Positions 1-64,000 of a stretch of 64,000 bases of DNA are shown here, in pieces. The position numbers and the translations under genes are program-made. The notes under the pieces are model-generated. The model searched no databases. It was not told where the DNA came from and worked only from the letters and a program-made list of their open reading frames with translations. Each line of letters starts with the position of its first letter. Position 1 is the first letter of the stretch. Location of the stretch: positions 1,254,917 to 1,318,916 of the forward strand of contig OZ316892.1 in NCBI GenBank assembly GCA_973895155.1, in the 5' to 3' direction. Origin of the DNA: Marsupella aquatica. Taxonomy: Eukaryota; Plantae; Marchantiophyta.

Positions 1-1953
<1,953 letters not shown>

Positions 1954-3533
1954 TCAACACTATGAAATCTTGCACTCTAGAAAGCACTACAAGGGGTCAC
2001 AAAACCTAAGGGCACATTGATGTTTGACGCATAAAGACACGCTTCATTTTTGGGTTTCTCTCAAGTTTGAAGATGATTTTGAAACACATTTCACCTCTCT
2101 AGTCAACTGCCAACTAAAACTTAGTCTAGCACCCGAAATCTTAACGGCACAACGAGCACGAAATGCTCAGAAATAATATAAACGACCAGATTACAAGTTT
2201 AGGGAAGACTAAATCTATTCTCAAGGCCTTGAAACACAATAAGCTAAGGAGGCACTATTTGGATACCCGTACAATTATTCGATGATTGTATACGAATTTC
2301 ATTTGGTGGCCTTTGAAGCCCGTTTTCGTGGATTCTCAATACCCTTAAGAAGCTTTGCAAGGATAAAATGAATTATTCAAGAATTCAAGTTTTCGAGAAG
2401 TCTATTGCAGAGAGTCAATACGAAAATTTCATGGGCTTCTAAACTCTCATAAGGAATCCCCAATAGGACTGTCTTAGTTAATACTGATGTAAAGCATGTG
2501 TCCTCGTTACACTTTAACAAATCAGAAGTATGGGTGCAACCAATCGAGACATGTTTTCAAAATTCATTACAAAGGTAACGTCACCCATAGCAAGAGAACA
2601 ATTAACTCACGCATTTGATGTTTCAGGGATTGCCATGTCTGATTGTTCATCTCCCACCATCTTGCAAAGCTTCCTATATTTGAGATCCTTGGAAACCAAA
2701 GAGTGGCCTGTTTCTCCACTACAATGGTGCAAATTTCAAGGATTTTGACTATCTTCTGCCATTGAAGTAGAATCGTCTCGATGCATTGGTCAAGCACGAT
2801 GAATGTAAACACCCATTGCCTTGAATTGTTAGGTCCTGATGTTCCGATGTCAAGATTGCAATGTGCTCATCAATCTCTCCCTAGCTAAAACCCCAACATC
2901 GATCCACATCGGTGGATCTTCAAATGCCTAGTTTTGTCCTCTCCTCCTTTGGAATAGCATTTTGTCCGCATTCGTCTTGACGGCTATGGTAAGAGCTACG
3001 GTAACGTGCATGTATTTTTCCAGGTATCTTATGAATGAACGAAAGATACCAAACCTTTTGGATAGAGGCTATTTCTTTGGGTTTCGGGATCTTACAACAG
3101 GAATTTCACAACTCCCTATACTTTTAGTGTGGACAAATGAAATGCATACTATTGGGGGATACACAACTGAATCTTTTCCACAATTCACAATTGTTTTATA
3201 GCCCAGAGTGAATATTATACTTGGTGTAGTTGTCTTGAGTTTACATGTTCAATATTCATGCAGTGTACACTGTCCATGATGCAACTGAAATGTTCTTACA
3301 CTGTCCACATACCAAAATTATAACCCTTCTCTTAAGACAACGTAGTGCCTCAACTGCCTGAGAAATGCCTTCTCCCAACCATAGAAAATTTGAGAGATGT
3401 ACATATATTGTAGTCCCATTATAAAGTTTTGAGTTTTGTTGGACTGACTTTTTTTGGCAAAATTACTACAGTAGATTGCCACTCTCTTTTCTCTATATTT
3501 TCACCAGCATGCAGGTGGAGCCAAGCAAAGTGG

Positions 3534-3657
3534 AAACAAACCCACAAACAAATAGTCATCTAAACATACCATATGGAAACAAACTATAAACAAGTAGCCA
3601 TCTAAACATACCAAGATAAAACAAACCCATAAACAAATGGTCATCTAAACATATCAA
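3534..3657. repeat. About 3 copies of a ~43-bp tandem repeat (aaacaaacccacaaacaaatagtcatctaaacatacc...)
   Basis: Three imperfect adjacent copies visible by eye. Confidence 0.7.
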
Positions 3658-4697
3658 AGCGCCTAGACTTTGCACCTGGCCACCCCAGTGTGAAAACAAG
3701 ATTTGCCTTATGGTCAATAGACCAGACTCAAAGGAGTTGTCAAATGTTAGGTATTGAATGAGGGCACCTTCAGAAGGGATAAGAATGTGTTTGTGGATTA
3801 CTCCTGACCTTGATTCTCGGGGGGGTCATTTCCATGGAAGTGACATATCATGTGCGACAAAGTCTAGGGCCATTTAAATGGTTTTGGCGGAAGACTTATT
3901 AAGTCTTCAATGGAAACATAGGGTTGTTTAATTGCAAAATGCATATATGTCATCACATGATTGGTGTCGTACAACTTTATAGAAAGTGGCTTAGAGGGGT
4001 CATAAATGACCCAAACCATTGCACGTGATGTATGACCCTTCATATAGTGACCCCCCCCCCCCCCCCAAGCCTTGATTGTAAGGACTTTGTCTGACCCAGA
4101 GTAGTTACAAAGATTAGCTACAAAACAATGAGCAGCTCTCATTTGCTTCCAATTCACATAGTGGATGCCCAGGATTGCACACAATTATGCAAAGGCCCAC
4201 TATTGCCACTATTGGTGGCCCACAAGTTTTGCCCTCTCACCGGGCCTCTCACACCCTCCTTATTATGGCCCCTCGGACACTACCTACCACATTACTCTCA
4301 GTTATGAATTCAATCTAACATTTTAATTACTACATACCCCCATGGCAAACTCCTTCCAAAAATCCTGGAAGCATCTGGAAAGACATGAACACTATTAGTC
4401 ACAAGCAAGAATGGTTAGTTATGCAAAAAGAACCACACATGACTATTGGCATGTTTGAGGCAAGGCAAAGAAAAACAGTTAGACCCCTTAACTCTAAAAA
4501 CTATGGAAAACTGAAAAGTCAAACTTCAAATATTCAACAAGTAGATTGATTCAAAAGGGGTGAAAGAAAATAACATTTGGATGGGTTGTGATTGATATAT
4601 CAATGTTTTTTGGTAAAATGTTTAAATATTGTATTTAATTGACAAAAAATTTTAAGAACCATAAGTAGAACAAAACTCTTCAATTGGGTCTTCAATT

Positions 4698-4872
4698 ACT
4701 GTAACATTTACCAAGGAAAGCTACTATGGCTAGAGGAGTAACAAGACAGCGTAAAATACCCTTCAACTTCATTGTTGTCACTGTAACATTTACCACGGTA
4801 ATGTAAGAAACCTTTTGACTACTAGGGATAGAGGAGTAACAAAAGTGTCAATGTAAAAAACCCTTCAACTTC
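4698..4872. repeat. Imperfect local direct duplication (actgtaacatttacca...tagaggagtaaca...cccttcaacttc)
   Basis: Two related copies starting at about 4698 and 4780. Confidence 0.6.
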
Positions 4873-6290
4873 CGTTTTTGCCTACTCACCAATGTTTTTT
4901 GTCGCAGTTTGATCGGCCAAAAACCTATCCCTGTGTCTGTGCCTCACCCTTGCCCTCTATGCCTCACTATTAGTGACTCACCCTCTCTAACAGTGTAAGG
5001 TACAGACATTGAGCTCCTTTTCCATAAAATACTACAGTAATATTTTCATTTGTTTTGGATTTCTAGACACATAGCATAAGTTGGCTGTCAGTAAGTGCCT
5101 TAACTAAAAATACTTGGGCAATTCAATTAGAGGGGTATAACAACTTTCAGTCACAGAAAGTACAAAAGGGTGAACATAAGACACATTTTAACTTGAAAAA
5201 TGTCAAAGGAAAAATAGCACTTGAGAAAGTCAGGTGGGTTAGCCATATAGGAGTAAGAAAAAAACTCCTCATCTTGGAGGCACAGGTCAATGGCAAAGCA
5301 GGGGGTGGAGGATGGCAAGATGGATTTTGGCTGGTTGAGGTTCAGAAGAAACTTCCCTTTACATCTATGGGCAGCAATTGAATCCCTCCTCCCAATTTTG
5401 CATTTGTTAGCAGACTACACCCAGAAATCAATGGAATGGCTTATTACAGTGTTTGACAAATGATCAATGTTAGGTGGGTTGACAATTTTCCCACCTCTAC
5501 ATTCACCAGTTCAACTCACTCACAAAACAAAGAGAAAGAAAAAAACCAGCTGGCAGTTGACCAGGGATGAGAATAGAACCAAGAGGACCCAGGCTCAATC
5601 CCCCCTCCACACGCAAGGGGTATGAAGGGTATGTGTGTGTATGTCTGAGTGGAGTGTGGTGGTGGGAGTCCTGGCTTCTCCTCAGCCCCTGGCTCTCCCG
5701 CTTTGGGGCCCTGCAGGTTCAACCTTCTCTCCCTCGTGGTCTGGGTCTATGTCGGATCCCTGGGTATTGTCCACCCTTGTAGGTTACCCTACACTGGTGC
5801 ATGCTCCAAAGAAAAAAGTCTATGGTTACCTTACACTCGTGCACTCCAAAGTAGAAAGTCTATCCTCTATTGGAGAGGTCTACTTTAGACTTTCAAACGT
5901 CAAAAAAAATACTTTCGACTTTCAAGGTAAAAAAACAATACTTTCAAGGTCAAAAACAATGAAAAAAAAACACTACGATTCACTCACAAAACAAAGGGGA
6001 AAAAAAAAACAGTTCTCGGTCACAAACTACACAGAAAACAACAGTGTCCTGGATCATGCAGGCGCTCACAAAAGGCTAGCGGGGGTGGGCCAGCGGATGG
6101 GCAGGCTCGTGTGGGGCCTCACGCAGCTATGGATTCCCTTCTCGGTGTGCCCACCTGAGCATTACCTGAGCATTTACCTGAGCTCACTCAACGAAGCTCA
6201 GATTCTTCAAGTCGGTAAAACTGTACTCCTTCGCACTGCTTAGCTCGGCTCAGCTCAAACCGGTTCAATTGTACTCAATCAGAAAAAATT

Positions 6291-6420
6291 GAGCTCTGCT
6301 GAGCTCAGTGAAACTCATCAGCCGCAATCCACAAACATGACGACCCGATGAAATTGTACTCTGAGAATTTCCGAGCTCTGCTGAGCTCAGTGAAACTCAT
6401 CAGCAGCAATCCACAAACAT
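6291..6420. repeat. Direct duplication of ~48 bp (gagctctgctgagctcagtgaaactcatcag...caatccacaaacat)
   Basis: Near-identical copies at about 6291-6338 and 6373-6420. Confidence 0.75.
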
Positions 6421-7504
6421 CATGGAAGTTCTGAAGATACGGTAGTATCGTGAAGGGTCACAGGGGTACAGTACTGTACTGTACTGTACTGTACCTATTC
6501 TCGCAGGTGGTCTTCATAGCCGAAAGGTGGGAAGCGGACTTTTGGCCTGGTTGGTTAAATTGGTTTGTCCGTCCGTGGTCAATCTTTTGCTGTCGTCTGG
6601 TTGCTCGGAAAGGAAGAATTTCACATTTTCACTCGTGGGTTGTTTGGACTTTCGAATACGCGCAAGTTGCCCTGCTGCCCAAGTGGGAGCTCGCTGAGCT
6701 GAGAAGCGGTGACTGTTGTTCTGCTGGCTGGGCTGGGCTGGGCTGGGCCGGCCTGTGCTGTGCTCCGTGGGACCAATGTGTGCCCTCCTCTTTTCCCCTC
6801 TCTTCCCATTCTCCTGATTCTTCTTCGGGGCCTGCCCAGCTTCTTCATTGGTGGGTGGTTCGGATGAGAGTTTGTTTGTTCCGGATCTTGGACAGGATTG
6901 AGATTCTGCGGTGATAGATAAGGCTTTTCATATTACATGAAAAAGACTATGCTGCTGGTTGCGGCGGTGGAGGAGAGGAAAAATAAGGAGCAGGGGATGA
7001 GTGAGGGGAGGGGACGTTTGATCATTCCTATAATCGTTCGGTCCGGTCTTTGTGACGGACACCCTCGTCGAGATTGCGAACGGGGAATTTGAATCTGGGA
7101 TACATACACTGGTCGCAGGATTCTAGATGTTGATTTGAAGTGGATTCGTATGCTGAGGAAACCTGAAAAGAGTGAGTGAATTTTGTTACTTTCTCTTTCG
7201 TGCTTCTAAAATTGATTTCCCAGGCAAAAGAGAGATGGTGAATTCGCGGAGGCCGACAGACATAGGATCGATATACTGGGAATTGTAGACGTGTGATGAG
7301 CTGGAGAACAAAATCTAAACGATATGGGATGGTAATGAACAGCTCGCAGGTTAGCGGGGCGCTACGGGAGCTGTCCCGGGACTAGAAAGGAAAGTCATCA
7401 TCCACAGAATTTCGACCTAGGGAAGAATTCCTTTGGATCGGCAAGCTCAAAACCGAGAGTGTGCGAGAGCTGCCGGATCTTCGTGCTTCATTCTGCCTTC
7501 GGCG

Positions 7505-10500
7505 ATGGCGGCTGTTGTCGCCTCCTCCCCACCATTGTTGCGCTCAACGTTCTTTGCTCGTTCCTACGCTTTCAGGGGGGCTGTGAAAAGCTACCCCTCC
7601 TGTCAGCGTCAGCGTCACCGTTGGTTCAGAAAATGTCTTTCTCAAATTTCTTCTCACGTCGCTAGCGGGGGGTCAGTACATAATCCCAATGTCTCTTATG
7701 CTTAATAAGCCGGATGTTGCATCAAAACTTTTGCAGTCTTACGCCTGTTGAACCTCAATTTCTGCGATATCTAATAAATAGAAATAGTAACATAATACGT
7801 GGATTCCTTGTTGTGTGGCTGGTCAGGCTGGGACCAGAGCTCCATGACTCAATTCTACAACTTCAGGTTGGGCTATTGCAAGGAGCGGCTGATGTTGGCT
7901 TGCCTCTTCCTGCGCATGATGGGGTATGCAATGATCTACTTTTGCCATTGTCGTGGTTTGCGAATTATCTCTTTGTCTTGTGAATCTCTTTGAGCATGGA
8001 TTCCGTTGTAGCTCGATGTTTGGCCGTACTAACGAATTTATGGTTGGAAAATATGTGCGTCAGACATTGAATTGGTTGGCAGCCGCAATACCTGCGGCGT
8101 GGTGGTACGTCGCTGCAACGCCGGGGAGCTTTTCAGGCCTTGTGGATTTTGCGTATGCACCAGTGCACTCCCTTTCCAACACGTACGTGAACCTCAAACT
8201 TTTCAAAGCTGCACTTAATTCGTTGTTTTTCAGTCCTTTCCTGTTTGCGACAATGTTGAACTTGTTCTGGACACAAGGAAATGGGTACAAAGTACATACC
8301 ATCATCAAATATTAGTTTAAAATCATGAAAGCATATATATGGCAAACAAATATGCTTAATATTGTTTCAACAAATGCCCTCGCCGTCCACCGACATCTGA
8401 TGTCTCCGTGTCTGTCAATAGTGCGAGTCACTTAGTTTGTCTAAACTCTTACACCCTAAACATAGTTAGCTCTCTCTTGGATTTATCGACAAATCAAGCA
8501 GAGGAACGTATAGTTTAGTACTGGCATCTTTCGGGCAGGTTCCCCTTGATTGTAGGAATGAAATTGTACTAGGCGGATGTTAACTGCAAATTGCTGGTTA
8601 TAAAGCTGCGACAGTTCTAAGATAGGTAAATTACTGCCTAGGAGCGACATTTCATCTGCTTCTGATATATATCTGTATAATAGATGTTGGGATTGCGAAA
8701 TTTTTAGTGAATACCTGATTGACCACGTAGCCTTTGGAATCCTAACCCTCATATGACAAGGTTTTTATTGAGCATGGACCATTTGGAAATTGTGGTGCTT
8801 TCTATCAATGGATGGTTCTACTATAATAAAATATCATACAAATAAGCTTAGCACATCTTAGGATTGCTCTTTAAAATCGTTTCGTTATCCTAACGCGCTT
8901 TTATGTTTGCAGCTCCTTTAACGCTGACGAGGTGCAAGTGGGAAGGCAAATCGGTGAAGGATCGTTTGGAATTGTTTATGAAGGCTACATTGGAAGAGGT
9001 ATTTTTTAACACAGCCTTTCTGTTTCCTCTATCCTGTTCATATGCTTGGCCTACCTGATTTAAGATTTCTCTGGACTGTTACTATAACATCTCTTCGATG
9101 GCTTTAGGCGTACGAAAAGGATCACAGAAGAAGGAGTTGCATGTGATCTTAAAGAAGGTTAGGCCACATAGCAAAGGAGCTGCAGAGATGCATGATGCAG
9201 AGATTTACATGAACCGCAGAGTGCAGGTACTCCTCTGATGCATAAATCGTTCAAGTATTGAAATATTTCGGGTCCAGAAAGTTTTCCTTTTTAGCATAAT
9301 AAATTTCGTCTGATTGATTTCTGGGACCAAAATGGCAGAGAACAGCTCCCAATGCATGTGCGGACTTTCTTGGGACAACTAAAGTGAGCTCATCACAGAG
9401 CCAGGGGAGGTTGTCAGAGGTATGACATCTGGCTTTGTCATTATCTGGAGGCTTGACTCAGACAATTAGCATCATTCTGGAATTTGACATGATGATCCGC
9501 TCTTGTGTGATAATAAGATCTCTATCCGTAAGCCATGACTTGTTTGGCTTGAAGTTCGTAATTGTCCTCAAATGTCATTGGTTGGTTTCGATTTCGTTGT
9601 CAATTACTCATCCTTCGTCTTGCAATGTAGAAACCATGGACTGTCTATAGTCAATTCTTTTTAGTCCTTCTTGTTAAAATGATCTAGATAAGGGTGACCT
9701 TTGTGGATTCTGATAACCATATTCAAAACAAATACAATCAAGGTTGCTCATCATTTATAGTGGATATGCAGGGCTTGTGGCTTGTCTGGAGATATCAAGG
9801 GGACAGGACATTGGCTCACTATATGAAGCAGAAAAACTTTCCAGAGAATGTAGCTGAATATGTACTTGGAAGCAAGGTATACATATGAATGGTCTTTCTG
9901 TAGTAACTTTCCCAGAGCTAGGCAACGGCATCCATTGTCTTGATTGCATCTTGTTGTCAATTTCTTATGCTGCATATCGTGCGAAGTTTAGACCTCATAG
10001 AATGCATCGTCCAGTTGTAAATAATAAAACGTTCTATATGCATAAATATGTGTCAATTTTGGCTCGATTTGTTTGTTTTACTAGTCCCTGTTTCTAGGAA
10101 GATCTTTAGGCTGTGTTTGGTTTTGTCTCATGGAATGCTTTTGACCGTAGGGGCCGCATGTTGTCATAAAACGTTTGTGTACTTTGGTTTACTTTTGTTC
10201 ATGAGTCCCATGCGGATTTAGAAATTCTCTTGATAGAACTATATAATTTAGAATTTGGAACTTTGGGAAAGTGCTTGAACGATTTCCTTGATCCAGGTCA
10301 AAGCAACGTCAAAGAAAGATATCACTGAGCAGAACAATGCGGTCATACGCAGAATAGCGACCCAGATTCTAACAAATCTAAGTGATCTGCATAGAACAGG
10401 TGAAGCATTGGTGAGCATAATTGCATTTGGTTTCTATGGGCTTCACCAAAGTTTTTGGCACGTAAAAAAGACTGCGATTGATGGATTTTGCAGTGGAATC

Positions 10501-13500
10501 TTTTCTACCCTTTTTGAGTACGTTGTTGAGCATGCTATGGTGTTAATTATATTGGCAGGACTGGTGCATCGAGATGTGAAGCCGCTGAACCTGATTCTTG
10601 CACAAGATTCTGGCACGTTCAAGCTCGTTGACCTTGGTGCTGCAGTTGATCTTCGCTCAGGCTATAACTATGTATGTGAATTTCTACAGACCTTGTTCAT
10701 TGAAGCTCCTGGGGATTCTTTTGTGCCTCATTTCAAAAATATCGTAAGATGGAATCGACCACTGATCAGTTTAGTTGCTTACTTGAGATTTTCAAGCTCT
10801 TAGAATCTGCAATGGCCTTGCTGAGGTTCCTGGATGTTGTCATGGTGGCAGGTGCCAGATGAAACAATTATAGATCCAACCTATGCAGCTCCTGAACATC
10901 ATGTGATGCCAACTTCGACCCCACAATTGCCACCTGATCCTCTGTGCTCTGTTGTCTCACCACTTGTTTGGCTGCTAAATACTCCAGATCGGTTTGACCT
11001 TTATTCAGCTGTAAGTCTTCTTTGTTCGTTTTTAATGGTGGTGGTAGTACATACGGATGCCCATGTTTAGTTTCCCTGACAGCCGTCCTGTCTCACAGTC
11101 TCACAGCGAGATCTGGCTTGTTGCAGGGTTTGATTCTGTTGCAGATGGCTGTAAGACCTTTGCGGCAAGATATGGGCTTGGTACACCTCCGAACCTAAAC
11201 TCATAAGGATTAGAATTTGCTTGAACATATTCTGGTGTTATACGTCCACTGACTCTACAATCAAAGAGAGCAAATTGTTAGAACCAGATTAGGTAAATTC
11301 AATGTATTCGCGAAGAAGAATTTACAATCTGCACCTTGGTTGGGTTGGATTCACAGCAACAATTTAATGCGGAGTTCAAGCGAGCGGGTTATGACCTGGA
11401 TTCTTGGCGAAGGAAGTGTCGATTCAGTGATGACGAGTTTTCCCTTCTCGATGCTGATGGTACTTGTCTGGCTTACAGTCATGGACATACAAACATAATA
11501 TTTCTCAAACACCAGCTATGTCGCTAATTAATTACTTTCTTTTGATATGGTTTGGTTCATAAAACTTCCTCTATGTTAATGGCTGATTTTGTAGCACTGA
11601 GGAGCACTGGTCGGGTGGTCATAATGATTTTTAGGTGCGATTTATGTTAGAAGTTAGCTGTAAGCTTTGTCGTGTGAACTGCTGCCATCTTATTTCAGCT
11701 CTAATTGGAGTATTCTCTCTGGCAGGTGCTGCTGGCTGGGAGCTTGTCAGGAGTATGCTTTTGCCCAGATATGACCGAGGCTCCTTCATTTGGCCAAGTA
11801 CTGTCTTGCTCTTTCTACACACGTCTAACTAGTGAACGTCAAACTACTGGCTCATGTGCAGACTCAACCAAGTGAATCTTGCCTCAAGCCTTCCCTCACA
11901 GTCAAGTTCTACGCTGTGGGGGCGGTTGCTAGACCGAGTGAGAAGTAAAGTAGAACTGCATGAAAGCTCTTGTGTTTGTTTGGCAAGTAGCATAACGCTA
12001 TCCAACCAATGTTGGCCTACACTGGGATTTTTGCAGGCCTTGGGAGCAGCCGCCCTTCTGCTGAAGCAACACTAAGACATCGATTCCTGACTGGCTCTCC
12101 TGCCAAGCGTCCTGTATTCAAATCCCCGAAAATATCTACGATCTCTATACCTTCAGTTTCTGTACCGGAAATCTCTTTACCTGCAATTTCTCTACTTCAG
12201 CCCAGCAATTTCATTCCCAATGTCAGCTTTGGTTCCTCTCCCAATCTGGCAGCCGTTGGAACTGGGCTGGATATCGATTGGGGACAGGTCAACAGAACGA
12301 TACGTGCTGTCTTGCCGACGGCTGGAAGAAGTGCTTTAACTTTGGCAGCTGGCTGGCTGGTGCGTAATTTATCTAATAGGCCACCCTTGTAGTTCAGATT
12401 GGGATATCTATTAGGACTTGCGTCTTCATCGTTTCAGGAGAAGTTACCCACCATAGATGCCTAAGCCGTTCATGTCAAAGGATGTTTTGTTTGTATACAG
12501 GTGTTTTCTGCAGTGAGAGACTCGGCAGAAAAGTCCTATGCAGTGGGCCAATCTGCTATGGAATTCCTAGGAGCTGTGTGGCCTGTATCTCTTGTTTCCT
12601 TCTTGCTCGTCAGGTAATATTTCTGTAAATAGGATGCTCGTATTACAAGATGGGACCTAAATAAATGTTGCGAACTTCGTTACGGTAAGTTGATCTGGTA
12701 GAGGGTTTTTCATAGTTTATTCTAGCAAGTTTTTGTGTCTTAAAATCGTGTACAACAATTCAGCTCTGTACGCGAACCATCATTACATAGCTGCTGGAAC
12801 CTGTGACGCATTGATTAGTCTTCATAATTTTAACCCGCTTTGGTAGAAAACTAACTTCACCATTATTGTTGTGCTGTATTGGGATTATTACCCTACCAAC
12901 AAATTTTTTATGGCAGGCTCTGGGTTGAAGCGCAAGAGAAGATGCAAATTAACACTAGGACTGATCTCAATTTGGCGGTTCCCCAGATCCCCTCGTTGGC
13001 AGCAATTGATGTGGGAACACGTTTAGACTATATGACAATTAATGATCTGCCTGTAAGTCACCACGTGGAACAAGTAAGAGACAGCTTTACCTTAACTGGA
13101 GCTAGTGAAACAGAGGAGACCAGTTGCGACGTTGCCTCGATGGCAGCGCCTCATGTGGAGACCCTTCATGAAGCTACAATCAGGAAGCTACTTAGTAACA
13201 GACCGCAAACCGTGAAATCTAGCAGAACTGGGCTTGCTGAAGCAGTGCAGACAATGGAGTTGCAACTGGCATCCTTGGAGTCTTCTATAGCTGCTGGAAA
13301 GCTCTTCTCACAGCAGCAGCAACAGCAAATTATCGAGGTGAATGAATGTTTCTTCATTTTAAGCAACCGTGGAATTGTTTTTATTATTAGCTTCAGTATG
13401 TTGTGTTGTGGATGTCTTATGTAGGACAACTACTGCGGGTTGCTGATATGAAGGTCTTTCCTTGAATAGATGGAGAAATTGTTGAAACAACGGTCTCGAG

Positions 13501-13523
13501 AAACTGTTACTGCATCGAAATAA
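7505..13523 (+). CDS. Chloroplast thylakoid Ser/Thr kinase of the STN7/STN8 (Stt7/Stl1) family, multi-exon, with long C-terminal extension
   Basis: ATG 7505 opens a Ser/Ala/Arg-rich transit peptide. TM-adjacent motif WWYVAATPGSFSGLVD; glycine loop IGEGSFGIVY (exon 8913-8998); LWLVWRYQGDRTLA; catalytic HRDVKPLN; DLGAAVDLRSGYNYVP; SPLVWLLNTPDRFDLYSAG, all typical of STN7/STN8. Last exon 13470-13523 ends in TAA. Confidence 0.9.
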
Positions 13524-15079
13524 TCCGGCTAGTCAAATCCTTGCCAGTATCACCTGTGAAAAGTGGGTTCTGTGCAAGCGAGTGCACGACTCACTGAAGT
13601 TGACCAAGCAACTTATTGAATTGTATTAAAACTACTGCGGAGACCTCGAATCCCGTGGATGCTCTCGTCATTGACAATGAAGACTATTTACAATCACACT
13701 GAACGGTATACGATAGAGATTATGTGCCCTTCGTATCTTTCAAGTTACTTTTGTGTATTATCCACTGGGGCAGTGGCAAATTGTGAATTGGTAGGTACAT
13801 CCACACTTTTCGAACACCCCACATTGGGTGATTCGATTTTACTGGAGTTTCATAGCAGTGAACCGCATCCTTGGCGCGTAGTTGTACGCGTTCAACAAGT
13901 GGAGGCCATATACTCTGTTTGTCACAATTAACTGGAGAAGGATCATTAGCTCACGGATTTCACGTCTGGGGATTACAACGACGAACAAAAAAATGACTTC
14001 AGCAAATCCGCAACTACGGAGTGCTCGAGTTTAGATGCCACGTAACCTTGTTCAAGATTACACGTGGACAGGGAATGCCATGATCCTGAAAATCCTGGTC
14101 TTGGTTGTGGGGTCCGAGATGGCTTGGGCAGCCATTTTGATCTTATCTCAGTTACGAGTCCGAAGACACCAGCAGTTAAATTCCCGCTTGTTTTGATGGA
14201 TTTTCATGAAACTGAGATTTGGAGACGATCCTGTGGAAAGAGTTGTATTTAAAATTTATATGAAATCATTCCAGAAAGACTCCAAGTACCCTGCCCTGTG
14301 GTTGCCTGAAATGATGGTCGGTAATGTCAATGGCCTTCTCAGGCTATGCGCGTATTATTCAGACGGACTAATCTGAAAAAGTGTTTATGCGGTCTTTAAA
14401 GAAAAAGAAAATGTCATTTTGATTGGTCATGGGAAAATTCGTTCTGATAATTCCCAAATGCCAGGATGCAGTTGTACCGGTTACCAACAAATAATAATAG
14501 CTCAGTACAATTGAGTTGACCCTGCTCCTCGGCAGAAACCTGTAGATATGTCCCTACTCTCGACCTTGTCCGTCTACCTGCCATCCTACTACACCCCTAT
14601 TCAACACTGAAGACGGGTAACAACTACCACGAAGGAGCTCAATTTAAGAATTTCCAACCGGTAAACAGACAACAGGAATCATGTAGAAATTTTCCCTTCC
14701 TAAGGAAGAAGTAGATCCTGTTACATTGACGACACAGCTTGTAGTGACTTTGTTCGAAGAAGGAGAACGGAGAAAAGGTAGTATTTTCCGTGGACATGAT
14801 GAAGCTTTGGACAACTTTAGCAGGGCTCACAGTGTTACTCAGCCTACAAAATTAACCCCAAGTTCTTCAGTTCTGTCGAAAGAACAAACTTGACATAAAT
14901 CGGTTGGCATGGGGATTAAACCACAATTTTGTCGCAAACATGTGAAAAGGCTAACTCAATCATGCATGACTCATTTATACATAAGAAGTTTGAATCTAAA
15001 GTACACAGGTTGCCAAAAATGGGGCAACAGACAGAAAAAACAAGTCGGCCAGAGGCAGGTATAAACAATAAATGATTGT

Positions 15080-16318
15080 TTAGCGTTCCAGTTTTGAATG
15101 AGAAGCTCCAGCAGGTGCCATTGGCGTCGGATAGCCGCCAGAAAATCCTGGAGATCCCGGTGCTCCCCCTGCGACTTGAGAGAAGACGTATGGGATAGAG
15201 GTTGGGAAATGAGACTGGTTCGTGTTTGGAACTCCAGAAGGTGACCTAGGAGATGAAGACTCTTTGTTCTGCGAAGGAGAAAAGGGCGATGGCGATGGCG
15301 ATGGCTGTCCAGAAGCCGAAGCATTGGGCGGCATCCCGGTGGCAGGATCCCGCGCATTTTTATCTTTATGGTACTCTTCCTGAAAAATCTCACCCAACTC
15401 CTTCAACCCTTTTGCACGAGCTCGAAGTACATCCTTGTTGCCATTGGGATCTGCCAACACCTTCTGGCAAACATGTGCGAGGGTTGCCTCAATGTCTACA
15501 ACATTCAATTTCCAAAGAGACCCCAGCATAAGCTCCTGCTTCGATTCCATATACTTCTCCAATTCTGATTCTGAAAGTTGGCCCCCACTTGCCTCCAGTT
15601 GACGTTTCATATCGTCCTGAATTTGCATTAATTGCACGACACCTGCTGCAGCAGTGACCTGGGATCTGACGTAGTGCCCTTTATCACGAACCCACTCTGC
15701 AAGGAAAGGAACACCCAAAAGTTGTTTCTTCCCAAGCTCTTTTGCACCCTGTCTTACATAGATACTGCCAATTGTGTAGAGCATGGGCCCTCCAAATGCT
15801 CCACCAGAAAGACGGTCGGCTTCTTTATGAGCCCAGTCCTTAAACCTAACTTTGTCTCCATCCACCCAAGGTTGGAGTCGTTCAATCAGTACCTTCACCA
15901 GCTTATCTTCGCGCTCATTTTGAATATCTTTCATCATCTGCTGCATCATCCGCATATCCAACGCCTGCCCATCAGATCCAATGTCAAGAGATGCCATAGC
16001 TGCCATCTTCAGCTGGCCAATATAATCCTCAAAAAGCTCACTCCCAAAGACCATTCCGAACACAGAGGCTGCGTCCATCATCCCGTCCTCCGAAACCGCA
16101 GTCTTCCCATATTTATCATACGCGTCCCTCTGCTTTGGATCACTAAGAACCTGGTAGGCCTCTCCGAGCACCTGAAAATTATGTGCTGCGTCTGGGTCGT
16201 TAGGGTTTTTGTCCGGATGCACCTTTCTCGCTTTTACGTAATACGCCTTCTTGATGTCAGCAGCTGAAGCATCTGGCGGTACCCCAAGCACTTCATAGTA
16301 GTGATTCTCCTTCACCAT
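15080..16318 (-). CDS. DnaJ-domain protein with DnaJ-X domain (plant DnaJ10-like / yeast CAJ1-Djp1-like), intronless CDS
   Basis: [13 protein letters not shown]...[10 protein letters not shown]-domain with HPD motif, followed by X-domain sequence ([17 protein letters not shown]...[13 protein letters not shown]). The first ATG in the ORF is at 16318. Confidence 0.93.
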
Positions 16319-17139
16319 CGTTCCCCAACCCAACTAGTGCAATGATTTAGTCTCACGGGAGAGAAGCGACTCCCTGCTTCGCCTCTGCGTGTAAATATTG
16401 GCCCAGATCTCTCAAAACCACGTCCACAGTTTTGTAATAGATCTAATTCCCCAAGATCTGATTTGGATTCCTCGTGGGTCTGCCAAAGGGAGGTGTCTTC
16501 CGAATTCCAGATCCCATGTGCCAAAGCCAGACGTCCGTTCCGATGCCAACAGAAATTGCCTCCGCTGATCAAACTGTGTATCGAAGGAACAAAACAATCA
16601 ATTTCCTCGAACTCCTTTCAATCTGAACGAAATCCAGCCCACCAAAGTATCGCAACTCACTCTAGAAATGACGCCCACCGCAACCAACTGATCCCACAAT
16701 CAATTGCTCGCTGCTCTGCCTGATTGATTGATTGCTACCGATCCGTAACTCCACTGAGCGGTCCGCACTAAAAGTATGGTCAATTTCTCGCTCTCTGAAC
16801 CGCCTAAGCACGCTGATTGAAACTGAAGGGGGCACGCGTACAGCACTATTGTAGTTGTGTAGTTGTGTAGCTGCGAGCTTGCGGCTTGGCGTCGAGGTGT
16901 TGGACACGCGTGGTGTCGAGGTGACGGAATTTGATGAGTCAGAGGAAGCTCTCGACAGGTTGCATGAAATTACTTGTAGACACGAGTCTTTCGGCTTGCT
17001 TTCGGGTTGCTTGGGTGGAAAGGATACGGTACCTATGTAGCAATTCTCTTTGCCATGAAAAGCAAGGATTATTAGGGACTCTCGAAGCCTGGTTTTAAAG
17101 AGCCACTAGCCATGACAAAAATCTCACATTTCATTCATT

Positions 17140-17720
17140 TCTAGTACTTTTTAAAATTAGCCTCACCTATCCCTTCTTTGAACATGAATAGGGGAGAGTC
17201 CAATAAAAATATAACCAAAGTATATTTACTATTCACATTCTTTGAAGGTTAACGTAATGATAAAAAAAATCATCATGCATGTCACCATTTTATTATACAT
17301 AACATACCATCTTCCTTTCTATGCACATATGTTATGGTGGGCCATAGAGTCCATTTTTTGAATGTAAATAGAATTATGACAAAAAGCATGCATGATTATC
17401 CTTTTACATACACCATAGACATGAGTTTCCCCATCCACATGGTGGATATATGATTAGCATATAATGTACATCATAGCCATGAGTTTTCCCATCACATGGT
17501 GGGCCATGGAGTTATGATCTAGAGGCTTCACTCGAGAAGCCTAGGCCCCAACTCTAGTATGTAATTGGCACTTTTATAAGTAAGAAAGATTGTGAAGCAA
17601 AGTCTCATGGTAGAGGGGAGGAATATGAAAAAGGGAGAAGTCTTGGACACTTCTCCTTTTATGCGGCCAATGGTGGTGTTGCCCCCCACTTTATAAGGGC
17701 ATCTCAAAGCTTGAAAATTA
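17140..17720 (+). repeat. Dispersed AT-rich repeat family 1, copy 1 (MITE-like or other non-autonomous element)
   Basis: Blocks such as ttctttgaacatgaatag, tatatttactattc, tatgcacatatgttatggtg and ctagaggcttcactc recur in reverse complement at about 39150-39600 and 48940-49235. Boundaries approximate. Confidence 0.65.
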
Positions 17721-18427
17721 TGCATGATGGCTATGGGCCATAAAATAATGTTCATAACTTTTTCACAAGGTTAGGTACAAGTGTTTTTTTCCTCACTAGC
17801 CTCTACAGCTGATCATAGCATACCTCCAATCTTCATGGCAAAAAGTTATTGACCATTACTGGATTTATGTGTCCGTAACACATAAGTACCGAGTTAAAGG
17901 TTCATCAAATTTGAGAAGTTCTATTGGTTCTCTTCCATAAGTACAGAGTTAAAAGTCCTTCAAATTTTGAGCTTTCAAATGCACTATTGGGTCTTGGCTT
18001 GTCTTCAAGTGGGGTGCTTTTGTTCCTTGGCAGTGTTCTTGGGACGTTGTTGAAAGTTATGCATTTGTGGTCCATCTTGTAACTCGGGTTATGGGACATA
18101 GTTAAGGAATTTAAGAAATGCCGGGATGTAGCATTGAGTCGCCCCATAAGGAAGGAATTACAGCCTCACCTCTCTCTCATAACATATCTCATTTTCCCTT
18201 TATTCTTGATCAACTACCACCTCAAATGCAACAGTAATCACCATGTAACACACAAAGCCCATGTGCCTTCAATTGTGTGGGTTTATGGAGTTGGGGCATC
18301 CTGGATTTCCAGATTTCTGCCTAAAGTTGCAGGTTAATGTCTAGAGCCCGCAGGCTTGCCTTACTCTAGTCAAAGATAAGCTCCCATATTTTTACAAACA
18401 TTCTGTAATACTTGAGTTACAGAAAGG

Positions 18428-18790
18428 TGTCATGACCATACGTAGCGTGCTAGACTATGTAGTGTGCTAGCAGAGTCCATACCTTAGATGGGCCGTAGTG
18501 CCTAGTTAGGAGTCTGGTTCCATGGTAGAGGGTTAGAGGGGGTGCCTTGTTGAGGGTGAATCCTCTAGTAGGACCCGCCCTCAGGGTTGGAGGGTATAGT
18601 GTGGAGAGGCTCAAAGGACGGTTAGTTCTTTGAGTTGAGCCTTTGGCGTTGAGAGAGCCTTGGTAGTGAGTGGAGCTCCTTGGCTATGGTGTCCCGTTAG
18701 CTTCGACCTAGATTCTCCAGTGGAGTGGGTTTGGCTTGACTGTGTGTGTTCTTACGCGTTTTTATGACAGTATGTCTTTCATGGATTTCA
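18428..18790 (+). repeat. Split direct repeat A1 (363 bp)
   Basis: Matches 27919-28242 apart from a 38-bp deletion in A2, about 7 substitutions and three small indels. Confidence 0.95.
18595..18634 (+). promoter_or_regulatory. Putative element promoter: TATA-like TATAGT at 18595 and inferred TSS/self-primer AGTTCTTTGAG at 18624-18634
   Basis: The 11-mer starts 29 nt downstream of the TATA-like motif and is the exact reverse complement of 18791-18801. Confidence 0.6.
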
Positions 18791-18801
18791 CTCAAAGAAC
18801 T
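18791..18801 (+). other. Putative self-priming primer-binding site (CTCAAAGAACT)
   Basis: Abuts the 3' end of A1; perfectly complementary to 18624-18634; no TGG-type tRNA PBS is present here. Confidence 0.75.
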
Positions 18802-21800
18802 CGTAGTGATCGATTGTAACTTCGATCAGAGATCAGTAGGATCTGGTAGGCTGTTTGATAGCATCAGCCGTGGATACATTGTGGTTCGTGGATCTGGTGC
18901 GTGTATGGGTGGGGAAGAAGCGCGTTGCTGAGAGCTTTCCAACGCACTAAAGATCGCCTGGTTTGGTCGAGCGAGTTGGAAGTAATCAAAGAATGAAGAA
19001 TCTGGTTCGTGTTCGACGGTTTTTTAGATTTGGAAAGCTTGAGTGCGGAAGCTCTGTTGGAAGTCATCCAGATCGGGTGAGAGGTTTCTGATGTTGATCC
19101 TTGTCTGATTCGCAACATCAATTCAATCGTGTAGAACTATTTAGCTCTAGTGTGTGGAGCGAATTGTTGTTTAGAGAGGGACCGTTGCAGATTTTTGTAT
19201 TGATGAATCTATGCGGAAGCGCTGCCGGATTTCAATGCGTTGGTAGTAGATCTGGATGACAGAGTGCAGATCTGTGTTGTGTGATCAGTGGCGCGAAAGC
19301 GCTATCCTAGTTGTGGCTCATAGATCGTGAGCGAAAGCGCTGTGCAACTTCAGAAATGTATAGGCCGAAATGTTGTCCGATTTTTAGCTTGAAGTACAGA
19401 CCTCAGTTGTAGTTGATTTCTTGTGGAGAGATAGCTATGGTGGCCAATTGAATTCTGGTCCAGACAGATTCATTTTCCGCCGAGGATTCATGGAGTAATC
19501 AGAGATCTAAATTTTGCGGACTAGCTCAAGGCCTGGCTATGGTGGATAGCGAACCTGCATGTTGGGGGCGCTTTTCTCGTAGCGTAGCATGGCGGAGCGA
19601 GTCGGGGCGAAAGGGGCATGTCTCGAGCATTTCTTGGCGTTTTGAGGCTTCGAGGCAACTCGTGGTAGCTCGGGGCGAGTGGGCGTGAGAGGCGGAGAAA
19701 AGGAGCAAGCTTGCTTGCTTGGGCGTGAGATAGTTTTGCAGATTTGTGAGTAGTTCTGTGAGTATTGTGTTGCATAACTGGTCACCCATCTTTGCACTAT
19801 TCTGCCTGCAAGACGCTTAACTGGCAGGTTTGCATTTTGCTAGTGTATAGACTGCCTTAGAGGAATTGGTGTAATATTTGGACGTTTTCCCCCATATATG
19901 CATCGTTTTAGGTTGCGTTAGGACCCATTTTGGGATTCCTAGCGGATGGTGGTGGATAGCGTTTCCATGTAGGTGACATTATCAAGTGCTGGGAGTGCGA
20001 GGAGCACGTCATAGACTACTAGCGGAGTAGCTACATTGCGTTAGGATTGTGTGGTTTGTTTTGTGGATTCAAGGGGCGCCACGGTTGGTGGATTGTGTTA
20101 ACTTGATTTATGTTTTGTATTTCATTTGCGATTGGAGGGTTGTCGTTGGACTTCCTGTGTTTGGATCCCCTCCATTGCTGCTTCTTGCTTGCGCGCCCAT
20201 TGTTAGGGCTGACGCTGATTTCCGAAGTAGTTTTACTCCAGTGTGCTGTCGGTAGTGAGGCTGGAGTGATGACCAATCAGACTACCTATGTTTCTCTCAC
20301 GGTGAGACTGGAGTAATGACCAGTAGACCATGGGAGGTTGCTTGTGGTGATGACAGGTTAGGTTGCCCACACCCATGTAGCTATTAGGGCTAGAGTAATA
20401 CGGCGACATCGACGTTACTTGGTTAATTAGTGGTGGTGATTTGGTGGTGGTGCTATTGCGGCTTGTCATCATGGAGCAGTTTGGTGGTCCTGTTGGGGAC
20501 CTTGGTGCTGACACTGGTGGTTTTACACGGAGTGGATTGAGGTATCGGCTACCTTTTCCACTACCATTAGTTGATGAGGACGAGGACGAGGGTGTCCCAG
20601 ACATCAAGTCTTCAGTTGTATTGTCCAGTATAGCAGCCCCATTGATTTGGGATATGGACGGGATGTACGGGGCCATGAAGGGCCCACAATGTTACTCAAG
20701 GGCAGTGGGCACCATTGAGTTGGAGGACTTCATTCAGGAGTTTGATACATGGTGTGATATGTAGATGTTGTGTAACGCCACGTTATTTACACCTTTCTTG
20801 GCATGGAAGGGGTTGTTTCAGTACTTGGAGGGGCCTCCCATGGATGATTATCATGAGTTCCGGAAGGATCATGCTATTGAGATTGAGGCATGGAGACAAC
20901 ATTGGTCTCCAACCTATGTGTCTATCACTCAGGGTGGTGTTGGTACTAGTGGAGGCACTAGTGGAGGTGCTAGTGGAGGCACCAGTGGAGGCACTAGTGG
21001 GGGCACTAGCGCTCCACCTTCGTTCAGCCCAGTTACAGAGTTCTTCAAGAGGTTGAAGAAGAACTACCAGGGGGTGAAGACAGAGAAGTTGAGGAGTCTT
21101 CAGGATTTTGAGAGAAAGACTGGTGAGAGTCTTCATGAGGCATACACTCGTATGCGGCGTTTGATTTCAGTTACCCAGGGTGTGACCGAGGCACAGGCTG
21201 TCCAGTTCTGGTATGGGATTTTGGACAAAGAGTTGCGGAGGAGGGTACGTGATGCTACTCTGATGAGTGATGATCCACCCACGTTGTCCCGTGTGTTTGT
21301 TTTGGCTGAGAAGATTGAGCTTAACATGGTGGAGGAGAGGGTAGTGACATCTGCATTCAGTAGGGATACAGCCACTACTTCTCGTGTTCAGCCAGCCACT
21401 TTACAGTCTCGTAGTAGTGGTGGTGGTGGTAGTAGTGGGAGTCGTGGAGGTTCGGCACGACCTCAGTTAGGTTCCAGAGGGACGAGTGTGCAGAGACCAT
21501 TGCCTTCATATGCTGCCCAGCAGCAAGGACCAGTGTGTTGGACATGTGGAGGTGATCATGTCCGGAGGGTTTGTCCCCAGGAGAGTGGGGGACGGAGTTT
21601 AGAGGATGGATCTCAGTCAGCCCAGGTGCAGTGTGATCATTGTGGTCAAGCAGGTCATCCTCGAGACCGTTGTTTTGACCTATACCCAGAGTTGAGGATG
21701 GGTGGTCGAGGTCGTGGTGGAGCACCTCAGAGAGGCCGAGGTGGTGGAGGTGGTAGAGGTGGTAGGGGTGGTAGAGGTCCACCAGCAGTTGGAGCGCCTA

Positions 21801-23311
21801 TAGTGGCTGCCCCTCCCCCTACGACAGAGGCTGCTATGGCGGCTAGGATTGAGTAGTTGGAGCAGAGACTTGCTACTATGGCTGGTATTCCACCTCGAGC
21901 AGGTTCGGGAGCAGGGGCTTCCACGTCTTATGGGGGGGATGATCTCTCTTATATGGCAAGTGCGGCACAAGTTGAGGCATCAGTTGCATTGATGAGAGGT
22001 GCAACTAGAGCTTCAGAGCCACGTGGTGCCACTATGGAGTTGGACCCACAGAGGGGTGAGGCTGGGAGGCAGGCTAGGCTTCCCCAGTCATTCTTGTTGT
22101 CAGAGGTGCTTAGGACTCCATCCATGGTTCCTATGAGACTTGTTGAGCCAATAGTGGATACAAGGGCATCTACATCACGTGTAGTAGACACAGATATAGC
22201 CTCTAGTGCAGTGTTGCGGATGGCAACCTCAGTATTAGGATCCTCATTGTTTTCAGCAACTGAGTTGATGGCCTCAGGAGTTGACATGACTCGTGTATTT
22301 CAGCTAGCTAGCACGTTGTGTGAACGTGGGAGTGTTGCTGGCACTACGAGTGCTGAGGTGTGTGAGGGTGTTGTTGTTGAGCAACCCTTAGTGTCAGATG
22401 TTGCATCAAGTACCGATGCTACTTGGCAGGCGGCAGCGGCGAGGATGGATGCATTACCAGCCCGACCAGCCATTGATCGTGAGAGGCTTACACTTGGAGT
22501 ATGTATGTTGGACAACCGGACTGGTGTCTTTCAATTGGTGAGTCCTTCAGGACAGGTGTATAGACCAGAGAGGGTGTTGTTGGACTCTGGTGCCCAACCC
22601 TTGATGTTGGGGAAGGCAGATTGTATTGGTTTGGGTATTCAGAGGTCAGAGTTGGAGCCATGCCCATTCCAGATTCAGACATCACTTGGAGGAGCCAGTG
22701 ATAGGTCTCACTTCATGACACGGGAGAGGGTGTCAGTGTAGATGAGGCCAGATCATGCGACTGATAGCTCTACATTAGGAGTGACTGTTGTGGTGACATC
22801 AGTAGAGTCGTATGATGTACTAGTTGGAGGTGCAGTGTTGTACCCGGTGGGTTTTCAGATGGACTATTGGACTGAGACAGCAGCCTTTAGACCTGGTTGG
22901 CAGTCTGGTGATGGACGTTTGAGCCAGGTGCCTGTGAGGTTGATTTCTGGGGTTAGACCAGGAGGGACTTCCCCAGAGGTATTGGCATTAGTTGCTGGTT
23001 TTAGTGGAGTGGTCACTTGGCCAGGTGATTTGTTGGAGGGTAACCTCTTAGCCGTGGATTCTCTAGTCTATGAGGAGGTAGAGGAGGTCTTTAGTTTGGC
23101 GGCAGTGGTACCCTCCTTTTTGGATGTTCCACTTTGGAGTTCAAGTGGAGTGTTGAGGCAGAAGGCTGATCATTTGATATCACGGGCTTGGAGTACACCC
23201 TTTGTACGTGTGGAGGTAGAGGAGGCTCCAAGACGAGCTCCTACTGGTGGTCCAGTGGGGTTGTCTCCTTTGGATACAACACCCATTGTTTGGGAGTATC
23301 CACCAGAGGGT

Positions 23312-24260
23312 ATTTGTGTGTTGGACCTCGTTGGTGGGATTAGCACTGATTTGGCTGTAGTGTTGCAGGCCGGGATACCTATGAGGAAGTATTTGTATGT
23401 GGAGAGAGATGAGACCGCGAGGAGGGTTTCATCACGACATCTTGCATTGTTGATGCAGAGATACCCTGAGTTGTTGTCACAATCCGCAATTCGGGGGTAT
23501 CAACGGAGTTTGCCATCAGACATTTCATTGTTGGGGGCGCAAGACCTTGAGAGAGTTGGCCCTATTGATTTGGTGATTGTTGGATGGCCATGTCAGGGAC
23601 ATACTCGGGCTGGTCATAGTGGAGGGTTACGTGACCCTCGTTCTCATATATTTTGGGAGATGTTGCGGGTGTTGCGTCATCTTCAAGTGCATCAGGCACG
23701 TGCTCCAGCTTACATTCTGGAGAATGTCCCTTTGTTGGGTGATACTAGATCTCATGTGATCACGGCTACACATGAGGTACGGTCATGGATTGGGCCAGTT
23801 GTTTTGTTGGATGCAGCGAGGGTGGGCTCGCGTGCACATCATCCACGGTTGTGGTGGACGAACTTGTTACCCAGGGAGCTTTTGAGGCGCGCCTATGATG
23901 CAATCCAACGGCCGCTATCTCTCATCGTGGATAGTATTTTGGATGGTGGACGACGTTCTCAGGTGGTGAGAGCAATGGATAGGTCACCCATGGCAATAGT
24001 GAACCTTGTGGGGCACTCAGCCTAGAATGGCTTTGCCTACATTTGTGAGTTTTCCCTCGTCACATGCCTATAGGGATGGTGGTCCTGGGCTTGTATGGGA
24101 TTCTCATGTGCACCAGTTGGTGGAGCCCAACGCTGATGAGAGAGAGCGTGCTATGGGGTTTCCTACCGGTGTGACATTAGTCTCTTCAGTTTCAGAGGCA
24201 TCACGTCTCTAGGTGTTGGGTCAGGCTATGGACCTGAACTGTTTGACGTGGATTGTGAGC
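23312..24260 (+). other. DNMT3-like C5 cytosine DNA methyltransferase domain within Pol
   Basis: Motifs in canonical order: I VLDLVGGISTDL, II YVERD, III DI, IV DLVIVGWPCQ (PC at 23588-23593), VI YILENV (23720), VIII LDAARVGSRAHHPRLWWTNL, IX ERERAMGFPTGVT, X RL*VLGQAM. Confidence 0.9.
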
Positions 24261-27200
24261 CTTGCAATGGCCGAGCAGCGGAGACTTAGGACCATGTCTA
24301 TGGTTACTTTACCCCTGGTGATGAGCTCGTTGCCTTCCGGGACGGTAGAGGCATCGGCTGGGGGCGAGGAGAGTGGTAGTTTGCATCCTTGGAGTACATG
24401 GGATGTGATGGATGGGCATGTAGAGTTGGTGGCCCATGTTGGTGGAGGAGTTGTTTGCTCAAATGATGGTGTAAAGGAGCATGTGCCATTGTCTAAGGAG
24501 GTGGCATAGCAACCAATGGCGTCGTCCTCTTCCTCTAGTGTACTGGTAGAGGAGACTTGGGAGCCATCACTTGGACCCAAGCTGACAGGAGGTGAATGAC
24601 GATGGTTGACACAATTCCTACGTGCTTATAGGAGTTGTTTTGCCTTTAGCATGAAGGAGTTGGGTGCTTTGGTTGGACCTGGTATACGGATTGATTTGGC
24701 TAGTGATACAGCAATCTTTCGTCGTCCCTACAAATATAGTGATATGGAGAGGGACTTGATTCGGAGTAAGACGTTGGACCTTTGGAGGCTGGATTAGTGG
24801 AGTTGTTGCATGGGGAGTATGCGTCAGCCACTATCATGCCTGCCAAAAAGAATGTGCATGGCAACTACACAGAGAGGCGGATGTGTGGAGATTACCGTCC
24901 TATCAATCGGCAGACAAAGGCCGATAGGTATGCCATGCCCACACCTGAGGAGATCTTTGATGTGGTGGGACATGCAAGGATTTTCAGTACTTTGGATCTT
25001 CGGGAAGGATACCATCAGTTGCCAATTCGAGTGAGTGACAAGGCCAAGATAACATTTTGGGGAGTCAACTCATATGGCAAGGATTGTTTGTATCAGTGGC
25101 GATTCTTACCCTTTGGGTTGAAGAATGCACCTGCCGAGTTTCAGAGAGTGATGGACAGGATCCTAGTAGGATTGGATTTTGTTCGGTGTTACATTGATGA
25201 TATCTTGGTGTTCAGTGATACTGTGGAGGAGCACCAACAACATTTGCAGATTGTGTTTGAGCGATTGAAAGCTCATGGTCTACGTTTACATCCAGGAAAG
25301 TGTAGGTTCTTCCATGAGGATGTTGAGTACTTGGGTCATGTGATCTACCCAAGTGGTTTGGAGGTCCAACAGGCAAAGGTTGAGGCTATTGCACGTATCC
25401 CTTGGCCGACAGATGTGAGTAGAGTTCGGGCATTCATGGGATTGGCGAACTACTATCGGCGATATGTGAAGGGATTTAGTGCTATAGCAAAGCCTTTGAA
25501 CAAGTTGTAGAAGTCTGATCAGGAGTGGCAGTGGGGAGATGACCAGGAGAGAGCTTTTATGGAGCTCAAGACCAAGTTGGTGTCTGCGCCTATCTTGAGG
25601 AGACCTATCAGGGGTTGCCCATTTCAACTGCACACTAATTGGAGTATGTTGGGGATTGGAGTGGTGTTGACACAACATGATGATGAGAACAAGGAGTTTG
25701 TGGTGGCCTATGCAAGTCGTTCAAACAATGCAGCAGAATCAAGCTATGGTTCGTACGAGGGAGAGTGCTTGGCAGCAGTGTGGGTTGTGGCACACTTCAG
25801 GTGTTACTTGTTTGGCACAGAGTTTACCCTTGTTACTGATCACCAATCGCTCAAGTGGTTGATGGAGTCTGATAAGCTTACAGGAAAGCTTGCACGGTGG
25901 GCTCTTATCTTACAGGAGTATGACTTTCAGGTGGTACATAGACCTGGAGTTACCAACCTTGATGCTGATGGGTTGAGTAGGAACCCATGTCCTAGTCAGG
26001 AGGATGATACTGGAGCTAGATGGCATGGAGAGGTTGATGAGGAGATGGTGCCAGGATGGCATGCATCTGCCTTTTTGTGTTTGTTGGGTGTGAACTCTAG
26101 TATGGAGGATCACCTTACACCTTCCTCTAGTCAGAGGGTAGATGGCCAGCCTGCAGATCCGGAGGTTGGAGATGGTGCTACAGATCAGCATGATATTCAT
26201 GATGATGCGTTGGTGTTAGAGTTCCTACAGACCAGTAGGGTGCCAGGCATAGTGAGTGCCAAGGAGCGAGACCGTGTTCTCCAACGGGCTAGGAGGTACT
26301 GATTGGAGGAAACACATGTCCTCCGTGTGTGGGAGGATGGTAGAGTACGAGTGGTACCCCATATAGCTCAGAGAGAGCGCATTGTGCGACATGCTCATGA
26401 GGAGTTGGGATATTTTGGAGTAAAGCGTACGTATAACTTACTTCTTGGTCAATATTGGTGGCGTGGCATGCACACTCAGGTGAAACAGTTGGTGTCACAT
26501 TGTATGGTTTGCGATCGGGTGAGGGCATTGTTCAATGCCCCTACACCACAGTTACACCCCTTACCTATTATGGGGTTGGGTTACCGTTGGAGTTTGGACT
26601 TTGCAGGACCATTACCGTTAACTAGGCGGCATCATCGGTATGTGTTGGTGATGGTGGAGCACTTTTCTAAGTGGATTGAGTTGGTGGCATTACCTGACAA
26701 GGCAAGTGAGGGAACAGCGTATGCATTTCTTGATAGAGTGCTTAGTCATTTTGGTGCACCAGCGGAGGTGTTGACCGACCAGGGTATGGAGTTTCAGGGT
26801 GAGTTTCAGGTCTTGTGTGACAAGGCGTTGATTGATCACCGGACCACATCTCGAGATCATCCAGAGGCGGATGGTTTGGCAGAGCGTGTTGTTCAGACGG
26901 TGAAGAGGGGATTGCACAAGTATGGCCTACAGAAGGGGCATCTTGGAGATTGGGACATTCAGTTGCCATGGTTAGCCATGGGGTATAGGTTCAGTCGTCA
27001 AGCATCCTTGGCTTCCTTCTCACCTTATTTTCTGTTGTACGGCCGAGACCCAAACTTGCCCACAGCAATTCGTCGAGATTCTAGTGAGGTGGTGAACCTT
27101 GATGACCCGGAGGTGTGGCTGAGGGTGTGTTCTCAAAGGGCACAGCTCTTTCAGAGAGTTATGCCAACAGCCTTGGAGAACCTTGCCATTGCTCAACACA

Positions 27201-27493
27201 GAGATACGTTGCGTTATGCAACCATCCGGGGTGGAGGTTATCGACCATCCATTCATAGGTTCCATGTGGGGGACTATGTCTATTTGCAGCAGACTGCACT
27301 GACAACGTTGGATGTGGCGGCAGGACGCACTATCTTACGTGTGAGAGAGGTGTTGGCTTCTGGAGTTCTCATGTTGGAGGGTCGTGATGGTGTTGTTTGG
27401 AAGGACCATGTTCGTAATTGTGCGCCATGTCACCTCCCAAACGTGGATGGTACAGTGGACCCCAGCTTGGCAGTGATACGTGCTAGCTTGAGG

Positions 27494-27628
27494 TGCATGT
27501 TGTGTGAGTCTGCTAGTGAAGCAGCCCGTATGTTGGTTTGTGATAGGTGTTCTAGGGGTTGGCATATGTCATGCTTAACTCCACCTGTTGATGTTGTGCC
27601 TACTGGACGGTGGGTTTGTCCTCGGTGT
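27494..27628 (+). other. PHD finger (C4HC3) at the integrase C-terminus
   Basis: CMLC...MLVCDRC SRGWHMSCLTPPVDVVPTGRWVCPRC matches the PHD consensus. Confidence 0.92.
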
Positions 27629-27795
27629 ACTTAGGAGGTGGATGACTTGATCTTCACATGGTATGGATTGCAGATGGGCAATTAACGATGGGGCAACATA
27701 GCACCCGGCTTTCTGATCCGTGCACCCACAAAGGTGTATAGCATGTAGTAGATGGATAGGGCTACCTGGGAGTTAGAGGGACCTAACCGCCAGTT

Positions 27796-27805
27796 AGGGG
27801 GGCGA
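27796..27805 (+). other. Putative polypurine tract (AGGGGGGCGA) immediately 5' of repeat B1
   Basis: Purine-rich run abutting B1; no such tract precedes A2. Confidence 0.6.
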
Positions 27806-27916
27806 GTTGCGGTACACTGTCTTGTATTTGTGTATGCTCTTGTCCATGTTATGCATGTATGTGAGTATGGCATGACCAGCGATGCATGTTGTATGACGAT
27901 GTGGATTCGCACGACA
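27806..27916 (+). repeat. Split direct repeat B1 (111 bp)
   Basis: Differs from 28243-28353 at 3 positions. Confidence 0.95.
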
Positions 27917-27918
27917 GC

Positions 27919-28242
27919 TATCATGACCATACGTAGCGTGCTAGACTATGTAGTGTGCTAGCAGAGTCCATACCTTAGATGGGCCGTAGTGCCTAGTTAG
28001 GAGTCTGGTTCCATGGTAGAGGGTTAGAGGGGGTGCCCTGTTGAGGGTATAGTGTGGAGAGGCTCAAAGGACGGTTAGTTCTTTGAGTTGAGCCTTTGGC
28101 GTTGGAAGAGCCTTGGTAGTGAGTGGAGCTCCTTGGCTATGGTGTCCCGTTAGCTTCGACCTAGATTCTCCATTGTGGAGTGGGTTTGGCTTGACTATGT
28201 GTGTTCTTACGTGTTTTATGACTGTATGTCTCATGGATTTCA
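27919..28242 (+). repeat. Split direct repeat A2 (324 bp)
   Basis: Copy of 18428-18790; begins TATCATG (A1 has TGTCATG); separated from B1 by a 2-bp GC spacer. Confidence 0.95.
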
Positions 28243-28353
28243 GTTGCGGTACACTCTCTTGTATTTGTGTATGCTCTTGTCCATGTTATGCATGTATGTG
28301 AGTATGGCATGACCAGCGATGTATGTTGTATGATGATGTGGATTCGCACGACA
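28243..28353 (+). repeat. Split direct repeat B2 (111 bp), right terminus of the element
   Basis: Copy of 27806-27916; ends CACGACA followed by the AAGG duplication. Confidence 0.95.
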
Positions 28354-29109
28354 AAGGCTTTACCTGGTTGGAAATCCCAGGAACAAAAACCCAGTTTTCT
28401 GCTGAGTAGGGTCTTTGTTTTTCTTTAATTTCCTTTGTGGGCTATTAGTGGTCTTCTGGGGTTGAAGGGGACTCTGGCTTGTGGAGCCTCTTTGGTCTTG
28501 TAGGGGTCTCTCCCTCGTTTTTTTTCCTCCCTTGATTGGGTGTTTTGCCTTTGAGACCCTTTCCAGCTTGGCGCTTTTGTTCTTTGGCAGTTTGATATGT
28601 ATTAAACTTACCTATCTGCAAATGGCAAGCTGGTATAGCTCTGGCGCGAACTATATAGTTCGCGCCACGCACAGGAACTTGACTAGAAGCCCTAAATTAA
28701 ACAGATTATTTCTAATAAGAAAAATGGAAAGGGAGATGAATTACTTCCAATCAAGAAGCGGAGAGAGGGATGGGGGACTATAGGTACAACAGCAGACTGA
28801 CAAGGAATCGAGGAAAGAACAAATGAATCAACCAAACAAGGAAGTTGAGAGAAGGGGAGATGAAGGGGGTTTACTATTGTATTTTGCACATGTGGCACTC
28901 AATGCAAGATAATAAGCCTCTACTTGTGACCATTAGATATGTATGGTCAAATCTGGAACGTTGTTTTTTGCTGAATTAGTCATCTAAAAACGTTTTTAAA
29001 ACCTGTTGTATCATTCACAAGCCCTGGTAGCAAACTTGCAAAACTTTGCAGTAAAAGGAAACACTAGAGGGGAGGGGAGAGATGGGAGCTTTTTATCTTT
29101 TGCCAGGGT

Positions 29110-29300
29110 GGCAAATGTCCACCATGAATCAAGGAGAAGATACTAAGAATACTCCATGTCTTATTCCATCAATTGATTTCCAACCATTCAATCTCTATAG
29201 ATTAAAGATAACCATCAGATTCTGGCTAATGGGGTCTGTGGTTGGGTGTGAAACTGGCTAAACGAAGACCAAACAATTTGCCAAAACTTGTTAGTACTTT
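29110..29300 (+). repeat. Dispersed repeat family 2 (other copy inverted at about 48260-48480)
   Basis: Shared blocks aaggagaagat and agattctggctaatgggg appear as reverse complement near 48320-48460. Confidence 0.55.
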
Positions 29301-30695
29301 TCAGTAAGGTGATTTTGGGTGGATTTTTGCACTACAAAACTGCTGGGCAGGCGGTACAAGAGGGAATTCTTAAGGTCTCTTTAAATTCACCAAGGTGCCA
29401 GTGTCATCTTGTGTGGTGGAGATGCCAGGAACAGCAACCCTTCTTATTGACCTATCCAGACCTGTGATTTAGTTCAGGTGTTTGTGACAGACCCCCCTCT
29501 GTCAATCATGGGCCTTGTTCAATTTTTCAGGGTGGCCAAAGCTACTTTGTGTGAAAGAGGAGATGTTAGGAATATTCTCTATTTAATTTTTTTCTATTTA
29601 TGCTAGTAGGTCCTATGACTTGGTGGGAGACCACCGTAGCTACTGAAACTCAAAACTTACTGGCAAAGTATTGCTAAAAGTGAGGTTTTTGAATGAGGTG
29701 GAATTTGGTGAAATTTTGCCTCTTAAAAACTGCTACGGCCTTCCTTTAATCAACACAGACGTGTCACAAGAAGGGTACAAGAGACACAGCAATTATCTTA
29801 GAATGAGGTCAAGTGTGGTCCCCCCCCCCAAGGCAGACCAGTGACTTGTGAGGTATGCTAGGGTGAGGGGTATTTTACAATTCTAATTTGCACCACCAGT
29901 AGATCTGTCAACATCTAAGGAGTGTTGTTCACAACCAGGGTCTCAAAGAGCTAACAAGGTGACAAATTTGGTCCCAATCCACCTCGTTTTTTCTTTGCAA
30001 ATGTGGTACTCCAAATCTTGGGTAAGAATTTGGCAGACAATTGCCAATAGAAAAACACTGAAACATTGGATCATGCCAAGTGCAACATTGAGAAACAAGG
30101 GAGGAAAGGGGAGGGGAAGGAAGACGTGAGGGACTACAAGAGGCCCACAAGTTTGGGTAAAGTCCTGTGTAACAAACCTTTTTGCTCAAAATAGGATTCA
30201 TATATTTGCGTATCAAACATAGAATCGCTCAAAAGGTGTGGTTTTACTGGACTACACAGATTTGGAGTCACATAAAATTACTATCACACAAAGAGCATGC
30301 CAGGGTCCCATCCAATCTTAGTTGATGGTTGGACCAAGATCACATGTGAGCTTATAACTCACAATTTCCAGTTTATATGTCCAAATGCAGCTGATTAATA
30401 CTCTGTGCAACTGATACTTTAGAATTATGGCATTTGATAAGAAAAATGTATAACTCATCATCTACACATCTTCAGCTTCATTCCTACAACAAGTTGGAAT
30501 CTAAATCTCAAAACGTGCCACATGGTTTCAGTCCTCTATGATCTTCTAATTGGGTTCATTATTCCATTTTAAAAGGACCTCTTTATCTTCTTAGATTGGG
30601 GCAAATTCTTGTACTCTATGCAACGACATTTTACACCTCCCAATTGGATATCTTGAGAATTGCAGCACAATTATGAATTGGGATTTTTCCTAAAA

Positions 30696-33058
30696 TCACC
30701 CCTGGTCAGTTTGTTGGAAAGACTCCACCTCAGCTGACTGTTGAGCCTCAAGTTTCGCCATCTCTGCAGCAATCTCTGCTTCAATGGTGGCCATGTCAAC
30801 TGTTCTCGTCTCATTGTAGGGTGCTCCTTCTCCAAGGAGGTATTTAAACACTTCCTCTCCTTCTAAACCTTTTGACTTGGCCAAATAGAGAGGTGTAAGA
30901 CCGAATCTATCTTCTTTCTTGTAGTTAGCACCGTATTGCACTAAGAGCTCTGGATGCTTGGTTAAGGATTCTACAACATAACTTGGTAGAGACCCATTGC
31001 TCATGCTTGTAGTGCATGTCGTGAGCTTCAAGGGGGAGGGGGAGGTGGGGAGGGGGCGAGGGCACTTTAATGGCACTTAATTATTTCATCCACAACAGAT
31101 TTCATGTGGAATTATGGCACTTGGCCCCCACACCGCCTCCCACACCCAATGAGAGAGCCCCGCTAAGACCTGCTGGCCCGAAATCCCAACCCCTTTTGGA
31201 GGTTCTCTCTTTGTAGGGACCCCTCCCAACGATCATGTGTGTTTGTTTTAAGTTTTTCTACCTTTATCAATATAAAAATAAGTTCTTCTAAGCCAATCAC
31301 ATCATTATTATATTTGCAGTAAAATTTTAAGCCTAATTCTAGTGTCGCTGGGCCTTAATTCCCTTCTCATAATTGAAATACATCCATTAATACAAACATG
31401 AAACAACCAAGCAATTTTAACCATCTCATATTTAATGAAGGATACTTACAATTGGAAGATTGGATCCTCTTGCTGCCCAGTGTATTGCCGTCCTGACAAA
31501 TAGTTCTCAGGTTTAATCATCTTCAAAAATCCAAGTCCATACTTTAATCTCACTCCAGGTCAGATATCCCCTAACAAAATGGCTCATTTCTGCAGTCTAC
31601 ATTGATTTGTGACTCCTTGTTCGTTATTCATACAAGTTTTTATTTTAAGACAGTATACTTTTAGGAGTATTAACATGATAACATTTTGGACTATGTTTGA
31701 TAGACGAAGTGCAACCTGGGAACCCAGAGAGGAGAGTGCAATTGGGATATCTAGAGACAACAATTGTTGAGCACAAGCATGCATTATGGAGTTTAGATGT
31801 ATCTCATCACATGTAGGTGTTTTGCAAATTAAAGGAATCGCTTCACAAAAACAAGTGGCTATTGATTGTATAGATTTAACTGGGAGGTTGGAAAGGGACG
31901 AGCAGTGCCTGCCAGTATGTGAATCCTGGGCATGAATGTTGGCACTGAAACGAATCAGCGTTTCAACTGAATGCAGATGCCCACAGTCAGCTGCCCATAT
32001 AAGAGCGGTCCTTCCATAGCGATCCTACAAAAGCACCGAGAACTAAGTTCCAGGGTAATAAGTGGATAGATAGGAGAATACTTATGAGGTAACCGCACAA
32101 TGACATAGTGATTGATTTACAAGCTAGCATGCCCCCACAATGATACCAAATTACATGAGAAAATAAAGTGCTCATTTTTCAGCATTCCCTGCCAAATGCC
32201 CTTGGAAGACCACGAAAACAAAAGCTGGCCCAGCATTAATTTAGAAACGAGTGTACTGACAGAGGGCATCATGAACATTCGTTTGATGACAGACAAATGC
32301 AAAAAATGCACCAGTGAGCAATTAGTTCTTCAGATAACTTAAAGACTGACTTCCAGATCTTGACCAAGATAAGCTTTGTCACTTGACTGATCGAAGTCTT
32401 TGGGACATATAGCTCAAGATGAGTGACATAACTTCAAAAACTGAACAGCTAAATAAATTGATTTTGAAGTTCCACACATCTCCAAGAGGGTGAAGGGACA
32501 GAAAGATCCAGAGGCTCTCTATCTTTGGAATCCAAATTGATTTCTAGATCTGTAAGCCATATAGAAATTACTGTTCCCAAAGGGCATTTGTCTTTATGAA
32601 ACTACTGTCTGATAGACCTGCTGATAGTAGACAAATTAGTAAAAAGTAGACTAGCTACTCTAAATTCTAGAAGGAGCTCTAGTTTTGGAATACATTTAAT
32701 TTCTAAACACTTAGCCAATGGAAATCATTGTTGTTGAAAATAATTTGTGGTTTATATAAACACTGACCTTCCTTACGGTAACAGAAAAGTAAAAATTCAA
32801 AACCTTTGCATCGACATCAAAGTTTTTTATCTTGGAAAATTTGGTGATAGCACGAGTATCACCATTCTCAGCCGCATCAAAGACTGTCAAAATTTCTCTT
32901 TTCACCGACTTTAAGTCATAGATTGTATATCTGTTGCTTTGAGGAAGGTTATCATAAGTAGGGCTTTCATTCTTGTTTTCCAGGGTCACTTTTCTTGCCT
33001 GCACAATTGGTTTTGCCACTGCTGCTGTTGGGTGAGGAGGGCTGCTTTGTTGACTCAT
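30696..33058 (-). CDS. Small ankyrin-repeat protein (~220 aa); exons 32804-33058, 31909-32024, 31446-31492, 30696-30949
   Basis: Spliced product contains VFDAAENGD...DAKDRYGRTALIWAADCGHLHSVETLIRFSANIHAQDSHTGRTAIHWAARGSNLPIVKLLVQYGANYKKEDRFGLTPLYLAK, i.e. successive ankyrin consensus repeats. Confidence 0.85.
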
Positions 33059-34623
33059 TTTTGAGTGCCAGGAGTAACAGTTTAGGGTTGCTATCTACCC
33101 CAATACAATGCTCTGTTCAATGCGAGCAGCAACATGATCCATTTTCTGATTCGCTATACTGATATCGAGTACCCAAAAACATTTCATGTGACAACATTTG
33201 GGATTTTATCAGAATATTGGCCTTGTCAATAATTAGGCCATCCTCATAATGGTTTGCGGTTGCAAATGGAAGCTGCGTCGAGTGATGACCATTCTATAGA
33301 AATAAGTATCTCAAGGATCCCAAACTGTTTACATCCCCATCATCATGATCTGCAAAAAGATTCCACGCCAATCTATGGAAGGAATAACAAGCTTGGAATC
33401 AATATTTTTGTCATCTAATCAGGACCAAGAAGCAATTATCTGCAAAGCTGAATGACAATCCTGCAGCATTCTTTATCTGTTCCATCTTCCTAACAATCTC
33501 TTGTCCCATGACCTTGGGGCAAATGTCATAGCAGATCATGAAAGATGGCCAAAACTAGATAAAACTCAGACAAGCAGTTCTCTCCCTAATGAACAGTCGA
33601 TTGAATGGGGTCTTCCACATCTACTGAATGTCAATAGTTACTGAGATTCATCCTGGGTAATTTTGTCATTCTTTGTCACAAATTACATACTGATTACTTG
33701 CAACTGCCATGCTATCAGACTTGAAAAAATAACCAGACAGATTGTTCTTACAAGGATTTGGGCAATGACATTTCAAACATGTCCATCCCTTTCTCTCTAA
33801 GCCTGGTACAAGAGTTTCAACCATACTCTCGCTCAACCATCTTCGTGATCTGAGCTCAGAGTCCATGAATCTGTTGATTTCACCACTACGTCTTTCAGAA
33901 TTGCACCATTTGATGTCAAGGTATCTAGAGACATAATTTCTTTTCCTTCTGCAAAGTTACAATTGGCCCACAGACAGACAACACTTTGAGTGAATTGTGG
34001 TTTTTCTCCACGTTGGGATTAGGGTTGTGGACTCATAGATCCCGTTGTTCCTATTTGCATGAGCTTGAATACCTAGGGTATGGGATACAGACACTCTGTA
34101 TGTTAGTATCAAGATTTTGTCTAAACTCATGAATTGTCTAAATCATGTGTTTGTGAGTAATGTTCTCCCATTACTAGATGGCTCAGTAGAACCTATTAGC
34201 CAAAGGTTTTTTCACTCCATTTTTGGAAACACAATTTATTTCATCCCACAAGTGATTTGCAATGCACTTGATTTGGTCTAACTCACCCACTCACACACAT
34301 CCACACCACACTTAGTCAGAGAGGGGAACTTGACCTGAGATGTCACAAGAAGGTATCTTTCTCTTGACCAGTGGACCTTTTTTTCTGGGGGCGCCCTGTT
34401 GCTTCTGCTGGGGTCTGGTTGGGATCAAACTGAAATTCACTTTCCAATGAACGTCAATCACCACCATTCAAGTAGAAAGTGATGAAAAGTTTCTCCAAGT
34501 CATTAACAAACTAACTTGTATACATGATGCATGGTAATCTAGCATGTTCAATATCCAAATCATTCTGAAACTTTTCTGTAGGTCTAATGCCTATAATTCT
34601 GTGTCTTTTGAAAGATGGGTGCA

Positions 34624-34626
<3 letters not shown>

Positions 34627-34660
<34 letters not shown>

Positions 34661-34677
34661 TGTGGGGGGGGGGGGGG
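34627..34677. repeat. (ATT)n microsatellite followed by a poly-G run
   Basis: Directly visible. Confidence 0.9.
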
Positions 34678-36586
34678 CAATTTACAATTCAACACAAAAT
34701 TACAGGATAGATAAGAATCCATCAAAGTACAGTTAATTTTCTCTTCCTGTATGTGCTGCCAATAAGTGCAAATCTGGTTTATTGCAAGAAATTGAGTTTT
34801 TATAAGTGTTTTGAAGTTGTCACCATATGACAAAAACATAAGTGCAATCTCTTTATGTACTGTATGCTGCTTGTCCTTACATGTCAAAGATTTTTCATAG
34901 TGTATGAGCCTGAATGCCCTTTCTTTGAATGACAAAAGAGATCTTGACCAAATTAAGCATGCATCATCATTTTGACATACAATACATCCCATCCTCTCCA
35001 TCCACACACATTTGGTGGGGTCCTACAGTTAAGGTCTAGGGGGTTCACTTTAGAAACCTAGACCCCAATTGTTGCTTTTGTTCGTGAATTAGTGCTAAGA
35101 TCTGTTGCACTTATGGGTGAGGCAACAGGGTTTAGGGAGGCTATTGTACAGTCCAGAGGCAGTTGCAACAGTTGAGGAATGTTGTGCCCCCAGTTGTGTT
35201 GATATTTTGGCCTGCCATCTGTTTACGCTGGATCCCTTTATGATGTTTGTGAGCATCTTGCTCTTGATTTAATTCCTGGATGGTGTTTTTCCATTTCCAA
35301 CCCAAAGTCCACAGATGCAAAATTTTCTAGCATCTAAAGCCTACAGATGCAATCTTTTAAGCGCAAATGAACCCTTAAGTTTTAAATATGGAAAAATACA
35401 AATTGTAAATGATGCACCACATACAATGCTATAAGTGTGGGGCTTGTGCTTCTTCCCAGAGTTGGACAAAGGGACCTAATGCAATTCAATAACGCTGTTA
35501 ACAATAACTATTGTTACTCACACTAATTGTGGTGAAACATGTTGTTTTGGCTTACTCATGTATTGCCTGAATTTTGCAAAAAATGAATCATGCATTTTAA
35601 ACTATTAGTTTTGGCCCAATATAATGGAAAGAAGGTGGGTGCACCCCAGGTTTGCATGAAAATCGTTGGCTCTAGCATTATTAAGTGCACTGGTACCACT
35701 AATTAGATGCTAACAATAATAGACGACGGCTGGTATTTCTATAAAAAATTCTCCGAACTACCAACGCTATTCATCAAAATTAGTATACCATCCAATCCAA
35801 TAAGCAATAGTATACGGAGTAGCTTTTTCATAATTGTGTGCGGTAGACTACCAATAAGTGTCTCACCGCCTGATTGCCACGCAGGGCCCACGCGTAAGGC
35901 CTTGGTTCGTCGAGGATGCCACGAGTCACTCTTTCCGACAGCGCGACGAGCGCAGCGATGATGCCGGTCCGAAATGAACGGTGTCCGAAGTCGCAGTCAC
36001 GCGACAAAACACTGACGGCTTGGATCATACAATTCCATTATTGAGTCTCAAAAACCGTTAGATCTTATCCCTTTGAACGGTCGAGGAGGAGACCGTCAGG
36101 TCGCGTCGACTGTGGTGTTCCCTCTGCTCTCATTGCCGAAGCTCTTCATTTGGAGATGAAATTGCTGCGAGATCAATTTCTGGTTGTTCCGCTCCTCGGC
36201 TTCTTGAACAGCTCGTCACCCGGCTTCCGTTAGATTCGCTCGCCCGTTGCACCTCCTCGCGAAACTATTTCATTTGTGAGGACGAGCAAGTAGGGTTCGA
36301 ATTGGGCCCAAATCACTCGTCGCTTCTGTCCAGGAGAAACATTAATTCTGTTGTGAGGACGAGCAAGTTGGGTTCGAGTTGTGCCCAAATTACTCTTCGC
36401 ATCGGTACAGGAGAAAGATTTGGTATCCCGTCACCCGGCGTTCGTCCCAATCTTTGTTAGTTCGCATCTTTTCACGAGTTTAATTGCGTTGCCTCTCCGG
36501 TTACGTAGAGCAGCTAGATTGCGTCGAATCGTGCCCAAATTTCTGTTTGAATCTAGAGACTAGAAAGGTTTTGGTGCGAAGTGTGG

Positions 36587-37090
36587 ATGGCTCTAGTTCA
36601 AGTGAGGGGACTGTTCCGATGCGGTATCGTGGAGAAGGTGTCCCGGTTCGTCTCGCCGCCGAATCCGTCAGGCCAGACCTCTTTTCTATGGAAGTCTGAT
36701 TCCTTCAGCATGCAGAAGCGAGCCCTCCTGTTGGCACGGATGAGGTCGTTCAAGACGACTCTGTTTTCCTCGACACAGGTCGTCGTCACTTCTCCAGCAG
36801 GAACAGCCACAGCACAAGCAGAATTTCACACCAGCCCAATTTTGGAGGCAGAAGCAGCGGCTCCCGAAGATGACGTGACGAGCAGTGTCACTAGTGCGGG
36901 TACGAGTAGCAGCGAGACCGACTCCACTCTCTTGGAGAGAAACTACGGGGAAGAGCAGGCTGACCACCACAAGGTCGCTGACAGCTCTCATGCCCACCAT
37001 GTGAACATGATGGACGAGGGAGAGCCAGAGAGCTTGGAGTCGACGTCGTTTGACATCTCAAAAATGAGCCGACCGGCCGGTGACGAGTGA
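36587..37090 (+). CDS. Uncharacterised single-exon protein (~167 aa) with an organellar (mitochondrial-like) transit peptide and acidic C-terminus
   Basis: ATG at 36587; Arg/Ser/Leu-rich N-terminus, acidic C-terminal half ending FDISKMSRPAGDE; lies downstream of a CpG-rich promoter-like island (about 35860-36500). No recognisable domain. Confidence 0.55.
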   Translation: MALVQVRGLFRCGIVEKVSRFVSPPNPSGQTSFLWKSDSFSMQKRALLLARMRSFKTTLFSSTQVVVTSPAGTATAQAEFHTSPILEAEAAAPEDDVTSSVTSAGTSSSETDSTLLERNYGEEQADHHKVADSSHAHHVNMMDEGEPESLESTSFDISKMSRPAGDE

Positions 37091-38285
37091 CACCTTGAGC
37101 TATCCGTAATTAAAATCTGCATGCTCACGGAGCGGAGCTAGTTAGCACTAGCATACTAGGTTCTTCATAGCTCGGTCACCTTCGAGAGCTGCATTCGCAT
37201 GGAACGACATTTCTAAGCTATTCTAGCATATTTGGTTCTTCCAATTGGTGAAGACCGAGTGGAGAAGATACTGTTCCCGCATTATATCACTTAGTGGGAG
37301 ATTAGAGGCATTTCCAGCAAGTCAGAGAGCCATCTAGCCGTTTTGGCGTGATGACGAAACTGAGGAAATAACTTTGATGACTCTACGAGCGACAGAGTGT
37401 GGAAAGTTCACTGCAAACAGATTTGTAGTTACAACAGCCTTTGTTGGATGTGGTACAAAGGCCAGCAGACCAAATATGGAGAGAATTTTATGATTCGAAA
37501 TCACTATCGCAGCACCAGACCATTCCTATCCCAGGCACAAACATTAATTTAGGAACTAAGGCGTTGAATAAGACTTTGCATAGTTGTATGAATCTGCCGG
37601 TTATGGCGATGCTTGGCAGGTATACATTTGAGGTTGAGTCTCAACGCTTTGTAGAGTAATTGTCCATCTGCCTTTCAAAGGATGCCAGTAGGATAAACAC
37701 CCAAGTTGCCAGTTATTCAAGTTCATTATTCACTCAGCTTTGAACAATTTTGAATGTATGAGTTGTACATAATTGATGAAATTTATGCACCTAAATACGA
37801 ACTTTAAGCTGATGGTTTGCGTTTCTTCATTATTGGTGAATCATGACTTCTCCCTTGCTTTGAATCACGGAATAATCCATTTTAAGGGTGGGAAGTTGCG
37901 TGTGCCTGTGGACTCTCATTTCCAAACTGGTCTGGATTCCTGCGTGGTATTTGCTGTTATCTTCTGAAGTTGATGTGCATCCAACGTAGTCTCGTTCTGA
38001 AAGTATTTTCCGGTATTGCGTTTGGTTACCGAAGTTGCTTCCTCCCAACTACTCCATTATATAAGTCTACTAGCAACCCGTCACCAACAAATACGAATAC
38101 CGCAAATGGATATTCCAATGACCTGGCGCTTCCATGCCCGAGTAGTTATGTAATTCGATGCAAGTTCCTCCGAACGATGTTGGTACACCAGATAACTTTT
38201 GAGCAAAAATCAGGAAATATAACAAATAATTGTTGACGTTTTAGGCTGCAACAAGAAGAAAATATCCTGCAAGTCCAATTCTCAT

Positions 38286-38351
38286 TTGACGTCAAAACTC
38301 CCAATGTGGGTGGGTGTTGACGTCAAAACTCCCAATGTGGGTGGGTGTTGA
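38286..38351. repeat. Exact 31-bp tandem duplication (ttgacgtcaaaactcccaatgtgggtgggtg)
   Basis: Two adjacent copies. Confidence 0.85.
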
Positions 38352-39149
38352 TTCTTTAGTCAGAATACCCAACTGTGAATGGGTCTTCATAAACAAACGC
38401 ATATTCATGAACTTATTTCATGATAGCCAGAATTTTACCTTTATGTCTAACCAAGAGCCTTCAAAACACGTGCCCCTTGTGCCCCATATTTTAGACCACT
38501 GCTCTAGGAGATCTCTTCATCCGGCCCCTTGGTGTATTTGTATTTTGAGTCATTTGCATGAAAAGTGACCTCACAAGTCCTTCATGAGATTTCCACTTGT
38601 CATAGTTAGAAAGCTCCAACCAAAGAATTACCTACTTTCGGGTGGGGTGGGTCCCCAACTTGTCTTTCAGCAAGTAAATGTAACACCACTTGCTCAAGTT
38701 AGCTTTACAAAGACCTTGAAGGCCATAAAAGGTTTCCAAAAATGTTTTTAATCCCAGTCCATTAAGAGTTCTCTGATTAGCCTAGAGAGGCATGGCATGA
38801 TTTTGTGGTAGCTCACTTGAATAGAGAGTTATAGGTTTTGGTTTCAACTCTTGTGGACTAACTCTTCCCAACTATTGTGACCAGCTCTTCCCTTTATGTG
38901 GGGTTTCACAGATTTCCCTTTAAATTAAAATAAAAATAAAAAATTCTCTGATTTAGATCCTACTCTTCTATAGGATATGGCCAGTGCCCATAATGTGTCT
39001 CGTGAGTGAGTTCAATTTTTTTCTGTCCCATAACAGCCAGGCATAGGCTAAGGGAGTGACTCAGAGTTTTTGCCCATATTCCTCCCAATGTAAATACAGA
39101 ATGCCTGCTGTGAGACTGCCCACATGCTATATTTGAGTTGAGAGCCCCC

Positions 39150-39600
39150 TCTATCTTTAGTATCTAGAATGGTACTCGAGTTTCTTCCGTGAAAATGGTC
39201 TACAAATGCAGGCCTTATGTAAAGCCACTCTTAGGTATTTTGATATCTTATTTATAAAGCATAAATTACAAGCTAGAGTTGAGGCCTAGGTTCTTAGAAT
39301 CAAACCTCTAGACTGTAATTTTATGGTTCATCATGTGTATGTGAACACTCATGACCTGATGTATCATGTGGAATGGAAAACTCATCACTATAATATATGT
39401 CAAATGATAAACAATTTAATTTTTTAATGATTTTTATTTACATTAAAAAATGAACTTTATTATCACCATAACATATGTGCATAGAAGAATATGATATAAT
39501 ATATATGATTATTAAAATTTCTTATTTTATTAATTTCAAAAAATAAATATATTTTAATGATATTTTTATTATACCTCTCACTATTCACGGTTCAAAGAAT
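39150..39600 (-). repeat. Dispersed AT-rich repeat family 1, copy 2
   Basis: Reverse complement aligns by eye with about 17175-17650. Confidence 0.6.
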
Positions 39601-39699
39601 GCCAGCTGTATTGTGTATTTGCGTTATTCGAACACTAAGCGTGATTCAAGGGTCGGACCATTGTAGTATCCCCAAACCGGTCACCAGCCCACGATCCCG

Positions 39700-39940
39700 A
39701 CCCGTGCAACCGGTCGCCGCTTGGGTAAGTGACGAGCCCCATCCCTTCAACCGGTCTTCGCTCGGTTGAGTTTGACGATCCCCATCCCTTCAACCGGTCT
39801 TCGCTCGGGTGAGTTTGACGGTCCCCGTCCTTTCAACCGGTCGCTGCTCGGGTGCGTTTGACGATCCCCATCCCTTCAACCGGTCGCCGCTCGGGTGCGT
39901 TTTGACGATCCCCATCCCTTTAAACTGGTCACCGGCCCGG
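39700..39940. repeat. ~43-bp tandem repeat, about 5-6 copies, upstream of the UBX gene
   Basis: Unit cccatcccttcaaccggtc(t/g)(t/c)cgctcgggtgagtttgacgatc at about 39738, 39781, 39824, 39866 and 39911, with a degenerate copy at about 39700. Confidence 0.9.
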
Positions 39941-40369
39941 TGGACGTGTGCAATCTCGACCGGCGTTTCTCCGTCGACGACAATGCTCCAGAATGCACAT
40001 AAATAATGATTCTCGTACACACGAGGAGGACAGGACGACAGGAGGAGGAGGAGGAAGAAAAATCAGGGTCGAGCAGCAGGTTCTGGTTACCAAAATCGAG
40101 AAGGTCGGTAGATCTCCAAGCCTCTACAGTTTCGCACATCGAAGACGGCACAGTAACAGGATATAGAATCTGCGAATGGGGGAAATTTGACGTTCTCGAG
40201 GGAGGAATCGGGCGTGGAACGAGAGAATTAGGGTTTGAGTTGATTCGACGCTTCTCCTCTGATCGAAACAGACGAGTGGAATTGGGTTGATGAAATCGAT
40301 TACGGTTGCGGAATTGGATTCATGAAAGGTGGATTGACGGGCTAGGACGAGGAAGGGGGGAGGGAGCAG

Positions 40370-43200
40370 ATGGAAAATCCGTCGAGAGAAAATGACGACA
40401 AGGTGACCTATTTTCAGGAAGTGACGGGGCTCGCGGACGCGGACCTCTCAACTCAGATCCTCGAGGCTCATGGGTGGGATTTGGACGCAGCAGTGAGCTC
40501 TTTGGTCACAGAGCCATCCGTGGCATCCGATAGAGAGCTGGCGAACGACTTCCCTCCAGAGCACCAGCATCGTTGGGTCTCCGGAGTGGCAGATCTCTCG
40601 GGCCTCAGCCCCTCGAGCAGAGGAGAAGACCACCCGGAGGTGTTTGGCCGAGCAGGAGGGAACCAGGGCTCTGTCCAGGACTACGAGCGCTTCCAAAGCG
40701 CTCAGGAGAGAGTTCCGTTGAGAAACTACGATAGGTATCGGGATTACGATGACGATCAGGACCACGAGGATCGGTATGCTCAGCTCGGGCCGGAGATTGT
40801 GTGGAGACTGGTCACACTTCCGTTTGCGATTATACGGGGAAGCTATAACCTTATGTTTGGGGCTGTAGGGTTGGGAATGTGGGCAGCAGGGGAATTGTTG
40901 TCGTTTTCTTTGGAGGCGCTTGGATTGCTCTCAGCAGGGGACAGGAGGCAAACGTCTCGAGCGCTTTTGCCCGTGACTACGGGAGCAGCTGAGGCGATCC
41001 ATTTCGTGACGAATTTTGAGAGGGAGTATGGGGAGAGTCACCCGCTGTTTGAGACGACGTCGTTTATCGACGCGTTGAGGAAGGCAGGGCAGCAGTATAA
41101 GTTCCTGCTTGTGTACTTACACTCTCCGGATCATGCGAATACCCCCGCATTTTGTCAGGCGACTCTGTGTTCCGAGGAGGTGGTGCAGTTTGTGAATGAG
41201 AATTTCGTCGTGTGGGGCGGGGATGTGAGAACTAGCGAAGGATTTCAGATGAGTAATACGTTTAAGGCGTCGACGTTTCCTTTCTGTGCCGTCGCTACCG
41301 CTTCTTCCAACCAGCACATTGCTCTTCTACAGCAGGTCTCCCTCCTTCTTTGTTGATTAGATAGTCTCTTGGTTTAGATGCTCAACAAGGTAACCTGTGA
41401 CTCTTGAATAACTCATGGAAATCTTTATAGATTATTCATATCCCCGTGGACTTTAAATTTGTTGATATAGTTCCCCTATCGCTCTAACAAACAGCAAGAT
41501 TGTTATTCTTTCCAACTATGTTTTCACTGTCTTCCTGTACGGTCCCAGGGTCGGATAGTGCCCTCCCAAGTCCAAAGTCCCTCTTTTCTTCTGTGTATTT
41601 GCTTTAGCCTCAAGTTTTCGCCACTTGACCAGCATTCCCTTCTATTTCTGTTAACTCCATGATCGCCTGACCTTTAGTTGCCATCATGTGCCATAATTCA
41701 TCTGGAAACGTACAGTTCTTTCTTTACAGATTACTTTGATTGGAGCATTGGAACACATGCTCGGAATGCACTCGCATTTTTCTGTAGGCGCTGTTTTTCC
41801 AGAATGTCAGTTCGTCGCTTTTTAAGAAAGATTCAGCCCTTTGCAAGATTTTGCCCCTAGCCTGGTGTCTCAAAATTAACTATTTGAATTGGTGTATAAC
41901 TTCAGATGTGCATCTATCTGCTGCGACTATGATTGTAATGCGTGTCCTGGATTTTTCTCGTTTGGTCTGACCTCATTTTATGTGTGTTCGTCGTAGTACA
42001 ATACGGTGCCCTGACGCATGTATCAGCAGACTGACCTGAACAGTGAGATGGGTGAGGAAACAGGTGGAGGGACCCAGGACAGCCACTGAGTTACTAGCAA
42101 TTCTGCAGCGTGTGGTGAACGAGCAGGGCTCGGTGCTCGTGGCTTCTCGCGTTGAAGACGAAGAACGTCAGCATAACAGACGGATACGGGAGGAACAAGA
42201 TGCAGCATATCAAGCTGCTCTCCGAGAAGATCAGGTACAGTTGGCCTGGATTGGAAAATTGCAACTCGCAACTGTGGAGGCTCTGCCCAAACAAGTGGAA
42301 AGGCTGTTTCCCTTGTACTAACGTAATGCACAGAGATTAAGAATGTATCATATGGTACTCGCCGGAATCCGTGTTTCGACACCTTTTTTGGATATTTTTC
42401 GTGCGTGACTTGTTTAAAAACATCTGCAGCTCACAATTTAAAATATTCGAGTGTGCATTAGATGTGTAGCAATTGCAGAGTCAGTAATCTCAAAGCTACT
42501 GGCCACATTATATTGCGTTATGTAAGGCTGATGACACTCAGTGCCATGAATATCTGTATGTAAAAGCAATGTCGTAGTAACACCCGAGACTGATACCTAC
42601 CGGATCAACTCGGTGATGAATGCCAGGAGAGGGAACGAAGGCGGCAGGAAGAAGCTGAACGAGCTGCAAAAGAGGCTGAGGAAGTAGAGAGGAAAAGAGT
42701 GGATGAAGAAGAGGCTGCAGCAAGGGCTGAGCGTGAAGCTGCAGAAAGAGTACTAGCACTTGAACGCCGGAGACAAGAGAAAGCTACATCTTTGGGTGTG
42801 GAACCAGAGAAGGGTCCAGATGTCACCCATGTATGCATGAGACTTACCCCTCGTGTCTTTTACGTCAGCTGGAAGTCTTCCTTAGAAATTCTCCATTTAG
42901 TGACTATAATAATCTTTGAACTGTTATCATTTTTGCTCGAGGTGACTGAAACGGTCTCCTGTGCAGGTTCTCCTACGGTTACCAAACGGGGAACGAAAAG
43001 ACAGGAGATTTCATTCGTATGAAAATATTCAGAAGGTCTATGATTATGTGGATTCACTCGGCTTTTTTTACCCGGGAAACTACAATTTAGTATCCAACTT
43101 TCCACGGATTGTCTATGGCCCAGATAAACTGGGCTCCTCTCTCAAGGATGCAGGACTTCATCCTCAGGCCAGTCTCTTTGTCCAAGTTTTTGCTCCTTGA
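40370..43200 (+). CDS. PUX10: Plant UBX-domain protein, PUX10/FAF2-like (UBA, hydrophobic segment, UAS, coiled coil, UBX); exons 40370-41335, 42064-42234, 42627-42830, 42967-43200
   Basis: UBA-like FQEVTG...ILEAHGWDLDAAV; hydrophobic stretch; UAS KFLLVYLHSPDH...FCQATLC...NFVVWGGD; RRIREEQDAAYQAAL; UBX LRLPNGERKDRRF...LVSNFPR...SLKDAGLHPQASLFV. Canonical GT-AG junctions keep frame. Confidence 0.92.
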
Positions 43201-44469
43201 GAGTATGCAAGCTGATGGTTTTGTTAGATTCATCTTCGCAGATAATTGATTTCTCAGGCTATGGTGGCTCCTATCTTCGCTTGATGAAAATAGAAGATGT
43301 GTACAGTATCGTGTAAGGCAGTTGGCGCCCATGCTTGCTATCAAGCAACTAGCGGTCAATTGATTGATTCTCATGCAGCTCATGGGTTTATTCTGTATAT
43401 CATGCATGACATTGTCTTAAATGCTTACGATTTTACGAAGATACGTGCATGTTCACCATTTCATTGCCATCGAATAGCGTCCAAAGCGCAGACGAGAAAT
43501 TAGAGTAAGCCAAATACGAGTCGGATTAGTAATGTCAAGCTGTGTGTTCTCGGTCGTCCTGCGTTTACATCTTTCTGATACTGCTCATCTTGTTGATTTT
43601 ACGTGAAGTAAAAGATACTTGTCATCCCCCTCCATGCGAAAGAACTGTAATAGCCAAGCCTTCTGATAACAGGAATGTGTTGTCAGTATTGTCCCAGGAT
43701 GTGGGGGGGCCCAATAAGGATCCAACACTGATAATGAAAACGTGAAATGGGACAACACATCAGCAAGATGAGCCCAATTGTAATTAACGGTTTCCTTCAA
43801 ATTTGCAATCGCATGGACGGGAACGTATCACTGTATTTAAGTTCCTCAGTTAAGTTCCTCTCTCTGAGGAGCTTCAGGACAAAAAGCACTATATCACCAA
43901 GCGTAGATTACAGCACCTCAGTACTTGATGGCATTGTGCTGGTGAACAGATGAAATGTCGGGGCATGTCGACCTTGATTGGGTGACTTGGAGGGTATGAA
44001 TGAATTGAAATTCCAAGCACATTGAAGGAGTGATAGAGAAATGACCTATTCAACTCTCAGACCATATATATCCTCCATTCTTTTGTCACTGACTATCCAG
44101 TCCAGTCACGTCATTGGACGTACTTCAAGAGGTCTTTTTCTGGATTACAGAATCAGCATCAAACCTGTAAACTCAGAGTCCTCCTCTTGATGCTTTTGTT
44201 CGTCCCATCCTACGCTAGCTGACATCTACCGACTCGAAAGACAGGAGAGAATACTTCCTAAAAGAAAGACTTTTATGGCTGTTTATTCCTATAGGGGTGG
44301 TAATTGCAAAACTATGAACAAAGTAAAAGTTATGCCTACCGTGATGCAGGATTGGCAACCATTCAGATTGGGCTTGAATACTCACGGTACGTTAATTGGT
44401 CCCTAAAGTTGCATCAAAGGAGATTCTCTTCATTTGATGCTTAGTTCTGATAACGACTAAGCATCAAAC

Positions 44470-44595
44470 CTGACTTGTCACTGAGTTTATGACTTATCCA
44501 GACAGAAGCTGGGTAACTTGTCACTGAATTTATAACTTCTCCAAACAGAAGCTGGGTAACTTGTCAATGAATTTATAACTTCTCCAAACAGAAGC
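44470..44595. repeat. ~43-bp tandem repeat, about 3 copies (acttgtcactgaatttataacttctccaaacagaagctgggta)
   Basis: Two near-identical copies plus one degenerate copy. Confidence 0.8.
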
Positions 44596-47500
44596 ACTTG
44601 GTAACGGTTGGTAGCAAGGTGACAAATCTCCATATAGCAAAGTGATATACCTTGCACTCTTTCCATTTGATGAAGACTCTCCCATGGTTTGATACTTTCT
44701 TGGATTGCACATTCACAATCTGCAATAGATATACTCAATCTGCCTTTGACAGCTGACAAAAGATTGATGGAGCTTACTCTTTTAGGTACTTTTGAGTAAA
44801 TGTTGATGGCATAGGATTCAGCAACCCAATTTCTTGTCCTCAAGCTTAAAGTCATCAGTCACTCTGAATGGCTTTCTTCCAAAATTGCAACTCTTCTTTG
44901 AATGAGAACAATTGGAGCGTCTTGTCAAGTTTCCCATATGCCTTGCTTGATTGCTTTGGAGTCTGTTTCCTTAGTGACGGCGCTTGGAAAGTAATACAGT
45001 TTGAATCTGTCTTCATCATCTTTTCACACAAGCAAGCCTCAAGGTGTAATGCCCAGCATGCTCGCCACTTGTGTCCAAGGGATCTATAAATGCCTTGAGA
45101 ACGCACCGGGAGTTGTTGTGATGACTACCTCGGGTAATCGGAACCAACGGCAAACATATTCTGGAGCTCACTCTCAAACTCCTTTATGTTGAATTTCCTT
45201 TTTCAAGTTACAACATCCCTTGAGTAGGCCACTAGTGAGAGTCTGGTCACTGGTCCTACGGCGGGCCACTACCTATCTCTCATCAAACTCACTACCCCTG
45301 GAGTAGCTCTCACATCATAAATCCACTGAAAAACCTACCTCCTCAAGCTCTCAATCTCTCATACGCAAAACTCTATCTCAACCTCAAACCTACTAGCCCT
45401 AAGCACTAGTAAGCTAAATCCAAGTCCTACTCATAATCAGGAACCAAGGAATTCTCTTCTCCAAAACACAGAAACTACTATATTCCATCCGCCATAATGC
45501 ATAATACCCCTCCTTATTGAGCCAAAGCTCTCTTATAGTCCTCAGGTAGCACCACTCTTGTATGTCGATTCAGCACTTGCCTCTAACCAGCAATGAGTAT
45601 CTAGTCGGTCCTTCTTTGTTTCCAGTTGTTGGGTCAAAATGGTTCGGCACGACAACTTGCTTGGGATTGATTGTGGACTATTCAATACAACACAGAAACA
45701 ATAATGGATCTTCCTGATGTACATATCATGAGGAAAGTAGTAGGGTCACCTCTAACCCCTGCTGTTAAAATGGTCTTTATCCTACTCCTAATGGGTGAAT
45801 CAACAAAGCATAGACCCCGAGTACTATCTAGGCTGATGATAACTTAAGTAAATTGTTTGGGTAAGACAATGATTGGCAACAGGTCAAGTTGGCTAGGACT
45901 ATATTAATTCTAGCAACCCTCAAACCGGGTTGCTGGTCTCTGCCCTCATAGATCACTTGAGGAATGTCTTCGTTGGGAGTGGATGGCCAGTAGCAGTAAT
46001 CAAACTGATCAAATCATCTATATAACACCAACCAGCTTCCTTTGTAGCACAATTTATTGTCATAGGTAATGGGCAGAGTTAGCCCTTTGTGTACATAAAT
46101 CTTCTTGTATTGTGTGGACTGGTGTCATCTGGATGTTTTGGACCAGTTATCTGAGATGGTGCAATTTCACAGAACCTGAGAAATAATTTTCACTTGGTTT
46201 TCAATATTTGGTGAAAACAGTACAGGACCATGCAGTTGTTTGACAACATTGCTATACATGGAACCAGACATTCATTGTTGGTTGAGTCTATGACATGTGC
46301 AAAACTGACCAGATCCAATTCAGAAACACTACTCGTTTTCCTTTACAATGATCCTTTGCATTCAGTGGAAAACTGAAATTCAGCTGTGATCCTCCATAAA
46401 CGTTAGTTTGGACACTCGCAACTCAAACGTAGACCAGCAGCACTCTATGGCATGATAAATTACTCAAGGTATACTTCAACCTAATAAACAGATCTTGAGA
46501 GTTTAAAATGGCAATTGAATTGCTCTTTCTACAAACGACCACAAGCCTGTATAGCAAAGTTACTATAACATGGCTGGCCTGGTTCTGACTCTCAAGTATT
46601 TGTGCTCAAATGTATCTAATTAATAAAGTACCATATTAATGTAACAATGTATTCGAGTATGTTGCAAGCGAGGAGATGTATCACGCTCCGGGAACGTGAG
46701 ATCCTGTGGTTACAGCTTGCGGCAGCCTCACATCTAAAGATGGTGAAACAAATGGAGAATTTTGTAATTTGTGCAATAGGCTGTGAAGCCTCATGTGAAC
46801 CTCTATGAAGTTTTTGATATAAGCAACCTTTGGAAGCTTTATTTTCTTCTCCATGGTTAGTATGAATGCGAAGAGCTCTTGTGCAACCTGGACAGGACTT
46901 TGTTGGTCATTGTAGTGAATCTAATAAGTTTTGTACACTTCACTCTCCAACAATGGATATCACTATTCCAGTTGCCAATTCCATTAGTGTTCTGTGTACG
47001 TGCGCCATTCTTTACAGTTTGAGATGGTCTTTTGGTACGATCAATTTGATCTCTTGGCGCTGAAATTGCAACTGTTGAACAAGCCAGCACCTTGATCCTT
47101 GAGCTTTCATATACTAAAGTTCAAATTATAGGTTTTCTAGTTTAACTTGCAGCCACCGCATAGGAGTTTTGATCATATCTACTTATCTGGTTCCTGCCTG
47201 ATCTATTTCTTGCAGGACCAACTTGTCATAATTTTCTCCATATAATACTTGTATTCATTGCTTTCTTTGTGAGATTCAACCAGCTTCCTAGACTCTGCGG
47301 ACTAGACACGAAGATATGTGATTCAGCTCAACTAAGGCTATGTCCATTGGACTACACAAAAGCTTTACTGCACTCTAGGCCCGTTGGCCATACCGAGTCT
47401 TTGCAATACAAGTTTTCTTTATCTGTCAACTGGCTACGTGACAATGAGAACAAGTTACTTGTATCCAAACAATTCAAACACTCCTTGAGTATATAGTGCG

Positions 47501-48939
47501 TAGCAAGACTAACCTAATCAAGTTTGCGACTAAGGTTAGCTTTAATGGTTGCAATTGTAACTCTAGAACTAAGAGTAAATGCCTAACATTACCTTGGTTA
47601 CATTGGTGAGATTGTCATATATATATACTAAAACTATGGCATATTTGTCAATTAAGAAAAACTGTAACATATCTATAGATACCAAAAAAACTATGATAAA
47701 TTGTCATTAAAACATCTTTAGTGACAAGTTACTTGCATATTTGTAAATAATATTGTCTTTTGATAGTATGTAGTGTCAATTACAAAAGTGAAGCTTGAAT
47801 GGACCACCTTGTTGGACATGGCGCTCCTGTGGACAACCTTTTGGTGGTCCATGGAGTTTTGAGGCTATTACTTGATGATTACAAGTCCTTAAAAGTTTTT
47901 AATTTTTGCACCTACAAGGCAAATAGAGAAGTAATAGACCTTACAAAACACAGGCCACATACTTATTAACACAATTCAAATTGATCTAATAGAATTTCCC
48001 CTCCGCACTCCGAGATGAATAACTCAAACAAAATGGATGGCCAAAATTTCAGTGTCACTTTGATGGAAGTGACATAGCTTATCTACTCCTCTTGCACATA
48101 CTCAAAATTAAAATTAATTAAAACTACTAACATCAATTAATTACAATTAAACTCAAATTTTGGGAAATGTGGTCCATGGGGGTTTTCAAGTCCACGAGTT
48201 TGGTCCATGGCATTGTTTTTTTTGACAAAAATTTGCCGAATTTCCACCTCCCCAAAAAGCTTTCACCAAACTTTGCTAGTATTTCTCTGCCTCATTAGCC
48301 AACATCCCACCATATCACACCCCCATTAGCCAGAATCTAATGGTCATCCTTAAATCTAGGGAGATCTAATGATCAGGAAAATATTCCACAAAGATCAGAT
48401 AAAGAATATTTTGAGAAATCTTCTCTTTCATATAAAGAATATTTTGAGCATCTTCTCCTTCATAGAGTCAACATTGCTAGCAAAAAAGTAAAAACCTTAA
48501 AGATTACGCTGTCCATGGGAGCAGAAATAAAAGCCCGGATGGATCGAGACATTGTCCCTGCCCATCCCCATGGACTGCGTAAAGGGATCGATGCTTTTAC
48601 ACCAAAAAGAAAACGAAATTGCTTGTGGATCGTAGTTGACAACTTTGACTACCTTGGAGAGAAAGTAGTGAAGATGTCATGGTGATCTTGAATATTGGCA
48701 TGATATCTTGACATCTTAACATCTTTCAGGGTCAAGGTAATCAAGTCATCAAGGCATTGAGAAAACCTATTTGGTAATGTAATTGAAACCGGTTGCAAAC
48801 ATTAAGGAGACCGCTTACAAATCACATTTCAATCAAAAGTCTAAAGAGTATCATCAGAATCAGTTTAAATGGTATGAAAAGTCCATTCAAGCTTTGCCAG
48901 TCCATGGGTTTCATAGACAAAGTGGAGTTTCATCAGGGC

Positions 48940-49235
48940 TTTAGTTTCATGGAGCATCATCTTACTTATAAAGCGCCAAGGGCAAGTTAGAGTAAGGGGT
49001 GTAGGCTTTGAGAGTGAAGCCTCTAGGCCATGACTCTAGGGCCCCGCCAAAATATATGTGCATTTAAAAAAATATGCATATATAAATGAATATTATTTTA
49101 TTTATTTGGTTAAGATATTTGAAGAATGAGAATAGTAAATATATTTTATTATATTTTATTGCACTCCTCTACTCACTTTCAAAAGAAGGGGTAATGGTGA
49201 CTAGTAGTGGGGGCTAGTTCTCCAAATTACTTTGA
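48940..49235 (-). repeat. Dispersed AT-rich repeat family 1, copy 3 (internally deleted)
   Basis: Reverse complement matches about 17150-17250 and 17500-17600. Confidence 0.6.
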
Positions 49236-49610
49236 AAATTGTTGACAGAAAACTGTAATAATCCTTGAAAATTAGGCCGAACCAGTAATGTTGGTTCCGT
49301 CCTCTGACTTCTCTGCGGCCTCACTTTCTTGGAAATGCGACTAGCCGTTCAACTTGTTGTACTGTTCCATAATTTGAAACAATCCTCGTACTCCACTTTC
49401 AAACGATCGAGAACCAGAGCTCTCCTGCCGCTGGGTTGGCCTGGCCTGCCTCGCTAGCCCAGCTACAGAGCACACAGCTACAGAGCCCACACACTGCATC
49501 TTTCGGACCCCGAAGTCCAGGATCGCGTGCATTTCCCTCAAGATGCTCCTTCATTGCGCTTTGCCACTCAATGCGTGCCCATTTAGGAAACCGTAAATGT
49601 GATTTCTGTA

Positions 49611-49719
49611 CAGTATTGGGTAGAGCTTGATGAGCTTGATGAGCTTGATGTTCGAGACTCGAACCTCGAGACAGTATTGGGTAGAGCTTGATGAGCTTGA
49701 TGAGCTTGAGGTTCGAGAC
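49611..49719. repeat. Direct duplication containing (GAGCTTGAT)n in the kinesin upstream/5' UTR region
   Basis: cagtattgggtagagcttgatgagcttgatgagcttga.gttcgagac occurs at 49611 and 49672. Confidence 0.85.
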
Positions 49720-50345
49720 CCGAAACTCGAGAGTGAGGAAGTTGTCTCTCATCACTCGTGCGCGCTTTGGGGGATGTTCTTTCGAGAAAGATTTAGTCTC
49801 TCTTGGGCACAGATTTCTAGACGAGATTAATGGGTAGACTGTGTCTGTAGCGCGGACAACGACCTCACTTCACTGGATCATTCCAACATGAGCGTAATTT
49901 TGGCCATTTCAGTCGACGAAGTAGCTTCCTTCCTGGTTTCAGAGCCGGGGCTTTGAAGGCCCAGGGGTTGGTTCGATGAACTCCGTGAATTTTCCATGAT
50001 CAACTCTTCAGCTAGTGGCGTGCTTTCATTTACCGCACCAGGCGGGCAGTATGTCTCGATAGCAGAATGATGTAAGAGCAGCGTTTTATGGGTGTTCCTC
50101 ACGTAGAGAATTGGGAGTTCTCACGTCAGTATGTCCCATGGAAAGATTGAGACAGCTGACGGAGGTCGAAACATCAGTCAATTGAGTGTAATATTCCCGG
50201 CTCTTGGGCGTCAGGCAGCAACAAGAAAGGAATCCGTAACTGCAGCACATCACTATCGTGCTTTTTCTTGAAAGCTCTCCAGATTGCTTCTAGACGCTGT
50301 GACGGATTGCAGTTCAGGTCCCTTCTCCATAAGGAGAGAAACGGA

Positions 50346-53300
50346 ATGGCCAAAGGAATGTCTCCACCTCGCTTAATCATGCGGAATGCCCCAAGAAAGA
50401 CACTGGTAGATGGCATCGATGGGAGTTCTTCCGATCCGGAGGGCACAGCTCAGTCACGAGAGCCACTTGGTTCGATTACTGAGACCGTAAGGAATCCTCG
50501 CATCGCGGTTGCTGACCAGTCAAGTGGAGACCCCTCGACTCCACGAGCTAACGTGAAAGTCTTGTCTTTCGAGCAAGAGAAATTTCCACACTTGGAAAAT
50601 TCGGAAGTCTATGCAACTTCTATTAATACTGCTCCTGACCAAAGTGCAAGCTCGCAGTCCAAGGGTAAGTTCACATGGCAGCATCGTCACGCGGCCACAG
50701 CTCAGAATCCTCCGTGGGATGGTCCACCGTCGTTGATCACACCACTGCGACCTCCGAAGCGGTCTGTCTGCTCTGACGTTCAAGCTGTAAATAACCAGGA
50801 CACATTGCAAACCTTTTCCCATCACTTGAGGGGGAGTAGCACCTCTAAGATTGGTAGCTCAGGGGGAGGTAAGTCCACTACCGAATCAGAGAATAGCGGT
50901 TCTCAATCTCAAAATGTCACGCCCTGCACAACTGTTCCCAGATCACTGAAGTATAGTCAACAGGGGAGTGCAAACAACTCCGGAGGTTCTGGACTGCCGA
51001 ACGTCCGGTCTACAGTTTCTCAGCATGTTGTCACTCGACCCATGGGGTATCTACAGGCAGTAAAGGGTGTCCTTCCTCAAAGTACGAATCAGAATTTCGT
51101 AGAGCATCACTTCGAGATAGAAGAAGATGCAAGCTTTCGGCGTAATCACAATGTCCAGGTACGTATCTTATGGGACCAGCTAGCACGAGCCACATTTCCC
51201 TCTGTTTTACGAGAATTGTGAGTCTTTCGACAAAATGAACGATCGGTGTGGTTAACGGGAAGCGAGCTGTAGGATCTCCTCTATTTCAGGAAACCATTGG
51301 AATTGATCTGGGTTTAGCTATACCAGACATCGACACATACATATGTCTGGGTAAAGATTGCGACAGAGGCTTCGTAACTTATGACTTACAACGGCCCTCA
51401 ATTGTCAGTTGTCTTTTTAAAGAGTAGAACTTTCCTCGGTTCGTCCTGTCTAACGGGTTGTTTGTTTCTGCTAGAGCTATTGTCCGAGCGAATATGACTT
51501 TATTTGGAATCCAGCCTGTTTTCAAAGATTCTTCATTCGACTCTTCACTGTTAATTCAGTCCACTGTTTCATAGCTGGGTGAAGTCCATCTTGTCTATCT
51601 TGATGTTGACCACTATTGCACTATCCTGACAGGTGATTATCCGAACTCGACCCCTCAGCAACAGCGAGTTGACTTCCCAAGGATCGAATAGATGTCTCAA
51701 ACAAGAAAGCCCTCATGCTGTTAGGTGGCTTGGGCAGCCCGAGTCCCGGTTTACGTTTGATCACGTCGCTGGCGAGACAATCACACAGGTATATGCAATG
51801 CCTCTAAACGTGTGTGACGTCCAGTGGTAACCATGCACCGCTTGCAATGATGATAACATTTCAAATTTTGTTCTGTTTCAGGCCAAACTTTTTGATGTAG
51901 CTGGGTTACCCATGGTGGAGAACTGCATGTCAGGATACAACAGCTGCATGTTTGCTTACGGTCAAGTGAGTATTTTTTAAGATTGAACCCTGATAATGTT
52001 TTCACTCGTCAATTCCCATAATTATTCGTAGTTATATGGAAACACAACGCAGCGCATTCACACAACCAGACTCGACCTTCCTGGGCACGTGGGCAGAGGT
52101 GTTAACGTGTTCATGTGGGGAATTATTCCCAATTTTGCCGAGAGAGTCCTTGGTACGTCCTTGGTACCCATGTGCAGTCTTGGATTTCATGAGGTTGAAA
52201 TATTATGTTTGTGTGATACGATGACTACCTAGAAATTTGCAGACTGGCAGCGGGAAGACACATACGATGCTCGGAGACATCGAAAATCTTGATCGAAGTC
52301 CCAGCCAGGACCGGGGAATGACACCTCGCGTTTTCGAATACTTATTTGCACGGATTCGAGAGGTATGCCTTCCAGGTCGCTCATCACTCTTGTGAAGTCA
52401 ACGTTGGGACACTACTCCAGCGACAAAGTCTAATGGAAGCTCTTCGTCTCATTTGGCAGGAACAGGAATGCCGCAGGCATGACCACTTGAAGTTCTTTTG
52501 TAAATGTTCATTCCTTGAAATCTACAATGAGCAGATAACCGACCTTCTGGAGCCCTCATCAACAAATTTGCAAGTGTGTTGATTCTGCCTTTTTCAACTT
52601 TGCAGTATAAGCTTGATACCGGGGTGCATAATTTACCTTCAATTCACTCTCTCCATCGTCTCTACCTGCACCTGCCCTAAGAAGACCACACACATCGACA
52701 TGCTTTCGTCAACTATTGATCAATCTGATCCCTTCTAACTTGTGAATTTGGTTGGTGGCTCCGCAGATGAGGGAAGATGCGAAGAAGGGTGTTTACGTTG
52801 AAAATCTCTCCGAGGTTGAAGTGCTGTGCGTGCAAGATGTCATTCAGCTGCTTCTCCAGGTTACCTGTTAAACCATTTTCCTTGGCCTGCCAACCTTTCC
52901 TCTTATTCGGAATCAATCCTCCCGAGAGTGTAGGAGCGCGTCAACAATACCTGAAGATCTATTCTCTTTTGTATGTACCATTAGAATGTTCGGCTCAATT
53001 ATGCATATCAAGACTTCATAGCTGGGGAGTGCAAGGTTATAAAACTGGGATGTTCGAATCGGTTTTGTGGAACGAGATAAACGATGGCACCATTCTCTGT
53101 CCTAATTGTTAAAGTTGAACTTCACTGACTGATCTTATCACTGACCTCTTGAGAAAGCAGGGAGCCGCTAACAGAAAAGTTGCTGCGACAAATATGAATC
53201 GAGAGAGTAGTCGTTCTCACAGTGTCTTCACCTGTGTGGTGGAAAGCAAGGTAATGAATTTGATTGTTGAAGAGACAGAACCACAAACTCTATTAAATAT

Positions 53301-56300
53301 ATTCCATTCATTGATATTCTCAATTACCCCCCTCCACTCCAGAAGAGTTTTCGATCCTTGCTTGAACGCAGTGGATTCCTGTTTCTAGAACCCATGTCGA
53401 AATAAATAATTCGCGGCCTTATTCTTTCCGAGGTTGACGGTCGTTTTTTGGTAATATGTCAGTGGGAGAATAATTCGATGACTAATTCGCGCTACGGGCG
53501 GCTACATCTCGTTGATCTTGCTGGGTCTGAAAGGTACAGAGTCGAGTCGAATGAGGAATTTTGCTTTATGCCCGCGCCAAAGGTTTTCGTTTCAATAACC
53601 TCTTAATGTTTTACAAGTAAGTAGCGGTTTTTCGAAATGCTGGCAGACAAAAGAGCTCAGGTGCAGAAGGTGGGCGTCTGAAGGAAGCTGCCAATATCAA
53701 CAAGTCTTTGTCAACTCTGGGGTACATCTTTTCGTTTTATGTTATTACAACAATTTTATGTATTTCCATCGTAATTGGAAAAACGAGCACCGTGGAAGTA
53801 CATACCGCTCAGCCAAATAAAAATTACTGCTAATTGCCCAAAATGAGCACTACCCATGGGTTCTTTCGGTTGGATTTGTTGCAAGATCTACGTAGCATTT
53901 CAATGTTGCTTGCGAAAGTGGTGTCTGCTCTCTCAAGATCGTTTTTAACTCTCATGGTAGTCGGCTTTGTTGACATGGGTGGAAAATCTGGGAATCCTCA
54001 CGTCAAGGACTCGGATTAACGGAGGAGTATGTCATTGACTGGTCTATGCCAATGCGGGGCGTATAATGTGCAGGCTGGTTATCATGATTCTTGTCGATGT
54101 TGCAAACGGAAAGCAGCGGCATGTTCCTTATAGGGACTCGAAGCTCACATTCCTTCTCCAGGTTTTCCGCTTATTGCACTCACTCATTAAGAAATTGGAT
54201 GCAAGGTTGCAAATTTGCTGTACGTTAACAATCTATCACAGGCGATCCTGGTTCCTAATCTCACTGCTGATTATTACCAGGATTCTCTCGGGGGCAACTC
54301 CAAAACGATCATGATAGCTAACGTGAGTCCGGCCAGTTGGTAAGATGCTACTACCCAAGACGCTCAGAAGTTTCCTGCAAGAGTTTCCCGTCATGATGTA
54401 ACACCGATTTTGACATTACAGACACCTGGTTGTCCCGTAGAAGATTTTTTAATGTCGATCATTGTAGCCAGGAGCAACAAAAGTTGTATTTTGGGATGTT
54501 CTGCTTGTCCTTCACGACACAGGATGCCGCATCTCACAATGGCCCTTTGTTTCTGGTTTCTGACGTTAGCTGCGCCATGGAGACATTAAGCACGCTGAAA
54601 TTTGCGCGGAGAGCAAAGTTTATCCGTAATAATGTAAGAAAGATTTTCAATCTTCTTTGGTACTGTCTATTCGATTAATTCGCGCACTCAGTCGCAGGCG
54701 ACAAGCGCTGAAACTCCAATTACTGAACTTCTTATTTCTACTAATTGTGAAATGCTCAAGCAGGCTATTATCAACGACGATGCTTCTGGAGATGTCATAG
54801 CTTTGCGACAAGAAATCGAGGAACTAAAGGTGAGAATAGTAAAGTTTTCCGCTGCAAATAATGGACGTTGAAGCTCACCGTACTCTCGAGACCAGCTAGA
54901 TGCAGAACTGTCCAGACCAGCCAGTGCAGAAGAGAATTCATTTCAAGGTTTTCATTCTCTCCTGTATCCGAGTTTGACCGTGTAGATTGTTCTTGAACGC
55001 TTGTAAAGGTTGAAGTGGACCGTTTGCGGCGTGAAAGAATGTTGAGGGCTTCATCATCGCGGATTTTAGCACTCGATCATGGGTCCGGCGCAGGGCAAAT
55101 GTGTGGGGATAAATCCGATGCGTCAACACTTGACTGCAACGTAATTGAAGGTTCCACATTGGACTTCAGGACTGTCAACAAAACTCAGACCGTGTCCGTC
55201 GCAAATAATGTTAAGGTATGGAGACGTCAACTGCGGAATTTCATCCTTGAGAGGACAAATGGCTTGAACACTGAATTAAGTGCAGGCAGACTCTCATTCG
55301 GTCATCTTGTGGTCATTTCAGCAATTGAGATCAATTGAAGCAGTTTTGGCGGGTGCCTTGCGAAGGGAACAACAGGCCGAAGATACCACTAAGAAGCTAG
55401 CCGCTGAGATTGAACAACTTAGCCGTCTGGTGAGGCACTTCATGAAAGCCGATATAGCCTGAAATATCTGTCTGTCCATTTCGCAACGTTTGTTTGTATT
55501 GGAAGTATGTATTGTGTATCGGGTATCCGGAGAAGTGGAAAGTGACTCATGCCCGAGCTGAGGATCAGTCAATAGTTCCGGAAGCTGTGATAGGTCTCTG
55601 GATGTCCATTGACAGTGGGACGCAAGGATAAATGTCAGATCCTGGGCCCAGTGATAAGAATGTAAAGTGCTAGAATTGTCCAGGAGATACGATCTACTCT
55701 CTTTAGTCTATACTCTTGAGAAGCACGCCTCACCCTCGTCATCACGGCCAGCCTTCGAATAATTGCCATCCAAGACTGGCTCTACTTTGCTAAATTTACG
55801 AGCCAGGGTTGTATTAAAATTGTTCAGGTTCGACAGCGGGAAGAGGATTCACATTGTTCCAACATGATGTTAAGGTTTCGAGAGGAGAAGATTCGCAGAT
55901 TGGAGGGTATGGCTGACAATGCTATATCAGCAGAGGCGTTCTACGAGGACGAAAGAAAGAATTTGATTGATGAGCTCCAACTGATTCGGGGACGTCTTGA
56001 TCGCAACCCTGAGTTGACTCGGTTCGCGATGGAAAATATGCGCTTGATGGAAGAATTAAGAAGGTACTGTCTCGTAGATTCCTCCCGAAACCCTGCAAAT
56101 TGCTGAAGTGTTGAAGTCGAATACACTCGACTGCATGGTGACGGAATCGGGTAGTTCTGTATTATTGTGCAGATATCAAGAATTTTATGACGGTGGTGAA
56201 AGGGATGTTCTACTTGAAGAAATATCAGGCCTTCGCACTCAGGTACAGATCATGCTTATACTTCGTTGGTGCAAAGACCAAACAAGAAACCCATTGACAT

Positions 56301-59300
56301 AGCGAAAGCAGAAAATGAATCACCGGCTCTTAAAAGGTCTCCCACGCCTGTTGTTGAGATTATTGAAGGTTGAAGGCCGCCTGCTCAAGCTGCCTTCAGT
56401 ACCTCGTGTCCCTCCGACCAAGATGTATTTGCAGCGCTGAAGTGAAAGGTTTCCTTGCCGTTGGCTGCCGTGAACACTAGTAACGCGTGTTTGCGCTTGA
56501 ATTATGAGGGTACCTTGACTGAAGGGATGGGGCTGAAAATTGGTATGATTTACATCCATCTTTGACTTCGATTGCTTCCATCGTGATGTTCCCGCAACAG
56601 CTTTTGGACATATTGGATACAAAGCTCGGCGCAGAACAAACCATTCGCAAGCTCTTGACACCACAGGTACGTTTTGTGGCAGTTTTTGAGCTCAAAAAGT
56701 CAATCCAAACAACACATTTTCAGTCTATTTATTACTTTTGTTTGGAGGTTAGCACTAGTCTGTCCTACGAGCTACTCAGATTTGAATATTTTCGAAGTCG
56801 GTCGTTGAGCTACCAAGAAGGTAAGTCTAATTTATTAAATGCTTGTACTGACTGTTTATATCTAGAAGCGGGCTCTCGTGCCGGAGTCAAGTGCCCTTGA
56901 ACGAGAAAATGAGCTTCTGCTCATTGAGGTATAAAATAGTTTTGCTTACTTCGCTTGATATTCTAGTTTCCTTGAATTCAGGCATGTACACTTGATTTGG
57001 CCACAAAAAACGTCGCTACAAGTCGAGAACGTCTAGATGGGGAAGGCTAGAATCACCGTCGTGACGTGAGATGTTTCCATGTTTTTGCAGGTGAAAAGCT
57101 ATCAAAACGAACTGAAAGAGTGTCGCAACAATCTTAATTCGTGTCTCGTGGCGAATGCTGATTTGTCAAGGTGACTATCTTATACACAAGTTTGTATTTA
57201 TCAGAATGTTCGTGGGTGGTATGGGTCCAATCCTGTATCATTCAGTAGTTTGAGATTTAAAAACCCAAAAAGAAAAGGAGAACCTGGTGTTTTTTGTAGA
57301 TTGAGAACTGGTCGGACTTTTGACGTAATGATTCCTCACGCAACTCTTTGATATTCTGGAGTTTCTTTGGAATGGATTGGCAGACAAGTAGATGAACTGC
57401 AAGCTGCCGTGAAGCAACTGAAGAATGAGCGGTCCTCCCAGAAGTACGAAGAACCGGGGGAGCTGGTAATCAAGGACGTTCCAGACAGGTTCTTTAGCGG
57501 GGCCAGTCTCCGTCTTCCACAGGTATTTGCTTTTCTGAATAATTAACATCCGCGTTTAGAATCTTACAGGTATTGAGTTCAACAATGAAAATTTCCTAAT
57601 TATGCCCATTTCATCGTGATCAAGGAGGCTACATCCTCTGCTGACCCAGCTACCGTGCATATACGACTTGAGACGGAAGAGCTGGAGTTGCAACAGAGAC
57701 AAGCCCTGGCAAATGCTGAAGAACAGGTGAAAAACATTCTTGCTACAGCAGTTCAAAGTTGGGCAAGAATCGTCCTTGACAGGCGAGGAACGATTTTGAA
57801 GCTTTAATAAAGAAAATTTCAACTTCCCGGGGACTAAATTGTAAGATTCATATTTGGTCTTGTGTGTCTGGTTGGCATGCGCCGATTAGATTGAAGCAGT
57901 GGTGTTTTGTCTGGGGTTATCGTTCTGGTTGCAGGTATTGGAGCTCAGGAATCAACTGAAGGAAGCTCAAGACCTGCTTCAGAAGCTCTCATCAGAGGTA
58001 GCAGAGGCAAATGAGCTTTCTGACTGCAGAAACCTGAAACAAAATACGCCTTGTATAGCGGAGGACGACCCAGTTGTTAGACAAGGCCTTCAAGACCGAT
58101 GGGAGAAGCTGCAGGAAATTGAAATGAGGCATTCGGAAGAGATAACCAAACTTCAGTTGGAACTTGATTCCATGGAGGAGGTTTTGAAAGAAGAGAGACA
58201 GCAGCGCTTGTCAGCTGACCAAAAAATTGATGATTTGACGAGTCATATCAATTCCACAGTATCCAAATTGAAGCAAGCACAAGATTTGGCGGAGCATAGT
58301 TCGACAAAAGAAAGACAGCAGCGTTTGGTGGCAGAGCAAAGAAGTGAAGAGTTGAGTAGTCAGTTGACTGCCGCAACATCTAAACTAGAGGAAGCGCATG
58401 GTGTGGTGGAGGCACTTGAGGGACAGCAGTTGTTCTCAATAAATGAACTTGAGAACCTGCAATCAGATCATACAAAGCTCTTGAGGGAGATGAGGCAGCA
58501 AGAGGAAGGAGAAGTGGAACCCCAAAAGCAATTCCAGGCTGAGAACACTCTGGACGATGGGGCTGTCTCCATCCTCAAAGAGAAGTTGCTGAGAACTAAA
58601 CGAGGAAAGGAGGAAGCAAGAAGGATCAACAGGCAATTTCAGCAGGAGAAAGCATCAAGGATGGCTCTGGATGAGGAGAGGGAGGTAACAATGTCAGAAG
58701 TGGAAACTCAGGCCGCTTTGGCAATAACGACATTGCAGTCCGAAATCCTTGAGCTAAGGGAGGAAGTCTCCCTTGGCGTTGAGTCTGAGGCCACCGCAAA
58801 GCTGCAAATCTTCCACTTACAGGAGGAGGTGAAAAGTCTGCATCAGACCATTGGACAGCTCGAAGATATCAATAGATATCTGTCGAATAAATCAGATGAA
58901 TATAGAAACCTGGTTGATGAGAAAAACGCTGAGCTCCAAGGTCTTGAGGGGGCCTGGGAAAGCTCAGTTTCTAAGCTAAATGATTTCCTTTCTGACGGGG
59001 ACAAAGCACTATCAGAGGCTGACAGAGAGATGGAGGAGATCAAACAGACGAAAATGCAAGAGATGTCGCGAATGGTCGACAATCTTGTTGTGGAGAATCG
59101 AGATACAGCTGAGCCGGTGTACCACCCTGGACATGTTGCTCGATTAATAGTCAGAGAAACAGAAGGCGAGGTGAGGACTCTGACTGATGCAAAAGCCGCA
59201 GGAACTACAAGCTTTGCGTTTGAGGATGGCGAAGCTATGGTCCGAGAGTCAGAGAAGAAGTCGATGGTCGCCTTTGTGATGGTTAGGGAGCTTCTTGAAA

Positions 59301-62300
59301 GAATACGAGACCTTAAGTCAGCTCAGGTAAAAGAAAACCAGGAGGCTTCTTTAAGAGAGGCCTCTAAAGATTTTCAGACTGCTGCACTACAACATCAACT
59401 CGAAGACGGACGTTTGTTACTGGCGGAAAAGCAGACGGCCCTTGATACCTTAGAGCAGAAACTTGGGCAGAGCGCCGATCAGTACAAGGAGATTGTTGAC
59501 CAGTGTGAATTGCTCACGGGTATTAAGGCTTTGACAGTAGCTGTGGAAGAATTGGAACTCGAGAAATGTAGGCTGGTCTTGGCTGCTGGCCAAGCAGAAA
59601 TGCGCTGCACAGAGAAAGAGCAGGAACTCGTTGCTACTCAGGAAGAATTTGCTGGACTGCGATCCAAACTAACGGAAGCGGAGCTGCACGAGAAGTCAGT
59701 ATTCAGAGAAATGGAGGAGCTGACCATAGCAAAACTACGATGGGAGGTTGAGAGGGCAGACGCGAAGCGCGTAGTAGAGGAGATGAGGCAGGAGAAAGAC
59801 AGGATTCGATTCAATTTAAGTTATGTAAATGCAGAGGTGGAAGAAAGAGAGATAGCTATATTTGAGAGTTTTAGAAGAAGTCAACAGGCGTTGGAAAGAG
59901 TAGAAGCCCGATTGATAACAGTGGACCAGGAGTTGGGAGGGCTAGAATTGTCTCAACGGAGTCTGGAGAATGATCTTGCATTGTTGGATTCAGCTCTTAC
60001 CCTCAGCTCCGTCGCTTCGGAAGAAAAGGAGCACAAATATCTCGAAATGCAGAGACGAGTCGAGAATGCGGAGGTCCAGATGTATGAAATGCAAGCTGTC
60101 GCTGATTCAGTTATGGCTCAGGTTCTGCTGGAAGGGGACACTTGGGAGGCGAACAAGCGAAGAATGAAGGACGAAAATGATGCTCGTGAAACAGAGCTTC
60201 GAGATGAGATTGCCGTTGCTGAGTTGAAATTAGTGGCAACAGAAGGAAGCTTGAAAGTTGCAGTTGAGAATGTAGAAAATCTTGGTTTTAGAATTAGAGG
60301 GCTTGAAGAGGAAATACGTAAGCTGAAGGAGGATGCCAAAATATCGTTGTTGAAGGTTACAGAGCAGCAGCAGCAAATCGATACGCTCATGGGAATGTCG
60401 ATGGCACTTAAAGCAGAGTGTAGAGAAGCAGATGATAGCATCACTGCGTTGAATCAGTTAAGAGAACAGTACATTCTGGCAGAAGCAAGCTGGAGATCGG
60501 AACAAGAGCTTCTTACGAGGAGACTCGAGGAGTTGGACTCGGCTGGACAGTTGAAAAGTCAAAACGCGAGCAACGAAGGGTCTGGTGTTTCTAAAAGTAC
60601 AGGACAGCTGAGATCCTTGCCTAATTGCATCCCAGGATCGGAAGATCAGAAGCTTTTCGAGGAGGCTTATCAATCTAGTAGGCTAAAGCAGGAAATCCAA
60701 GTGTTGAGAGCCAAGATATCTGAGAAAGATAGGACCATTCTTTCGGCCAAAAAAGAGATGCAGATTGCAATTGCAAATCTGAAGGAGGCAGAACAAGAGA
60801 TGGACAAGGTACATCGTGAAAACCACAGGTTGAAATATCTCCAGCTCGAGAATAAGAATCTGATCGAGAGCTTTTCTTTGAAGTTCAAGACTGCCGAGGA
60901 CGAGCTCCTCAAGCGAGATATCAAAATTGAAGGATGTGAGGCCGAGCTCCAGAAAGTAGTGGGCATTATGTCCGATTGGGAAACAAAAATGCACGATGGG
61001 GAGATTGAATGGAAGAAAGGAAACGAAGCCCTTGTTCAGGAGCTGACTGAAGCAAAACTTGTCGCAAACGAGAAAGGGACCGAAGCAGGGGCTTTGCTTC
61101 AGAAATTCCAGGATGGTCAAGCGACCTTGAAAGAAGCTGAAGATCTTGTGGATGCACTAGTAAAAGCTAATGAGAATGCAAAACATGTTGCACTAGACTG
61201 GAAAACCGAAAAGGAGAGTCTTGGGATTGTGCAAGAATGGTGGATGCCAGAGAGGGACCAGCTCGTTTCCAAGATTGCAAGACTGCAAACTGACATCGAT
61301 ACACAAAAACAAGACATCTGGATAATATGCAAAGAGGAGGTGAATGGCTTGGTTGCAACGATGGATCTCCTCTTGGCTGTGGATAAGGAACTATCTGAAC
61401 TGAAGAATGACCATCAGCAGGATTTGGATCATCTAGCTGATGAGATGAAGGCCCTGAAGTTTGATCTCGTAGCTGGGCTCCTCGAGGTGGAAGGCAAAAT
61501 GCTGAAGTGCTTCGAGGACATGCAAACCGTTGTCCATGAACTGACATCTAAAAAAGACCTTGCTGATCTGAAGATTTTGGAAGAGCAAAGAATTGCCGAG
61601 TCGCTTCAGACTATGAGTAGCGAACTAAAAGCTGTGGAAAATGAGCGCGACAAATATCAAACTGATCTTGTCGTCCTCAAGGAACAGCTTGAAATGGCTC
61701 AGACTCTAGCTAATGAGCGCGTAATAGTAGCCGCAGACGCAAGTCAAGTAAGTTCAACGTTAAAAACTGCTGTCTGATGGGTTTCTGTAATATAGAATTC
61801 AGCATAGGAAGTCATTGTAGCCTTTTGATTGATTGTGATTACTGATGACGTTGCATTGTTAATTAGTTCTTGAAGATTGATCTCTTTCTTATCTGTGCAC
61901 GTTTCTTCGATTGGCTGGCCAGGCCGCAGAACGGAGTGAAAGGCATGCGGAAGAGAAAGAAGAGGAGGCTCGGATTTTGGAACGATCCGTGGAGGAACTT
62001 GAGAGTACTGTATATGCGCTCGAGAGCCAAGTATGTTTAAACTATATACTGACGAGTAATCGAGATTTCTCTACTCTTTATTTCCTTGCTTTCGTCCTAC
62101 GAATGGTTGATGTACTTACTAGTGGATGTCCGTCAATTCAGCTCGATATTGTCAAACGAGAGTCAGAAAGACAACAAGTTTCGAGGGAGGCTCTTGAGAA
62201 GGAGCTGGAAGCCTTGAAGCGCGAGATGGAATTGATGCAGGTAATGATAGACAGTCAGGAAGCTCAAACAGTGCGGGACATTCAAGTAGCAGAGACTTTG

Positions 62301-64000
62301 AAAACTGAGCTTGACAGGTATTTTGAGCTATACTATCGCGCCTTACATGATTACTCTAAATCTCTCGAGATTTTATTTCCGTGTTGGTTTTCAAGGAGTT
62401 TTGTTCTGAATTGTGTTAGTTTGGAATGTCAGGATTGTCATCGAAATGAAGGATCAGCAGATTCAGGCCCAAAAATCGGTTGAAAGTTTGCAGCAGGAAT
62501 GTGCTGAGAAGGATGTCCAGGTATATATGTGGTGCAAACAAGTTGCTTTCGCAATTTTAGAACAGTTTTTATGTCCTTGCTCACAGGAGTTGATACGCCC
62601 TGAAGCGTCATTTCGTTTTCGTAATCTTTGCAGTCAAGAAGCTGCGAAGCGCATATTGCTGAGTTGATGTTGCGAGCTGAAAAAGAAGCGTCCAAAAATC
62701 AACAAAAGGTTGTCATCCTATAATCTCATGTTGAATTGTTGTATGTGGAAACTATATACAGACAAGTAACCGAGGTGTTTCTAATCTTTTATTCGTTGCT
62801 TTAGTCCTACGAATTGTTGATCTACTAACGAATGGATGTTCGTCAATTCAGCTCGATATTGTCAAATATGAGGCTGAAAGACAACGCGTCGCGAGGGAGG
62901 CTCTTGAGAAAGAACTGGTGGCCTTGAAGTGCGAGATGGGATTGATACAGGTAACGATGGACAGGCAGGAAGCTCAACTAGTGCGGGAGATTCAAGGTGC
63001 AGAGACTTCGAAAACTGAACTTGACAGGTACCAGAGCTATCCTACCACGCCTAACACGACGTCTCCAGTCCACTCCAGATTTTAGTTCCCTGTTGATTTT
63101 AAATTAAGGTTTGTTCTGAATTGTGTTAGTTTGGAATACCAGGATTGTCATCGAAATGAAGAATCAGCAGATTCAGGCCCGCAAATCGGTCGAAGGTTTG
63201 CAGCAGGAATGTGCTGAGAAGGATGTTCAGGTATTACTTTGTTGTATTATGTAAGTTCCTTTTTGTAATTTTAGAACAGTCTTTATGTTTTTGCTCAGAC
63301 GAGTTGATACGTCCTGAAGCATCGTTTTGTTTCCTCATCTTTGCAGTTAAGAAGCTGCAAAGCGCATATTGCTGAGTTGATGTTGGGAGCCGAGAAACAA
63401 GCGTCCGAACATCAACAAAAGGTAGTCATACTGGTTATAACCTGTTTAATAGTTGTGATTTCTGACCACACAGATGACTTGGAACGGATGCAATGACGTT
63501 ACTGTCTTGTCTGGTGCAGCTGAAAACCCTTGAAGCCATGGTGGAACATTTCAACGTGGACGAACGTAAAGTTAATCCGGTTGGTGGGTTACTTAGTAAA
63601 GCGGTTGAGAAGTCCACAGGCAAGGTTAAAGGAGCCGCTTCACCATTTAAGTGTATTGGTTCAGGTCTAGACAAGCAAAGATCTTCAGAGGTTGACGAGG
63701 ACCTCTCCACTGCCAAGAAAAGGATTAAGGAGCTGGAGACTGTCGCTGCTTCTCGTCAGAAAGAGGTATGCGTTTTAGTCACTTTCGTTCACCGGAATGA
63801 GGATTTTTTTCTGCAACAAGTGCGACAACGTGACAGTTATCATATCGTTTTGCTTTTGGAAAACAGCACAACATGGCCCCATAAATGTATCATGATTCTT
63901 ACCTTGGTTTCTATCCAGGTCTTCATGCTCAACACGAAACTTGCGGAGGCAGAGAGTATGACTCATGATGTAGTCAGAGATCTTCTAGGAGTCAAAATGG
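50346..64000 (+). CDS. Kinesin-12 of the POK (phragmoplast orienting kinesin, KIN12C/D) type; many exons including a ~3.8-kb coiled-coil exon (57935-61747); continues past the right edge
   Basis: Motor motifs [23 protein letters not shown]|[59 protein letters not shown]; kinesin-12 block [12 protein letters not shown]; POK-type C-terminal motifs SPFKCIG and [25 protein letters not shown]. Confidence 0.93.
62086..63430 (+). repeat. ~710-bp intragenic tandem duplication of three kinesin exons with their introns
   Basis: Exons 62142-62317, 62433-62520, 62634-62708 repeated as 62852-63027, 63143-63230, 63347-63421. Confidence 0.92.

Follow-up and report, generated by a model that had tools for sequence, protein, structure and literature searches.

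A Gypsy-type retrotransposon family with split repeats and a probable integrase site inside U3

The window, a stretch of 64,000 nucleotides from Marsupella aquatica, contains a Gypsy-type retrotransposon whose repeats are arranged in the order A1–internal–PPT–B1–GC–A2–B2, bounded by a 4-bp target-site duplication (TSD), AAGG (Table 1). We consider it quite probable that the integrase of this element cuts a pair of att sites, CA-GC-TG, buried in U3 instead of using the ends of the cDNA, and that copies of the form A–internal–B–GC–A–B result from this cut. The support for this proposal is drawn from sequences and covers the layout, the TSD, the fixed spacer, the variable A|B join, the complementarity of the self-primer and the co-variation of B1 and B2.

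The architecture and all coordinates of a preliminary description hold; the TSD, the methyltransferase domain and PHD finger in pol, and the putative self-primer are additions to it. The window element is a decayed copy and its frame gag-PR-DNMT-RT-RH-INT-PHD is broken. Seven substitutions separate A1 from A2 over 322 aligned bases, in addition to the deletion in A2, and B1 and B2 differ at 3 of 111 positions. The B1|A2 junction reads CACGACA-GC-TATCATG. Restoring the A1 base at this junction, as had been proposed, is borne out by the reads, as G is the majority base at 27920 in all four read sets (A1-type contigs are counted there too), and by the relatives, which mostly read CA-nn-TG. Beyond its terminal TGTCATG, A1 would comprise the distal U3, R and U5, and the left boundary of B2 would be the join of the two cDNA ends. 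Two read runs have no cover at 18344–18399, a gap that carries no weight as evidence, and no empty-site allele was found at the left junction among the loose ends listed.

Table 1. Features of the element, in positions of the window
Feature	Position	Strand	Remark
Left TSD copy, AAGG, 4 bp	18424..18427	+	Exact 4-bp TSD in 6/8 two-ended elements
A1, 363 bp	18428..18790	+	Left terminus TGTCATG (att, TG side)
TATA-like box	18595..18598	+	29 nt upstream of presumed transcription start
Putative self-primer site, presumed RNA 5′ end	18624..18635	+	Complementary to PBS
Putative self-priming PBS	18790..18801	+	Directly 3′ of A1; no TGG
gag region running into protease	20399..22738	+	Two CCHC-like knuckles; stop-broken; start approximate
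C5 cytosine DNA methyltransferase domain in pol	23294..24022	+	PF00145, E = 4.9e-9
Reverse transcriptase	24770..25507	+	PF00078, E = 2.3e-31
RNase H	25511..26299	+	PF17917, E = 3.2e-34
DDE integrase (zinc finger, core, C-terminal part)	26303..27493	+	PF17921, PF00665; D,D(34)E spacing
PHD finger, integrase C-terminus	27494..27631	+	PF00628, E = 1.8e-10
Short polypurine tract AGGGGGGCGA	27796..27805	+	Adjoins B1
B1, presumed proximal U3	27806..27916	+	3′ end CACGACA
2-bp spacer GC of putative buried att junction CA-GC-TG	27917..27918	+	2 bp in 27/27 junctions
A2, 324 bp	27919..28242	+	Lacks 38 bp of A1; 27920 decayed from G to A
B2	28243..28353	+	Right terminus CACGACA (att, CA side)
Right TSD copy, AAGG, 4 bp	28354..28357	+	Matches left copy

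The domains follow the order PR-RT-RH-INT, INT being of the DDE type, as in the Ty3/Gypsy LTR retrotransposons. The closest match of the integrase in the PDB is Ty3 Gag-Pol (E = 2.4e-29), the DDE triad is conserved, and the D-to-E spacing of 34 is one residue less than in Ty3 and PFV. The protease gave a weak Pfam match, and this in the relative L022 only. The window element and L022 both carry the methyltransferase domain PF00145 between PR and RT; the methyltransferase region of the window carries on in another frame to ~24.4 kb, and homologues are present in Calypogeia, Marchantia, Sphagnum and Riccia. The pol of the window gave no Pfam match to a chromodomain and has a PHD finger instead. 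Stop-to-stop open reading frames of the window element (at least 70 aa) and of L022 (at least 90 aa) gave no Pfam match to a tyrosine recombinase, a search which short or badly broken frames could escape. The TG..CA termini and the 4-bp TSD agree with the Ty3/Gypsy elements (TSD of 4–6 bp), but two full flanking LTRs are not found, the termini lying inside the repeat that is defined by PPT and PBS.

All relatives of the window element are loci from short-read metagenome assemblies. Among 80 related loci, 58 have a readable 3′ repeat, and in all of them B, and never A, follows directly after the PPT. The order A-B-PBS was seen at none of the nine visible intact 5′ ends, where PBS-type sequence comes directly after A. 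A-to-B joints were found in all four read sets, and none of the six joints listed in the reads leads from the PPT to A. We count 21 unique independent B-A-B insertions in at least three subfamilies, with integrase identities down to ~50%. Copies of the form A–internal–B are about as frequent (19 unique); their terminal branches are slightly longer, although not significantly so (p = 0.26 and 0.60). The mirror form A–B–A–internal–B was found in none of five, which corresponds to a bias towards the left LTR with p ~0.03, or 0.06 without the window. Two relatives that lack flanks, L022 and L074, have the order B-nn-A-PBS-internal and may be collapsed assemblies or, alternatively, ordinary B-nn-A LTR copies. 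A search of a viral collection gave nine pattern matches with no relative among them.

Of the eight elements having both ends, six carry an exact 4-bp TSD, L053 has none, and L018 matches in three of four bases. The TSD sequences differ (AAGG, ACCT, ATAA, ACTA, TGTG). The window, L003 and some loose ends had pointed to a fixed AAGG target, an idea that was rejected, as AAGG occurs in only 2 of 40 right flanks; the first flanking position leans to A (20/40). CA stands at 39 of 40 right ends, and the ends of inserted copies lack the 2-bp junction spacer. The preliminary description had named independent insertions with distinct TSDs as a check of its reading and ordinary A+B LTRs in relatives as the finding that would speak against it; the layout proved to be family-wide with TSDs of differing sequence, and the orders typical of such LTRs did not appear at the readable 3′ repeats and visible intact 5′ ends.

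The two junctions of the split repeat differ in how strictly their length is kept. The B|A spacer measures 2 bp at all 27 junctions and reads only GC, AC, GT or AT, whereas the A|B join departs from its modal length in 7 of 19 cases, with PPT or PBS remnants or filler present (Fisher p = 0.0009, from a hand tally). As had been suggested before, an att pair with a fixed 2-bp spacer is likely to lie inside U3. The variation in length of the A|B join resembles end joining of cDNA ends; the 1-nt overlap of the modal join (12/19) also fits a template jump of the reverse transcriptase. In the window A|B reads CA-GT-TG, but a role as another att junction was discarded, since other subfamilies read TTCA|ATAC or TTGA|GTTT. 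In L025 and L026, B-GC-A is followed by the PBS and then by A in inverted orientation, which stops at the att end, a structure that fits a cDNA whose right end would consist of A plus a copy of the primer.

The PPT and the PBS adjoin B1 and the end of A1, respectively, as first described, but the PBS lacks TGG and is complementary to A1 at 18624–18635 in 12 of 12 bases. For points drawn at random in the window (20,000 draws), the rate of such 11-mer matches is 0.00075. A complement of this kind is present in four subfamilies (window/L003, L053, L022, L074) with different sequences and matching changes; the match is only 7–9 nt long in L030/L031, L076/L077 and L078, and none was found in L027. 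TATA is located at −26 to −32 in six of seven elements examined. In subfamily 2 the B1/B2 distance is 0.076 within elements versus ~0.11 across elements and no fixed differences between B1 and B2 were found, and in subfamily 1 the distances within and across are equal (0.067 versus 0.067–0.073). The PBS is likely a self-primer. Reverse transcription likely makes B-GC-A LTRs, as the preliminary description had it, because the self-primer comes after A, the PPT before B and TATA upstream of the primer site, and because B1 and B2 co-vary.

We suggest that the RNA would start ~197 nt into A1, end in A2 and be self-primed on the PBS 3′ of A1, so that reverse transcription would yield (B-GC-A)–internal–(B-GC-A). 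The integrase would bind the att pair of the left LTR, which is likely the first to be fully double-stranded, nick after CA on each strand and insert both 3′ ends 4 bp apart. The true cDNA ends, that is the end of A and the start of B, would be connected by end joining either just before strand transfer, as a 2-LTR circle, or just after it, giving the A2|B2 join. On a 1-LTR circle, such a cut would yield A–internal–B, a presumable dead end since it lacks a 3′ R. The product would be no different if linear cDNA, instead of a closed circle, were cut and its ends joined afterwards. A free 2-LTR circle, however, could be cut at either LTR and should therefore also give the mirror form. The earlier idea of a circle junction is borne out in part: the A|B join looks like joined cDNA ends, whereas the mirror product expected of a free circle was seen in none of the five. 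With some reserve, we favour the broader view of an old streptophyte Gypsy lineage whose att sites have been uncoupled from the ends set by reverse transcription, CA-GC-TG being cut on both strands, on 1-LTR circles (dead A–internal–B) as well as on end-joined 2-LTR forms (live A–internal–B–A–B).

A different origin of B2, which we regard as unlikely, would be a jump of the reverse transcriptase: the plus strand would leave the right cDNA end, switch to the minus strand at its 3′ end and copy B-GC-A again, and the integrase, using the same internal att, would take the TG end from the left LTR and the CA end from the third copy, with neither a circle nor host end joining. Such a jump is consistent with the overlap at the modal join and would produce A–internal–B–A–B only, without the mirror form; moreover, L025 and L026 hint at re-priming by the plus-strand 3′ end and at use of the att end so formed. 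Nevertheless, the joins with filler and kept PPT or PBS bases (L001, L053, L054, L080) look like end joining at a circle junction, and the jump offers no direct route to the 19 A–internal–B copies. We give very little credence to the integration of a circle by a tyrosine recombinase acting in trans, with the DDE integrase as a passenger. Although the layout is described as typical of DIRS elements (PMC5890265), this reading is largely refuted by the exact TSDs of varied sequence, and it is also at odds with the TG..CA ends, the absence of the 2-bp spacer from the ends, the conserved DDE triad and the lack of a recombinase match in the frames searched.

It is also highly improbable that the family consists of ordinary Gypsy elements with A+B LTRs whose split copies arose later by recombination of tandem or nested copies. 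A2 plus B2 does resemble a complete TG..CA LTR, and recombination between B1 and B2 could yield A–internal–B copies, but as an explanation of the family layout this is refuted by the PPT-B order at 58 of 58 loci, the intact 5′ ends and the read joints. That the window copy is a one-off rearrangement, an autointegrant or an assembly artefact has a negligible probability. Contigs matching its left junction extend only 25 bases into A1, short of the length required to count as bridging; against this stand the same layout in Klebsormidium (PMC5890265), the 21 independent insertions and the A-to-B joints in every read set. At the family level an artefact is refuted.

Split direct repeats are found in the DIRS-order elements PAT, TOC1 and Ngaro. 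The DIRS order shares the A-coding-B-A-B layout, but integration there is carried out by a tyrosine recombinase, whereas the window family combines a DDE integrase with a PPT, a putative self-primer and a 4-bp TSD. SymbioDIRS-Dnmt3 is a further DIRS-order element with split direct repeats (PMC5890265). The preliminary description knew of no such Gypsy element; the layout has in fact been described, as the legend of Fig. 4c in de Mendoza et al. 2018 (PMC5890265) gives A-coding-B-A-B repeats for KnitGypsy-Dnmt3 of Klebsormidium nitens. This element resembles ours in its Gypsy domains, the cytosine methyltransferase inside Pol and the DIRS-like repeats. The available text of that paper is silent on its TSD, termini, priming mode and mechanism and uses 'circular' 0 times, and it places the acquisition of the methyltransferase in the K. 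nitens lineage (PMC5890265), whereas the named relatives found here include liverworts and Sphagnum. In our literature search, with subscription papers, Repbase and theses mostly outside its scope, 'KnitGypsy' occurs in one paper only and no account of termini or mechanism was found for elements of this type. INT(+PHD) proteins of K. nitens, not labelled KnitGypsy, show 53–55% identity. In the integrase tree, in which the base of the family is not resolved, L074 and L043 cluster with K. nitens P0006 (support 100/100), and the junction of L074 is CA-GC-TG as in the window. DNMT homology searches returned no named K. nitens protein, and the link to this alga is through the integrase only.

The Tf1/Sushi and Tcn1 chromoviruses have ordinary LTRs. 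They share the Gypsy domain order and self-primed reverse transcription, indicated here by sequence complementarity, but carry a chromodomain (Neumann et al. 2019, PMC6317226), whereas in the window family a PHD finger and a methyltransferase go together with permuted repeats. The proposed reaction recalls the 2-LTR circle-junction model of Panganiban and Temin for retroviruses from 1984, later displaced by integration of linear DNA, in that integrase would act on a symmetric junction formed by two abutted att sites; their junction, however, was the join of the cDNA ends with a 4-nt spacer (PMC11054761), and ours would be a separate, inherited U3 site with a 2-nt spacer. The likeness to IS3/IS30 elements noted earlier extends to the minicircles of IS3, IS30, IS21 and IS256, in which a DDE enzyme cleaves abutted ends with a short spacer (1–2 bp in IS2) and attacks the target (PMC3299598). 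It stops at the origin of the junction, which in the IS elements the transposase creates anew every time, taking the spacer from host DNA (PMC3299598), whereas here a hard-coded GC would be copied through RNA.

Retroviral and LTR-element integrases are understood to act on linear cDNA ends (PMC11054761). The repeat layout itself is already in print for the Klebsormidium element (PMC5890265). The family occurs in non-flowering plants and algae, and with it Gypsy elements carrying a methyltransferase are extended beyond Klebsormidium to land plants. As LTR finders such as those in PMC6317226 need two flanking LTRs, they would miss it, and its annotation is likely to be incomplete in bryophyte genomes, those of Marchantia and Sphagnum included. 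With an internal abutted att pair as the start and end of inserted copies, the family allows the junction chemistry to be tested directly on a Gypsy integrase from a eukaryote. If the proposal is true, junction-cleavage integration, abandoned for retroviruses, would be the regular way in which an LTR retrotransposon completes its life cycle, and a DIRS-like repeat layout would have arisen without a recombinase.

The order A1, internal region, B1, GC, A2 and B2 given in the preliminary description, together with its coordinates, is borne out by the sequence of the window, where the element is flanked on both sides by AAGG. Over 322 aligned bases A1 and A2 have 7 differences, apart from the 38 bp missing from A2, and B1 and B2 have 3 over 111 bases.

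Repeat blocks of the element in the window (PPT, polypurine tract)
Feature	Position	Remark
A1	18428-18790	left terminal block, preceded by AAGG
PPT then B1	B1 27806-27916	PPT adjoins the 3' side of the internal region
Spacer GC between B1 and A2	B1 ending 27916, A2 starting 27919	2 bp
A2	27919-28242	carries a 38-bp deletion
B2	28243-28353	right terminal block, followed by AAGG

The internal region contains gag-like sequence, a C5 methyltransferase, RT, RNase H, an integrase and a PHD finger. In-frame stops (at least five) and a frameshifted part around 24.0-24.8 kb disrupt it. A search of stop-to-stop ORFs for a recombinase was negative both in this element (ORFs of 70 aa or more) and in L022 (90 aa or more), a nearly intact relative searched beside it (L-numbers denote related element loci from metagenome assemblies). 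The left flank is rich in small dispersed repeats. Elsewhere the window holds an intronless 417-aa ORF with DnaJ and DnaJ-X (15083-16333, minus strand) that may be a retrocopy, a tandem duplication of ∼710 bp, 84-93% identical, towards the end of a long ORF for a coiled-coil protein (62031-63432), short tandem arrays of a 43-bp unit (39691-39901 and 44473-44601) and a pair of short inverted matches 31 kb apart (17217-17549 and 48996-49147).

By aligning contigs from four runs (two coded organisms) to window positions 27300-28242 we found G as the majority base at 27920 in 4/4 runs, so that CA-GC-TG is restored; part of the signal at this position comes from A1-type contigs. A-to-B back-joints are present in all four runs, there is no skip from the PPT to A among the six read joints listed, and among the loose ends listed varied flanks extend past the end of B. 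On the left side a 151-base contig in two runs is identical to 18302-18452, but as it reaches just 25 bases into A1 this is weak evidence; an empty site was not found among the loose ends listed at this junction. In a metagenome scan the best 80 of 553 confirmed stretches were inspected, of which 22 end or break off before the 3' repeat. The PPT is followed by B in all 58 informative loci and by A in none, so that relatives with ordinary A+B LTRs were not encountered in this set. B-nn-A-B 3' ends were seen in 28 loci (21 unique insertions after removal of shared flanks) and B followed directly by flank in 21 (19 unique). The other nine are cut by the contig end (L043, L046, L051), truncated within A (L032, L033), aberrant (L025/L026, see below) or read B-nn-A-PBS-internal without flanks (L022, L074; PBS, primer-binding site), the last two probably being collapsed assemblies. 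Nine intact 5' ends are visible, eight linked to a 3' end and one in an inverted copy in L055, and none has B upstream of A.

Both ends are visible in eight elements. Exact 4-bp target-site duplications (TSDs) flank four elements of the form A-internal-B-nn-A-B (window AAGG, L003 AAGG, L064 ACCT, L078 ATAA) and two which end at the first B (L031 ACTA, L027 TGTG); 0/6 extend to 5 bp. L018 matches at 3/4 positions and L053 has no TSD. The right end is CA in 39/40.

The two repeat junctions behave differently. By hand tally, in which L040 and L051 are possibly repeats of insertions already counted, the B|A spacer is 2 bp in 27/27 (GC 7, AC 12, AT 4, GT 4), whereas the A|B join departs from its modal form in 7/19 (subfamilies 1 and 2; Fisher p=0.0009), with PPT bases (L011, L053), PBS bases (L054, L062), filler (L001, L080) or one additional base (L049). 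All four spacers represent either GC or what C-to-T decay makes of it, the TATC in the window likewise reflects such decay, and the frequent CA-nn-TA of family-3 loci is attributed to the same decay. The contrast is what is predicted for an inherited integrase-type end (att site) as against joined free ends, and it is in line with the earlier reading of A2|B2 as a join of cDNA ends and of CA-GC-TG as the att site.

We suggest that reverse transcription would yield [B-GC-A]-internal-[B-GC-A], that the left att pair would be cut after CA on both strands and that the cDNA ends would be joined, with loss of GC and gain of a TSD. The product matches the observed element, and to this extent the internal cut proposed previously stands; either order of join and cut would fit the sequence. 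Cutting of a free 2-LTR circle at one or the other LTR is disfavored, since the mirror form A-B-A-internal-B should then arise equally often and is seen in 0/5 (p about 0.03; 0.06 without the window element). Its absence points to a preference of the integrase for the left att pair. In the standard scheme of reverse transcription the left att pair is completed long before the right one. Action of the integrase on the left pair is thus the favored reading. The main rival is that the A|B join is made by a template jump of the reverse transcriptase. Copies ending at the first B could be explained by the same att cut made on a 1-LTR circle, which reverse transcription is known to yield as a side product (PMC13332604), or by later recombination between B1 and B2; no significant excess in terminal branch length was seen for them (p=0.26 and 0.60).

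Two aberrant copies also end at att. L025:3245-3878 (L026 is the same insertion in a second assembly) reads internal-PPT-B-GC-A-PBS followed by inverted A 1-180, which stops precisely at the att end. The left end of this copy lies outside the visible sequence. The arrangement would fit a plus strand that retained the primer copy, was re-primed at its own R start and integrated via the new att end; it looks like a snap-back cDNA inserted through the A-side att. The left end of L061 (3209-3465) consists of inverted B, PPT and ∼126 nt from the internal region, joined to the final A1 bases and PBS; the copy is aberrant, yet its terminus is still at the att site.

The sequence 3' of A1 has no TGG and shows complementarity to a site within A over lengths of 12 nt (window), 16 nt (L003), 15 nt (L053), 16 nt (L022) and 14 nt (L074), the chance rate of 11-nt self-complementarity being 0.00075. 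The self-primer sequence differs between subfamilies; L027 has no match and five other loci have just 7-9 nt. Self-priming is known for Tf1/Sushi and Tcn1 (PMC6317226). In such elements the first bases of the RNA serve as the primer. In 6/7 elements of the present family a TATA motif occurs 26-32 nt before the self-primer site. Taken together, these features likely place the RNA start ∼197 nt into A1, the end of U5 at the end of A and the start of U3 at B, behind the PPT. In subfamily 2 (10 elements) B1 and B2 share private variants and are closer within an element (0.076) than across elements (0.108-0.111); in the star-like subfamily 1 (six elements) there is no contrast (0.067 versus 0.067-0.073). 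Fixed differences between B1 and B2 are missing from both subfamilies. B2 thus behaves as if newly copied from B1.

Among PDB entries the integrase profile matches Ty3 best (E=2.4e-29). A D-to-E spacing of 34, one residue below Ty3 and PFV, was counted in 18/18 parsed rows of a 26-row alignment and in 32/32 parsed locus hits. In the window (26303-27631) the loop before the catalytic Glu is R-D-H-P-E-A-D-G, the Ty3 counterpart being A-N-H-P-Q-T-D-G. The family-wide D,D(34)E spacing and this loop may be linked to cleavage of an unbroken junction. The relatives with a named source belong to Calypogeia, Marchantia, Riccia, Sphagnum, Klebsormidium and Haematococcus. The integrase is 82-86% identical over the aligned parts to the related proteins P0004, P0045, P0053 and P0086 (named from liverworts and Sphagnum), the B/A repeats share 75-80% identity with metagenome copies, and horizontal transfer among bryophytes is possible. 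In the distant relatives P0195 and P0196 the methyltransferase follows RNase H instead of preceding RT, which would suggest domain shuffling or a second capture.

The preliminary description knew of no such Gypsy element, but the layout is stated for KnitGypsy-Dnmt3, with DIRS-type repeats and Gypsy domains, in a figure legend (De Mendoza et al. 2018, PMC5890265, Fig. 4c); main-text section 9, the legend and the term-searched supplements of that paper contain nothing on its termini, TSD or mechanism. L074, whose junction is CCCGACA-GC-TGTCGGG, clusters with a K. nitens integrase at 100/100 support in a tree of 31 rows, 18 of them family loci picked by hand. The active Chlamydomonas Gypsy-7a_cRei has a PHD finger and "LTR subparts", and its left LTR is without the final 8 bp found in the right one (bioRxiv 10.1101/2022.06.16.496473, in the parts consulted); it may represent this asymmetry in minimal form. 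Circle-junction integration was once proposed for retroviruses and then replaced by the linear model (PMC11054761). The likeness to IS3/IS30 elements drawn earlier holds in part, the minicircle junctions of insertion sequences (PMC3299598) being the nearest chemical analogue of the buried att junction. Besides PMC5890265 no other description of the A-internal-B-A-B Gypsy element was found in the literature searched. Thus the repeat layout is already known, from one legend, and within that literature the internal att site, the self-priming, the TSD and the one-LTR form of the family are undescribed. The split layout of the element is real, common to the family and mechanistically unusual.

Follow-up and report, generated by a model that had tools for sequence, protein, structure and literature searches.

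The accessible text of de Mendoza et al. (2018; PMC5890265) reports retrotransposons bearing a Dnmt3-type cytosine methyltransferase (DNMT) in Symbiodinium and Klebsormidium nitens only, and retrotransposon DNMTs are given as those of "streptophytes and dinoflagellates" in the available part of a further paper (PMC12344493). KnitGypsy-Dnmt3, from K. nitens, carries an intronless, non-permuted Dnmt3-like domain in its Gypsy coding region, in the frame of the reverse transcriptase (RT), with repeats arranged A-coding-B-A-B (Fig. 4 legend, PMC5890265). SymbioDIRS-Dnmt3, from Symbiodinium, likewise has a Dnmt3-like domain in Pol and split direct repeats, together with a tyrosine recombinase and a DIRS-type RT (PMC5890265). 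Self-priming by a 5′ RNA segment has been described for Tf1/Sushi elements and for the moss Tcn1 chromoviruses (PMC6317226, PMC4600332). What role methyltransferases play for the retrotransposons that carry them has stayed an open question since 2018, the known hosts being difficult to study.

The element described here lies in a 64,000-nt stretch of the Marsupella aquatica genome (the window), where it occupies 9,926 bp (18428-28353) between intron-bearing eukaryotic genes (CDC48, a kinase, DnaJ and UBA/FAF1). It is of Ty3 type, with the domain order Gag, zinc knuckle, protease (PR), DNMT, RT, RNase H (RH), integrase (IN) and PHD finger. Below, designations beginning with L denote loci or contigs and those beginning with P denote proteins. 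The coding features, all on the forward strand (+), are as follows.

20654..21682 (+): capsid-like region of Gag, with zinc knuckles; Marchantia P0126 at 70-76% identity, weak PF03732 match (E 0.011), stop at 20762
22502..22948 (+): aspartic protease, LLDSGAQ at 22577; Pfam aspartyl protease found on the relatives P0254 and P0194; stop at 22739
23312..24287 (+): DNMT3-like C5-cytosine methyltransferase, motifs I-X; Pfam and PDB matches, motif map, fold
24507..24515 (+): conserved in-frame stop then CAA, end of ORF1; 23/23 aligned loci, L129 and gene-model ends
24770..25507 (+): reverse transcriptase, YIDD at 25190; PF00078, E 2.3e-31
25511..25930 (+): RNase H; PF17917, E 3.2e-34
26303..27430 (+): DDE integrase (H2C2 and rve); PF17921, E 8.6e-15, and PF00665, E 3.2e-14
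27494..27628 (+): C-terminal PHD finger of the integrase; PF00628, E 1.8e-10; same place in 12/43 loci

The protease piece of the window itself had no Pfam match, and the integrase has no chromodomain, the PHD finger standing in its place. PHD fingers also follow the integrase in many algal members of the family, and in the Hariotina protein P0157 a weak Tudor-like match (residues 2505-2560, E 0.0016) comes after the integrase. A 1.7-kb leader (18802-20490) extends from the primer-binding site to Gag, and its ORFs are without Pfam match.

The Gag-PR-RT-RH-IN order, the TG..CA ends and the target duplication place the element in Ty3/Gypsy. Two complete terminal LTRs are not present, and the repeats follow a split A...B-A-B layout instead; LTR finders that ask for a complete pair of LTRs will overlook the family. 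Despite the split direct repeats shared with SymbioDIRS-Dnmt3, a DIRS order (PAT/Ngaro type) was rejected, given the element's DDE integrase and its 4-bp target duplications, and no tyrosine recombinase was matched in the eight main ORF pieces and six smaller ORFs of the element. Troyka elements share the Ty3-like domain order and DDE integrase, but are described in the available text as having CG..CG ends, 3-bp duplications, plain LTRs, a distribution in animals only and no methyltransferase (PMC12440569); membership was rejected on the TG..CA ends and 4-bp duplication found here. With the Tf1/Sushi and Tcn1 elements the window element has in common a predicted self-priming primer-binding site (PBS) as well as the Ty3 domain order (PMC6317226, PMC4600332), whereas it differs in having a PHD finger rather than a chromodomain, an added DNMT, and LTRs that are split where theirs are plain.

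The closest likeness is to KnitGypsy-Dnmt3. Both have, within Gypsy coding sequence, a Dnmt3-like domain that is intronless and non-permuted, and they share the A-coding-B-A-B arrangement, found both in the window element and in the related locus L012. The hosts differ, being land plants here and an alga there. We infer that K. nitens KFL_013780020 (P0254), which has the same knuckle-protease-DNMT order as the window and falls in the same family, is one KnitGypsy-Dnmt3 element. Target duplications, self-priming, a PHD finger and a circle model do not appear in the text on KnitGypsy-Dnmt3, figures and main supplement aside (PMC5890265). The window element represents a land-plant branch of the KnitGypsy-Dnmt3 kind, one that widens its range and adds features. 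No report of the element in bryophytes or chlorophytes was found in the literature, although the supplementary figures of PMC12344493 could hold bryophyte sequences. The words "Marchantia," "Sphagnum" and "PHD" are absent from the three supplements of PMC5890265 that were searched, and the name "KnitGypsy" occurred in one paper only, in a searched literature that excludes most subscription papers, Repbase and theses.

The sequence-only reading of this locus had recognized motifs I-X in non-permuted order, an intact catalytic PCQ and ENV, and a DNMT3-like rather than DRM-like enzyme, and each of these is borne out. The motifs map as follows.

23318-23350 (+): motif I, VLDLVGGISTD
23390-23410 (+): motif II
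23576-23599 (+): motif IV, GWPCQG
23714-23728 (+): motif VI, ILENV
23834-23863 (+): motif VIII, AHHPRLWWTN
24138-24161 (+): motif IX, ERERAMGF
24216-24233 (+): motif X, LGQAMD

The PF00145 profile check proposed at that stage gave E 4.9e-9 and 36.5 bits, above the Pfam cut-off of 22. By motifs and Pfam score the domain is a C5-cytosine methyltransferase, with catalysis predicted. All 29 solved-structure matches of its N-terminal piece were DNMT3A, B or C, and the Pfam and PDB matches together rank DNMT3A above DRM and DRM above HhaI. A natural homologue with 78% identity to the window (P0001) was modeled with a pLDDT of 92.5, replacing an earlier, shallow and poor model (pLDDT 59), and its best structural match was DNMT3A (E 1.8e-19, TM 0.83). 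The motif order, the AHR..W.N type of motif VIII, the ER..G type of motif IX and the fold are those of DNMT3A/B and plant DNMT3; in contrast to these enzymes, that of the element has no PWWP, ADD or other companion domain and no introns, and identity is about 22%. DRM enzymes have circularly permuted motifs. A DRM identity is ruled out by the I to X order and by the lower DRM score on a family profile of 60 sequences (DNMT3A 92 bits, DRM 53, M.HhaI 36, DNMT2 25), and the non-permuted order together with the DNMT3 fold confirms the domain as DNMT3-like.

The same profile gave 84 bits to a Proteus phage enzyme and 98 bits to viral contig L074, and in phmmer searches phage enzymes scored 45-60 bits against 48 for DNMT3A. 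Phage methyltransferases score as high as DNMT3A, and the element DNMT may descend either from a host DNMT3 or from a phage enzyme. The phage-type methyltransferase of L074 (590-1618), which outscores DNMT3A on the family profile, bears on the origins of DNMT3.

The copy in the window is dead, with seven decay stops (20762, 21854, 22739, 24210, 24597, 25508 and 26300) and frameshifts near 24014 and 24780. Three lesions fall in the DNMT: the motif-I change, the frameshift near 24014 and the stop at 24210-24212. The decay of motif I, the frameshift and the stop had all been noted from the sequence alone; all are real, the frameshift being placed near 24014 and the motif-I decay being confined to this copy, since the column holds Phe in 120/120 homologous sequences covering it (29 loci and 91 proteins). 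The motif-I change and the frameshift are absent from contigs of all four related runs, and the stop is absent from three of the four, the fourth lacking cover there. The three lesions are private to this copy. The insertion is fairly young, because its two A repeats differ by only 7 substitutions in 321 aligned nt.

The stop codon at 24507-24509 (TAG here) is of another kind. Among 43 metagenome loci, 23 align across the site, and every one has a stop there (TAG in 13, TAA in 10), any stop lying a few bases or less from the aligned position being counted, with the printed contexts showing one site; CAA follows directly in 22/23. Gene models of Marchantia, Calypogeia and the Sphagnum type end 120-126 residues past motif IX, and the window frame ends at 122. 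The distant copy L129 (DNMT 47%, RT 69% identical) has its only internal stop at that site and is otherwise open. The stop is therefore a family feature and not decay. The leaky-stop motif of tobamoviruses is UAG-CAR-YYA, which the window and L129 fit; the Sphagnum-type CAA-CCC misfits at the last base. ORF1 would thus comprise Gag-PR-DNMT, and RT-RH-IN-PHD would likely be made by read-through of the stop. Placement of the DNMT between protease and RT, as first read, stands, but the domain does not simply belong to a single Pol frame. KnitGypsy-Dnmt3 has its DNMT in the RT frame (PMC5890265), as does the bryophyte branch, with the conserved stop between; the algal P0148, P0190 and P0329 read straight through from DNMT to RT. 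Because the conserved stop separates Gag-PR-DNMT from RT-RH-IN, the DNMT is likely made at the level of Gag.

Homologues comprise 164 near-length and 27 longer sequences, mostly 57-84% identical to the window, from (among those named) Marchantia polymorpha, M. paleacea, Calypogeia fissa and three Sphagnum species. Three M. polymorpha proteins annotated as hypothetical host genes, P0123, P0126 and P0132 (Mp8g17980, Mp4g09160, Mp6g11220), are the Gag-PR-DNMT frame of the element, and in annotations of bryophytes and algae such frames raise or confound the count of DNMT3. Protease lies upstream of the DNMT in 32/43 metagenome loci and RT, RNase H or integrase downstream in 25/43; the remaining loci end too soon or are interrupted, and several loci represent one insertion in two samples. 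A heavily decayed and divergent protease-DNMT relic (L041-L043, about 4700-6530, 30-46% identity) has no RT match downstream.

The view of the DNMT as a recently captured fragment of a host gene, carried as a drifting passenger, has in its favor that each of the 43 metagenome loci is decayed or partial and that close pairs give dN/dS values near 1 (0.9-1.05 in DNMT, PR and RT alike). Such close-pair values are what copies that decay after insertion should show. Between lineages, the median dN/dS (Nei-Gojobori, window against loci) was 0.27 for the DNMT, 0.26 for PR, 0.19 for RT, 0.19 for RNase H and 0.17 for integrase; the DNMT figure covers 37 of the 39 other loci with DNMT pieces, alignments of fewer than 60 codons (two) and under 55% identity being excluded, and comes from dead copies, which inflates it. 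Both this median and the value of below 0.2 reported for KnitGypsy-Dnmt3 (PMC5890265) indicate purifying selection. Stops per 100 codons are no more frequent in the DNMT (1.39) than in PR, RH and IN (1.49-1.63; RT 1.00), and the DNMT is stop-free in L129 and in Marchantia P0126. The presence of the domain from chlorophytes to mosses and the congruence of its trees with those of RT-RH argue against a passenger as well. The dN/dS values, the residues conserved in distant representatives and the congruent trees together refute this explanation, to which we attach a negligible probability. The DNMT is a family trait under purifying selection, and the test proposed at the outset, presence of the domain in other copies and its rate of evolution, came out in favor of a maintained domain.

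Searches with a Gag-PR-DNMT profile, which includes the Gag-PR columns, returned 474 clusters (50% identity, E up to 1e-30), and profile searches recovered intact polyproteins of 2,200-4,700 aa. In K. nitens KFL_013780020 and two Closterium proteins a knuckle or protease precedes the DNMT, and in the chlorophytes Haematococcus lacustris and Hariotina reticulata the DNMT sits between RNase H and integrase. Among 143 new representatives, the DNMT follows RNase H in 68 and precedes RT in 22, 47 show the DNMT only and 6 show none. Trees of the DNMT and of RT-RH recover the same three groups (quick trees, no bootstrap), and the family forms one clade against five phage enzymes (SH-aLRT 100; a quick tree with no host DNMT3 included). 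The window DNMT groups with Sphagnum-type copies (SH-aLRT 89-90), a grouping that the RT-RH tree leaves open, and no resolved sister relation joins the bryophyte branch to that of K. nitens (quick tree, no bootstrap). One capture followed by a later move of the domain would be the simplest reading of the two layouts. The land-plant case anticipated earlier is upheld by homologues at 60-80% identity in Marchantia, Calypogeia and Sphagnum, but a separate land-plant capture is not, the sequences forming one old green-lineage family to which Klebsormidium also belongs. With members from chlorophytes to mosses, what was a curiosity of one alga becomes a large, old lineage.

The bryophyte alignment had no match in a viral collection, where the wide alignment found, among the matches listed, only phage-type enzymes (24-51% over short spans). 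Among the matches listed from a prokaryote scan, one was a true family member (L129) and at least 79 were weak. L129 (1-9285) is a near-intact distant copy filed in a cyanobacterial metagenome-assembled genome, and it is probably mis-binned.

The repeats and signals at the ends of the element are arranged as follows.

18424..18427 (+): left target-site duplication, AAGG; same 4 nt past the right end
18428..18790 (+): repeat A1, TG start, CA end; matches A2, same start in 11 other loci
18624..18634 (+): putative 5′ end of the RNA, and self-primer whose 11 nt complement the PBS; 11/11 pairs, below a TATA-like box
18791..18801 (+): primer-binding site directly 3′ of A1; 95% identity with 10 other copies, which ranks in the top 2% among 11-nt windows
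27796..27805 (+): polypurine tract, ahead of B1 and not of A2; kept in 8 other loci and L129
27806..27916 (+): repeat B1, ends CA; repeat comparison
27910..27925 (+): B/A junction CA-nn-TG, near-palindromic, predicted integrase cut site; spacer comparison
27919..28242 (+): repeat A2; repeat comparison
28243..28353 (+): repeat B2, right element end, ends CA; contigs of three runs exit here into mixed flanks
28354..28357 (+): right target-site duplication, AAGG; matches left copy

The A-body-B-A-B layout is complete in the window and L012 and partial in L008 and L032. TG..CA ends with 4-bp target duplications occur at five insertions: the window, L012, L018, L038 and L010/L011, the last read across two contigs. 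Repeat A1 appears to behave as a 5′ LTR, with a TATA-like box followed by the putative RNA start. A tRNA-type PBS (TGG start) was not found after A1, and priming looks Tf1-like, with an RNA that would start inside A and prime itself. The fold of PBS and self-primer has a z of -2.35 (3/200 shuffles equally good). In 10 other A1 copies, the self-primer pairs at 8-11 of 11 positions in eight and the segment is lost in two; L012 still has the segment in its A2. In L129 the complementary pair at the same positions is a different one, of 12 nt.

Standard LTR reverse transcription from such a primer and polypurine tract would yield B.A-body-B.A. This is a circular permutation of the inserted form, and we therefore infer closure of the DNA into a circle that integrase then opens; the layout is probably best explained by opening at the internal CA-nn-TG. 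The spacer of that junction is GC in the window, L008 and L129, and AT in L012 and L032. A short form, A-body-B, occurs in four of the eight insertions read past B1 (L011, L013, L018 and L038), and may be the expected product of a one-repeat circle, recombination between B1 and B2 or assembly collapse being the alternatives. Two observations count against the circle model. The mirror form, in which a two-repeat circle is cut at the other junction, is absent among 11 left ends, and the A2/B2 joint is identical in three of four copies, with the ragged joint predicted beforehand in one; an exact joint also fits simple inheritance. L129 assembled as a circle with a 127-nt end overlap, which a collapsed repeat would equally give. 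If the circle model is true, the attachment site of a DDE integrase is here the junction of a circle.

For the enzyme itself, our leading proposal, with a probability of roughly 0.6, is that it methylates the element's own new DNA before insertion, having been made together with Gag and released by the protease in the particle. The RNA would start inside A and self-prime in the Tf1 manner, ORF1 (Gag-PR-DNMT) would be made in bulk and RT-RH-IN-PHD supplied by stop read-through, and the element protease would free the DNMT inside the particle. Reverse transcription would then give B.A-body-B.A, to be closed into a circle that the DDE integrase opens by a staggered cut at CA-nn-TG. The free DNA would be longer-lived in such a cycle and would be the most likely DNMT substrate. 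The methyl mark might let the new DNA pass as already-methylated host DNA, or might set the chromatin of the new copy, and the PHD finger is probably a reader of histone H3 at the target. In the published yeast assays, as given in the accessible text, Symbiodinium retrotransposon DNMTs methylate CG (PMC5890265).

In the same assays the Klebsormidium enzyme gave no methylation, which the authors call inconclusive (PMC5890265). Such silence would be expected if the domain acted without catalysis, through DNA binding or base flipping in circle formation or integrase loading, or if it methylated RNA. Motif IV points the same way in that Glu replaces Pro ahead of the catalytic Cys in 71/139 distant representatives. 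About half of the distant members (P0148-P0322) thus read G-W-E-C-Q rather than G-W-P-C-Q (Pro in 56/139), a form of catalytic loop that is unusual among C5 methyltransferases. The Cys itself is present in 139/140 distant representatives, however, and Glu-Asn, Arg-x-Arg and the SAM-binding motif are likewise kept across the family; the fold matches the DNA-acting DNMT3, and DNMT2 scores far lower. We regard a non-catalytic or RNA-directed role as improbable.

A role in the nucleus, where the DNMT would act on chromosomal DNA (target sites, sister copies or competing elements) and tune silencing for the element or the host, deserves more weight than this, although it too is unlikely. Given the conserved stop, DNMT should far outnumber RT and integrase, beyond the need of one cDNA, and the PHD finger points to chromatin. 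Extra CG loss, moreover, is not seen in the element: the CG observed/expected ratio is 0.44, against 0.38 and 0.34 in two neighboring Ty3 fragments without visible DNMT (0.78 in L129). As the element is not lower than these fragments, CG depletion does not discriminate as a mark of self-methylation, and sequence composition lends no support to methylation of the element's own DNA. Mutation in inserted copies is far higher at CG (0.21) and CHG (0.22) than at A/T (0.012); because this fits ordinary host silencing, the DNMT does not spare copies. Against nuclear action, both layouts (behind Gag-protease in streptophytes; in chlorophytes, with RNase H before the domain and integrase after it) keep the DNMT in a particle-bound polyprotein, and the DNMT itself is without a targeting domain.

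Methylation of the element's own DNA before insertion stays the preferred reading. A fuller account, which we put forward tentatively and with less confidence than the enzyme's role itself, would describe a single ancient chlorophyte-charophyte-bryophyte lineage with one DNMT3-type capture, capsid-level packing of the enzyme, methylation of the circle and insertion by a retroviral-type integrase via a cut at the internal palindrome instead of at linear cDNA ends. If true, the family would replicate by a cycle distinct from that of other LTR elements, and one that could be found in a genetic model, Marchantia. The presence of the element in M. polymorpha (Mp4g09160, Mp8g17980) makes these questions testable where genetics and methylation mutants exist.

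Several further features of the window lie outside the element. An intronless gene for a DnaJ and DnaJ-X protein (15080-16318, reverse strand), 2 kb from the element among intron-rich neighbors, is possibly a retrocopy. A 1,295-codon coiled-coil-like open frame without Pfam match (57890-61777) adjoins a tandem duplication (62031-63432) with a period of about 710 nt and 84-93% identity. Short tandem arrays are found at 3539-3665 (42 nt), 36266-36419 (77-nt unit), 39730-39901 (43 nt), 44473-44601 (43 nt) and 49610-49731 (61-nt unit).
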